Assembly: GCF_003918875.1 (NCBI RefSeq)
Contig: NW_025766414.1
Coordinates: 1,054,001-1,118,000, forward strand
Origin: Haliotis rubra
Lineage: Eukaryota
DNA length: 64,000 bases
Reading direction: 5' to 3'
Shown: piece after piece, positions 1 through 64,000 of the stretch
How the letters are laid out: each line of letters starts with the position of its first letter
How positions within the stretch are numbered: position 1 is the first letter of the stretch
Notes under the pieces: generated by a model
What the model saw: the letters and a program-made list of their open reading frames with translations, nothing else
Database searches by the model: none
Told to the model about the DNA's origin: nothing
Position numbers and translations under genes: made by a program

Positions 1-160
1 GTGAGTGAGTTTGGTTTTACGCCGCTTTTAGCAATATTCCTGCAATATCACGGCGGGGACACCAGAAATGGGCTTCACACATTGTACCCATGTGGGGATT
101 TGAACCCGGGTCTTCGGCGTGACGAGCAGACGCTTTACCCACTAATCTACCCCACCGCCC
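1..160 (-). mobile_element. tRNA-derived SINE, family A
   Basis: Minus strand reads GGGCGGTGGGGTAG... tRNA-like head with A/B boxes, body GGTACAATGTGTGAAGCCCATTTCTGGTGTCCCC, tail GCTAAAAGCGGCGTAAAACCAAAC(TCAC)n. About 10 related copies occur in the window. Confidence 0.9.
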
Positions 161-429
161 CATTGTCAAAGAACTTAGAATGAAATTTATCCATACTGTT
201 TTACAGAATCATAGTGCTTCAGCTGTGCAGTAGGTCTATGACAGTATATTCATCTGTTTCAGAATAAAAGTGTGACAAATAGACAATGATAGAAGAATCC
301 CTGTGAGCTGTTTAATCAACTTCTAAGTAACAGGTTCATCCTTTAAAACAATCTATGTAAAAAGCATAAGTGCACCATAAGTGCCTATAAATCAATGCCA
401 TTTACTATCAGTCTGATTGTTTAAAAAGA

Positions 430-590
430 CTGACTGAGTTTAGTTTTACGCCGCTTTTAGCATTATTCCAACAATATCACGGAGGGGGACACCAGAAATG
501 GGCTTAACACATTGTGCCCATGTGGGGAATCGAACCCGGGTCTTCGGCGTGACGAGCCAACGCTTTAACCACTAGGCTACCCCATCGCCC
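430..590 (-). mobile_element. tRNA-derived SINE, family A, full length with TSD
   Basis: Same consensus, flanked by the 13-bp direct repeat TTGTTTAAAAAGA (417-429 and 591-603). Confidence 0.92.
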
Positions 591-1809
591 TTGTTTAAAA
601 AGAACACTTACACTTACTACATAAGTTCATGACAGTAAGCAATATATTAATACATTTGTGTGCATTACCTGATAAAGTATATGAAGATAAAAGTTGCTAA
701 ATTATTTTATTAATTTATTACCATGGACTAACAAAAACAGAAATTTTCATCACAAGCATTTGCAGTTATTTTTACCAGCTTGTACCCCAAACACGTCTCT
801 GTTATGTCTTTTCATTATAGATTAGCAATCAATCCCATCACAAGTTGTCATGGCACCTAAATTGATTTTGCTATGACATCGTCTTCTGACACAGTGACAG
901 CCATTACAATGTACCTAAGCTTCTTTCAAAGCAAGTATAGCACTCAATCAACAAATCTACATGAGAACCAATATTGCCAATCAATAACAACCATTGCAGC
1001 CAGAAGTTAACAAAAGCTGTTTATGCTCTGGGAAGAGTTTTCGCGTAGAAATCAATATTGTGTCCATGGTACCATCTAAACACTGGGATTGGGTTACATT
1101 ATGAACTTGTAGAACCGGTTGCAGGCATCAAATATTCATTCCCTTGGCATAGCAGTCAGAGATGAACATGATGAATGTATCCGAAAGACACCATTAGCCA
1201 GAAATATTAAAAAGACCAACTTTATCCTTTTTAAACAGATATCATGCAATGTTAAAGTCACTTACCATGTTTACAGTTCAATAAAGACACAATTATTTAC
1301 TGACAATCATCAGATACTTTGTTACAAATATATAATAGCAATAATGGCACATAGGGCCTTTTGCAATTTGTTTGCTGTATGAAACTTAGTTTTGGTGTTA
1401 AAGGGCAATGACATTTCCAAATTTGACAGCATCAAAATTCACACATTTGCTGTCAAAATGTCGTAGCACAATGCACGATTTCAGATGGCAAAATATCAGA
1501 TGCGGTGATCAGCATGACTAGACTCACTGTCACCATGCCAGTGATGAAAATGAAGTATATTTTAACAAAAGATAGGGGTTCAAGGTGGGTTTCAGATCGT
1601 TTCATTTTCTTAATTGTTGTCTGATTGTTATGCAAAAGACAACAAAATGCATATATAATTCTAAAGTTTGGTAAAGTACCGGATGCAGCTAACTGTTGTG
1701 GTAATTGGTCAAGACTGTCGTCTCCAGAATTACCTGTCAGATTTATGAAATGTTAAATTCCTTTATAATGAAGTCCGAGTAAAATGTTTTGAACAACAGA
1801 ATTACTTAC

Positions 1810-2020
1810 ATCTAAGACCACGGACGAAGGTGCCCATGCATCCAGTATTCTGGTTTTGGTTCTTGGTCCTCACGGCGGGCACGTTTCCTCGGCGGTCCTG
1901 GTCCATGTACACCTGATCGGGGAGGTCGGGGTCATCCCGAATGTCTGGGGCATACCCTTCCATTCCCTCATCAACCCAAGCCGTGCGGGACTGGCTACTC
2001 GAAGGCCGATTCCTTGACAT
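1810..2020 (-). CDS. First coding exon of a polycystin-2 family (PKD2/PKD2L1-like) TRP channel; gene continues beyond position 1
   Basis: ATG at 2020, 70 codons plus 1 nt (MSRNRPSSSQSRTAW...GCMGTFVRGLR), then a GTAAGT donor (1804-1809), phase 1. The S-R-x-A-W motif and terminal VRGLR match my recollection of human PKD2 exon 1 (...SRQAW...RLVRGLR|G) and PKD2L1 (CCLHICQGIR|G). Confidence 0.7.
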
Positions 2021-2239
2021 CGCACTGTCACGAATTTACAAGCACGTAAAGTTTCACAAAGGTGAAGTGATTCTATATGGACGGAGTTTGACAAGGGGGG
2101 ACGCGATGTCCCAAACTTAGCGAGTACCACTAAAGAAGCTTGTGGTCGCCGCGCCTGCAAGGTGAAGACTGAGAAGATGCGCAAATATCAGCTACCGATG
2201 CTGTTTGACAGATCGATAAAAGTTTGTAGGCTCACAACT

Positions 2240-2300
2240 TTCTCAGCAACATGGCGGAAATTAGATGACGTCATACGACAACAACGTGTTGATTGGACAA
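2240..2300. promoter_or_regulatory. Putative promoter elements upstream of the PKD2-like gene
   Basis: CpG-rich region with CAACATGGCG (YY1-like, ~2248), perfect CRE TGACGTCA (2266-2273) and ATTGG/CCAAT box (~2292), 230-280 bp upstream of the ATG. Confidence 0.35.
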
Positions 2301-2936
2301 GAGCCACACAGCCCGTCCTGAAACGTTCGATTGATTTTATTTTAGATCCAGCTAAACCCCCATCTACCGACTACACTCGGGTACCAATAGGTTCAGAAAC
2401 ACACACGATGTTATAAAATAAGAACAATGAACGTTTATGTCGATATAGCCTGCAATATAATGAAGAACTTAATGCGTATTGGGAAGGTTATGAACCGGTT
2501 TGGGAATATGTACAGTGTCATAACTGAATGTTCAGTTCCATTCAAACCGGTTTGAGAATCTTTTTTTATCGCAAAACAAACCAACACATCTTCTATATAC
2601 AAATATGAGAAAACAAACTCTGAAGGTGAAATAAAAAAATATACGTTTTACTTTAAAATGGTCTCTGATATGTTATAGAGCGTAGTTTTATTATTTCGCT
2701 TTCATGTTCAACAGTTACATGCGCATTTGGTTTGGATATTAGGCCTATAGCCTACTAACGCTTACACAGGTTTAGAAGGGTACTTAGGGTAGCGTCTTAT
2801 ACCTGGCTTGGGGAACACGAATTCGGTTTATATTCTCGAGGTTTTCATCATATACTATCATCACTATCTGATCGACGGGTACTGCCCTAAACCGAGCACA
2901 AAAATATGAAGTGTATGTACCAATAAAATACACTTT

Positions 2937-3125
2937 CAGGGCGGATACAGCTTTTTTGAGAAAGGGGGGTAGCACACTCTTGAGAAAGTGGGGGCGCACA
3001 CTTCCTTTTCACGAGAGTTTCAATGGTCATTTAATAAACTGTTTATCGATCTGTTGTTGACTTTGGTGATTAAACAATTTGATGAAAAATGGAAGGATTC
3101 GAATTCATACGCGAAGTGCGCACCG
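2937..3125. mobile_element. MITE-like DNA transposon remnant
   Basis: Terminus CAGGGCGGATACAGCTTTTTT is the near reverse complement of AAAAAAGCTGTATCCGACCCTG at ~42793-42814. Confidence 0.5.
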
Positions 3126-3669
3126 ACTGCTCACGAATGAAACCTGCCATGCGGAGACACTGATTAAATACGTGCTATTTCCAAGACTAGTTAATAGTTG
3201 ATCTGTTTTTCAACGTACGCATGTGTTCTGCGGATCAAGATTTCAAAACCTAATCTCATGTATATGTGGTACATTTTCGCTACAAGACACGAATAGATAG
3301 AAAGGAATGATCTTTTAACAATCTGAAGTAAGATTATTTTTTTCAAGCATTTTTTATCGATAAAATTCCCATTTTACACCTTCCACTATATCCACACCCA
3401 TGCGATTCGCAGGACTGACTGATATTATTTTCCCTCCATTATCGTTGCAGTAGGAACTCCTATGCCTGCAGTGATGATGCTCACCATTGATATCAATCAC
3501 TGGTTTGTTTGGTCGAGGTTCGCCGTCAAATGGCTTGAATACTGCTGAATGGTGGGTTAAACAACAAACAGACGTTTAGTTTTAGAGCTAAAAAAACACA
3601 ACATGAGATATGAATTAATACAAGTGGTCTTAATGAATTCAAATCATCGTTTAAGATACACTATTTTTC

Positions 3670-3798
3670 TATTGCGTAGATCGATGCTCATGCTGTTGAT
3701 CACTGGATTGTCTTGTCCAGACTCGATTATTTTTACAGACCGCCGCCATATATAGCTGGAATATTGCTGAGTGCGGTGTAAAATTAAACTCACTCACT
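3670..3798 (+). mobile_element. SINE-like interspersed repeat family B, 3' part
   Basis: GATCGATGCTCATGCTGTTGATCACTGGATTGTC..CCAGACTCGATTATTT..ACAGACCGCCGCCATATAGCTGGAATATTGCTGAGTGCGG..AAACTCACTCAC. Related copies at ~11853, 14034, 22320, 52165 and 58256. Confidence 0.8.
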
Positions 3799-5454
3799 AA
3801 TATTTTAGTTAATCATGTTTCTTGGAATTTAACAATACACTAATATAGCTATGTAACAATCAAAAACGAAATAAGAACTTTGATCGACATCATGACTCAA
3901 GAACAAACAAGCTAAATTATTATTTACGCTGTGATGCCCAAAATACTTTTGATACATAAGCGGACCGTTATCGTCACATGGTCCCTGGGATGGACGGAGG
4001 AGTTAGGGAATGGATCCGTAGCTGCTGTCGGTTGCGTCAGCGTGGTCAAATCTCTCGGCCGGACGATATAAGCGGATCGCCATAATGCCTTCTACAAGAA
4101 CGACGTCAATTGCCCCGTACTACCTCCAGGAATACTGAGACCCCAGATTGTTTCTGACTGTGATCCGACACGGAATGTTTAGCTGTTTGTCGACGTTCGA
4201 TTTCCTATTTGTCATATGATAAGAAGACAGAAAATGCCAAAACCAATGCATATCGTCTATACAAGGCAATGAGGATGTTGACAGCGCTCTACAAAGACTG
4301 AAACTGAAAGTTTCGCAAAACAAGTGCAATTTGTAACCATTCGCATCCTCTAATGAATACATCGAAATTTATAAAGAGTAGAGTACAAAAGCCCCCTCTT
4401 GCTATAAGTGTCCGAACAACGAAGAGAAAGCCCTATGTCAAACCCTACTTGAAAAAGCCTGAAGTTATCACATGACGAAAAGATCGGGGAAAGACGATAA
4501 TGGTAAGAGAATGGCAGGCCTCTTGCTAAACCCCGGCTAATATTATATGGTCTCTGATAGAAGTGATGCGTAGCTTTACAAGTACACGCGCTCATAGACA
4601 GCAGACAGAGCGAACTCTATGAGGCAGCAGACACAGATATCCATGAATATTGTAAAACGGCAAAGCGACTAAAAAAGATACGGGCCAAGTTCGCTAATTT
4701 TATAAATTTTACAAAAGTAGTGAAACCGAAGGTATTTATGGCACCTTCGGCAAATATTGTAAATCACATTTCCCGACTGTTCTTTTGCTAACGGCGAAAT
4801 ATGTTCAGTCACAGATACTGAAAATAATGAAACATCAGCCCCTGAAAACGAAGTAACTGTAAGTGCCTATTGAAGAGGCCACTCAGCTACACAAAGTAAA
4901 GTAAAATGGATAAAAAAACCAACCCATCTATAAGACCCGATGGGCTCACAGATGAACATGTTAAGTATTGAACAACTTTATTAAAGTATATTATGTTATC
5001 AGTCAATGCTGTATTTTGACAGTCAAAAACATTCGCAAACCCCTTTGCGACCGATGGAGAGGAATTGCGACCAAAGAGACCATGTTTGAGACCATGGAGA
5101 CCGCGTCGAGACTAATTTGCGACCGTATTGCGAGTCTTAGCGAGTGATGCAGAGTGAACCGAGACAATTTTAGGTCGTAATTCGGTCACCTGCCCGGTGT
5201 AACCGGGGTGTTACATCTCTGTGTACGTCTGTGTTACCCTTGTTGGTTTCAAGTCTTATCTGTTCTCTGCCAAACATGGTGTAGGTCAGGGTCATGTCAT
5301 ATCAGCATGGCTTTTCACTCCGTGTTTCAACGATTTGCTTCATGAACTAACTCCGGTTCATGAACTATGCCAGGAACACTGTTAGCAGATGGCATGACCA
5401 TGCTTAGCTGTCATCCAACGAACATACAAAATGCACCCAAACGTTGCAGAAACA

Positions 5455-8400
5455 TCTGTCGACCTACCTATCTACCTCCACCTGCCTATCTGTATTTCCG
5501 TCGACCTCATACCTGCCCGTCAAATAGTCTGACTGTCTACCTTTCTACCGACCTACTTGTCTACCTCCACCTGTCCGTCAATTAGTCTGACTGTCTACCT
5601 TTCTACAGACCTACCTGTCTACCTCCACCTGCCCGTCAAATAGTCTGACTGTCTACCTTTCTACCGACCTACCTGTCTACCTCCATCTGTCCGTCCATCC
5701 ATCTGACTGTCTACCTTTCTACCGACCTACCTGTCTACCTCCACCTGTCCGTCAAATAGTCTGACTGTCTACCTTTCTACCGACCTACCTGTCTACCTCC
5801 ACCTGTCCGTCAATTAGTCTGACTGTCTACCTTTCTACCGACCTACCTGTCTACCTCCATCTGTCCGTCCATCCATCTGACTGTCTACCTTTCTACCGAC
5901 CTACCTGTCTACCTCCACCTGTCCGTCAAATAGTCTGACTGTCTACCTTTCTACCGACCTACCTGTCTACCTCCACCTGTCCGTCAAATAGTCTGACTGT
6001 CTACCTTTCTACCGACCTACCTGTCTACCTCCACCTGTCCGTCAAATAGTCTGACTGTCTACCTTTCTACCGACCTACCTGTCTACCTCCACCTGCCCGT
6101 CAAATAGTCTGACTGTCTACCTTTCTATCGACCTACCTGTCTACCTCCACCTGTCCGTCAAATAGTCTGACTGTCTACCTTTCTACCGACCTACCTGTCT
6201 ACCTCCACCTGTCCGTCAAATAGTCTGACTGTCTACCTTTCTACCGACCTACCTGTCTACCTCCACCTGTCCGTCATCCAGTCTGACTGTCTACCTTTCT
6301 ACCGACCTACCTGTCTACCTCCACCTGTCCGTCAAATAGTCTGACTGTCTACCTTTCTACCGACCTACCTGTCTACCTCCACCTGCCCGTCAAATAGTCT
6401 GACTGTCTACCTTTCTACCGACCTACCTGTCTACCTCCACCTGTCCGTCCATCCATCTGACTGTCTACCTTTCTACCGACCTACCTGTCTTACCTCCACC
6501 TGCCGGTCAAATAGTTCTGACTGTCTCACCTTTCTACCGACCTACCTGTCTACCTCCACCTGCCCGTCAAATAGTCTGACTGTCTACCTTTCTACCGACC
6601 TACCTGTCTACCTCCACCTGTCCGTCCATCCAGTCTGACTGTCTACCTTTCTACCGACCTACCTGTCTACCTACCCACCTGTCCGTCACATCCAGTCCGT
6701 GACTGTCTGACCTTACCTTTCTACCGACCTACCTGTCTACCTCCACCTGTCCGTCCATCCATCTGACTGTCTACCTTTCTACCGACCTACCTGTCTACCT
6801 CCATCTGTCCGTCCTCCATCTGTCCTGTCTACCTTTCTACCGTCTACCTGTCTACCTCCACCTGTCCGTGACTGTCTACCTTTCTACCTCGTCTACTCCA
6901 CCTCTGACTGTCTACCTACCGACCTACCTGTCTACCTCCACCTGTCCGTCCATCCATCTGACTGTCTACCTTTCTACCGACCTACCTGTCTACCTCCACC
7001 TGTCCGTCCATCCATCTGACTGTCTACCTTTCTACCGACCTACCTGTCTACCTCCACCTGTCCGTCCATCCATCTGACTGTCTACCTTTCTACCGACCTA
7101 CCTGTCTACCTCCACCTGTCCGTCAAATAGTCTGACTGTCTACCTTTCTACCGACCTACCTGTCTACCTCCACCTGTCCGTCAAATAGTCTGACTGTCTC
7201 TACCGACCTACCTTCTACCCCACCTGTCCGTCAATTAGTCTGACTGTCTACCTTTCTCCTACCTGCCCTACCTCCATCGTCCATCCCTGACTGTCTACCT
7301 TTCTACCGACCTACCTGTCACCTCCACCCGTCCGTCAAATAGTCTGACTGTCTACCTTTCTACCGACCTGTCACCTCCATCTGTCCGTCCATCCAGTCTG
7401 ACTGTCTACCTTTCTACCGACCTACCTGTCTACCTCCACCTGTCTGTCCATTAGTCTGACTGTCTCTACTTTCTACCGACCTACCTGTCTACCTCCACCT
7501 GTCCGTCACCAGTCTGACTGTCTACCTTTCTACCGACCTACCTGTCTACCTCCACCTGTCCGTGCGGCACCACCGACCTACCTGTCTACCTCCACCTGTC
7601 AAATAGTCTGACTGTCTGACCTTCTACCGACCTTCCTCCTACCTCCACCTGCCCGTCATCCAGTCTGACTCCGTTCACTTTCTACCGACCTACCTGTCTA
7701 CCTCCACCTGTCCGTCCAGTCCTGACCTTTCTACCGACCTACCTGTCTACCTCAACCTACCGACCTACCCTTTCTCTACGTCAATTAGTCTGACTGTACC
7801 TTTCCACGACCCACCTGTCACTCTCCACCTGTCCGTCACCAGTCTGACTGTCTACCTTTCTACCGACCTGTACCCTCCACCTGTCCATCCAGTCTGACTG
7901 TCTACCTTTCTATCGACCTACCTGTCTACCTCCACCTGTCCGTCAACCAGTCTGACTGTTCTACCTTTCTACCGACCTACCTGTCTACCTCCACCTGCCC
8001 GTCAAATCCAGTCTGACTGTCTACCTTTCTACCGACCTACCCTGACCTGTCTACTCTATCGACCTCACCTCCACCTGTCCGTCCGTCCATCCATCTGACT
8101 GTTCTACCTTTCTACCGACCTACCTGTCTACCTCCACCTGTCCGTCAACCAGTCTGACTGTCTACCTTTCTATCGACCTACCTGTCTACCTCCACCTACC
8201 TGTCTGACTACCACTGTACCGACCTTTCACTCCTCGACCCGTCCGTCAAATAGTTTGACTGTCTACCTGTTCTACCTTTCTACCGACCTACCTCTGTCTC
8301 CTCCAGCCCAGTTCGTCTCCCTGTCCGTCCATCCATCTGACTGTCTACCTTTCTACCGACCTACCTGTCTACCTCCACCTGTCCGTCCATCCATCTGACT

Positions 8401-10677
8401 GTCTACCTTGTCTACCGACCTGTCTCACCTACCACCTGTCCGTCCGTCAAATAGTCTGACTGTCTACCTTTCTACCGACCTACCTGTCTACCTCACCTCC
8501 ACCTGTCCGTCATCCATCTGACTGTCTACCTTTCTACCGACCTACCTGTCTACCTCCACCTGTCCGTCAAACAGTCTGACTGTCTACACCTTTCTATCGA
8601 CCTACCTGTCTACCTCCCACCTCTACCGACTCCACCATCCATCTGACTGTCTACCTTTCTACCGACCTACCTGCCCTACCTCCACCTGTCCGTCAAATAG
8701 TCTGACTGTCTACCTTTCTACCGACCTACCTGTCTACCTCCCACCTGTCCGTCAAACAGTCTGACTGTCTACCTCCACTCGACCTTACCTTTCACCTCCA
8801 CCCGTCCTGCCTGTCTACCTTCTCCACCTGTCCCTCCACCTGACGGTTAGTCATCTGTCTACCCATTCTACCGACCCTACCGCCCCACCTCCACCTGCCC
8901 CGTGTGACATCTGTTCTACCTTTCTACCGACCTACCTGTCTACCTCCTCCACCTGTCCGTCATACCTTTCTGATATGTTACCTCCACCGCCCGTCAAAAC
9001 CTGACCTCACTCCTCTACCTCACGAGTCCACCTGTCCGTCAATTCCATCTGACTGTCTACCTTTCTATCGACCTGTCTACCTCCACCTGTCCGTCAATTA
9101 GTCTGACTGTCTACCTTTCTACCGACCTACCTGTCTACCTCCACCCTGTCCGTCCTACCTCCATCTGTCCGTCCATCCATCTGACTGTTCACCTTCTACC
9201 GACCTAGCCTGCTCACCCCCTGTCCGTCAACAGTCTGACTGTTCACCTTCTACCGACCTACCTGTCTACCTCCACCTGTCCGTCAATTAGTCTGACTGTC
9301 TACCTTTCTACCGACCTACCTGTCTACCTCCCCACCTGTCCCGTCAATTAGTCTGACTGTCTACCTGTCTACCTCCATCGTCCACCTACCTGTCTACCTT
9401 TCTACCTGTCCTACCTGTCTACCTCCATCCATCTGTCTGACTGTCACCTTTCTACCGACCTACCTGTCTACCTCCACCTGCCCGTCAAATAGTCTGACTG
9501 TCTACCTTTCTACCGACCTACCTGTCTACCTCCACCTGTCCTCCATTAGTCTGACTGTCTACCTTTCTACCGACCTACATGTCTACCTCCACCTGTCCGT
9601 CAAATCAGTCTGACTATCTACCTTTCTACCGACCTACCTGTCTACCTCCACCTGTCCGTCAAATAGTCTGACTGTCTACCTTCTACCGACCTACCTGTCT
9701 ACCTCCTACCTGTCCGTCAAATAGTCCTCCTTCTACCGACTGGTACCTGTCTACCTCCACCTGTCCGCCCATCCATCTGACCTGTCTACCTTTCTACCGA
9801 CCTACCTGTCTACCTCCACCTGTCCGTCAAATAGTCTGACTGTCTACCTTTCTACCGACCTACCTGTCACCTCCACCTGTCCGTCAAATAGTCTGACTGT
9901 CTACCTTTCTACCGACCTACCTGTCTACCTCCACCTGTCCGTCAAATAGTCTGACTGTCTACCTTTCTACCGACCTACCTGTCTACCTCCACCTGTCCGT
10001 CCATCCATCTGACTGTCTACCTTTCTACCGACCTACCTGTCTACCTCCACCTGTCCGTCAAATAGTCTGCTCTGTCTACCTTTCTACCGACCTTACCTGT
10101 CTACCTCCACCTGCCCGTCAAATAGTCTGACTGTCTACCTTTCTACCGACCTACCTGTCTACCTCTACCTGTCCGTCAATTAGTCTGACTGTCTACCTTT
10201 CTACCGACCTACCTGTCTACCTCCACCTGTCCGTCCATCCATCTGACTGTCTACCTTTCTACCGACCTACCTGTCTACCTCCACCTGTCCGTCAATTAGT
10301 CTGACTGTCTACCTTTCTACCGACCTACCTGTCTACCTCCACCTGTCCGTCCAACCAGTCTGACTGTCTACCTTTCTACCGACCTACCTGTCTACCTCCA
10401 CCTGTCCGTCAATTAGTCTGACTGTCTACCTTTCTATCGACCTACCTGTCTACCTCCACCCTCCGTCAAATAGTCTGTCTACCTCCCACCTGTCCGTCAA
10501 ATAGTCTGACTGTCTACCTTCTACCGACCTACCTGTCTACCTCTACCTGTCCGTCAACCAGTCTGACTGTCTACCTTTCTACCGACCTACCTGTCACCTC
10601 CACCTGTCTGATCCATCCATCTGACTGTCTACCTTTTGACACCATTTTATTGAATACCTGACTGGCTCCACCTGTCC

Positions 10678-10680
<3 letters not shown>
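5455..10680. repeat. 58-bp satellite array, about 90 copies, ~5.2 kb
   Basis: Unit CTGACTGTCTACCTTTCTACCGACCTACCTGTCTACCTCCACCTGTCCGTCAAATAGT (period 5761 to 5819 = 58). End variants are CAAATAGT, CAATTAGT and CCATCCAT. Confidence 0.97.

Positions 10681-10728
<48 letters not shown>
10681..10728. repeat. (TG)n microsatellite
   Basis: About 24 TG units abutting the end of the satellite. Confidence 0.95.
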
Positions 10729-10731
<3 letters not shown>

Positions 10732-11852
10732 GTGTCTCTGCGTGTGCGCGCGCGCGTGTGGTTTGCTCAACAGGCTGAAAAGTATCGATTTGATTATTTT
10801 TAACACCCGTTTAAAAATGTCTAAATCGCTGTATTTCCAAGATGAAATATTATTCACTTATGTAGGACTTAACGATTACCGAACAGTTTTATTGCAATTA
10901 CTTTAGATATTTTTGTTCTAAGTGTCTGTGGCGTGCAATGTTGAAGAATCCAGCGAAACACTAGACGGGGAATGAATAAGTAATTTCAATAAAAACATCA
11001 ATGCCAGTATATTTGTTTTATTGGTCTCGAAACATACCAACAAGCCGTGTGAGTGAAATCAATACACGTGAAGCTGTGGGTACGTCTATAATTCTGTCAG
11101 TCTTTATATCGTTTTCTTTGAGATATGTTTCTTGGGCCTGTGCCAGACTGTCACAGCGAGGTTAACCAGGGTGGTCTTTGTGTGTCGTATGTCGACTAAC
11201 AGTATGGTTATTGATTAGGGGACGTTTCGTGGTTACGCGTAAACAGCCTTCAATAGGAGAGATATTTTTGTTGTTTTGACATTCTGAATAGGTGTTAGGT
11301 GGCTTGAAGTACACACTTTCCTAGCATACTTACATTGTCTTCATCGGTATTTGTATAATTCTACTACCTAAACTTCAGTGCTGAACGAAAAACATTTAGG
11401 AATAGGATTTCTTATATTTTCTATCGAACACGAAAAAATGTGTTATTAGACACAAGTAGACACGTAATTTGTAGAAAAAATTGTATCCTGTATTCCTGAA
11501 ACCTGTATCCGTTTGATGTAAGAAGCAATGTAGTTTTAGTTAACAATGTTGTTTGTGCAAAGCCTACTACTCTCGCAAAGAAAATACGTCGCAGAACAGG
11601 CTAGGGGTACGCTGACGCAAAACTTTCTATTCGCAGAATATTTTCGGTTTACAGTAAACACTGTGGACATGAAAACTCGGCAAATAATTAACATCAAACC
11701 ACTTGTTACCAGCGGAAGCCGGGGAATGGTTACTGTTGGGAAAAGATGGTAGCTAAACATGAAACAAACAAGGACTGTTTATGTGAAGGTTGTGTATTTC
11801 ATATACGGGTATCCCATCTGTGTTTTGAACATTAAATTTGCAGCATTTCTTT

Positions 11853-12020
11853 CCGGGTTAGAATTGGTTAACGGGATCGAGTGGGACTGGCTTGGTTGAC
11901 ACATGTCATCGTATCCCAACTGCGTAGATAGATGCTCATGATTTTGATCACTGGATTGTCTGGTCCAGACTCGATTATTTACAAACCACTCCCAAATAGT
12001 GTGGCGTTAAACAACAAACA
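11853..12020 (+). mobile_element. Family B SINE-like repeat
   Basis: CCGGGTTAGAATTGG...CTTGGTTGACACATGTCATCGTATCCCAA..GATCACTGGATTGTCTGGTCCAGACTCG...GGCGTTAAACAACAAAC. Confidence 0.8.
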
Positions 12021-12165
12021 AGCATTTAGGTAACATTTGTAAACCTAAAGTCAAATGCAAGTGTATGCTTTCTTCTACAACCTATGAATAACGTAACTTT
12101 TTACCAACTTTCCCTAACTTTCTTTAAAAATATGTTCACCACCTACTAACCGTTTATGAGATGTA

Positions 12166-12517
12166 GGTGAGGTGAAATTGGGTTTAACGTCGTGCTTGAG
12201 AATATTTCGCTCATATGACGACGTGCATGCGTGTGTATGTGAGTGTGCAGCTGCTTGTACTAGCCCAGACTGAAGCTGGTTTTATAGTGCTAGCCCACTG
12301 AGATACCACCCCGCAGTGAAGCATGAATACCCCACTCAAACACATTATACTGACTCCGAGCCGACCAGACCTTGTTGTACCCATTAATGCTGAGCGCCAG
12401 GCAGGGACCAACAAGTACCATATTTTAACGTCTTTTGGAATGACGCGGTCGGGGATCGAACCCGCGACTTTCCGCTCTCCGGGCGGACGCTCTAGCCACT
12501 ACACCACGGAGGCGGTC
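12166..12517 (-). mobile_element. tRNA-derived SINE, family C, full length with 12-bp TSD
   Basis: tRNA-like head GACCGCCTCCGTGGTGTAGTGGCTAGAGCGTCCGCC...GGGTTCGATCCCC; TSD TTATGAGATGTA at 12154-12165 and 12518-12529. Confidence 0.88.
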
Positions 12518-13423
12518 TTATGAGATGTAAATACTATTTTAATGTCAAATGTTCATAAGAAAATGTAACAAACGCATCTGATGTTAACCATTGAACGCAT
12601 GCGGGCCACATCCAAATGGTCAATAACATCCATGTTTCCGTGACTACCCCAACAAGACACAGGTGAACATATGTCCAGCTGAACATCAACTACAGGGACC
12701 TCTGATTGTCGTCCACAGCTTCGTGGCAGGGCGCTTGTTACAGTCATTGTCATACATCCCCAGCTGACAACGGGACACAACGCTATGACGTCATTGCATG
12801 CGTCCACATATGTCGTTGCGGTCAAGTCGACAATGACCTGATACGGTCCATTACAGCTTGATTATCGGGGAGATAGCATGATCCCCGTCCTTATCATACC
12901 AATTCTTGAATTTTGTTCCCCGGATTACTTTGCCATGTAAGTCAGGTGTAGAGGGTTATCAAAGATGATATTCATTTGTTTTTCACGGTGGAATTACGAA
13001 GATTACAATAATACACAATACGTATACAAGAGTATATTTCACACATAATCAGACTTGCATGGAAGTCCGTAACAATGGGAGATTGGTCCTGTTAAAATAA
13101 ACATTATTTTTAAAATGATCGTTGTGATATATCTCGACGTTTTAGATAAATATGAGGAAAATTCCAGTTTGGTATAACCAAGAACACGTTTATGGATCTG
13201 ACTGGCCAGGATCATTAGACGATTCTGAGACTGGATAACTAGATCCTCATCAGTTAAACCATTCAGATGACTAATTCATTCACTTGGATTCGATTTGATA
13301 TAATTTTGATTATGAAATTATAAGTCATATTCATCTCAATTCCGTAATGTGGACAAAAGAGATAGGCTGGTTATAATTTTAAAAATGGCCACTTTCAACA
13401 ATCATGTCTCGAATGTCTGGCGG

Positions 13424-13580
13424 GTGAGTGAGTGAGTGAGTTTAGTTTTACGCCGCTTTTAGCAATATTCCAGCAACATCACGGCGGGGGACACCAGAAA
13501 TGGGCTTCACACATTGTACCCATGTGGGGAATCGAACCCGGGTCTTCGGCTTGACGAGCCAACGCTGTAACCACTGGGCT
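13424..13580 (-). mobile_element. tRNA-derived SINE, family A
   Basis: (GTGA)n tail plus family A body and tRNA head. Confidence 0.9.
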
Positions 13581-14033
13581 GTGAATGGGTTGTATGTGAT
13601 GTCATTTTGAACATTATTTTTAGGAATACTTACATCCCAGGCACCTCACAGTCGTTATATCTCACTTTGGACCACCTTTCTGATATTCGGGTATTGGAGT
13701 TCCCCGTTCTGTCAATGGCTCAAGAATATCACAATTAGGGAGACAGATGAAACTATTTTTGGTGCATAACATATGTTAACTGTGTTACTTGCAAGTACGA
13801 TCAGACTATGAAATGCATGATATACATTTAATTTAAAGTTTTTGCATAAAGTTGAAAAACTGTGAAACAAATGTTGGAAACTGACTTTTGTAAAACGGCA
13901 ACATCAGATTCGATTCAGAGTACGTTTCTTTGCAGCTAAATGTGATCAAATGGGATTCATTGTGTTTTCCATTTAGTATAGAAAACCGTTCATTCTAAGT
14001 ACATGTTTCATTGTATTTTTTCCATGTGTTCGC

Positions 14034-14260
14034 ACCCGTGAAGATCCGGGTTAGAATTGATCTTCAATAACCCATGCTTGTCGTAAGAGGCGACTGACGG
14101 AATCGCTGACTTGGTTGACACATGCCATCGTATCCCAGTTGTGTAGAACGAGGCTCGTGCTGTTGATCACTGGATTGTCTGGTCCAGACTCGATTATTAT
14201 TTACAGACCGCCGCCATACAGCTGGAATATTGCTGAGTGCGGCGTTTAACAACCACCAAA
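14034..14260 (+). mobile_element. Family B SINE-like repeat
   Basis: ACCCGTGAAGATCCGGGTTAGAATTGATCTTC...GCTGGAATATTGCTGAGTGCGGCGTT. Confidence 0.8.
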
Positions 14261-14959
14261 TCCAATGTGTTCTAAAGCATTTGACACCAAATACGTTTGA
14301 CATCAAATAGAAGCAGACTGGAATGTAAAAATACAAGCTGGTATGTACAATATTTATAACATCGTATGTGATTTCAGGTCTGTGGTGTAATGGAATATAA
14401 GGAATCTGCGCATTCATTTATAATTAACTTTTGAAACCTAACTCTACTACATATCAATCAATACCGCATACATCACTACCTATATAATCAGGGCAGCCAA
14501 ACGCATAGTTAAGTGGACTTAAAGAAGTTATCATATGCTATGTGTAATTATTTTTTTGAAAACACAAGAAATATATGGCTAGAAAACGCCATGTTAATGG
14601 TGAAGTCGATAAATGATAATTTATTCACGAATGAGAATAACGCTTACAGTATATGTAAATACGAGTAGAGGTTTCTGTCAATCGATAAGAAGCATTTCAT
14701 CGTCTTGACTACAACCTCATCCCGTCTTGGTGTTTAGTCGGTTGTCTGGCTACCGGGAACATCCTATCAATGTTTAAATATCTGCGGCATTGTTTCGACG
14801 TCTAGATGGCATGACAATCAAGAGTTAATTTACCTACATACGTAGGCATCAAAGATATGTACATATACTTGACCCGCATACATTCTGAAGAATGTCCTGC
14901 ATTTAAAATAAGCATGTTTGTCGTGGCCCTGTAGGTCGTGTGTTATACTAATAGGGACG

Positions 14960-15100
14960 TTGGGGTAGCCTTGAGGTTCAAGCGTTCGCTCGTCACGCCG
15001 AAGACCCGGGTTGGTACAATGTGTGAAGATCGCCGTGATATTGCTAAAAGCGGCGTAAAAAAACTCACTCACTCACCGACCCACCCACTCACTCACTCAC
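14960..15100 (+). mobile_element. tRNA-derived SINE, family A, internally deleted
   Basis: TGGGGTAGCC...GCTCGTCACGCCGAAGACCCGGGTT...GCTAAAAGCGGCGTAAAA..(ACTC)n. Confidence 0.85.
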
Positions 15101-15915
15101 TTAAAACTAATAATACCTCGTGTTATATATGTGAAAAACGTGTTCCATACATTATGGCATTATGTTATCAATACAGTAGATTTCAAAAGTGCACACGTTT
15201 AGCGCGAAGACTGCTTGACACCCAGTGGTCCAGTGATCTGATTGTTTCGAGATTTTTGTTACCAGGTAGAGGTGTGGAATTGAGATAGATATTGGTGTAG
15301 ATAGGCTTACTACCACCAAGAAAATAACAGTTACTGATTTGAATGTAGCTATCGTTGAGGTGTACATTTATAATGCCATGGCGTCGCTAAAACTATTACT
15401 CCTGACATTTCACGTCATGCATGGACAGCACCTCATGCAAGTATACACGAAGAAGCAAAGTCTGTGCGCCCTCAGGGTAACTCACAAACAATAATGTTGT
15501 GGACCTTTGCACAAGTATGAAAGTGCCTTCGAAACAGTATCTCAATTTAAATTACATTCGTGACATCGTTCTATTGTTTTAACACTTAAATATTTATAAG
15601 GAGTGGAGAGATACCAAAGAAATGGAGCACGTGTTACATATTGTCTACACGTTAAGCGGGTAGCGGGTATACGGACAACAGCGTGAGCGTCTTAATGAGG
15701 GTCCGCTTCAAAACCGGTTATTATTTTAATTGTAGACCTAAACTTCTGCATTAGTGTGTAGGAAATGTTTTACCAGGTCACATTAAATATAAATCAAGGA
15801 GTGGAATATCCTCCAATTCACAATTCCGCTGCCTGAAAGTTTGGCAAAGCCTAAAGTGTAATTTTTCGACTGTTGGACAAGTATCGTCAATCGGGCGGGT
15901 TGCGATAAGATCAGA

Positions 15916-16020
15916 GTGCCGTTGTACTAAACAACCTTAGCGCTAAGACCACCTTAAGTCTGTGTTAAGGCATGGGATTTACGGTCACCTTAGCGCTAAG
16001 ATAACTTTGTACAACGGAAC
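15916..16020. mobile_element. ~105-bp palindromic MITE
   Basis: Termini GTGCCGTTGTAC / GTACAACGGAAC; internal palindrome CTTAGCGCTAAG occurs twice. Confidence 0.55.
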
Positions 16021-16789
16021 GTTAACCCTGTACGTGACAGACATCGGGACAAGATCGTGTCATTAGCAGCAAGTAAGTACACAACACAACATTTCGATTC
16101 TGCTCTTGTTATAAAGAGAGAATTTCGTAAAAGAACATGAAGACGAACATCAACATCTATCCAACTCCGGCCCTATCCCTCCCGTCTGAAGACGGCCTGT
16201 GATTTTGTGTAACCTGAGTCTGTCTCACAGTCCCTGAACCACATTATTTCCCCTACAGCCTAGCCCTCTCTGCAGTGCTAAAGCCCAAAATAAAGCAAGT
16301 CTAGATTTCCTCAGGTTCTTCGCATATTATACAAACGGAAACTTTGAATTTGGAGATAAGTTCAAATTCATGAATAATTTTGTTGGTGTTCCAGACAGAT
16401 CTTGCACCTTGGGCATCTAGTGTCCAAGTGACATTGTGGGCTGCAAGTTTCCCAACAGTAAAATGTTAGGCAGTAGGGGCACTTGACCGGCCCACATGAG
16501 GTGATGACAGCATGGAGATAGGACAGAGCTTAAAAGGAGGGCAAATAAATATGCCTGTCACTTATACCGTTATCTGATGGTTGTATGATGTGACTTCTAA
16601 TTGGTAATGACCCCAGCATGTGTAGCCCCAATGCAGATGTTCTTAGTCTCTGAATCTCTGGTCCCCTAGGGCTCCTTTTCAATATAAATGGGCTTGTTTG
16701 TTACTATCAAAATTATATATATTCAGAGACTAAGCCTTAGTCTAGTGTAACCTCTACAACTCTTGTTGGGAAATCTAACCCCACGAACA

Positions 16790-17322
16790 GTTTGCGAAAC
16801 TCCAACGGGTCCAAAACACTGCAGCACGGATCGTGACCCGAACGAATAAGTGTGGACATATAACACCAGTGCTAACTTCCCTACACTGGCTCCCAGTCCA
16901 AGCTCGAGTCCAATACAAGATTCTCACATTGACATATAAATGTGTCAATCAAACAGCTCCTACCTATCTGACAGAATTGATTGAGAAATATGAACCTTCT
17001 CGGACACTAAGATCTGCTGATCAGTTACTTCTTAAAGTACCCAAAACCAGCCTTAAAAAGTATGGACAGAGATCATTTGCTTACATGGCCCCAACTCTGT
17101 GGAACGATCTTCCCTTGGGAATAAAGAAATCCCCATCATTTACAATCTTTAAAAGCTGCATAAAGACTCATCTCTTCCAAGAGTTCTATAAAGATTGATA
17201 TACCAGTGAAAATATAGCACCTCTACTGCAGTGTTTTTAATTTTGTGTAGCGCCATGATCAGACACCAAGTGCCTGGACATGTGGCGCATAACAAATCTA
17301 CTGTATTATTATTAGTAGTATT
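16790..17322 (+). mobile_element. L2/CR1-group LINE 3' fragment (ORF2 C-terminus plus 3' UTR)
   Basis: KLQRVQNTAARIVTRTNKCGHITPVLTSLHWLPVQARVQYKIL...GQRSFAYMAPTLWNDLP...FKSCIKTHLF is the classic L2/CR1 ORF2 tail; ends in a (TAT)n-like tail. Confidence 0.92.
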
Positions 17323-17326
17323 ATAG

Positions 17327-17364
17327 CAGAGACCATATAATAATAATCTATTATATGGTCTCTG
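17327..17364. mobile_element. 38-bp TIR-only insertion with 7-bp TSD
   Basis: CAGAGACCATATAATA-ataatc-TATTATATGGTCTCTG flanked by ATTATAG on both sides. One arm also occurs at 4541-4556. Confidence 0.75.
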
Positions 17365-17524
17365 ATTATAGTCACCACTTATCTCCAGCCGCGTACAGAA
17401 ACTGGACTGGCCTAGACTATGAACCTTTCGCATTTCGACAAGAGATCATCTATGACATATTTTCGGGGAGAGAGTACGGGTTAAAGTTCCCCCTTCTCCC
17501 CAGACAGGTGTTGGTCCGTCCCCT

Positions 17525-18435
17525 TTTCTCATACAAGTACAGGTCCATTTTGGTTTCTCATACAGGTACAGGTCTGTTTTAGTTTCTCATACATGTACAG
17601 GTATGTTTGTTTTGGTTTCTCATACAGGTACAAGTATGTTTTAGTTTCTCATACAGGTACAGGTATGTTTTAGTTTTCATACAGGTATATAGGTATGTTT
17701 TAGTTTCTCATACAGGTACAAGTATTTTTTTAGTTTCTCATACAGGTACAGGTATGTTTTAGTTTTCTCATACAGGTACAAGTATTTTTAGTTTCTCATA
17801 TAGGTACAAGTATGTTTTAGTTTCTCATACAGGTACAGGTATGTTTTAGTTTCTCATACAGGTACAAGTATGTTTTAGTTTCTCATACAGGTACATGTCT
17901 GTTTTAGTTTCTCATACAGGTACATGTATGTTTTAGTTTCTCATCATACAGGTACATGTATGTTTTAGTTTCTCATACAGGTACATGTATGTTTTAGTTT
18001 CTCATACATGTACATGTATGTTTTTAGTTTCTCATACATGTACAGGTATGTTTTAGTTTCTCATACATCTACGTCTGTTTTAGTTTCTCATACATGTACA
18101 GGTATGTTTTAGTTTCTCATACATGTACATGTATGTTTTAGTTTCTCATACATGTACAGGTATGTTTTAGTTTCTCATACAGGTACATGTCTGTTTTAGT
18201 TTCTCATACAGGTACATGTCTGTTTTAGTTTCTCATACAGGTACATGTCTGTTTTAGTTCTCATACATGTACAGGTATGTTTTAGTTTCTCATACAGGTA
18301 CAGGTCTGTTTTAGTTTCTCATACAGGTACAGGTATGTTTTAGTTTCTCATACAGGCACATGTCTGTTTTAGTTTCTCATACAGGTGCATGTCTGTTTTA
18401 GTTTCTCATACATGTACAGGTATGTTTTTGTTCTC
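17525..18435. repeat. 29-bp minisatellite, about 30 copies
   Basis: Unit TTTTAGTTTCTCATACAGGTACAGGTATG with CAGG/CATG/CAAG variants. Confidence 0.96.
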
Positions 18436-19164
18436 AGACTTGTGGCGGTCTTTCTTCTCAGTGTAACCAGGTTTAAGACTCCCTTTCTTCCCTTCAGGTG
18501 TAAAATACATAGTTTATTCAGCAATATTCTTTTACTGTGTTAAGTCAGCAAACTAGGCACTCTGAGACCTTCGAGGCATGGACACACATGGGGACGACCT
18601 GTGATGAAGCGATTGTGGATTGTTTAAAAGTTGTCCCGTCCCAACGATAACATGAAATATAGGCTAAACAAGCTGACATAATTCGTTTCTCGTTTATTTT
18701 CATATTTAAACTAGTGCCACTCAGCATGTTTTAGGTGGAAATATAATTTATAAGCGATTATCCATTTCAGTAATGTCCACCGATCTATGACTTCGATGCA
18801 GCGAGCTATTGTCAATATTCGCTGGTGATTAATCAATTGTTTATTGAATTTTATAAATACTTTCACCCGACTAAGCTAATGTCTGACATCCATGAATATA
18901 TGTGTACATACAAATCGATACATTGATCGTTTACAGCAGTAAGTAGCGATACCATAGAAACCTCATTGTTACCCATATTGACAGATGATGTGAAGACACT
19001 GCAGGGTATAGATATCCACCCAGGTGTCATGGCGGCTGAACATGCAACAAACAAAGATGGCTATAGGTGTTATATAAGGGTATTACAGATGTAGTTGGGA
19101 CCCTCTGCTTGAAGTGTTTAGTCGACTGGTTTCAGCAATAACGTTTGTCAAATCCAGCTTACAT

Positions 19165-19530
19165 ATGCATACGTTCAGGTGTAGTTCACACCAACTGAAT
19201 ATAGAAACTGGTAGATATATAAAGAAACCAAAACCAAGATTGTGTGAAATGTGTTCCTGTAACTATGTAGAAAATGAGTACCACTTTTTACTGATTTGTA
19301 CTGCCTATGATGATCTACGTAAACGTTTTATCCCTGTCGATGTTTTCACCCATCCAACCTTGTGTAAATTTAATCGACTGATGAGTAATGCTACTCCTCT
19401 TGTTTTAAGAAATCTTGCCATGTTCATCTTCTATGCTAACAATCGTCGTCGCTGCAGCTTGAAGGCTGCCAATGTATAACGTTGTACCATGGGCCGATGG
19501 CCTACATTCACATTCACATGAATAAAGACT
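19165..19530 (+). mobile_element. RTE-X-like non-LTR retrotransposon 3' fragment
   Basis: FRCSSHQLNIETGRY...RLCEMC..VENEYHFLLIC..YDDLR is a C-terminal CCHC zinc-finger-type motif; short 3' UTR with AATAAA at ~19521. Confidence 0.8.
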
Positions 19531-21544
19531 ATACACTTTCCTTTGAAAGACTTGAAAGATTGTCTGTCAGATAATGACCACAAATATGCCTGTAATAATG
19601 AAACGGTTCCAATTCCGATTGTCACTCATTGGTATCTCTAGCTTTGTCAACACTTTAACCGCCCGTTTGTATTTTACCAAAGTGCTAAACGTCAGTTACT
19701 TCTGCCTTTCCTGACACGCTGTAACTTAATCAAAAGGCGTTACACAAACTCACTTACTCACGCATGCACGTACGCACTCACTCACTCACTCAAACCGCCC
19801 GCTCGCTCGACTCACTCACTCACTCAGTTCATGATGATTCTTAACACTATCACCTCATGGTTCTCATCAAACTTAGTAAAAGTGTTGGGTACAACCGATG
19901 ATGAATGTTATATAAACGTAGAATAGAAATATATAATATACTACGCATCAAAAGTTTAGACTCACTTAAAGCATTCACTATATGTTATGTATATATATGT
20001 GGTTACATCGAAGATGAATTTTTCCCCTAACTTGGGGGAACCAACTGCAAACCTTATGCAGATGAACTGCATGAGGATCATGCATCAAATTGCTGAAAAG
20101 CATGTGCAAATATCGTGCATGTGAACAGCTGCGTTTTGGTGTAAAGTTTTGTTAGGAATTCGCCAATTTTCACTCATCATTTATTGAACTCATGACAATA
20201 ATCTTTTCAACATTACGAATTTGTTTTATAATACATCAGTTCATGTGTAAACAGCACCTTTAAACAGTATGGAACAGTTTCAAAATCTTATGATTGGTTA
20301 TCGTATGTGCAGAGTTACGCCCCTTATTTGCGCCAGGCTCGCAGGTTGTTAGTTAGATCATGGGTTCTCCCTTATTATGAACCTTTTTCGCGAGGACAAA
20401 TCTTTGAATTGTTCTTTTGCATTTTGATAATATTCATTATACTTTATTTTATCTGTCTGCCTGTATAACCTGCATTGATGTCAGTCAAATATTATAGTAC
20501 TCATCCTGTCTCGTTTCGTCGATGAGATAGATACTGTTTACACGTCTCACAGTGTTCAAAGTAATAGATCTTTACCTACGTCATTTCCAAAATGAACTTT
20601 TCGCTTTCCGGTGTTTGAACTTACCTGTTTTGAATAATACATGCCAAAAGACCAACGGGGAGAAGTCCAAGCCATTTCTGACCTTAAACTGAAGATCCTG
20701 CCTAAATAATGCAAACAGTAATCACCAAAGGTCGACGTGTAGTCACGCAAATTGCCACGCTCATGCATGGGAAGCGCCAAATAGGGCAAAGCTGAGAACA
20801 TGGTAAATAATACACACACATTACCTATAATGGGGACGTGGTACGAAGTATTATGTGAAGATTAGCAATAGCGACTGAGGGGTAAAATATATATAATGCT
20901 AATTCTGGTCACACAAGTAATTCTTTATCTGGAAATATTAATTCAAATACTTAACATTTGTACTTGTTTTCCATCTGCAGACCTCTATACTATCTGCAGA
21001 CCTCTATACTATCTGCAGATCTATATACTCAGTTCGTTGATACATGCTTGTATTTCGCAACATGGCTGCAATAATGACGATGCGACATTAAATTTTAATT
21101 CGACCATGGATATCTAGTATTTATGTTACAGTCAATCTGTCAAACCAGTCATTTTGTCAAATTACTAAAACGATTATTCAAATGACTAGTAATTAGAGTT
21201 CTAGTTAGACTGATTGCCAGAACAGTTTTAGTCAATCCATCAAATGCAATGTTTTGTTTTAAAGCTTGTCTCAACAAAGGGGTTGTCACAGGTGCACATG
21301 GTTTCTCTTAAACAAACACTCTTTGACATCATACAGCGAGAACACATTGCAACGGGACATGGCGGTCCGTGGACATTCTGGGTGTCATCACCAGTGTGAG
21401 TGACAATGGACAGTTTACAATCGCCTTCCCTGCTAGTGTCCTCCTCCTGTGCAACAGCCGGTGTCATTCAATTCTCACTTGTCAAAACAAGTAATGCAAA
21501 ACACTACACTAAACGCCAAAAGAAACGTTACCCTCCTTCCTTAA

Positions 21545-21763
21545 TGACGGAGATACCTATAACCTATTTTCAACTGGCGTTGTGATGCGTGGAAGTCCAC
21601 TTCTTGGTCTGTCTACGGTGACCCCAGTCTGCCTGAAGCCCTGGATAAGTCTTATAACCGTGATACGGTGGCATCCGAGGGCGTTGGCAACAGCATTTTA
21701 TGTCGACCCCATCTGCACCATCCCAATGGCTCTTTCTCTCGCTTCAGCTGTTAATCGTGGCAT
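21545..21763 (-). mobile_element. Tc1-family transposase remnant (N-terminal HTH)
   Basis: MPRLTAEARERAIGMVQMGST*NAVANALGCHRITVIRLIQGFRQTGVTVDRPRSGLPRITTP, with in-frame stops. Confidence 0.85.
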
Positions 21764-22444
21764 ATTTCTCGTACTTGTGTATCATATCATCTTTTCTAAA
21801 CTCTCTTCATACCCTATCGAATCATTCTACATGTGAAAAGGATGCATATATTGCTTGAATATTGTTGCGTTTTGGCGACTGATATTGCTATGTGTAAACA
21901 GAAAATGGAAAGAAGTTACTTTGCAAGCAAGAATGTTAACAAAGATAATTTTACATGTTCCTAAACATTTTTTCAACTTATCAAAGACACGTTTGACTTG
22001 TTTCACTAATGCAAATCAGCAGAAAATGTTTTAGAAGACTGAAGTCATAGGAATGATTATTTTACAATTTTACACACTCTACAACAGTTGTTTCTTGTTT
22101 TAATAGTGAAAAATGGTGACTTTAAATGGTTTATCTTTGTCCCAAGCAGAATTTTATTTTAACCTTTCTTTTAGACTTCTAAATCACTGTTATTGGTTTA
22201 TTTCGGCATGAACGCAAATAGGACAATTTAACTCTTCTGAAAAAGATGCATTTAACCTAGATATGAATGCATTTGAGATTTTTTTTTTGTGATTTGCATA
22301 AAGCTGAGTTGTGCTCAGGTTCTCTGACACATCGTATGCCGTCGATCGATGCTCATGCTGTTGATCACTGGATTGTCTAGTCCAGATGCATTTATTTACA
22401 GACCGCTATATAGCAGGAATATTGCTGAATGCGACACAACAAAC

Positions 22445-23172
22445 ATTATGATATAGGTATGTGTGTATAAACTGTTGTATTCAAAACTAGCCGTGATATA
22501 TCCATGAATAAATTATTCTACAGTATTTAACTTTCCCCATGATATATCAGTGTGTATACATCGTTGTACTTAAATCTAGTCATGATATATCATGAATATA
22601 TTCTGTAGTACTTAACTCTTGCCATGTTATACCTGTGTGTGTATATTGTTGTATTTAAACCTAGCCATAATATATCATGAAGATATTCAGTATTACATAA
22701 CTCTTGCTATGATATACCTCTGTGTGTGTGTGTGTGTGTGTGTATTGTTGTATTTAAATCTTGCCATGTTATATCATGAAGATATTCAGTATTACTTAAC
22801 TCTTGCTATGATATACCTGTGTGTGTGTGTATTGTTGTATTTAAATCTTGCCATGTTATATCATGAAGATATTCAGTATTACGTAACTCTTGCTATGATA
22901 TACCTGTGTGTGTGTATTGTTGTATTTAAATCTTGCCATGATATATCATGAAGATATTCAGTATTACGTAACTCTTGCCATGATATACCCGTGTGTGTGT
23001 GTATATTGTTGTATTTAAACCTAGCCATGATATATCATGAAGATATTCAGTATTACGTAACTCTTGCCATGATATACCTGTGTGTGTGTATATATATATT
23101 GTTGTATTCAAATCAAGCCATGATATATCATGAAGATATTCAGTATTACTTAAATCTAGCCATGCTATACCT
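22445..23172. repeat. ~85-98-bp tandem repeat with embedded variable (TG)n, about 8 copies
   Basis: TATTGTTGTATTTAAATCTTGCCATGATATATCATGAAGATATTCAGTATTACGTAACTCTTGCTATGATATACC(TG)n; internally a dimer of related halves. Confidence 0.92.
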
Positions 23173-23699
23173 GTGAACATAGTTTGCAGTATTGAACTGA
23201 CACTCTGATATACCAACATATCTACAGTGATGTAGTCTTTCCCCTCCCGACATAGCTCTCCATGTACCCAGTCCCAGGCTTGCACGGCTCAGACAATCGA
23301 TATATGTTGTCGAGCACCACGTATGCCATGGCGGAGGATGACGACATTCGTTCCCATAGCGATCGGGGTACTGAATTATTCACGGATGTAAGGTATAAGA
23401 AGCTTATATCTGGCTTTGTTCAGCGTAACGCCTTATCAAGGCGAATTCAGCAACAGCCTAGATACTCAATGCATCCTAATAACTGCTTGGGGGATTTCGA
23501 ATTATCTTCTTCAATGAGAAAATATGTGTGGGTTTCGATGTCATTACATTCTATTCTCTGGCGCGTGCACCCGGAGAAACATCATTATAATTTCTTTACA
23601 TATAATGAGATCTAAGAAATGAATTAACCATTAAATATGGCCGCATAATGACCACTATGCATTGTTCAAATTTGTCACATTTTGACACCCAACATCAGA

Positions 23700-23985
23700 G
23701 AGTTAACCCTGAAATACTGCATCATCTTGACAGTCATACGCATTGATCTACCCTGAAATATCGTGACATTTTCACAACCTTAGACATTGATCTACCCTGA
23801 AATATCGTGACATTTTCACAACCTTAGACATTGATCTACCCCTGAAGTACCGTATCTTCTTGACAGCCATACACACTGATCTACCCTAAAATACCGCATC
23901 ATCTTAATAGCCATACAAATTGATCTACTCTAAAATAATGTATCATCTTGACAGCCATGCACATGGATCTACCCTGAAATACCGA
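23700..23985. repeat. 44-bp degenerate tandem repeat, about 6 copies
   Basis: CATTGATCTACCCTGAAATATCGTGACATTTTCACAACCTTAGA, period 44. Confidence 0.85.
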
Positions 23986-25759
23986 TGCATCTGGATGGAT
24001 TTGGAATGGAAGTATCATGGCAAAATACTATCGAAAGAGGACCACACAGTAATTACCATGACACAATAATGTGGTGCTGAAGAAAACATGCATAAAATAG
24101 TCATGAGACGACAACCAATCAATATATGTCAATGCTGATACTAGGCATTGTTAAAAATAATTTATCTTAAACTACTGTCCGAGTCACTGAAATTTTCAAA
24201 CACTTATTATTCAGTTTGGTTGTCTCAGTCCAAACGTACATGAAACTAAAAGATAGCATTGACCTCTCCTCGTCGTTCCAAACACATTCAGTTTAGTGAG
24301 GGTCTCTACGCGGGTTATTATACGGGTGTCTTTCAGGATGGTAAATATCCTCTATTCGGATTACACATTGTATTTAGCAAGCCCAGGTCGAGAGTGAGAT
24401 GGCATCTTTATCACATATGACGTCGTCGAAAAACGTGCTCTCTAAACGCTCACGAGCAAGTTGTTTCTGGAATGTGGCATGGGATGCCACATTCAGTAAT
24501 TTGACAAGAGCCAATATAGTTCCAACTGGAACCTGTTTCTTAAACAGGGGTCAAAACATATATTTGTTAAAATATCAATTTCCAACACATTGTTTCCTTT
24601 CGCTGCAATCTGTTAGCGGGCCATCTCGAGTTACTGCCCTTTATCAAAGGGAAGCTACTCTAACACTAGTCTTAAACTGGTTCCAGTGTACGCGACGTAC
24701 AAGTTTATGTAGACAGGAGCTCAGTAAATTCTGTCAGACGTCAAATTTGTCTGCATGACCTCTCATCACCTGTTACGAAGTACGGACCAATATGTGCACA
24801 CAGCCAAAACGACTAACAAGGTAACTAAGTTATCTTAGTATTTTCTCCCTATTACCGATGGTAATTCTGACAAGGACGACGCCATGTTTGTCTGTAACAT
24901 TGAAAGTATTACCTATCAGACCTCACTTTTGCTCAGGTATCAGTATATAACTCAATCGGATATCGGAAGTTTTAATATCACAGTTGAGACCGCGTTTTGC
25001 GGTAATTTCCTGCGTACCACATTCCTTCATGGGTTTCATCCTGTACTGATCGTAAGATGTAAAGTAAACATAATATTCCATTGTGAAAACATTGTGAAAT
25101 CATTGTCCAAATAGGACAAACTGTGTAAAGTTTTGTTTCAGAATCAGATTCTGTATATCGTTCTGTAACCGGGATATGGAAATCAAGAGCCTCATGCCAC
25201 CGGCTGATGGCTGAAGAGATTTAATGTGTCCAGTTTTTGCAAAATATTCATCGTCAGGAATTAATACAAACAATATCACACCGTTGCTCTCATTATATAG
25301 TTACACCTGGTCAATCCGGATACTTCGCATCCCAGAAGAACTTGTTACTCCGCACCCGTGATTCATGTACTAAGTATTCAAATATAATTTATTTCGGAAG
25401 AACGGGAGAGAATGGATTAACGGCCTAACACTCACAGTGTGAACAGACACATAAGACGGTTGTTATCATCAGTAAATAAGCATCATAGTAAATCTAATAT
25501 TTGCCTGTTAGTATTTGTGCATCGGGTTTAGTCTTCACAAGAATGTATGGGTTTCATGAATCACAAACAACTAAGTATCGCTAAGGTATTTTATTCACAT
25601 ACATGCGATAGGTTCCTAACAATATTGGGTGGAGAAAGTACGTAACTATACTACAGAGCTTGATATATGTAAAAGCCTATGAATCGTATGTTCCGATCGA
25701 AGCCATAGAATATTTGGGGGGTAAACAAAGCTTCTTGGTATTGGACAAATGTCGATTTT

Positions 25760-26947
25760 TTACATGTAACTCTTTTCACCAACATCAACCTTCCAAATGA
25801 ACATATTGAATGGGCCCGTGGCACTAAAGTCCATTGTATTTCCCAGGAACCGAGGCACGTCATTTACTGTAAACCAGAGATGACCACTGGTGTCCATAGC
25901 AAAGCTGTCAACCCATTTCATGCGCATATCATCCTTTACCACCTGAGTCTGTGTTTTCAGGGTAACATCATCAACAGACGCCGCCATTGCTATGTCCTTA
26001 GTGAAATCCCATTTGTACACAGCATTCGAATTCAGCGCTCCATAATACAAACTTTTACTTCCAGCTATCATGCCTCCGGTCTGGGAAACTTTGTTTCCAA
26101 GGTTTTTGACAGATCTGCTGATGTCGGCATTTTCATTCGCAAGCACTGACGTGGGAACACGGTAAAGTTTAAATGTGGACAAGGGGCAGTAGTAAAGATA
26201 CCTGTGGTCGGGGGAGAGGGCAATGCCATTTATCGGTGTATGTGACACAAATTTGGTGTGGTCAAAATCGATTGTAGTAGCTGAGCCCTGCTCGGCTGCC
26301 ATGCTCTTGTCTGAAAATGTGTACGATTTGTCCTTTCTGAAATCATAGACAACAAGTTTGGATGTTCCAGTATCGCTGATGTAGGCATAAGCAGGCTTTC
26401 CTGAAATTTTATGAATCACGATATCGTTCAGGTACGTCCTCATCTTTGGAGCGACGGCTTCGGGAAAAGTATGAACTCGGATAACCTTCTTGGCGTTTAT
26501 ATCGTAGATCACCAACTTGGCAGGACACAAGAACTGCCCCGGGTCGGCGATTATGTGTAAACCAGTGTCAATAATCCACATCCATCCAGATACAGGGTCA
26601 ATTTCAAAGCTCTGGGCGAACTGGATGGCTGAACAGTCCCCCACTTTCTGCATGTCCCAGCTGGGGAAGGGTTTGAGGATGGCCTCCCCATCTTTCTGTA
26701 CTACTACATTAACAGTAGATGGAACGCCCTTTTTAGTACGAGGAATCGTCAAGTACACGCTGTCTTTGTAAATCTTTATGCCTGAGATGAGGTTATTTTT
26801 TATGATGAAGCTTCCGTTTTTTATGGATGCCTGTTTCAGTGAATTGCTTGGCCAATCAAAGTCTATAGCGCGCCATTTATACTCTATGGCGGAATCTGCA
26901 AACCTGCTGCCGAGAACGGCGACCAGGAGGACTGTACATGCCAACAT
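25760..26947 (-). CDS. Yellow/MRJP-family secreted protein, copy A1 (395 aa, intronless)
   Basis: Signal peptide MLACTVLLVAVLG. Family motifs W..IDFDWP, ISGIKIY, TIPR..KGVPST, LKPFPSWDMQ..GDCSAIQ...EIDP..GWMWIIDTG, CPAKLVIYD, LNDIVI, AYISD, GIALSPD, WVDSF. The true ATG is at 26947 (the ORF track starts at an upstream TTG). Confidence 0.93.
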   Translation of the reverse strand: MLACTVLLVAVLGSRFADSAIEYKWRAIDFDWPSNSLKQASIKNGSFIIKNNLISGIKIYKDSVYLTIPRTKKGVPSTVNVVVQKDGEAILKPFPSWDMQKVGDCSAIQFAQSFEIDPVSGWMWIIDTGLHIIADPGQFLCPAKLVIYDINAKKVIRVHTFPEAVAPKMRTYLNDIVIHKISGKPAYAYISDTGTSKLVVYDFRKDKSYTFSDKSMAAEQGSATTIDFDHTKFVSHTPINGIALSPDHRYLYYCPLSTFKLYRVPTSVLANENADISRSVKNLGNKVSQTGGMIAGSKSLYYGALNSNAVYKWDFTKDIAMAASVDDVTLKTQTQVVKDDMRMKWVDSFAMDTSGHLWFTVNDVPRFLGNTMDFSATGPFNMFIWKVDVGEKSYM

Positions 26948-26992
26948 GGTCAAGTCGTATGCTGGACTGTCTCAGTTTGTCACAGTCGGAAG

Positions 26993-27000
26993 CTATATAG
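26993..27000 (-). promoter_or_regulatory. TATA-like box of yellow A1
   Basis: CTATATAG about 47 bp upstream of the ATG. Confidence 0.5.
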
Positions 27001-29308
27001 CTGTCGTTGGTGCCATCTGCTGTGCATCCATGTGTTATCTATTAGTTATGCAATGACACAAGCACTTTTCGTTACAATTGTCGACATTTTCTCCAAGCCC
27101 TTAAAATGTCTCAAGCTCAGAATTGTAAAGTCATCCAGATAAAATTATGTAGCAAAAAATTTATAATGAATACCAACCTTCACAGGTTAAAATTGTCACA
27201 GAGGATGGGCATAACTTTTTAAAACAAGTTAAGTAGTCACGCAAAGTGCTTATTTTGAAAACCCTAAATCAAAGGTGATTTTGAAGCACAGGACCTTATC
27301 CTACCACCAACGCTTATGGGTATCGATATACCATCCGACCTGTGGCAGTGACGTCAGAGTACAGACATATACGCAGTTTCATTTAACAATGCGCTAAATC
27401 TGCATGACAATGACGTGATTTCCATAATGTTTTTCACTCACTGTGGAACATATGTCATTACATTGTAAAATCTAGATCACTTGATAGTATATAGTCTGTA
27501 AATTAATTTATGATGAAAGTCAAGTCACTTTGCATCGGAATCATTTTTCAAATGTACAAAAAGGAAGATCTAGCTGATCTGTTTTTTAAACATACGAGTA
27601 AGAGTATCTCCTTTCACACCAGGGCATAAATTTCTACAGAGTCAGGAAACTTGATACGCCGCTGTCTACAACGTCGGAATGAAAATAAAGGGCATGTTGG
27701 AGATGAGAGACACAGAAATACTACGGGCAACCTTATGTGTAGCATTAGGGTGTAACAGTAAGTGTAATTTCTTCAGATTTTCAGCGAAACAAATACCGTT
27801 TTCCAAGGAGGCAAGATGGGTTACTGCAACATCAGCGAGGAGTCATTGGATGGAATCCGATGGGAGGTCCCGTTTTGTTTCTTGCATTTTGAGGCATAGG
27901 ACTATGAGAGAGATCCCGACCAACTCCGAACTTGGAAACGAAGGTATGTTCCCTTTGATATTATTCCAGTGTAAATCATTACATTTGGCACAGCGCATGA
28001 TTTACGTGCTTTCATTTGTTCATGTGTCTGATTTTGGAAGAAAAGCCTTGCTTATAATATTAAAAAACAAGCAGGATGAACCTTTCTGCAGTCACTAGAT
28101 TTAGGAAAACTCCTGTATGTACTGTATATAACTTCGGATATCATATTAATTTCTTTGAATGTAAACAATAACACGCCACCTGTGGATCATCACTGAATGA
28201 TTATTTAATTCATATTCTGTCTACATGTTGGATACATGAAACAATCTGGTAGATTTGACAAGTGTGAAAATGGTGTAGAGAAATATTATAAGTAATAAGT
28301 ATCATAGTATAAAGTACTTTTGAGTGTAATGTTTATACGTTTCATTTCATCAGAATCTTTTATATTGTATTTTGTTTCGTACTAAAATATGGTAGGACAT
28401 ACCGTTATTTGTCAGTGTAATTTATTGTTTAGAAAATCTGCAATTAAATTACTGCACTTTGTTTCTGCTCTTTACTTCAAAACATTCAGTTTTCACAAGA
28501 ATTAGTTTTGAGAAATGAATTGCTACCTCACATAAGCAGTGGTGTGGACGTTGAAATATTGTTATGCAGTTTTAGTCAAGTGACATCCTGAATCTTCTTT
28601 ATAAATTAAAGCTATAGACCGATGTCGTAAATCGTCTTAAACAAGGTTTTGAACCCCCGATCATGGATTTACTAGCGTCCTCAATGAACATTGCACTGTA
28701 AATTTGGCCACCTCAGGCGACTGTGCAACATTGCCCCTCCTCAGTTTAGGAAGTGATGTCCGCCGCAATATAGTTGGAATATTGGGAGTGCGGCGTAAAA
28801 CTAAACGCACTCACTACTGGTGATGTCACCAGTTAAAACCTTTCAGCAGCTTTTCACAGAAAGCCCCTTGCAAATGCTTTTTAAAGTGTTTTTCAACAGA
28901 GTTCCTGCTCTTCACAGGTTGATGTGAGAGGAAAGTGATATAGGTCTTAGGCGTTAATGACACCCGTGAACACGGGAACAGTGTTGAAAAACCTAGAAAA
29001 AGTCGAGGTGAAACAGGAATTGAGACCATGATCACGATCTGCACTGCCAATTCTAGCGCCTTAGACGACTGAACCACCTGTAATCATCAGTATTGCATTA
29101 TCCACACTAACTACTCTTCAAAAGGATGCATCGTTTTTTCGTTTATAATATTGTTTTTATTAACATATATGCAACAGGTACATAACAGTGAGAAGGGATG
29201 GAAAAAGTACAGCATACAAAGCGGAGATATGTGAAAAAGAAGTATGGCCTGAATTGCAAAACTGTTTTCATGGTATAATGACAGCTTGGTGTCAGGTTGA
29301 TGTCGAAG

Positions 29309-30499
29309 TTACAAATAATTCTTTTCACCAACATAAATCTTCCAAATGAACATATTAGACGGGGACGTGGCATTAACAAAATCCATTGTATTCTGAAGAA
29401 AATTTGGAAGTTTATTTACTGTAAACCAGAGGTAGCCATTAGTATCGAAAGCAAAGCTGTCAACCCATTCCATGTACGTGTCATCCTTTGCTACCTGGGT
29501 CTGCGTTTTCAGGGTAACATCGTCAACAGACGCCGCCATTGCCATGTCCTTGGTGAAATCCCATTTGTACACAGCATTCAAACTCAACGCTCCGTAATAC
29601 AAACTTTTACTTCCAGCTATCATGCCTCCGGTCTGGGAAACTTTGTTTCCAAGGTTTTTGACAGATCTGCTGATGTCGGCATTTTCATTCGCAAGCACTG
29701 ACGTGGGAACTCGGTAAAGTTTCACTGATGCCAAGGAACAGTAGTAAAGATACCGGAAGTCAGGTGAAAGAGCAATGCCATCTATCGGTATGTGTGTCGT
29801 AAATTGTGTGTGGTCAAAATTGATGATAGTCGCCGGACCCTGCTCGTCTAACATGCTCTTGTGTGAAAATGTGTACGATTTGTCCTTTCTGAAATCATAG
29901 ACAACAAGCTTAGCTGTTCCAGCATCCGTAATGTAGGCATAAGCAGGCTTTCCTGAAACTTTATGAATCACGATATCGTTCAGGAACGTGCGCATCTTTG
30001 GAGCGATGGCTTCAGGAAAATGATGAACTCGGATAACTTTGTCGGTGTTTATATCGTAGATAACAAGCTTAGGGGGACACAAGTATTGTCCCGGGTCGGC
30101 GATTGAGTTTAAACCAGTGTCAATAATCCACATCCATCCAGTTGCAGGGTCAATCTCAAGACTCTGAGAATACTGAATGGCTGAACAGTCCCCTTGTGTC
30201 TGCATGTCCCAGCTGGGGAAGGGTTTGAGGATTGCCTCCCCATGTTTCTCCACTACGACATTAAGAGTAGATGGAACGCCTTTCCTCCAACGAGGAATCG
30301 TCACGTACACACTGCCATTATAAATCTTTATGCCTGAGATGAGGTTATTTTGTATGATGAAGCTTCCGTTATTTATTAATTCCTGTCTGACTGAGGTGTT
30401 TGGCCAATCAAAGTCCAAGGCATGCCATTTGTACACGATGGCGGAATCCACAAAAACTTTTCCGAGAATGGCAATCAGAAGGATTGTAAATGTTAACAT
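29309..30499 (-). CDS. Yellow/MRJP-family secreted protein, copy A2 (396 aa, intronless)
   Basis: Close paralog of A1. Signal peptide MLTFTILLIAILG; TIPRWRKGVPSTL, GDCSAIQ, GWMWIIDTG, CPPKLVIYD, PIDGIALSPD. ATG at 30499. Confidence 0.93.
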   Translation of the reverse strand: MLTFTILLIAILGKVFVDSAIVYKWHALDFDWPNTSVRQELINNGSFIIQNNLISGIKIYNGSVYVTIPRWRKGVPSTLNVVVEKHGEAILKPFPSWDMQTQGDCSAIQYSQSLEIDPATGWMWIIDTGLNSIADPGQYLCPPKLVIYDINTDKVIRVHHFPEAIAPKMRTFLNDIVIHKVSGKPAYAYITDAGTAKLVVYDFRKDKSYTFSHKSMLDEQGPATIINFDHTQFTTHIPIDGIALSPDFRYLYYCSLASVKLYRVPTSVLANENADISRSVKNLGNKVSQTGGMIAGSKSLYYGALSLNAVYKWDFTKDMAMAASVDDVTLKTQTQVAKDDTYMEWVDSFAFDTNGYLWFTVNKLPNFLQNTMDFVNATSPSNMFIWKIYVGEKNYL

Positions 30500-31793
30500 G
30501 GTCACAGTCGTAAGCTAGTGAATCTGGGTTAGACACAGTCTTGAGCTAGAGAGTTTGCTGTCTTATCTGTAAGTTGTTCAATAATATGCTGACACACACT
30601 TTTCAGTACCATTGTCGAAACATTGCTTTATCTCTAAGAGCATGAGAATTAACATTATGTTGCCTCTAGTTTAAATGCTATAGTCATCGTGATAAGATTG
30701 TGTATCTATTCAAAATACAGAAAAAACAATATGAAATTGAGACCGAGACAGGTGAGAATTGAGGATTGGCAAAACGTTCACAAAGTTTAATTCCGCTGAC
30801 AATAAAACAAACAAAATTCCGATGTTAACTGGTTCTCGGGTTCAATTCCTAATTACCCATTACTTTAGATGGTTTGTCTGAACCATATGTGTAGATTCAA
30901 ACAAAGTGATAAATGTCTACGACCTTCGTCATTTGGGGAATCCTCCCAAACAAAGCTGACACAACCTAATGTAAACTGGGAAGACCCCGCAAACAAAGCT
31001 GACACAAGCTAATGTGAATTGGAAAGAATCCTTAAGCCAAACTCGCTATAAAGAAAGAGAAAAACAACTAAAAGAGATTGTTACCCTCGTCGTTGTATGA
31101 CCTTCCACAATAATCCAAACCAATTTTGTCAGTTCTCTCATAAACAATTAAACCGTTAATTGTACACACAGTATACTCCTCAGAACATTTATGTATGATA
31201 ACGTCAAATGCTACCTCTGATACAGTCAGTGAGGAGGAGAACCAGGGGTGTTATATGAGCTGGCGGAGGTTGCACGAGATATTGACATTGTGCTAGGTCA
31301 TTGATACTTATGTTATTTCTCGACTGTATGCCAGAATTTTCAAAATGATCGCACATATTAACCTGAGGCGAACTCATCAGCACTGGAAAATGAATCCATT
31401 TTTGCCATGTCTACATCTCTGAATAAACTTTTTGCGTTTATATTTGCTTTTGAAGTACTACTTGGGGTTCAGTTAATCCTGATATTAAGTTAAATTGAGG
31501 TTTGACATTTTCATTTATTAACGATAATATACTGATACCATGAAAAATAGGGGGTGTTCCGATACTTTTTTCCATGAGTATATCGATGTAGAAAAAATCA
31601 ATTTCATTCTTCGTTCACATTCTTCGTTCTATTTTAGTATACAAACGTTCAACGGGGACACTATTTTAATGTAACATGACGTATAAATTGACAAATTGAG
31701 CAACACAAATAATGACAGAAAGGAGTCCGCCAAAGCCGGTTTTATTACAATGATGTATGTATTGCTACATCCACATGTATACAATACAAAGAT

Positions 31794-33002
31794 TCACTTG
31801 GTTCCAAGGTAACCATTTTCGCCCAAATACAGTTTCCATACAAACATGTTAGGGCTGGAGATGTTCATCTTTTCAATTAAGAAGCTTCCTGCATTATCAG
31901 CTGTGAACCAGAGTGAACCTTCATTGTCGAAAGCTAAGGTGTCCACCCATTTCATCCGCTGATCATCATGAGCAACAAGAACCTGAGTGGTCAAAGTTAT
32001 GTCATCCGGTCCGGCTGCCATGTTTTGGTCCTTCATGAAATCCCACTGGTACACACCGTTTGAACTAAGAGCACCGTAATACATAAATTTCTTCCCAAAT
32101 GCTATACCATCAGACTGAGATTTCTTCACTCCGACCTTACGAACAGATTGCTTGAATAACCCCTTCGGATTGGAGAGAATGGTTGTAGGTATTCGGTACA
32201 AGCTAGTACCTGCTAGAGATGAGTAATACACGTACCTGAAGTCTGGCGACATGGCAATACCATTTATTGGGAATGTCTCTGGGTAGGATCTGTTGCCGAT
32301 ATGAACAACAGAAGATGGTGGAGATTCTGCTAACATGCTGCTGTCAGCAAAAGTGAACGATTTGTCAGACCGGAAGTCGTAGGTCACTATATGTGCTGGT
32401 CCACTATCACTGATGTACGCAAGGACAGCTTTACCACCCACTCTGTGGAGGACGATGTCATTCAGGAAGGAAGACCTGGATGCAACATGATCAGGGAAAA
32501 CATGGGTTCTGACTATACGTTTACGGTTGATGTCGTAGATGATGAGTTTAGGAGGGCAGATTGTCTCAGTGGGATCAGCCATTAATCCAATTCCTGTATC
32601 TATGATCCACATCCATCCCGTCAAGGGGTCGATCTCCATGCTCTGGGAGAACTGGATGGCGGAGCAGTCCCCAATAGTCTGCATCGACCAGCTGGGGAAG
32701 GGTCTAAGTATTGCCTTCCCGTCTTTCTCAATGATGACATTCAGCGTTGATGCAACACCTTTCTTCAGTCTAGGAACTGTGATGTACACGCTTCCATTGT
32801 ATACCTTGATCCCGCTGGCCATGTTACTTTCGGGAACGAAGCTGCCATTCTTGATAAACTCCTGTTTAATGCTGTCACTCGGCCATTCAAAGTCTAATGA
32901 TTTCCATTGATACTCCAGAGACAACTGTCCAACTTTTTGACTGATAGTGGTTACAAGGCACAGACCAAGGATTACCAAGCTGAACATTGTACACGTAGAC
33001 AT
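31794..33002 (-). CDS. Yellow/MRJP-family secreted protein, copy B1 (402 aa, intronless)
   Basis: Signal peptide MFSLVILGLCLVTTIS and the same family motifs; AATAAA 48 nt after the stop (31741-31746). Confidence 0.93.
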   Translation of the reverse strand: MSTCTMFSLVILGLCLVTTISQKVGQLSLEYQWKSLDFEWPSDSIKQEFIKNGSFVPESNMASGIKVYNGSVYITVPRLKKGVASTLNVIIEKDGKAILRPFPSWSMQTIGDCSAIQFSQSMEIDPLTGWMWIIDTGIGLMADPTETICPPKLIIYDINRKRIVRTHVFPDHVASRSSFLNDIVLHRVGGKAVLAYISDSGPAHIVTYDFRSDKSFTFADSSMLAESPPSSVVHIGNRSYPETFPINGIAMSPDFRYVYYSSLAGTSLYRIPTTILSNPKGLFKQSVRKVGVKKSQSDGIAFGKKFMYYGALSSNGVYQWDFMKDQNMAAGPDDITLTTQVLVAHDDQRMKWVDTLAFDNEGSLWFTADNAGSFLIEKMNISSPNMFVWKLYLGENGYLGTK

Positions 33003-33544
33003 TGTCTATGAAACCGTTGTCAGGTCCTGCATTTTAATGCTGTGATAAATCACACTAAATGTGTCATGACTTGGCATGTTCCCAATGTATTATATCTCTT
33101 TTAGGCATTAACTGTTAAAGTTCCGTTTAGGAGTACATGGGTGAGTTTGGTTTCACACTATTTCAGTTTTATCATGGTGTGAAGTGATAAGGTCTCTGAC
33201 GTTTAACACATCGGTTAAACAGATAAGCTTGTGTGTTGTCTGATACACATAAAAACACCGTCGATACAAAGTGAGTTTTGAACTCGAGATCACAGGTTAA
33301 CTGGCCTGCCCAAAGAACCATGTTTATGCATTGTGAAGTGTGGTGCCTTAGGCGAGGGGGCAATCAGTGCCCCTTTCTCCTCGTAGAAACTGATGTCACA
33401 AGCTCAACTGTATCAACAGCTTTTAATATAATTTCTCATGCTTTTCAAATCAACCAAAATGGGTGAGAGAGTTTGGAGTTCTCCATTTTGTACGTATTCC
33501 AGAAACATCAACTAGTGTCAACTTTATGTGAAGGAAAGCTTGAA

Positions 33545-34208
33545 GTAGTGCATGTGTTATGCTGTCGACAGTTTGGTGGTGGAAGCGTTATGGTATGTTG
33601 AAGCATCGCATCTCGTGGTTGGACACAACTTGTCATTGTCAATGGCAATCTGACAGTTCTGCGATACAGGGATGATATCACTAGGCCTCGTGTAGTTGTT
33701 CATTCAAGGACAGGGACGTAACTTCACGCTTCAGCAAGATAATGCCCGTCCACATGTCGCTCGTGTTGTGACAGATTACCTGAGACAGCAGAATAAACCC
33801 GTACGGCCCTGGTCAGCAGTTTCCCTGGACCTATCCCTTATCGAGCACACTTGGGATGAAATGGAGAAACGTTTACGTCAAGCCCAGAATCAGCCATTGA
33901 CGTTAGCTGAATTGGGACAAGCGTTAGTTCACATACATGGAACATTCCCCAAGATTTCTTCAATCACTTAGTGTCGTCAATGCGTCGTCATTGCAAGCTT
34001 GCATCAACGACACCGGTTGACATAAACGATATTGAATTTATGAACTGACCTTTGACACCACACCTCTTCAAGGGCGTGAAACGATGCCTAGTGTCAAACC
34101 ATACAGATTTCGACATTATCCTGTCCACAGTTAAACAATGGTTAAGGAAAACGCCATAACATGGCTAAGCATCAAATAATGCACAGTTACTTTATTCCAG
34201 TAGTTTAT
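33545..34208 (+). mobile_element. Tc1-family element, 3' half (degraded DDE domain)
   Basis: FGGGSVMV...LVIVNGNLT..RYRD / FTLQQDNARPHVARVVTDYL...WSAVSLDLSLIEHTWDEM (DNA.PH and SPDL.PIE motifs). Confidence 0.88.
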
Positions 34209-34401
34209 ATAGTCCACTTGAATATGATAGTTTCATGCAATTTTAGTATAGAAACGTTCAGGTGGGAAGGTATATGACTGTAATATCACTTATATGATGA
34301 CAAATTGAGCTAAAGAAATAATGACAGAAAGGAGTCCGTCAAAGCTACTTTTATTGCAATGAGTATGCACTGCTACATCCACAGGTATACAATACCAAGT
34401 T

Positions 34402-35595
34402 TCATTTGATTCCCAGATACCCATTTTCGCCCAAATACAGTTTCCATATGAACATGTTAGTTCTGGAGATGTTCATCTTTTCAATTAAGAAGCTTCCTGC
34501 ATTATTAGCTGTGAACCAGAGTGAACCTTTGTTGTCGAAAGCTAAGGAGTCCACCCATTTCATCCGCTGGTCATCATGAGCAACAAGAACCTGAGTGGTC
34601 AAAGTTATGTCATCCGGTCCAGCCGCCATGTTTTGGTCCTTCATGAAATCCCACTGGTACACACCATTTGAACTAAGAGCACCGTAATACATAAATTTCT
34701 TCCCAAATGCCATACCATCAGACTGAGATTTCTTCACTCCGACCTTACGAACAGATTGCCTGAATAACCCCTTCGGATTGGAGAGAATGGTTGTAGGTAT
34801 TCGGTACAAGCTAGTACCTGCTACAGGAGAGTAATACACGTACCTGAAGTCTGGCGACATGGCAATACCATTTATTGGGATTGTTTCTGGGTAGGACTTA
34901 TTACCGATATGAACAACAGAAGATGGTGGAGATTCTGCTAACATACTGCGGTCAGCGAAACTGAACGATTTGTCAGACCGGAAGTCGTAAGCCACTATAT
35001 GTGCTCGTCTACTATCACTGATGTACGCAAGGACAGCTTTACCACCCACTCTGTGGAGGACGATGTCGTTCAGGAGGGAAGATCTGGATGCAACATGATC
35101 AGGGAAAAGATGGGTTCGGACTATTCGTCTATGATTGATGTCGTAGATGATGAGTTTAGGAGGGCAGATCGTCTCTGAAAAGTCAGCGATTAGTCCAATT
35201 CCTGTGTCAATGATCCACATCCATCCCGTCAAGGGGTCGATCTCCATGCTATGAGAGTACTGGATGGCGTGACAGTCCCCAATAGTCTGCATCGACCAGC
35301 TGGGGAAGGGTCTGAGGATTGCCTTCCTGTGTTTGTGAATGATGACATTCAGCGTTGATGGAACACCTTTCTTGAGTCTTGGAACTGTGACGTACAGGCG
35401 TCCATGGTACGCCTTGATCCGGCTGGGGATGTTACTTTCGGGAATGAAGCTGCCATTCTTGATAAACTCCTGTTTAACCCTGTGGCTGGGCCATTCAAAG
35501 TCTAATGATTTCCATTGATACACCAGTGACAAGTGTCCAACGTTTCGACTGTAAACGTTTACAAGGCACAGACCAAGGATTACCAAGCTGACCAT
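34402..35595 (-). CDS. Yellow/MRJP-family secreted protein, copy B2 (397 aa, intronless, His/Arg-enriched)
   Basis: Paralog of B1/B3. The first ATG is lost (TTG plus a small insertion), so it starts at the second Met, MVSLVILGLCLVNVYS; ORF intact. Confidence 0.92.
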   Translation of the reverse strand: MVSLVILGLCLVNVYSRNVGHLSLVYQWKSLDFEWPSHRVKQEFIKNGSFIPESNIPSRIKAYHGRLYVTVPRLKKGVPSTLNVIIHKHRKAILRPFPSWSMQTIGDCHAIQYSHSMEIDPLTGWMWIIDTGIGLIADFSETICPPKLIIYDINHRRIVRTHLFPDHVASRSSLLNDIVLHRVGGKAVLAYISDSRRAHIVAYDFRSDKSFSFADRSMLAESPPSSVVHIGNKSYPETIPINGIAMSPDFRYVYYSPVAGTSLYRIPTTILSNPKGLFRQSVRKVGVKKSQSDGMAFGKKFMYYGALSSNGVYQWDFMKDQNMAAGPDDITLTTQVLVAHDDQRMKWVDSLAFDNKGSLWFTANNAGSFLIEKMNISRTNMFIWKLYLGENGYLGIK

Positions 35596-35984
35596 TGTAC
35601 ATGTAGGCAGGGACAGACAATGTCTATGAAGCCGTTATCAGCTCCTGTGTTGTAACAGATCACGGGAAACGTGTCATCTCTTGATATGTTTAGGCATTGA
35701 CTGTTAAATTTCCGTTTAGGAGTACATGGGTGAGTTTGGTTTCACACTATTTCAGTTTTATCATGGTGCGAAGTGATAAGGTCTCTAACGTTCACCACAT
35801 GGGTTAATCAGATGAGATCGATTGTGGTGCTGACCTCGAGATCACAGGTTAACTGGCCTGCCCAAGGAACCATATTTATGCACTGTGAAGTGTGGTGCCT
35901 GAGGCGAAGATAAAGATAAGACATGCATATTTGTAAGTTTTTAAAAAACCTGGTACGTGTCAGGTTCATGATAAATCCTTTATA

Positions 35985-37542
35985 TACTGAACCACAAAAG
36001 AAATGTCGCACCGATGGCAGTTTCTTAAAGCACACACTGTAACTCACTCTAATTAACAATCAAATGAATTGAATAAAAAACAAATTAAAAAAAAAACAAT
36101 CAAAACGAGAATTGAGTCCAAACTTGACAATTATGGTTACCACATTTTCGGGAATCACATTTAGAGTTCACACAAACAAAATGACCAAAAATGGTACCAT
36201 TAAGAGACCTCAAAGTCAGTATTGTGTGTGGCCTCTATGGGCATCGATGAAAGCGTTGCATCGTCTGTACATGGAATGAATTAGCCGGTTGATGAAGGCC
36301 ATAGGCACTTGGGTCCATACTCTGTGAAAAGCCTGATCGAGTCCAGCAGCAGTTGTCGGCCTTGGGTGGAGGTCATTCAGTCTTCTTTGAATCTCGTCCC
36401 AAAGGTGTTCTATTGGACTCAAATCAAGACTGAGTGGAGGCTATTGTAGGGTTTGGATGCCATGTTGTCTTAGGAAGTCCAATGTTACTCTGGCAGTGTG
36501 GGCACGAGCTTTGTCTTGCTGGAAGATGTGATTTCAGTAATGTCCAAAATGTGGTACAACGCGGGCTCTTATGACTTGGTCAATATAGCGAGCAGCTGTC
36601 ACGTCATTTCCTCATCCTGGACCGAGATTCTGGAACACTACAGTGTCAACTATCTGGTTCAGACCTATTGCATCCCACACCATGATGCTTGGGACCACCC
36701 CATGAGTCTCTTTCAACAATACTCTATTGGAAAACAGTTCCCCACTCCTTCACCATACTCTCACTCTGCCATCGACTGTCGAAACACAGTATCGGCTTTC
36801 ATGAGATAAAAGCACAGTTCTCCATTGTCGATAACGCAAATTTTGATGCTGAGTTGCCCATTGCAGTCGGTTTGGGCGATGATGAGCGGTGAGGACAGGA
36901 CTACGATATGGTCTGTGACAGCAGAGATTTCTTCCGCGCAAACGTCGATGCACTGTATCGGCATTGATGGGTCTGTTGTGAGTCCCAATGGTCTGGCGTG
37001 CTGTTTCCGTCTCTCTGGGGAAGCGATCCTGGAGATGGTGTCGGCCTTGACGTCGTGATGTTACTAAAGGTCGCCCACTGCGTGGACGGTCTTGGATGTT
37101 GTTAGTGACCTGATACCGCTCCTGCAGTCGGTAGACTGTCCTAGCATGAACATTAAAATGATTGGCTACCCTCCGTGCAGTCTGGCCAACTTGCAATCGT
37201 CCCAAGACTTGGTTCCTCTGATCTCTCGTAAGTCGTTCCATGGCGATTGTGTCAAAACAAAAACGATTTCAGGCGAGTTTGGGACTCGCTTTCATTGGTA
37301 GGGTTGTTACTATATGCACGTGCATTTTCATTTTCACGAATGTCATACGGAACCTTTTACCACGTCTGCCATTTTAGGTGCGCTTGTTCGATATGCTTTT
37401 TCATCGGAAAACACACTGATGTTGGTACTTTGAATTGAAAAACATGTAAATAAAACGATACAATCATGATAAAAACACCATTTTGTATGAACAAAATCTT
37501 GCATTTGGTTTTGAAATGCGACGTTTCTTTTGTGGTTCAGTA
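35985..37542 (-). mobile_element. Near full-length Tc1-family transposon (~1.56 kb), defective transposase
   Basis: 26-bp TIRs TACTGAACCACAAAAGAAA(T/C)GTCGCA with one mismatch, TA flanks. Transposase pieces MERLTRDQRNQVLGRLQ...DRPRSGRP (from 37241) and SPIEHLWDEIQRRL...GHTQY (to 36216), with frameshifts. Confidence 0.94.
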
Positions 37543-37695
37543 TATATAATTCATCAACATACATCCTCCGTGTAAAATTCTTATTCGGAAAAGTGGCTTT
37601 TACAAAATCTATGGTATTCTGAAGAACTCCAGGAAGTATATCTACTGTGAACCAGTGGTAGCCATATGTGTCAAATGCAAGTTGTTAACCCAGTT

Positions 37696-37902
37696 GGTTT
37701 ATACCGGGACTGTCGACAACAACATATAATCCGTCCAAATTACTTGTCGACAGTCCGGGGAAAGGGAAATGATGTTCTACATGAGTGACTTCACGCCCAG
37801 TGTTCTCGAAATTAACAAACCAATTAAGAACAGAGTGCGATATATATAGAAGACAATATATTTATTTACTCAATATAACAATATGTATGTATATGTCACA
37901 CA

Positions 37903-37986
<84 letters not shown>

Positions 37987-38440
37987 AAGTGATTTCTACA
38001 GGTGTATAAGCAATAAATATTTAAAAGATAAGTCCAGATATTTTTTCTTGCCAAAACTCCTTTATATCTGCACTAAAGTAATCTGTAATGTTCAGCCAAG
38101 ATGAAGCAACTCTGACACATGACACATATTTTGTAAGCTATGTTTCTTTCCGGTATTTTTTTTGGCATGTTAAACTTCAAAATGGTAATCCTTCCACTCG
38201 CATAACGTAAAATAATAGTCTGTTTGCAACCTTAATTCTCTTAGAAATTGTTAAAAAGACATTCTCTATAATTAACTGAATTCATTTACTCATGAAACCA
38301 TAGCCACCATAGCCACTTGCAAATCACTGAGCAAACATTCTCTTTCATTAATTAATTCCGTCACGGTATGTTGACCACGCGATGTCGACACTCCGGGGTT
38401 TTTTTCTGTCGACGGTTTGTCAACAGATCGGGCTGACATC
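37696..38440. mobile_element. 745-bp non-autonomous DNA element with internal (TG)n and 8-bp TSD
   Basis: TSD ACCCAGTT at 37688-37695 and 38441-38448; degenerate TIRs (about 15/24 matches); long (TG)n at ~37906-37983. Confidence 0.75.
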
Positions 38441-38817
38441 ACCCAGTTCCTGTACGTGTCATCATTTGCCACCAGAAGAGTAACATCGTCCACAGATGCT
38501 ACCATGCCTTTGTTTGTAGTCAGCATTCAAACCAAATGCTGCATATAAAAAGAATGTTTACTTCCATCCATCCTGTCTCCGGTCTGGGAAGGTTTGTTTC
38601 AGTTCTCTCGCCAATTTTTTCACAAGCTCTGGCCTGGGAACACAAAAAAAGTTTCATTGAAGCCAGAGAGCTGTAGTGAGGAAACTGGAGGTCAGGTGAA
38701 AGAACAATGTCATGTATCGGAGTATGTGTCTTAAATTGTGTGCGGTCATAACTGATGACAGTTGGGGTGGCGTGCTCATCTAATAAGATCCTGTCTGTAT
38801 GTGTGTACACTTTGTCC

Positions 38818-39056
38818 GTGATTACACAATGCCATTTAGAAAGTGGTCAAATGTAACATGTTATATTTGGGATTACACTGTCTTAGTGGAAGTCGCCATG
38901 GCTGAGCGGGTTAGGCGGCTGATTTTGTGTGCTGGCGATTAGGTGCTTAACTCTGGGGGTGTGGGTTCGAATCCCGCATGGGACTCGACCCAACAAAAGT
39001 ACTAGAAGCTTTACTTTACTAAGAAAGTGCAATCCCAAATATAAAATACGTTACAA
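38818..39056 (+). mobile_element. Insertion carrying a tRNA(Leu/Ser)-like Pol III cassette between ~36-bp inverted repeats
   Basis: TSD-like TTTGTCC (38811-38817, 39057-39063). IRs TGTAACATGTTATATTTGGGATTACACTGTCTTAGT / ACTAAGAAAGTGCAATCCCAAATATAAAATACGTTACA. A box TGGCTGAGCGG, B box GGTTCGAATCC. Confidence 0.75.
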
Positions 39057-39994
39057 TTTGTCCATTCTGAAATCAGAATAAACAAGTCTCGCTGTTCCTG
39101 CATCCGTAATGTAAGCATAAGCAGGCTTTCCTGAAACTTTATGAACCACTATGTCGTTCTGGTACGTATGCATCTGTGGAGTGATATGGAGCTTCATGAA
39201 AATAATGAAATGGGATAACCCTGTCTGTGTTTATATCATTTATTCCCAGCTTCAAGGTACACACGTACTGTCCCGGCGGGCGACTCAGTTGAAGTCAGTA
39301 TCAATAACAACTCATGAAGTTGAATTAAAAATTCTTGAGATTGCTGGTGCCGTTCAGGGATTGAAACAAATTTGCTACTCCATCTATTTGCCGGACAAGA
39401 GAGTCAAGAGATCATCCTCCGACTCTGCGAGCAAATGCTCTGTGCACGACACAAAGGAGGCAGTCTACCCTCCCTGACAGACCCAGGGCGGTAAGTGACG
39501 TTTTTTTTTTTATAAGAAATAGATGAGTTACATCCTTCATTTGCCGATTGTAAGATAGACACATTAAGCGGAAATGCTACTGCTGTAATATCACGTATGC
39601 AGTCCAGCACTGCTGTGTCGAAGTTCGAAGTAAAAGCTGTATCTTCCACATTTCAGCATGATTTTGTGGTTGTGTCAAAAATGGGACAACTTGGTGTATT
39701 TACACAGGTCTCTTCAACTTCGAGACAGGTTTTGACTGTTAGTGTGTCAACAAACTGAACTGCACAAATAATGATACAAATGACCCCCCCAAAGCTACTT
39801 TATTGCAATGATGTATGTATTACTACATCCACAATTTTACCAATTGCAGTATAGAAACGTTCAACTGGGAAGGCAATATCACGTATATAATGACAAACTG
39901 AGCTAAAGAAATAATGAGAGAAAGGAGTCCGTCAAAGCTAATTTTATTGCAATAAGTATGCACTGCTACATCCACAGGTATACAATACAAAGAT

Positions 39995-41203
39995 TCACTT
40001 GGTTCCCAGGTACCCATTGTCGCCCAAATACAGTTTCCATATGAACATGTTAGGTCTCGAGAAGTTCATCGTTTGACCCATGAAGCTTACCAGATCATTC
40101 ACTGTGAACCAGAGTGAACCTTCATTGTCGAAAGCTAAGGTGTCCACCCATTTCATTCGCTGGTCATCATGAGCAACAAGAACCTGAGTGGTCAAAGTTA
40201 TGTCATCCGGTCCGGCTGCCATGTTCTCATCATTCATGAAATCCCACTGGTACACGCCATTTGAACTAAGAGCACTGTAATACATGAACTGCTTCCCAAA
40301 TGCCATACCATCAGACTGAGACTTCTTCACTCCGACTTTTTTAACAGATTGCTTGAATAACGCCTTAGGATTGGAGAGAACGGTTGTAGGTATTCGGTAC
40401 AAGCTGGTACCTGCTACAGGAGAGTAATACACGTACCTGAAGTCTGGCGACATGGCAATACCATCTATCGGGGTTGTTTGTGGGTAGGACTTGTTGCCGA
40501 TATGAACAACAGAAGATGGTGGAGATTCTGCTAACATGCTGCTGTCAGCAAAACTGAACGATTTGTCAGACCGGAAGTCGTAGGTCACTATATGTGCCAG
40601 TCTACTATCACTGATGTACGCAAGGACAGCTTTACCACCCGATCTGTGGAGGACGATGTCATTCAGGAAGGAAGACCTGGATGCAACATGATCAGGGAAA
40701 AGATGGGTTCGGACTATTCGTCTATGATTGATGTCGTAGATGATGAGTTTAGGAGGGCAGATCGTCTCTGCGGAGTCAGCGATTACACCAATTCCTGTGT
40801 CTATGATCCACATCCATCCCGTCAAGGGGTCGATCTCCATGCTCTGGGAGTATTGGATGGCGGAGCAGTCCCCAATAGTCTGCATCGACCAGCTGGGGAA
40901 GGGTCGGAGGATTGGCTTTCCGTCTTTCTCAATGATGACATTCAGCGTTGATGCAACACCTTTCTTCCATCTGGGAACTGTGACGTACACGCTTCCATTG
41001 TACACCTTGATCCCGGTAATGATGTTATTTTCGAGAACGAAGCTGCCATTCTTGATAAACTCCTGTTTAATGCTGTCACTCGGCCATTCATACTCTATTG
41101 AATCCAATTGATACTCAAGTGTCAAGTGTCCAACGTTTTGACCGAAAGTGTCTACAAGGCACAGACCAAGGGTTACCAAGCTGAACATTGTGCGTACAGA
41201 CAT
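39995..41203 (-). CDS. Yellow/MRJP-family secreted protein, copy B3 (402 aa, intronless)
   Basis: ATG at 41203 (MSVRTMFSLVTLGLCLVDTFG; the ORF track starts at an upstream TTG). TVPRWKKG, GDCSAIQ, GWMWIIDTG, PIDGIAMSPD; 3' UTR shared with B1/B2. Confidence 0.93.
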   Translation of the reverse strand: MSVRTMFSLVTLGLCLVDTFGQNVGHLTLEYQLDSIEYEWPSDSIKQEFIKNGSFVLENNIITGIKVYNGSVYVTVPRWKKGVASTLNVIIEKDGKPILRPFPSWSMQTIGDCSAIQYSQSMEIDPLTGWMWIIDTGIGVIADSAETICPPKLIIYDINHRRIVRTHLFPDHVASRSSFLNDIVLHRSGGKAVLAYISDSRLAHIVTYDFRSDKSFSFADSSMLAESPPSSVVHIGNKSYPQTTPIDGIAMSPDFRYVYYSPVAGTSLYRIPTTVLSNPKALFKQSVKKVGVKKSQSDGMAFGKQFMYYSALSSNGVYQWDFMNDENMAAGPDDITLTTQVLVAHDDQRMKWVDTLAFDNEGSLWFTVNDLVSFMGQTMNFSRPNMFIWKLYLGDNGYLGTK

Positions 41204-41790
41204 TGCCACACAGTGACTTGCGTTTACGAAGCCGTTATCAGCTCGTGTGTTGTAGATCAATGATAGCTCACGGGAAACGTGGTATGTTTAGACATGTTTA
41301 CCAGAGTATTATATCTCATACGCCATTGTCTGGCTATTGACGTTAAGTTTAAATAATATCTCCGAAGAATTCAAGCTCATACTGACTGAGTTTGGTTTTA
41401 CGCCGCTTTTAGCAATAATCAAGCTCATAAACAATACCCTGTTATGATATATGCGATCTCAGACAGCACATGCAAGCAGTGGTATGCAAGATTTACCATG
41501 TTTAATTAAACACGTTTGTGAGCAGACACATATTGTATTCTTGGTACCAAACGCTCAACATGTCATCGTCAAAATCCAGCCACCACTCTCACTCATGAGT
41601 AGAACACCAGTCGAGATGGCGTTGGTCGATTGAGGAGCATGGCACGACGAATTCGTGAATGCCTTGTCAACAGAGGTGGTTTTACCTCACATGAGTAATG
41701 TTGGCCGCACAATTTGACTCCGTCCTCTTTAACTACCTAATGGGCCAGCATCCCCTCACACCAGTATAACCCACTCGATCAGTGATCGCC

Positions 41791-41859
41791 TTCCATCCAA
41801 CAGATATGGTGATAGCACATCAATAACTGATGTGCTGTTACCATATCTGTTGGATGGAA
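41791..41859. repeat. 69-nt inverted repeat (32-bp stem, 5-nt loop)
   Basis: TTCCATCCAACAGATATGGTGATAGCACATCA-ataac-TGATGTGCTGTTACCATATCTGTTGGATGGAA. Confidence 0.9.
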
Positions 41860-42025
41860 AGCGTTGCATCGTCTGTACATGGAATGAATTAGCCGGTTGA
41901 TGAAGGCCATAGGCACTTGGGTCCATACTCTGTGAAAAGCCTGATCGAGTCCAGCAGCAGTTGTCGGTCTTAGGTGGAGGTCATTCAGTCTTCTTTGAAT
42001 CTCGTCCCAAAGGTGTTCTATTGGA
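41857..42025 (-). mobile_element. Internal fragment of the same Tc1 family as 35985-37542
   Basis: Near-identical (about 2 differences) to 36249-36417. Confidence 0.9.
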
Positions 42026-42329
42026 AATTATTTGTAAACAACATATGGACATGAAAATATATTTCGATAATACCCACTATCCCCTACGTATTTTAGCATA
42101 GCATATATATATATATATAATTTGTTGTTTAAGCTACGCTAAAGAGTGAGTGGGCTCGTTGTAACAGTATTCCTGTTACAAGGAGTGTAAGCTCAGTGTG
42201 GGAGAAAAGCTCACAGTAATTTAGGTAACGGGCGGTAACCGCTTCGGTGAAACGCACGTGTGATGTTTGAGAAACCTGAAATCGGACGCACAATCACTGG
42301 GATCCGGCGTGCGCTAGTGACAACAATGT

Positions 42330-42435
42330 TTTGCGCCGCTTTTAGCAATATTCAAGCAATATCACGGCGGGGTACACCAGAAATGGGTTTCACACACTGT
42401 ACCCATGTAGGAGAATGGAGCCCGGGTCTTCGGCG
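42330..42435 (-). mobile_element. SINE family A, partial
   Basis: CGCCGCTTTTAGCAATATT...CACCAGAAATGGG...CCCGGGTCTTCGGCG. Confidence 0.8.
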
Positions 42436-44574
42436 ATCACGTTTTATCACGTTGTTTCAGCTTGGTGTTGGAGGAGAGTTAGATGTGATGTAGGTCTTAA
42501 ACATCTTCGGTGAAACACACGTGCACCTATATGACAACAACAAACGTAAAAACAGATCGCAATAATTCTCAGCCTTTTGAAATCCGACGCGATTTCCTGC
42601 ATCACTATTGTACACACAACCATGAAACCAAACATTTGTCAGACATCGTTTTTTCATTTACCATGACATGGAGTCAGAAACCAGAGGTGTGGTGCAGGGG
42701 TGCGGACCCCAACTTTTGTCCTGAAAATTTATTAATGACCTTTGAAACTGTCGTTAAATAGGGTGAAAATGAACTGTGCGCCCTCCTTCCTAAAAAAAGC
42801 TGTATCCGACCCTGGAAACGATGTAATTTCTTGGATTTGCCGCTTACTTATACATTTTTTGTACATACATAATTTACCCTTTAACAAAGGAATGGCTCAT
42901 TTGGATAAGGAGGCGCATTTAGCCATGAGAGTGGACGATAGAAGAGAATCTTGTACTGAATTGCGTTCATAATTCTAAATGAACACTGACATTTTCATTA
43001 CTGATTAATATAATGGTCTTTTGTCCAAAACAACCCTAACACTAAAAGGTATGCAACAACACACACGTTCCTAAATGAGAACACTGAAATATTCAAGAAT
43101 CTATATGTCTCATCACATGACTGTGTATAGGTCATGTCTAACGACAAAAATACATTTCTATTCATGGCAAATCTCTACTAAAAGCAGAGTCCATTCCTGC
43201 ATTTGGTTGGGATATCTTTTCTAACGTTACTTGTCTATTCTGAGGTATGATTTCATACACCCTCCGGTTGCTATTGAGGTTAGTTGGGTGATATTCATAT
43301 GAGGGACAGGGGAAAACAGTTAGCAAAAGATCTACTAGAAATACACAGCAAATATAGATTAATATATAATGTATAACTTGTGGTTAACATAAGGAACATA
43401 AAAAAAATATTTTTGTTATAGGTAGATTCTATTTTTGTCTTTGGATTTTATCGGAGAAATAAATATTTAAAACTTTCATTGACAAAATTTTAAAACATAC
43501 TTTAAAACATATCTGGCCAATTCTCTCATTGAAGGAGTTCAATACAAATGTTTTCACATTTCAATGAAGAAAGCAACACATACTTAATCAAAACAGTTTA
43601 TTCTAACTTTGAATATTATCTTAACAGGAAATTGAATGAAACATAATTTTCAACAAATACACCAATTGTATAATTACGATCCAACTCTTAACTATTTGGT
43701 TAACAATGATACATATCACGTTCTGTCCGAGGTGAACAAGAATACATTTATAAGTAACCTTTATAGACTGCAACACATTCTCTGATTCCACAGATAAAAC
43801 AACAACTGTGAATGGTGGAATTTTAGAACTGATTGTGTGGCATTCAGTAACACATCAGCTTTGAATACACAGAAGTTTATTCGTTTCAACTGTGGGAAAC
43901 AGGTCCTTTCTTCTTTCAAATAATTAAAAGTAATTTTTATAACCAGAATATTTAATTCCCAACACATCTCTAAGCGATCAAAAATTGAAATTCATGTTAT
44001 ATAACATGTGATAATGGTAGATGATAAGAGTCTCTACTGCTCTGCCCAGTATGATAGTTGAATTACAGCATGTCAACTTAATGTTGGAGTGAGTATGGTG
44101 TTATGACACTTTTACAGCTTTAAAACATTGTACCCATGTGGGAAACGAACCTTGGTCTTTGACATGACGAGCAAAAGATTAAACCACTTGGCAAATCCAC
44201 CGACCCTTAATGTATGAAGTGATGGAGTTCTTCGATGTTCAGCACTTCAGTGAAACCTGTGTGCATCCATACAATGCTTATAAAACTAGGGATTATAAAT
44301 GTTAAATCTGTGATTTCTACCCATATCCTGCACACACAAAGGGACAAAACTCTGCAGAATATTAGAAGGTAAAGACTTGAGATGAAATACAAGAAATATA
44401 TAGCATTTGTTTGGCTTATATCAATCATACAAAATAAATTTGATAAAGACGTGTTTGGATATCACAGTATGTTCTGCTGAGGTTTTTTGTTTTAAATATA
44501 TCAGATATGATACATGGGGACTGGAAATGTTATGTGCATAGAACAAACAACATAACACTGCTGATGATGAACTG

Positions 44575-44720
44575 GTTGAGTGAGTGAATATGGTTTTAGC
44601 CATTGGCAATACTTGTGCCACGTCAGAGGACACCAGAAATGGGGCATAACATATTGACACCATGTGGAAATCGAACCTGGACCTTCATGACACATTAATA
44701 CTTCAACCACGAGGCTCCCT
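44575..44720 (-). mobile_element. Diverged SINE family A copy (another at ~44085-44206)
   Basis: (GAGT)n tail, GACACCAGAAATGGG, CATGTGGAAATCGAACC. Confidence 0.7.
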
Positions 44721-46698
44721 TACTGTTCCATAGATGATAGAAGAGCCATTTGTGTACATTTTTGTGGATTTATAAATAGGACTGATAGGTTGGTCAATAA
44801 TCTACACTGACCCTGTACTGTAGATATTGAACCAACCTTTGGAGCACCATTTGATTGAAAGTAAGATTTTTCACATGAATCGTTTGTTTAGAAATATGAC
44901 AAAAATCAATAGTTGAAAATATGCAAACGTCATTTGTTGAGTATAACAGTAAAAATCAATAGATGAGTGATTTTGCTCATTGGATGAATAGTTTCTAAGA
45001 TACAGATTATTATTAAAAGACCTTGCCCCAATTCTCATCTCCAACCTCATAAATTAAATGGATGCTATCTTAATGGAAAACATTTGTGATCCACCGACAA
45101 AAGCAAACTGAAAAAGTCTTTATATTGTTATCTGGAGGCATTTAAAACATGAAGAGGATTTGGTTTTGCATGAGAAGTTTAACATTTCAGAGGATGTGGA
45201 GATATAGGTTCTGCTATACTGCCACCTTGTATTAAAGCCATTGGAAAACAAGTGAACACTGAATGTTTAATGGAAACAGATAAGGCCAATGAATGAAAAA
45301 CTAACATCAAATATTAACCTAATCTATGAAAATACATATCTACTGAAAACATACTTTTAGAGAAATATTGGAAATATTTTCTGAGAATAGTCTAATCTAT
45401 GGTTGATGTTTAGACCAGACCAATTTTATTTGTTGTTTTACAGATTTTTGTCTTCAGAAAACCTAAAGGCAGGAAGGGAAAAAATATATAAAATCAAAGT
45501 AATATTCCTTTCATATACTACAGGTATTTTACTTTATGCAGTGTATATTGGCAAAAAACAACCTATAAAAATTGTCTTGTAAGTTTACATTTTTGGCCAA
45601 TAAAAACATTACGATTATATTTTTTGAGCAGGAAAATTAATTTTGATATTTTTTCTTATTCTTGAAAAGATATGATCGTCGCGGATCCGTAAAACAAGAA
45701 ATAAAACTGGTCTGGCCTTATGACATAACATGTATGACATATAGTATAATGCAAAGAAACTACATTGTTTCTGGAGGCTCAGGAATCTACTTCTATCTTT
45801 AAAATTTGATTGTCTTGCTATAGGAATACAAAATAAGAACAAAAGGTTATTTGCTCTCAATGCCATTCTTGAAAATTCTTGCACAAACACACATGACTAT
45901 TGCAGTATAACTTATGGTATAAATAACCTATTTTTTATAGCACACTGATATAATCTCTAAGTATAAATAGTTAATGAAGTTCCCAGATAGAAAACTCTGG
46001 AGATAACACTTACAAAAGCAGATACAACTGTTCAAATATATTTGAAGAAAAAGGAATGTTCTCTGAAATTCAGATGACTTGCCTTCTCACGATTTATTAC
46101 CAAGCTGAAGCTGAAAAATGATAACATCAAATCAAACCCCCATTTTGAAATATCACACATTTATGAATAATACATGTGTTTTCCTTAACATGATAAATAT
46201 AAACTAAAACACAAACAGTTTGATGATGGTATAAAAGTCTTTGGCCTTAAAATATAAAACAGCATTATATGGGCATGTTTTTCTTGTTTCATGGAAAAAT
46301 GATTATTGAGGGAAATGTAACCCATTGAATACAACATGAGCAGCCATAAAATGTCCCCTAAAATGTTCCCTAAAGTCCTAATCTGAGTATAGGTGAAGAG
46401 AGAATTGAGGAAATTGAAATCTTTGGATCATGTGACTGAAGACAGTATTCTTGTTATCCAAGCAAAGGTTGTAGGACAGGGGCAAACATGATTTGAAGAA
46501 GGCTTCAGGAAATGCAGCATGTCAGTTCAACCTGGGAGGATAGCCTACATGACAGAGTTGAATGTATGGCTATTGTTCTGACCAACAATGAAGTCAGGTG
46601 ATTCAATCTGGGATTGAAACCCATGGACTTGTAGCACAGCTAGGGGAGGTAACTCTGGAAACTGCTGTGGCACATTCACACTGTAAAGGAATCAGGGA

Positions 46699-46889
46699 CT
46701 GACTGACTGACTGACTGAGTTTGGTTTTACGCCGCTTTTAGCAATATTCCAGCAACATCACGGCCGGGGGAGACCAGAAATGGGGGACACCAGAAATAGG
46801 CTTCACACATTGTACCCATGTGGGATTCGAACCTGGGTCTTCGGAGTGACGAGCCAACGCTTTAACCACTAGGCTACCCCACCGCCCCC
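46699..46889 (-). mobile_element. SINE family A, full length with TSD and small internal duplication
   Basis: TSD AGGAATCAGGGA (46687-46698, 46892-46903); (GACT)n tail; duplicated ACCAGAAAT segment. Confidence 0.92.
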
Positions 46890-49444
46890 AGAGGAATCAG
46901 GGATGTGTAGGGTTCTGTAGCTGTCCCACTGGTTTCCTTTGCTAGAGTACAATATTCATCATTGCGCCCATTCCTAAATACATACTATTGTTGTAACACA
47001 CAAAAAGGGACTACTAATTTATCTTGTTATAACTGGGTTTTTTTTGTTATAATAAACAAATAGTTCATTACACCTGCCAGTTCATTACAAGCTTGTTTGC
47101 TATAAACATAAGTTACCTTACCTAGCACTCTTAAATATAAGTCTTCCCCTATAAGGGAGAAACTTCCTCAGATCACTGCAGATATATGTGAAGTTTACAC
47201 ATGTTTGGAAACTCAGCAAGATTCATAATGTGTACCTCTCATGCTAGACTAACAACTAGTCTCTGAAATGAACATACTTTACTGAAAAAAGTTCATATTA
47301 AAACAAAAATAAGATATAATGAAAAGGAGCCCTAAAACTTTCTTCATTTTCAGAGGAAATCTAGACTTGCCACATTTTCTAGACTTGCGTTGGCTTTCTT
47401 GGATATAATTGCTTCAGGGTCTGTACGACAGACTACTGTCATGAAAATATCTTAATATAGAACAGATACCTAGCTGTATTCTTAGAAACCAAAGGCTGCT
47501 GTTTCACACGATTCTGCTTACTTGCCGAAGCTCACCGTGCAGATAATACACCTACGTGGGAGGCTTTGTATTGTTTCAAAATTATAATACATGGTCCAGT
47601 AATATAGATAGAACCCTAACAATAAACCATTTGAGACAGCTAAACCCTGGCCTCCAACTGTGCTGATTTTAATACCAAATATTCGTAATTTTTTACAGCA
47701 GAGTTGAAATCGTTTAAATGGGTGTTTCTCTCCTGACTTCTTTTCACAACATTCCATGAAACAGGAAAAATGTTACCTTGACATGAATAAATACATAATA
47801 TAGGTCAATCTGACTAGATAACACTTTATACATAATACATCCTTCACCAGAACAATCATTATCAATAACACATTAAATGAGATCATTTCAAACCCTCAAT
47901 AGAAGATTATTTGAATTCAAGATATTACAATGTGACTAAATCTATAATTGAATTATTAACAATTATGTGCAATACACCAAAGTTACCATGGCAACAGGTA
48001 CTTGTTTTTAACAAATACAATCTGCTTGTACAAATGAGGGCAGATTGTAATTTATGGTACATGCACACATGAATTATCTAGGAGAAACAAAGCAACGAAC
48101 ACTGTACAGCGGGATCATCATCCGGGGTTCAGATGACGGAGTATAACTTACATGTTAAATGTCATTCCTCATGTTTAAAACCATGTTATGATAACATGAC
48201 TGTTTTACAAACATCAATGATAACTCCTTGCTCATGTTAGTTTTGTATGAACGCATGATTTAGTGATGAGAGTAGGTAATTAAATCATCCTTTTTGCGCA
48301 TATTTCATAGTGAAATCTCCCAATGCAAAAATTTGAAATTAAAAGAAATAGTCACAAGTTAAATATGGTTAAGTAGATTGTAAGTTTATAAAAGGTTCCT
48401 TGAAATTTAAGTTAATGGAATAAGATGACCTGATATTGTTATATTTACTTAATAAAAACCAGAGTTATCTATAAAACATAAACAGTCCACTGAAAACTTT
48501 ACTTTGAATATCAATGTAAGCTTTACTGTACCCTCAGTAATATCATTCAAATCAGTTCAAACATAACAATAACAATGGCTTCTTCCATCTAATGCACCAG
48601 CAACTCAGTGACCTTGACCTTGGGGAAAAGACTAACACTGTCCAAAACCCACACCAAAAGCATGAAGATTCAATAAATGTATGTAATGAGTATACCCCTA
48701 GTGTAGATATAAGAACATCTATATGGGACAGTCCTGACCTTGGGTACATCTTCCATACATCCAAGGTCTTGTTCACATCATGTCCTTCCAACAACCTGTG
48801 GAGACTCATTCTAGAAAGCACTTTCTGACTTCGATACATTTAACAAGTTAATCAAGCCATGGTCTGGGTCCAGCAAGTTCTCAGACCAATGAGTGTCCAG
48901 TTTTCTTTGCACAAATGACATTGTTCCTCCAGGAATACGTGCCTTTCAGTTCCTGTCTACACAATGCCAAAATGTCTGGCAATGAAACATCATGCCTCCT
49001 CCTTTGGGGAGTCATAAACCCATTTTACTAGTTGGTTAAAGATAGACACATGTCACTGTTACACTGCAAAGCAAACATATATATTCGTGGCTGAATGTGA
49101 GGGTAAGATAAAATAACATATGAAGTATCGACAATGAAAGGACGATGAACACACAAGTATTTCCTGCCTCAGGAGATCCTTGCTGAGAACACCGGCAGGA
49201 TCCTCTACTATACATGTCTATTTCTTACGATATGTTTTCTACTCAAGATGCATCTCTCAGCACCTTAACAAATACCTGCAAAGTTGTTTAAAACAAAAAA
49301 TCTATTTCCAACCAAAATATTTAGTGCATATAAAGGCAATTGGTTTGGAAATTCTAGCCACAAAAACTTTAACAATATTTTTCTACGATCATCTGAACTG
49401 ACCATGTGATGGTCAATGCCAAGTCAGCATGAGATGTTATGCAT

Positions 49445-49872
49445 ATGTTACTGTGTGAGGGACTCAGAGCTGTGCTTCACAAACACCAAGTTCTGGACAG
49501 TACAAGCGAAATACACAAATATTTTAAACAAAGCGTTTCACAACCACCAAGTAGCACATACCTACAATAACACAGCCTTACAACCTTAATACACAAATAT
49601 TTTAAACAATCGTTGTTACTGTGTGATGGACTCAGAGCCGTGTTTCACAACCACCAAGTTCTGGACAGTACAAGCGGAGTAGCACATACCTACAATAACA
49701 CAGCCTTACAACCTTAATACACAAATATTTTAAACAATCGTTGTTACTGTGTGAGGGACTCAGAGCCGTGTTTCACAACCACCAAGTTCTGGACAGTACA
49801 AGCGAAGTAGCACATACCTACAATAACACAGTCTTACAACCTTAATACACAAATATTTTAAACAATCGTTGT
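49445..49872. repeat. 128-bp tandem repeat, about 3.3 copies
   Basis: TGTTACTGTGTGAGGGACTCAGAGCCGTGTTTCACAACCACCAAGTTCTGGACAGTACAAGCG...; period 49614 to 49742. Confidence 0.9.
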
Positions 49873-51945
49873 TTGACACAATACTGCCATTTCATTTAAA
49901 GCACATTTGAGCATTGGTATATATGCTATCACATCTCAAAGCAACTGTTCTTTGTACAAAGAGGAAAGTAAAATAATATCACTGTAAGAAACATCTAAGG
50001 AAACAAAAAAAATATATATAAAGTTCACAATAAAACAATCAAAGTAAAAAAATGGAAAATCTATTTTCCTTAAAATTATACACCTCTGGTAAAACTAATC
50101 TGCTATGCAGATGCCAATATCAATGACTTCTTAGGTGACCTTCTCTCATAAACATTCAAAGAAGATTCAGACATTCATTGGTCTCTGAATGTTTGTATTT
50201 GGTAAAACCTAAAAACCATCTTATTCAATGGCCAGTGCTGTAAAATCAATCACAAATAAATAGTAAAGTAACCAATGAGAATGTGGGCATGTATCATATC
50301 ACCTGTAAAGTATCGTGTGTATAGACCACTTGAGAAACGTGACATTCATATTTCAAAGTAGAATATGTACAGCAATACAAATACATGTCAAGTAGTTACA
50401 ACATAGCAGATCTCATGTGATCTTTGGCAAGAGAAATACATGACTTTGATCTAAGTCACATCTAGTTACAATAAGACAGAACTGATGTGGTCTTTGGCAA
50501 TTGTGACACGTGAATCTTTGATAGAACTGATATCATCTTTAGCAATTGTGATACACAAGTCTTCTGATAAATCTTATGTGATCTTTGGCAAGAGATACGT
50601 CTTGGATCTCAGGCACATCTAGTTACAATAAGATAGAACTGATGTGGTCTTTGGCAATTGTGACACGTAAATCTCTCATACAACTGGTATGATCTTTGGC
50701 AATTGTGATACATAAGTCTTTGATTTTAAGCTCTTTACACATTAGCTGCATGAACAGTATCTGTACAGCTCACTATAGAAGATTTTGATTTTGACTCATC
50801 GTAACACTGTGCTATAGACTGTAACATACTGTTTTCCTAACAGAATTTCCATTCAGAACATAACACTTTAACAACTCTGCCATAATGTACATGAATAGTA
50901 ATCCCACAAATCTGTAAAACAGTTCGGCGCCTAAACAAATTGTTTCCAAATATGAGGACTTATGTTTTGATTCTGCAACTTTCCAAGTTCTCTTGGGTTG
51001 GATTTGAAAGAGCTGAGCACAATGGCAGTCACAAAATCTTTACTTTTCCAGTTTCCAACTTGATATATAAAGATAATGCCACACAGTCTAAAAAGTATGT
51101 CTGTTAGGAAAACACAAAATGAACTACTGGTACCTCAAAATCCTTTATACAGACCAACACAGAGATAAGGTTAACATTATTTACACATAAGCAAAACATC
51201 CTATACAGGATAGATTAATGTCTGCCTTATAACAAAACAAAATTCTCATATGACTAGCATTATTTACACATTACCCCAAAACCCATTGTACATGCCATCG
51301 TCAGATTCATAAGATGTTGCCTGAACTTCTTTATCACAATTCATAGCATGTATATCCACAGAACTATCTCCCTTGTTCTGCACAACAGTTTCTAAATGCC
51401 ACGCAGAGAAGTGACATTGCCCGAATATGAATTGTTATATCTATCAGGATTTCAAGGAATTTATTGGCATCTAAGACATGTCTGTCATCTGGATCACATC
51501 ACACATGATCAATAGGCACACTTGAAAATTGTAGTCATATTGTAACCCAATATGGGCAGGTGGAGAAATGTTTACATCAACTTGGCCACCTTGTCCAGCA
51601 TCTTGTTTAGTGGATGAGGGTGCATATACAGGTAGTCACAAGCGACGTTAACAAGACCAACCTAGACTTTACAAGACTTAGGACTTGTGACACAAGTCAC
51701 AGACTGTAAATGTACCTTAACATGGAGGAACACTTGTAAGCTTGTGTGCTTAATGTACAAAAATATTGACACAAGTTGACTGAAGGTAATATTTTTGTTC
51801 TGATTGAATATTCACTATTCAAAAGATACATCTCTATCTCGGATTTGCACTAAAATGCTATGTGTTGTAGTTTCGATGTTTGGATGTTTATGTAAGCAAG
51901 GATTGTCAGGACGTCAGATTGAAATGAAGTCGCAAAGATGACTGA

Positions 51946-52027
51946 TCATTTCAGGCGTGGTGCAGATCGATCGTTGGTAAGTGTTTTACGCAAAGCCACA
52001 TTCGCAAACATAGGGTTCCTGTTGCGT
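51946..52027 (-). CDS. IRSp53/BAIAP2-family protein, last coding exon (WH2-like C-terminus)
   Basis: Acceptor TTCTTATTCCAG, phase 2. (L)RNRNPMFANVALRKTLTNDRSAPRLK* matches the F.xV.LR.T.TNDRSAP C-terminus of BAIAP2/BAIAP2L1/L2. Confidence 0.92.
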
Positions 52028-52164
52028 CTGGAATAAGAAGATACAATGCATAGAATAAATAAAAGAATAAATGATATACTATAAAAAGCCTGAATCAAAT
52101 AAGGTCTTTGAATGGCATTAAGAAGAGATACGAACAAGGAAGAGTGTTTTATGGATGTCAATGA

Positions 52165-52270
52165 CATGTGTCAACCAAATCAGTGAGTCTGACAACTTGA
52201 TCCCGTTAGTCGCCTCTTACAACAAGCATGAGTTACTGAATATCAGTTCTAACTCGGACCTTCACGGATC
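52165..52270 (-). mobile_element. Family B SINE-like repeat (intronic)
   Basis: GACATGTGTCAACCAA...CCCGTTAGTCGCCTCTTAC.ACAAGCATG..TTACTGAATATCAGTTCTAAC. Confidence 0.75.
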
Positions 52271-52349
52271 CAAGAGTGATGTGAATGATACTGTTTGGGG
52301 TCTAGGTAATCACTGTTTTACCTATATTAAGGTCAGTACCAAGATCAGT

Positions 52350-53185
52350 ACCTTTATACACCTGGTTGAAGGCGCATAGACCCATTTATACACCCGGATG
52401 AAGGAGCATAGACCCCCTTATACACCTGGTTAATTGAGCACAGAACCCCTTATACACCTGGTTGATTGAGCAAAGACCCCCTTATACACCTGGTTGAAGG
52501 TGCATAGACCCCCTTTTACACCTGTTTGAAGGAGCATAGACCTTCTTATACACCTGGTTGAGCATAGACCCCCTTATACCACTGGCTGAAGGAGCATAGA
52601 GCCCCTTATACACCTGGTTGAAGGAGCATAGAACCCCTTATACACCTGGTTGATTGAGCATAGAGCCCCTTATACACCTGGTCAAAGGAGCATTGACCCC
52701 CTTATACACCTGGTTGATTGAGCATAGACCCCTTTATACACCTGGTTCATTGAGCAGAGACTCTCTTATACATCTGGTTGATTGAGCATAGACCCCCTTA
52801 TACACCTGGTTCAAGGAGCATAGACCCCTTACACACCTGGTTGATTGAGCATAGACCCCTTTATACACCTGGTTCAAGGAGCATAGACCCCTTACACACC
52901 TGGTTGATTGAGCATAGACCCCTTTATACACCTGGCTGAAGGAGCATAGACCCCTTACTACTTGGTTGATTGCAAAGGTCCCCTTATACACCTGGTTGAA
53001 CGTGCATATTCCCCCTTATACACCTGTTTGAAGGAGCATAGACCTTCTTATACACCTGGTTGAAGGAGCATAGAACCCCTTATCCAACTGGTTGATTGAG
53101 CATAGACCCCCTTTTACACCTGGTCAAAGGAGCATAGACCCCCTTATACACCTGGTTGATTGAGCACAGACCTTCTTATACACCT
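52350..53185. repeat. 31-32-bp intronic minisatellite, about 26 copies
   Basis: CCCCTTATACACCTGGTTGA(TT/AG)GAGCATAGAC, with partly alternating variants. Confidence 0.95.
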
Positions 53186-53285
53186 CTTTGACCGTCATAG
53201 ATGCTCTTTCAAGAATTATTCCATGCTTACACCCTCCTTAACACCTATTTGATGTACAAAGCCCTCTACACATCTGCATACTTAC

Positions 53286-53910
53286 AGTTGTTCTTCCTCT
53301 TCGATGTAGTCAGTTGGTGGTGGAGGTGGTGGGAACGGGGAGGCATTCCCAGACCACTGTTGGTGCTGGTTTGTGACCGGTGGCGGCGGTGGTGGAGGAG
53401 CCTGTGGAGCCTGTGGAGCCTGTGGTAGCTGCTGATGGAGCCCTGTCTGGTAGTGATGGTCATGCTGACGGGGCAGTGTGTGGACCTCACCCTGACTTGT
53501 CAGAATCTGAGACAGAGTGGTGCCTTGAATTGAGACAGGGTGCACAGAAGAGGAAGTGGAGAGAGGATTCATAGGAGGAAGAGGAGGAGGAGGAGGAGGA
53601 GCAGAGGAAGAATTAGCAGAATGAGAGTTAGAGAGATGAGGTGTCGTCAAGGCTGGGCTTCGAGATGGGGCATCCATCATGTTATGGGCTGGGCTCTGAG
53701 ATGGAACTTCTCTCATACTTGGTTTCGGGACAAGGGTTTGAGGACATGCTTAGGTGTGCTGGGAGTGCCAGTATCATGTGGGGGGTGTGGTGGTGGGTGT
53801 GGTGGGTGTGGCTGTGTCGGAGCAGCAGGGTAGGGGAGAGAATGGGGGAGAGAATCATGCAATGGTTTCCTTGTAAGAGTGTTCATCTCCAGGAAAGGAA
53901 CTCCATGCTG
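53286..53910 (-). CDS. BAIAP2-like proline-rich exon (apparent 1-bp frameshift at ~53719)
   Basis: Acceptor TTCCCATTTCCTTCAAG/CAG, phase 0. HGVPFLEMNTLTRKP...PHPPHPPP...KPLSRNQ[fs]MREVPSQ...PPPPPPLPP...PFPPPPPPTDYIEEEEQ. Donor GTAAG, phase 2, matches the last exon. Confidence 0.8.
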
Positions 53911-54309
53911 CTTGAAGGAAATGGGAATAATTTGTTACTTTCATGATATTCAGGATCAAGTTCTGTGACGGCAATTAAGAGTAAGGTAATTTGTGGATGA
54001 GTCAACAGTGAGAAGAGGTGTGGAGTTAATAAGCCAGTTTGTCAGCATGTAAGATGAGATATTGCTAACACCATACATGTTCGAATTCTTATGCTTGTTA
54101 TCAGATATCTCTTAAACTTGACAAATAAAAGTGCCTTCTTTCTCATCTCCAGAAGAAATACCAAGTCAATATTAATTTCTTGCAAAATATGAAATGTTAG
54201 TATAAAATATTAATGGTAAAGGATACAAGAATATTCACATGCAGAGAAGTAGTTCTATGTTCTAACTCCAGAAGCATGCACTACTGTTAACTAAAATAAA
54301 CGCATTTCT

Positions 54310-54850
54310 GAACAAGCACCTCACAAACAATCAGCACCTCGTAACCACAGCACAGCATTCAACCTCAAACAGCACCTCATTCATACAACAGCACCTCAAA
54401 CAACAGCACCTGATGACTGTGAACAACACCTGACGTAACCCAAACAACAGCACAAACTAACAGCACAGACAACAGCACCTCAACAACCACCTCACAAACA
54501 ACAGAACCTCATCATGCGTAACAACAGAACCTCATCACTGCAAACAACAGAACCTCATCACTGCAAACAACAGAACCTCATCACTGCGAACAACAGAACC
54601 TCATCACTGCGAACAACAGAACCTCATCACTGCAAACAACAGAACCTCATCACCTGATTACTGTGAACAACAGAACCTCATCACTGCAAACAACAGAACC
54701 TCATCCTGCGAACAACAGAACCTCATCACTGCAAACAACAGAACCTCATCACTGCGAACAACAGAACCTCATCACTGCGAACAACAGAACCTCATCACTG
54801 CAAACAACAGAACCTCATCACTGCGAACAACAGAACCTCATCACAAACAG
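54310..54850. repeat. 23-bp intronic minisatellite
   Basis: AACAACAGAACCTCATCACTGC(A/G), about 14 regular copies at 54497-54845, with degenerate units upstream. Confidence 0.93.
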
Positions 54851-55864
54851 CAGCACCATATTACCACAAACATCAAGTGTTAAGGACAAAGAACAAGACA
54901 AATCTAGCACTTTTATCCAAGCCAAGCTACTAAAACTACTGACATTTGCAATCATCACCACTCTGTAACCATGGAAACAAGAAAAATTTGTTGCACCTTC
55001 GACATTTGTATCAAGGTCTATATTTCATTCATAAATTCTGCATAAATGTTCTTGACATTTCGGGGAACTGTGTTTCTTTTTAGTTATGACATAATCATAT
55101 TTCATATATGAAACAGTTTAATGGAGCCAAATGACAGTTATGAGACTTCTGAAATCACCAAACATCCAACCTATTGCCCGGACTATGGAACACAAAGATG
55201 TCTGCAATGAACAAAATGGGCCTTCCAAATAGCTGTCTGCCTGTAATATTTCACACAGTTTGGCCTAGGGTGTCGGGCTCAATATTGCATTCATGGCATA
55301 CGTGTATAAATTACAGGTGTATCCTCAACTGTTTAACCTTCACCCACTGGACGGACAGTGGACGGAGTCCAATCTCTTTACAAGAGTCTCATTGTCCAGA
55401 GTGTATGTAATGATGCCACAAGTTGACTGTGATGCCACTGCACAGTAGTCTCAGACTGTCACTTCAATATACTGGTAGTTAGGAGAAAAACATTTCATCC
55501 ATTTACTAAAAAAATGGACACTCAGAGAAAATGGATGGTTTCTTTTTATAAACCCACTGCAGCATTTGCCTGTGGTTTTGCAGGTATCTTGCTGTCTCAT
55601 TGTAACATTGTGTGAGGTTTCACGTTCACGTGAGGCCTGCACAGAGGATTTACACTTGAAGTGAAAAACACTGAATTATATAAAATGGATTTTTAATGTG
55701 CATCTAATTTTAAATGCACTGTGACACTATAATATTAAATTCAAACAGCATTGATTGAGCCATTTGGATTTTGAAAATCTCAGTAAAACAGAATTACCTT
55801 ACGATAAATAAGTTTTAATACAGAGAGGTTGAGGACTTGACAAATGGTAGCTGGGTAGGGAACT

Positions 55865-56194
55865 TAGGGCTGGGACGATACACTATGTCACGATACAATA
55901 CATATCGCGATATTTTACCTGCAATAGGATACGTATCACGATACATACACCTTGAAAGAATGACACGGTATCAAGATTTAAAATGATTTATTTCAAGGTA
56001 TTTGTGTTTAACAATAACACTATTGTAATAAACAAACAAGTAACTCCATCATACTTGCGTATTTTTCTCTAAATAAGTACTGTAACATGTTTAAGATAGC
56101 ACTGTTTAGAAAAAAAAGTTGTGTATCGTTTTGTATCGATAGCTGTATCAAACTTAAATGTATCACGATGCATCGGTGAATCATCCCAGCCCTA
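55865..56194. mobile_element. hAT-type MITE (~330 bp)
   Basis: TIRs TAGGGCTGGGA.GAT / ATCATCCCAGCCCTA, subterminal CGATA repeats, degenerate 8-bp TSD AGGGAACT/TGGGAACA. Confidence 0.8.
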
Positions 56195-56614
56195 TGGGAA
56201 CACAGGGATGTTGAAGAGTCAACTACACATTTGCAAATTTCAGTTAGTTTATACATCCAGCCACCTAACTTAGCCACAGCAATACATCACATCAGTCTGT
56301 ATGGGATCAACCATTTGATATTCTGAGGGAAGACTGGCACCGAGGAACAAAAAACTTAGACAGAAAAAATGAGGTTTGGAAAAATAAATAGTATGGTTCC
56401 TCCATTCAGAAATGTTTTAAAACTCTCCATCAAAACACACACTAACATTAACATCCACAATAACATGCACACAGACACGCACACATGCAAGCACACACGC
56501 TCGCAGACACACACGCCTACCCCTGAATATCAAATGGTTGCTCCCTAAAACTGCCCAACCACAAATACAACAGGAACTGACAAGCCAATACAAACGACAA
56601 CAACCATGCAGTAC

Positions 56615-56842
56615 CTTGGGGTCATAGTAGGGGTCAGGCAGGGTCTGGTACAGCTCCTGGGAACCCATGTCAACCTGGGGTGAAGGTCGAGGAAGGGTAT
56701 GAAAGCCGGAACTAGCTCGAGCAGATGATGTGTCTGACCCCATCCCCCCATAGGACATCATATGAGGGGCAAAGTCACCACTGGTTGTGTGGTACAGGTG
56801 ACTCGACCATGGAGACATAGAGGTCATGATGGGCATAGAGGG
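56615..56842 (-). CDS. BAIAP2-like internal exon (phase 0-0, 76 codons)
   Basis: Acceptor TTGCATTCCAG; PSMPIMTSMSPWSSHLY...FHTLPRPSPQ...YYDPK; donor GTACTG. Phases fit both neighbours. Confidence 0.7.
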
Positions 56843-57469
56843 CTGGAATGCAAGGTCGGGAGGTCAAGGTCAAAGAGGCACAGCACAGGGTTTATCACCA
56901 GTCCAATGGGAAAATGGTGTACAAATGTTTGTTTCATGTATGTGTCATAATTTAGGTTATGAATATGGTAAACAAATTCACAGTTTTGACAACTATATCA
57001 GATCAGATTTTTTTTTTCAAAATTAATAAACATGCTGGCAAACTTCAAAACACAAAACAACTTTGCCATTTTTTATTATTGCACTGAAATTTACTGTGCA
57101 ATACCACAATACAGGTAAAACACATTAATATGGCATCGTATGATGCAACAGATGTATCAACACTATGCATCAGAGGAACTGTGCCACCCATGTCTGTAAC
57201 TTGATGGAGGATATATTTTGTGTCACCCTCACAGGGGACAAGAACCACTTCCCCTGTGGCAGTCTGCAACAAACAACCTGTGCTCGCCCCTTGCTTCACC
57301 TTACTACACCAACATCCACAACTGGGGAAGGAATGTCCTTCACACAAGCTAAATGTGAAGAGGTCACTGCGAAGTTTTGACTGACCAAATCAATGGTCAA
57401 CATACGACACACACCTTTCTCTAGATTCCAGTTCTAGTTTCAAAATTCAAAATGTGAGAGTTGGACAAA

Positions 57470-57608
57470 TGATTGAGTATGATTTTACGCTGCTTTTAGC
57501 AATATTTCAGCAATATTACAGCAGGGGACACCAGAAATGGACTTCACACATTGTACCCATGTGGGGTATCAAACCCAGGACTTCGGCATTACGCTACCCC
57601 ACCGTCCC
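57470..57608 (-). mobile_element. SINE family A, diverged
   Basis: TTTTACGCTGCTTTTAGCAATATT...GACACCAGAAATGG...CTACCCCACCGTCCC. Confidence 0.8.
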
Positions 57609-58255
57609 AGGTTATTCTAAAATGACCTGTAATGAGATGTCCTCAGATCTGTCTGTAGCAGTGGCAACCACCAGGATCTGATTTCAATGAGATCATCAAC
57701 AGTGTTACCTGTATCTTCTGCCACATCATCAGCTTTGTACAGATCGTTTTAAAGAAAAACAAAGACCAAATCATCTACAGTGCTCAAAATTAAATTAAAG
57801 TCCTCAATTCAAATGGAAACTGTCGTAATACAAATAATAAAATGTCAAGACAGTAGGATTTAGGTCGCCATAGATGAAAACAGTAAGCCACAAGCATGGT
57901 CAAAGACCCTGAGTGCACCTTAGTAGAATGTATAAATGGAAACACCATGGACAAGACATGTTCATGATTGTTTATGGATTCATGAAGTATTCATCAATTA
58001 ATTACTCTAAATAGGGAAAGAAAGAACGAAATGGTGTCTACTTCATTACTTTCAAGAATTTAAGAGGGACAGATTGAAGGCTGCAAGAACAAGCAGATGC
58101 AGCACTTCGCACAATTTCCTAACAATGTCAGGTGTAGAGGAAACAAAAGTACTAAGTGAAATTCAGTCTAAACAAAGTCAATTTCTACTTCTACAGAACT
58201 TTGATTACTAGACTCTAAAGATATAACAAGAAATAGAATTGGTGTCATAGTCATA

Positions 58256-59113
58256 GAGTGAGTGAGTGAGTTTAGTTTTACGGCGCACTCAGCAATATTC
58301 CACCTATATGGCGGCAGTCTGTAAATAATCGAGTCTGGACTAGACAATCCAGGGATCAACAGCAGTATCAACCCAGTCAGCGAGACCCTCCATCCCGTTA
58401 GTTCGCCTCTTACGACAAGCATGGGTTACTGAAGATTATAGCTAAAATACATGGAATTATCATGAAACGGCCCTCCCATTATCAGAAATTTGCGGGCCGC
58501 TGCAAATAATATTGGACCGCTCAACCTTAAAGACGGGCCACTATCAGTTCTGTTGTCAAATGACATCATAGTGGGTGCGTGGGCTTACGGTTCATTCGAC
58601 ATTGGCTTTGGACTGGCAGATATTCTGGGGCAAACAAGTCAAAGCAACCCGAATATCCGCTTTAAAAAGCAGCAATGTTGGCTTTCTTGCTGGTGCTAAC
58701 CTTAACATTTGCACTATTAACGTTGTTGTTGGACCAAAACCGAACACTGACATGGTTTGGCATGTTGCAGGCTATGGTCTTGTCAAAGGCCAAGGTCGAA
58801 TATCGTCACTTTCTGTTGTGACGTCACTTGAATTGTTCGATGACGTAATTGCATTCGGGCAGTCAACTCCGTCAGAAGTTGGTTTTGAGTAAACTTACAG
58901 TCATATTCCTTCATTGTTTCCTTTTTCTTTTCAACACAAATTCCATGTATTTTAGCAATAATAACGGTAATGCTATTTTTGAGGGCATTATCATTTGCAG
59001 AAGCCCTCAGTCTTCGTCGGGGAGTTAATGGAAGACCTCGGGCTTCTGCAAATGATAATGCCCTCAAAAATAGCATTACCCTTATATCAGTTCTAACCCG
59101 GATCTTCACAGGT
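58256..59113 (-). mobile_element. Family B SINE-like repeat split by a ~650-bp insertion
   Basis: SINE 58256-58435 ends ...TTACTGAAGAT and resumes CAGTTCTAACCCGGATCTTCAC at ~59088; the same sequence is contiguous in the copy at 52233. Confidence 0.8.
58436..59087. mobile_element. Non-autonomous element with asymmetric IRs and a terminal 41-bp perfect hairpin
   Basis: IR 58437-58458 versus 58939-58960; hairpin arms 58966-59006 and 59040-59080; TTATA at both ends. Confidence 0.7.
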
Positions 59114-59438
59114 ACATTGTCATAGAAACTATACATCTCACATGTATACACAGACATGTTATCTGTTTCTTATGTCATTAAAGCATGTGTGTGTCTGATT
59201 AATGACATACATGTTGTATAACTTCACTCAACTTCACCATTTTAATATGTCAGGATCATCAAATCATCTCACAAAGGGACATAACTCTATCTGAAGCCAA
59301 CTACAAACAGCTCCTTCTGTTGGACGTGTATATACCTTTTTTCAAGCAAGAATATAGGAGAAACTGAAAACATATTTCTACATTGCTAAAGATCACATCG
59401 CCAATACACTATTCCCCTCACCCTCATCCACCACTGAC

Positions 59439-59595
59439 CTGGGATGTAGGTGTGATGTGTCGGACCATGGAACTCTCGTACAGTGACCGGGGACGCCGGC
59501 TGCGACCGGGCATGTCCACTTCGTAGCTGATGCTGATGTCCGAGATCTGGGACCGGGAGTCCAGCAGGTCGCCAATACTCTTTGCTCGGTGGAGG
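59439..59595 (-). CDS. BAIAP2-like exon downstream of the SH3 domain
   Basis: Acceptor TTCAG, phase 2; LHRAKSIGDLLDSRSQ...TPTSQ (compare the S..G.LLD segment of IRSp53); donor GTCAGT, phase 0. Confidence 0.85.
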
Positions 59596-60185
59596 CTGAA
59601 TGGAGACAATCACAAACACTGTACATACAATATATACACTGGAGAACATCAACATAAGTTCTGTGAATTACAACTGCACAAAACCTTTCACTTCCTGCCT
59701 CAAGAGTTACCATGGTGACCACTACAATCGCTTCAAATTGGATGAAGGGATAAAGTTACCAGTATTGTATTTATCAAGGAATATTTTATGTACCAAGGTA
59801 GAAAAAGAAACAATAAAAACCGCGCCAACACCATTTTCTCAAAATCCCTTGTCAGAAAACCAATTCTTATAATCTTTAAGCCTGAGAATCTCCCTAGTTC
59901 ATTTTAGAGCAGGTTTTAGAGACGGCATCCAAAATGTGAGTGAGTGAGTGAGTCATGACGTGATCGGAGAACATTTAATATTGAAATGAAATATATGCAG
60001 GACAGTAAAACAAAGACTAATTTGATATTCCTGGAAAGTTTTATCTACCAACATGATCCTTTATCCAACATGATCAATCCAATTGTCTGAAGGTCACATG
60101 TGTCACAGAACTGCCTATAATGACAGTCTTAATTGAAAGGCCTAATTGTGTGGACATGAGCAGAGTGTGACAGTATGTGACTCAC

Positions 60186-60254
60186 AGTTGAGCGTGGTCG
60201 GTGTGTCGACTGCCTCCGACAGCGTCAGTAAAAGACAGGGGGAACCAGCCAAAT
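60186..60254 (-). CDS. BAIAP2-like exon, SH3 C-terminal part
   Basis: Acceptor TTTTGACAG; (K)FGWFPLSFTDAVGG...; donor GTGAG; phase 2-2. GWFP.S.T is the SH3 signature. Too short for the ORF track. Confidence 0.92.
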
Positions 60255-61239
60255 CTGTCAAAAGTATAATGAATTGGAATTAATAACTCTTGGAACAGTA
60301 GCATGGCATGCCAGCTTCATGTCAGAGACCAAGTAGAAATGGTTGGTTAAACAAACAAAAAAAAGGAGATTATGGGAGACAACTCTGCAATGCCAGTTAT
60401 TGATTATTAGGACCTCACGGGTAATATTCCAGCAATATCACGGAGACAACTCTGCAATGCCAGTTATTGAGTATTAGGACACTTATGCCTGCAAGATTTT
60501 AAGTAAGTTAAACATTGTGGTTCCAAGAAAGTAAGTTAAACATTGTGGTTCCATATGAGCAATAGCCAACACAAGCAAGTAGTAGACAAAGCAACAGCAG
60601 TGTCAGAGTAAATCTGAACCAGAGCCAGATCCTGACAAATGTAAGGGACACAACTCAGCACTGCATGGCAGTGCCTTTGGCAACTGGGTCACATCTGCCC
60701 AAGTCAGAGCTGAGACTGCAAGACTAGTTCTTTGTCATCAGTGAATAGTCCATGTTTTAGAAATTTGCATGCTGTCTCTAAACCACATATGGGGCAGTGG
60801 GGTAGTCTAGTGGTTAAAGTGTTCGATAGTTACATAAATAAAGACAAAATATAGATGTGATTTGCGATAGTCTTAAAGATAAAACAGCAGCAATAATTCA
60901 AACACATTAAAGGAGTGGGAAATATTTTTTTTCCACCACTTGATACGGGTCAGGCATAAACCATATTACAAGTGGACTAATATGTATAAAACATGTGACC
61001 CTATGACGATCCGGGTAAAATTTGGCCATCAGCGAAAAGTGCTTGTCACGAGGAGGCTAACAGGATCGGGGTGTCGGACTTACTGAGATCGATGCTGTGA
61101 AGGACATCATGAGCAATATTCCACACTCACAGACAGGGCACGAACACACTAGGTCTCATCAACCAATCCATTTAATCACCTCTAATAACCATCATTTGTT
61201 GCTGGGGGACCAGTTCTGTTCTGCACTCCGAATAGGAAG

Positions 61240-61410
61240 TGAATGAGTGGGTAAGTGATTTTGGTTTGACGCCGCTTTTAGCAATATTCCAGCAATATCA
61301 TGGCAGGTGCACCAGAAATGGGCTTCACACATTGTACTCATGTGGGAATTGAATTAACATCTTCGGAGTGACGAGAGAACGCTTTAACCACTAGGCTATC
61401 CCACAGCCCC
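61240..61410 (-). mobile_element. SINE family A (intronic)
   Basis: Family A tail, body and tRNA head. Confidence 0.85.
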
Positions 61411-61513
61411 CGAAAGTGGGAATCATTATGCTGGTATAATCTGTTTTAATGATAGCAACAGTTCTTAGCCACTGAAATGGACAGACGACAATTGCAGGTA
61501 AGCTGTGACCTAC

Positions 61514-61700
61514 TTTCCAGTGTGAGCATTAAGGCCATACTGCCATCCGTCCGACTTCTCCCCAATGAGGGTGAGCACATCCCCATCAGTGAAGCTCAAC
61601 TGGTCCTCTCCGCGGCCGGTGTGGGCATAGATCGCCTGTACATTGGACTTGGCAGGGGAACCCTGGGTCATCGACGGGAGGCCGCGAGGTAATGTCTTGC
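61514..61700 (-). CDS. BAIAP2-like exon, SH3 N-terminal part
   Basis: Acceptor TTTTGTTTCCAG, phase 1; KTLPR...NVQAIYAHTGRGEDQLSFTDGDVLTLIGEKSDGWQYGLNAHTG; donor GTAGGT, phase 2. Confidence 0.93.
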
Positions 61701-62126
61701 CTGGAAACAAAACTGAGAATGATGAGCCGCATGGTTCAGGACAATAAGACCACAGTCTCAAACATCAGACATCAAATACTGACATGGCAGAATGTAGTAA
61801 CATTAACTCAATAATAAAGTGCATCGTGTGACATGGTGACATTGTCTCCAACTAAGGAGGTTGATGATATATTGCTACATTGATGACACTCACAATAACT
61901 GATGAAGCCTGCTCAATAAGACCAAGTCACGGAACTCATATCCTCTATAGACTATAGCTCCAGGCTTGGCATTTGGAAGATCTAACCTATCCTGAGGACC
62001 TTTCTTTATTGCACCTCAACGTGGTGGGAAAACTTTGCGTCATAAAAGGGATTTACACTTAGGTCTTCAGACCCTCTAATACTGATACAATGCTGACAAA
62101 ATCTGACTTGAGAAAGCTCCACCTAC

Positions 62127-62326
62127 TCTCTACAGGCATGGCGGCAGGCACAGCATACTCGGACGGTGCAGACTTCTGTCTCATGTACTCGGCGGAGGAG
62201 GCAGGCCGGTGGTACGGGCTGCCGTAGTGGCTGTCTCCGGGGTACACCATGCCGTTCTGGTGCTTCTGGGAGTTTTCCATGGCCTCACATCATCTCTGCT
62301 GTTTCTATCTACAGTCCTGGGCCCAT
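62127..62326 (-). CDS. BAIAP2-like linker exon (5' boundary uncertain, apparent indels)
   Basis: ...MENSQKHQNGMVYPGDSHYGSPYHRPASSAEYMRQKSAPSEYAVPAAMPVE; donor GTAGGT, phase 1, matches the SH3 exon. Upstream GPRTVDRNSRDDVR is in another frame. Confidence 0.7.
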
Positions 62327-63578
62327 TACAAACACACACACAGTTCAACACATCATAAGTTAAAACAGAAATAGAAAGGGGAAGCGATTTTCATGTTTCC
62401 AACTACTACAGTCCTGTTCTTGCATGCCACTGGTTGTCAATGAGACATTGTTTAATGCACACCTGTTTTTTTCCTTTTGTTGTTTTGTAAAATCAAAATA
62501 TACCCTAGAAGTATTGGTTTTCTCACAATATAACCAGAAAATGTAATATGGCTACAGAAGTGTTGTAAAGAATTCATGACAGGGAAATACGAATATCAAA
62601 TAATATATCGAGAGAGCAGTTGTTAAATACTCATTCACAGTATATTAATGATATGACCCTATTGCGTTGATAAATATTTTTCTAAAAGTGAATATTAAAA
62701 TTGAATCTTGATTTTGCACGTTAACTTGTATCTAATTTTTGATTACTTTAATGATTAACTAAGACAAAATCACTCCATCACCGAAAAGAAATTATCTTTG
62801 GCATGACAGACTCTACGGCAACGGCATAGGCCAGGGGAAACCACTCCCATCTTGCCCATAAACTAAAATTATCTGCTCTTGAGTTAATGAAAAGGTCCAC
62901 GGCCATTGTTAATGTACTCTTTACATTCTCTACCCTGTGGGAATGACAGAACTCAACCTCAGTATTTCCCTATGCTGGTTGATTTTGTTAATTCTGACGA
63001 GGGACGTTGCTCATACTATCAATCACTAGTTCATCCTGGAAAAACTTGGTCCTTTACAGGCTGCTAACATATAGCTGGAATATTGCTCGTCACGATATGG
63101 CTGCAATATTGCCGATGTGACGTTAAATAATAACTCACTAAGTCACTCACTCACTCACTCACTCACTGGAATATTGCTGAGCACAGGGTAAATCAGTAAA
63201 CAGGATGTAAAGTTTTAGACTGGACCAGGCAAACCAGTGATCACCAATCTTGGCTTTATCTCCTCTTACCACTGGTGGTATTTCAGCCAAATTGTTAGTT
63301 AAGCAAGTATAAGTTTTTCATATTGAATTAAATCCTGTCAAAATCCCAACATATCCAAGAATCACATTTACAACAGGTTGATGAAGGTTAAAACCTTTTA
63401 CTTTCAACAATAAGAAAATAGTCTTATATTCAGGTCATGGATTGCCATGGGGAATTACTGATCTCTTAGAGTAAACATGAGACACAATTCCACAGTTGTC
63501 TCAGAACAACATTTTCAGAGTGTATATGAGCGAATGTGAACATGTTTTTTATGATTATCAAGAAGGTCAAGGCCTTAC

Positions 63579-63677
63579 CCGTCTGTTGACGAGCGGATCT
63601 GCTGACCGTGGCAGAATATGAGGCTGTGAACACAACTGTTTCCAATGTGGTATTTCTGATGCCAACATCTCATAACC
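63579..63677 (-). CDS. BAIAP2-like exon, end of I-BAR/IMD domain; gene continues beyond the window
   Basis: Acceptor TTTTTGTAG, 33 codons GYEMLASEIPHWKQLCSQPHILPRSADPLVNRR, donor GTAAG. Resembles human BAIAP2 GKELLAQKLPLWQQACADPSKIP as I recall it. Confidence 0.85.
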
Positions 63678-64000
63678 CTACAAAAACACGAAAATATAAA
63701 TAATATGTAACAGACAAAAAAATATCTGGAAGAAAAAGATATGCAATATTGTTTTTGATTCAGACATCTTTTTCACTCACTGTGTTTCTGACAGTGTCAT
63801 GACTACACAATGTCTCAAACACTGATACCATTCTTATGTTATACTTCACAAATAAGACATTTGCAGACCTTTTCAAGCAGAATATACAAAATGAGTTGTG
63901 ACTGAACTACTATCAGACTATCAGTCATTAATATTAGCATAATATGTAAACTCTAAAATAAAGAAGTTGATCATCCATAAAGTCTTGTCATCCATGTGTA

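What the first reader, a model, noticed from the sequence alone, without database searches (positions are those of the whole stretch)
25760..41203. Tandem array of intronless secreted Yellow/MRJP genes in a probable mollusc genome
Seen: five intact head-to-tail ORFs (395-402 aa, signal peptides, GDC...CP cysteine pair, GWMWIIDTG) plus one pseudogene within 15.5 kb, in two subfamilies. Established: Yellow/MRJP six-bladed propellers are best characterised in insects (dopachrome conversion in melanin synthesis, royal jelly proteins, sand-fly amine-binding salivary proteins) and are patchily distributed elsewhere. Inference: a recent, actively turning-over expansion of secreted paralogs parallels the honeybee MRJP array. 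It could be an undescribed molluscan secretory system for shell/mantle or ink pigmentation, mucus defence or amine scavenging.
Basis: partly seen in the sequence, partly recalled or inferred. Interest (0 to 1): 0.88.

Follow-up and report, generated by a model that had tools for sequence, protein, structure and literature searches.

The report
Conserved abalone yellow/MRJP gene array
This stretch of the blacklip abalone genome carries five working, intron-free genes and one dead copy of the secreted "yellow / royal-jelly" propeller protein family; the array is real, but it is old, shared with other abalones, and of a kind already described in molluscs in 2019.

Summary
Five intact minus-strand ORFs (395-402 aa) and one decayed copy lie at 25760-41203. 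All five hit Pfam MRJP (E 1e-33 to 1e-42). One copy (Y2) models as a confident six-bladed beta-propeller that best matches mosquito dopachrome-conversion enzyme and bee MRJP1.

The window is Haliotis rubra scaffold QXJH01000237.1, so "mollusc" is right.

- **Not recent:** H. asinina has the same B-psi-B-B-A-A array, and each H. rubra gene pairs 1:1 with its positional orthologue. The pseudogene and its 5' truncation are shared. Orthologue dN/dS is 0.07-0.25.
- **What is ongoing:** the three B genes exchange sequence by gene conversion, and transposons keep inserting into the dead copy.
- **Not undescribed:** Rosani et al. 2019 (PMC6678240) reported intronless DCE/yellow genes across lophotrochozoans, clusters in H. 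discus hannai, and high H. rufescens expression in kidney and liver.
- **Function untested:** by profile alignment the pocket is conserved and polar. It lacks the sand-fly LJM11 aromatic cage and three pocket residues of the insect enzyme.

Two modest additions come from this work: a basic copy in each subfamily that is conserved across species, and the full array architecture. The scan had other notes on this same stretch but none on other DNA. Interest is low.

The parts
25760..26947 (-). Y1: subfamily A yellow/MRJP gene, 395 aa, basic (mature pI 8.9), single-exon coding region including the stop
   Evidence: ORF. PF03022 E 7e-41. Orthologue in H. asinina at 93% aa identity, dN/dS 0.07. pI. 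AATAAA/ATTAAA-type signal 165 nt after the stop.
29309..30499 (-). Y2: subfamily A yellow/MRJP gene, 396 aa, near-neutral (pI 6.5)
   Evidence: PF03022 E 1e-41. 90% identical to H. asinina 'protein yellow-like'. AF2 pLDDT 94.7. Foldseek TM 0.80 to Aedes DCE and 0.81 to MRJP1. dN/dS 0.19.
31794..33002 (-). Y3: subfamily B gene, 402 aa from the first ATG, or 397 aa from the second ATG at 32987, which is the start annotated in the H. asinina orthologue
   Evidence: PF03022 E 8e-33. ATG positions. Orthologue pairing 95/93. dN/dS 0.21.
34402..35595 (-). Y4: subfamily B gene, 397 aa, strongly basic (pI 9.6). The upstream ATG used by Y3 reads TTG here.
   Evidence: PF03022 E 3e-33. 21 residues unique to Y4, 10 of them changes to H/R/K. 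The H. asinina orthologue is also basic, pI 9.0. Upstream sequence. dN/dS 0.25.
35986..37541 (-). About 1.55 kb of inserted DNA absent from H. asinina, holding a Tc1/mariner transposase remnant (ORF 36750-37241)
   Evidence: HTH_Tnp_Tc3_2 E 2e-9. The collinear alignment with H. asinina skips this block.
37550..39307 (-). Pseudogene of subfamily A type. It lacks about aa 1-124 and lies in pieces in three reading frames.
   Evidence: tblastn pieces 39294-39190, 39185-39057, 38816-38646, 38598-38440 and 37678-37550 in frames -2, -3, -3, -2 and -1. Nucleotide match to Y2 ends at 39307. A relic with the same 5' truncation sits in the same slot in H. asinina.
38818..39056 (.). 239-bp insertion with a tRNA-like core and inverted ends. 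It splits the pseudogene at about aa 206/207 and is absent from H. asinina.
   Evidence: Sequence read. The tblastn pieces abut it. H. asinina has 13 bp in its place. ARAGORN and Rfam call nothing here.
37696..38461 (.). About 767-bp insertion in the pseudogene containing a (TG/CA)39 microsatellite. It is absent from H. asinina.
   Evidence: Collinearity gap. Microsatellite at 37906-37983. Sequence.
39995..41203 (-). Y5: subfamily B gene, 402 aa (or 397 aa from the ATG at 41188), pI 6.0, first gene of the array in the direction of transcription
   Evidence: PF03022 E 8e-34. Orthologue pairing 99/96. dN/dS 0.16. The bacterial-code ORF 39995-41260 starts at a TTG, and the first ATG is at 41203.

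Best explanation
This is the complete yellow/MRJP (DCE/yellow) gene array of the blacklip abalone Haliotis rubra. It holds five functional single-exon genes and one old relic, ordered B-psiA-B-B-A-A in the direction of transcription. Each gene encodes a secreted protein of about 375 residues: a signal peptide followed by a six-bladed beta-propeller with one conserved disulphide pair.

Shown: the duplications happened within the lineage leading to Haliotis, after it separated from the other molluscs sampled but before the H. rubra / H. asinina split. Since then the array has been kept intact under purifying selection. The central and 3' parts of the three B genes are homogenised by gene conversion. 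Transposable elements accumulate in the dead copy and the spacers. Each subfamily contains one strongly basic member (Y1, Y4) alongside near-neutral members, and that split is conserved between species. By profile alignment, the residues at the LJM11 ligand-site positions are nearly the same in all copies.

Inferred: the copies share one biochemical activity but differ in surface charge, and so in partners or site of action. The most likely activity is binding or converting a small polar or aromatic metabolite in the central pocket. That pocket holds conserved Gln-Ser, Asp/Asn, Trp and Asp, which marks it as the ancestral non-insect type rather than the insect melanin-enzyme pocket. A dopachrome or o-quinone conversion is the leading single guess, at roughly one chance in three. 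The published tissue signal for an abalone paralogue points to kidney and digestive gland rather than the shell-forming mantle.
For: - **Family and fold:** PF03022 at 115-144 bits against a cut-off of 19.8. PDB sequence hits to MRJP1 (1e-31) and Aedes DCE (3e-23). AF2 pLDDT 94.7 and pTM 0.92. Foldseek TM 0.80-0.81 to DCE 9w1k and MRJP1 5yyl, 0.74 to LJM11, 0.67 to Ava_4197.
- **Species:** the contig is QXJH01000237.1 of GCA_003918875.1, which is the H. rubra reference (PMC9327721).
- **Conserved array:** H. asinina CM074530.1 carries the same five intron-free genes and the relic in the same order.
- **1:1 orthology:** supports are 100/99, 90/86, 95/93, 97/95 and 99/96. Haliotis is monophyletic at 100/99 and 99 in the 82-protein tree, nested among molluscs, with arthropods in a separate clade.
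- **Shared pseudogene:** the relic interval is collinear between the two species and the 5' truncation is shared.
- **Selection:** orthologue dN/dS is 0.07-0.25.
- **Gene conversion:** Y3 and Y4 are 97.2% identical over nt 736-1020 against 90.2% elsewhere (P = 4e-6). Segment trees group by orthology at nt 1-330 and by species at nt 376-600 and 736-1020.
- **Charge split:** mature pI is 8.9 / 9.2 / 8.7 for the Y1 group, 9.6 / 9.0 for the Y4 group, and 5.5-7.1 for the rest.
- **Pocket:** Q/H112, S113, D/N240, W345 and D347 are conserved in the five copies and in most of 82 relatives.
- **Literature:** intronless DCE/yellow genes, Haliotis clusters, and H. rufescens kidney/liver expression above 100 TPM (PMC6678240).
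Against: - No expression, protein or activity data exist for these H. rubra genes. The exact-sequence look-up found them only on genome contigs.
- No signal-peptide predictor was available, so secretion rests on sequence features and family precedent.
- Pocket positions were mapped through a profile alignment to LJM11 and DCE, not through a structural superposition.
- The catalytic residues of the insect enzyme are not known to me from any paper in the library, so conversion activity can be neither supported nor excluded.
- It is not known which of the five genes corresponds to the H. rufescens gene that is highly expressed in kidney and liver.
- 5' UTR introns cannot be excluded without transcripts.
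Confidence: 0.78

Rival explanations
1. This is a recent, actively turning-over, species-level expansion comparable to the honeybee MRJP array, and it forms a previously undescribed molluscan secretory system for shell or ink pigmentation, mucus defence or amine scavenging.
For: It is a tandem array with a pseudogene. The expansion is specific to the Haliotis lineage among the molluscs sampled. H. cracherodii has an extra tandem A copy and a dispersed copy on another scaffold. Gene conversion is ongoing. A Cepaea Yellow-like transcript is weakly higher in pigmented mantle (PMC7016172).
Against: All five genes and the pseudogene have positional orthologues in H. asinina, with orthologue dS of 0.25-0.44. 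dN/dS is 0.07-0.25. Molluscan intronless yellow genes and Haliotis clusters were published in 2019. The highly expressed H. rufescens gene is expressed in kidney and liver, not mantle. Cepaea Yellow-like is about three-fold higher in foot than in mantle, and its authors doubt a melanin role.
Confidence: 0.08
2. The proteins are biogenic-amine binders that sequester serotonin and similar amines in the central pocket, working like the sand-fly salivary protein LJM11.
For: Same fold, TM 0.74 to 3q6k. They are secreted. The aromatic equivalent of LJM11 Phe-325 is a conserved Trp.
Against: Of the seven LJM11 serotonin-site residues listed in PMC6678240, only that one aromatic is kept. Tyr-90/Gln-91 align with Gln(His)-Ser, Phe-178 with Ala/Thr/Ser, Phe-223 with Asp/Asn, Asp-328 with Ser/Thr, and Phe-344 with Leu/Val/Ala. 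LJM11 is the most distant of the three animal structures by sequence (E 2e-7).
Confidence: 0.08
3. The intron-free genes are a recent horizontal acquisition from bacteria or protists, or recent retrocopies of an intron-bearing parent gene.
For: The coding regions have no introns. The family is patchily distributed, and horizontal transfer has been proposed for its deep history (PMC6678240). Some database relatives carry the prokaryote-style name 'sugar lactone lactonase YvrE'.
Against: The Haliotis clade nests among mollusc sequences, and the nearest relatives are chiton, scallop and other gastropod genes at 43-48% identity. Chiton and scallop genes are also intron-free and in tandem. An intronless gene is traced through most lophotrochozoan genomes. 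The A copies share homology only from about 45 bp upstream of the ATG to the stop, with no poly(A) tail remnant, and the B copies share 170-350 bp of flank, as expected for DNA-level tandem duplication.
Confidence: 0.04
4. The array is an assembly artefact produced by uncollapsed haplotypes or a mis-join.
For: The H. rubra assembly is scaffold-level. Its gene annotation fuses part of the array into one 832-aa product, which is a gene-model error, not an assembly one.
Against: The copies differ by 13-50% at the protein level. The window has no N gaps. The same gene order is found in the independent chromosome-level H. asinina assembly and, for the part fetched, in H. cracherodii.
Confidence: 0.01

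Closest known systems
Molluscan intronless DCE/yellow genes and the Haliotis discus hannai cluster (Rosani et al. 2019, Genes 10:495, PMC6678240)
   Same: Same family, same genus, intron-free coding regions, tandem clustering, and a signal peptide followed by a single MRJP domain. Their supplement lists six genes in H. discus hannai, including an intronless cluster of three and a single copy beside a rho-GTPase gene. That single copy matches the dispersed H. cracherodii copy beside a RhoGAP gene.
   Different: That study used fragmented assemblies and saw a cluster of three. Here the full B-psiA-B-B-A-A architecture is resolved. It is shown to be conserved 1:1 between H. rubra and H. asinina, with a shared relic, gene-conversion tracts, and paralogues whose charge difference is conserved. 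Rosani et al. read same-species clustering as possibly recent duplication. The orthologue comparison shows the duplications are older than the species split, and that part of the within-species similarity comes from gene conversion.
Insect dopachrome-conversion enzymes (Drosophila yellow-f/f2, Aedes aegypti DCE, PDB 9w1k)
   Same: Same Pfam family and same six-bladed propeller (TM 0.80, 24-25% identity). Both are secreted. The motifs around the PR-x-x-G-(V/I)-PSTLNVV, W-x-x-DTG and Y-I-(S/T)-D segments align well.
   Different: Not orthologous: arthropod sequences form a separate clade. At pocket positions where the Aedes enzyme has Tyr-Arg, Phe and Asp, the abalone proteins have Gln-Ser, Asp/Asn and Ser/Thr, with the conserved Asp one residue earlier. 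Activity is untested.
Honeybee MRJP array (MRJP1, PDB 5yyl/7asd)
   Same: A tandem array of secreted yellow-family paralogues. MRJP1 is the best sequence match among solved structures (E 1e-31 single sequence, 6e-70 profile). Both cysteines of the pair are conserved.
   Different: From general knowledge, bee MRJPs are a young lineage-specific expansion nested within a cluster of yellow genes, they contain introns, and they carry C-terminal repeat regions suited to a nutritional role. The abalone genes are intron-free and have no repeat tail. They are also old relative to the species split and under ordinary purifying selection.
Sand-fly salivary yellow-related protein LJM11 (PDB 3q6k)
   Same: Same fold (TM 0.74) and a secreted single-domain protein.
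   Different: Only one of its seven amine-binding residues is conserved.
Bacterial MRJP-like protein Ava_4197 (PDB 2qe8, 'putative hydrolase')
   Same: Same family by sequence (E 3.5e-9 single sequence, 3e-26 profile) and by fold (TM 0.67). The W-x-D motif is conserved.
   Different: It lacks the N-terminal region of about 90 residues found in the animal proteins (the alignment starts at profile position 94). Its function is equally unknown.

Membership tests
Yellow/MRJP family (Pfam PF03022) | Significant match to the MRJP profile above the curated cut-off | tested here: met
   All five proteins score 114.5-143.7 bits against a cut-off of 19.8, E 1e-33 to 1e-42, covering profile positions of about 10-277 of 288.
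Yellow/MRJP family (Pfam PF03022) | Six-bladed beta-propeller fold | tested here: met
   AF2 model of Y2 has pLDDT 94.7 and pTM 0.92 and is all-beta after residue 19. Foldseek top hits are Aedes DCE, MRJP1, LJM11 and Ava_4197 at TM 0.67-0.81. Only Y2 was modelled.
Yellow/MRJP family (Pfam PF03022) | N-terminal secretion signal and the conserved cysteine pair | tested here: met
   Hydrophobic N-termini, modelled in Y2 as a separate low-confidence helix at residues 2-13. The GDC and CP(P/A)KL cysteines align with the DCS and CSPKL cysteines of MRJP1. No dedicated signal-peptide predictor was available.
Insect dopachrome-conversion enzymes (yellow-f/f2, Aedes DCE) | Orthology with the insect enzyme clade | tested here: not met
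   The Haliotis clade (99) lies among mollusc sequences, and arthropod sequences form their own clade (99). Published trees also separate non-insect from most insect yellows. No yellow-f/f2 or Aedes DCE sequence was in this tree.
Insect dopachrome-conversion enzymes (yellow-f/f2, Aedes DCE) | Same pocket residues as the solved Aedes enzyme | tested here: not met
   By profile alignment, DCE Tyr-Arg, Phe and Asp correspond to Gln-Ser, Asp/Asn and Ser/Thr in the abalone proteins. Which DCE residues are catalytic is not known to me.
Insect dopachrome-conversion enzymes (yellow-f/f2, Aedes DCE) | Conversion of dopachrome to dihydroxyindole | not testable with these tools
   Needs a recombinant enzyme assay.
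LJM11-type amine-binding salivary proteins | Aromatic cage plus the Gln/Asp pair that bind serotonin | tested here: not met
   One of seven positions is conserved, Trp for Phe-325 (residue list from PMC6678240; mapping).
Lophotrochozoan intronless DCE/yellow lineage (Rosani et al. 2019) | Single-exon coding region, a signal peptide plus one MRJP domain, and placement among mollusc sequences | tested here: met
   Uninterrupted ORFs. Intron-free tandem relatives in chiton and scallop. Tree placement.
Young lineage-specific expansion of the honeybee MRJP kind | Duplications younger than the split between closely related species, with copy sets differing between species | tested here: not met
   1:1 positional orthologues and a shared pseudogene in H. 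asinina. Only H. cracherodii shows extra copies.

The most novel reading that the evidence does not exclude
The five abalone proteins may carry out the still-unknown ancestral activity of the non-insect yellow family. This reading rests on a polar Gln-Ser / Asp-Asn / Trp / Asp pocket that is shared with protist, collembolan and other mollusc relatives and differs from the insect melanin enzyme. The conserved split into basic and near-neutral isoforms would then direct one chemistry to different extracellular partners or compartments, for example metabolite or dietary-phenolic processing in kidney and digestive gland rather than pigmentation. If so, the abalone array would be a tractable system for finding out what yellow proteins did before insects recruited them for melanin.
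Probability: 0.2. Interest if true: 0.5.

Novelty: already known. Interest (0 to 1): 0.2.

Why it matters
It matters little as a discovery. The family, its presence in molluscs, its intron-free state and its clustering in abalone are all published, and the genes are already annotated in public abalone genomes.

What this check adds is a correction and some detail:
- The array is an old, stable five-gene unit with a shared relic. It is not a young birth-and-death cluster.
- Part of the within-species similarity that earlier work read as possibly recent duplication comes from gene conversion.
- Each subfamily keeps a basic and a near-neutral isoform across species.

The biochemical role of non-insect yellow proteins remains an open question, and abalone would be a reasonable place to test it.

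Tried and rejected
- **Flanking genes:** the ten longest flanking ORFs (90-144 aa) were scanned against Pfam to find neighbouring genes. Nothing usable came back, so the flanks stay uncharacterised apart from satellites.
- **RNA genes:** ARAGORN and Rfam on the whole window found no tRNA and no RNA family, not even in the tRNA-like insertion.
- **Transcript evidence:** an exact-sequence look-up found Y1-Y3 only on genome contigs. Y4 and Y5 were not found at all. A likely reason is that the H. rubra annotation fuses part of the array into one 832-aa product.
- **DCE structure paper:** a literature search for the paper behind the 2025 Aedes DCE structure, to obtain catalytic residues, found none.
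- **Abalone-specific literature:** searches for abalone work on yellow or MRJP proteins found only Rosani et al. 2019. One Cepaea study was also relevant.
- **Pocket mapping:** the model's coordinates are not exposed to scripts, so pocket residues could only be mapped by profile alignment.
- **Readings considered and rejected:** haplotype artefact, recent horizontal transfer or retrocopy origin, and an LJM11-type amine binder. See the rival explanations.
- **Weak Pfam hits:** the SGL (SMP-30/gluconolactonase) hits for Y1 and Y4 are below that family's cut-off (19.0 and 17.8 against 26.3 bits). They reflect the shared propeller fold only.

Full report
**1. Observation**

The region 25760-41203 holds five long minus-strand ORFs.
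- With eukaryotic ATG starts they run 26947-25760 (Y1, 395 aa), 30499-29309 (Y2, 396 aa), 33002-31794 (Y3, 402 aa), 35595-34402 (Y4, 397 aa) and 41203-39995 (Y5, 402 aa).
- They are five of only six ORFs of at least 150 aa in the 64 kb window.
- Every copy contains GWMWIIDTG, GDC and CP(P/A)KL.
- Y1 and Y2 are 78.5% identical (subfamily A). Y3, Y4 and Y5 are 83-87% identical (subfamily B). A against B is about 52%.
- A sixth, decayed copy of A type lies at 37550-39307. It covers only about aa 124-392 and lies in three reading frames.
- The window has no N runs.

**2. Family and fold**

- All five proteins match Pfam MRJP (PF03022) at 115-144 bits against a cut-off of 19.8.
- Among solved structures, Y2 matches bee MRJP1 (E 1e-31), Aedes aegypti dopachrome-conversion enzyme (3e-23), a cyanobacterial MRJP-like protein (3.5e-9) and sand-fly LJM11 (2e-7).
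- An AlphaFold2 model of Y2, built on an 82-sequence alignment, has mean pLDDT 94.7 and pTM 0.92. It shows a lower-confidence N-terminal helix at residues 2-13, followed by an all-beta domain.
- Foldseek against the PDB ranks Aedes DCE (TM 0.80), MRJP1 (0.81), LJM11 (0.74) and Ava_4197 (0.67) first. Unrelated propellers follow far behind.
- Each gene has an AATAAA/ATTAAA-type signal 47-165 nt after its stop.

**3. Organism**

The window's own proteins map to contig QXJH01000237.1 of GCA_003918875.1. QXJH00000000 is the Haliotis rubra reference genome (PMC9327721). The best database hits are 'protein yellow-like' and 'major royal jelly protein-like' of H. asinina (90%) and H. cracherodii (84%). 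Chiton, whelk, scallop and pulmonate proteins follow at 43-48%. 'Probable mollusc' is correct.

**4. Age of the array**

- H. asinina chromosome CM074530.1 carries five intron-free MRJP genes in the same order and orientation (three B, then two A). A decayed A-type relic sits between the first and second B gene.
- In a maximum-likelihood tree each H. rubra gene pairs with its positional H. asinina counterpart. Supports are 100/99, 90/86, 95/93, 97/95 and 99/96, and all Haliotis copies form one clade (100/99).
- The interval holding the relic is collinear between the two species, including the non-coding DNA upstream of the truncated 5' end. The gene was therefore already dead and truncated in their common ancestor.
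- Later events are lineage-specific. On the H. rubra side these are a 239-bp tRNA-like element (38818-39056), a 767-bp insert with a TG microsatellite, and 1.55 kb containing a Tc1/mariner remnant. On the H. asinina side it is a 4.3-kb insert.
- H. cracherodii shows real turnover, with a second tandem A copy and a dispersed A copy on another scaffold beside a RhoGAP gene.
- Orthologue dN/dS is 0.07-0.25, so all five copies are under constraint.

'Recent, actively turning-over' does not describe this locus.

**5. Gene conversion**

Synonymous divergence among the three H. rubra B paralogues (0.17-0.19) is lower than between orthologues (0.25-0.29). That conflicts with simple orthology.
- A sliding window shows mosaicism.
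- Y3 and Y4 differ at 8 of 285 sites over nt 736-1020 against 89 of 906 elsewhere (P = 4e-6).
- Segment trees group the genes by orthology at nt 1-330 and by species at nt 376-600 and 736-1020, in both species.

The B genes are therefore partly homogenised by gene conversion. This makes paralogues look younger than they are.

**6. Differences between copies**

- The mature proteins of the Y1 group are basic in all three species (pI 8.9, 9.2, 8.7). The Y4 group is basic in both species sampled (9.6, 9.0). All other copies lie at pI 5.5-7.1.
- Y4 has 21 residues unique among B copies, and 10 of them are changes to His, Arg or Lys.
- Subfamily A keeps a third cysteine (Cys254) that B lacks.
- Residues at the positions aligned with the LJM11 ligand site hardly differ between A and B.

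**7. Function**

The serotonin-binding residues of LJM11 are listed in PMC6678240. I mapped them through a profile alignment.

| LJM11 | Abalone proteins |
|---|---|
| Tyr-90 / Gln-91 | Gln(His)112 - Ser113 |
| Phe-178 | Ala/Thr/Ser193 |
| Phe-223 | Asp/Asn240 |
| Phe-325 | Trp345 |
| Asp-328 | Ser/Thr348, with a nearly invariant Asp347 one residue earlier |
| Phe-344 | Leu/Val/Ala364 |

- Only the Trp is retained. Aedes DCE has Tyr-Arg, Phe and Asp at three of these positions.
- The abalone residues are conserved across most of the 82 aligned relatives: Gln in 60, Ser in 70, Asp or Asn in 81, Trp in 72 and Asp in 79.
- The pocket is therefore a conserved polar one, typical of the non-insect branch. 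It is neither the LJM11 amine cage nor a copy of the insect enzyme's pocket.
- Published expression shows one H. rufescens paralogue above 100 TPM in kidney and liver.
- A Cepaea Yellow-like transcript is about three-fold higher in foot than in mantle, and its authors doubt a melanin role (PMC7016172).

I infer a secreted small-molecule-binding or small-molecule-converting propeller. Dopachrome or o-quinone conversion is the leading guess, at about one chance in three. Nothing here tests activity.

**8. Origin of the intron-free state**

In an 82-protein tree the Haliotis clade (99) sits among mollusc sequences. Arthropods form a separate clade (99), and protist sequences lie across the midpoint root. 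Chiton (three head-to-tail genes) and scallop relatives are also intron-free and clustered, while a whelk relative has introns. Rosani et al. traced an intronless gene through most lophotrochozoan genomes. The intron-free state is therefore old, and nothing points to recent transfer or retroposition.

**9. Prior knowledge**

Rosani et al. 2019 (PMC6678240) reported the following:
- DCE/yellow genes in molluscs;
- the intronless gene;
- clusters in H. discus hannai, M. yessoensis and Lingula;
- six genes in H. discus hannai, including an intronless cluster of three and a single copy beside a rho-GTPase gene;
- diversification in Haliotis species;
- tissue expression in H. rufescens.

NCBI annotates the orthologues. 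The kind of thing is already known. This check adds the full conserved architecture, the shared relic, the gene conversion and the conserved charge split.

**10. Verdict**

The family and phylum assignments are confirmed. The claims of recency and of being undescribed are not supported, and function is untested. Novelty: already known. Interest: low.

Noticed in passing
window 5511-10636: A satellite of about 5 kb with a 58-bp unit (116-bp higher-order period, about 43 copies). One strand is strongly C-rich (GC 0.53, GC skew -0.56).
   Followed up: no
window 17525-18436; 52354-53185; 54495-54844; 22460-23175: Four further minisatellites: 29-bp x 31 copies, 32-bp x 26, 23/46-bp x 15, and an array of about 85-89 bp. 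The flanks of the array are repeat-rich, and no long ORF there has a Pfam match.
   Followed up: partly
window 38818-39056: A 239-bp element with inverted ends and a tRNA-like T-arm motif (GGTTCGAATCC on the plus strand) is inserted in the pseudogene. It is absent from the orthologous H. asinina site, so it was mobile after the species split. ARAGORN and Rfam do not call it.
   Followed up: partly
window 36249-36417 and 41857-42025; 41787-41863: A 169-bp segment is repeated at 98.8% identity on either side of Y5, next to a 77-bp palindromic stretch. It is probably a young MITE-like element.
   Followed up: no
window 36750-37241 (-): A 163-aa ORF with Tc3-type transposase HTH domains. It is a Tc1/mariner remnant lying in 1.55 kb that H. 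asinina lacks.
   Followed up: partly
L004 1-2546 (H. rubra annotation, covering window Y4 and upstream): The public H. rubra gene call yields an 832-aa MRJP product that runs off the locus. It probably fuses Y5 and Y4 across the pseudogene. This may be why the exact Y4 and Y5 proteins are missing from the protein collection.
   Followed up: partly
L006 10001-11191 (H. cracherodii JAJLRC010000009.1): A dispersed intron-free A-type copy on a different scaffold, next to a RhoGAP gene. It matches the single H. discus hannai copy flanked by a rho-GTPase gene in Rosani's supplement. Whether H. rubra has it was not checked.
   Followed up: partly
window 31691-31775, 34300-34383, 39750-39833, 39893-39976: An 85-bp motif is repeated in the 3' flanks of all three B genes and occurs twice after Y5. 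It carries AATAAA-type poly(A) signals in the two copies after Y5, the only ones read.
   Followed up: no
L007 10001-19350 (Liolophura sinensis) and L008 (Pecten maximus): A chiton has three head-to-tail intron-free MRJP genes. A scallop has at least three clustered ones, two of them confirmed intron-free. Tandem intron-free yellow arrays therefore recur across mollusc classes.
   Followed up: partly
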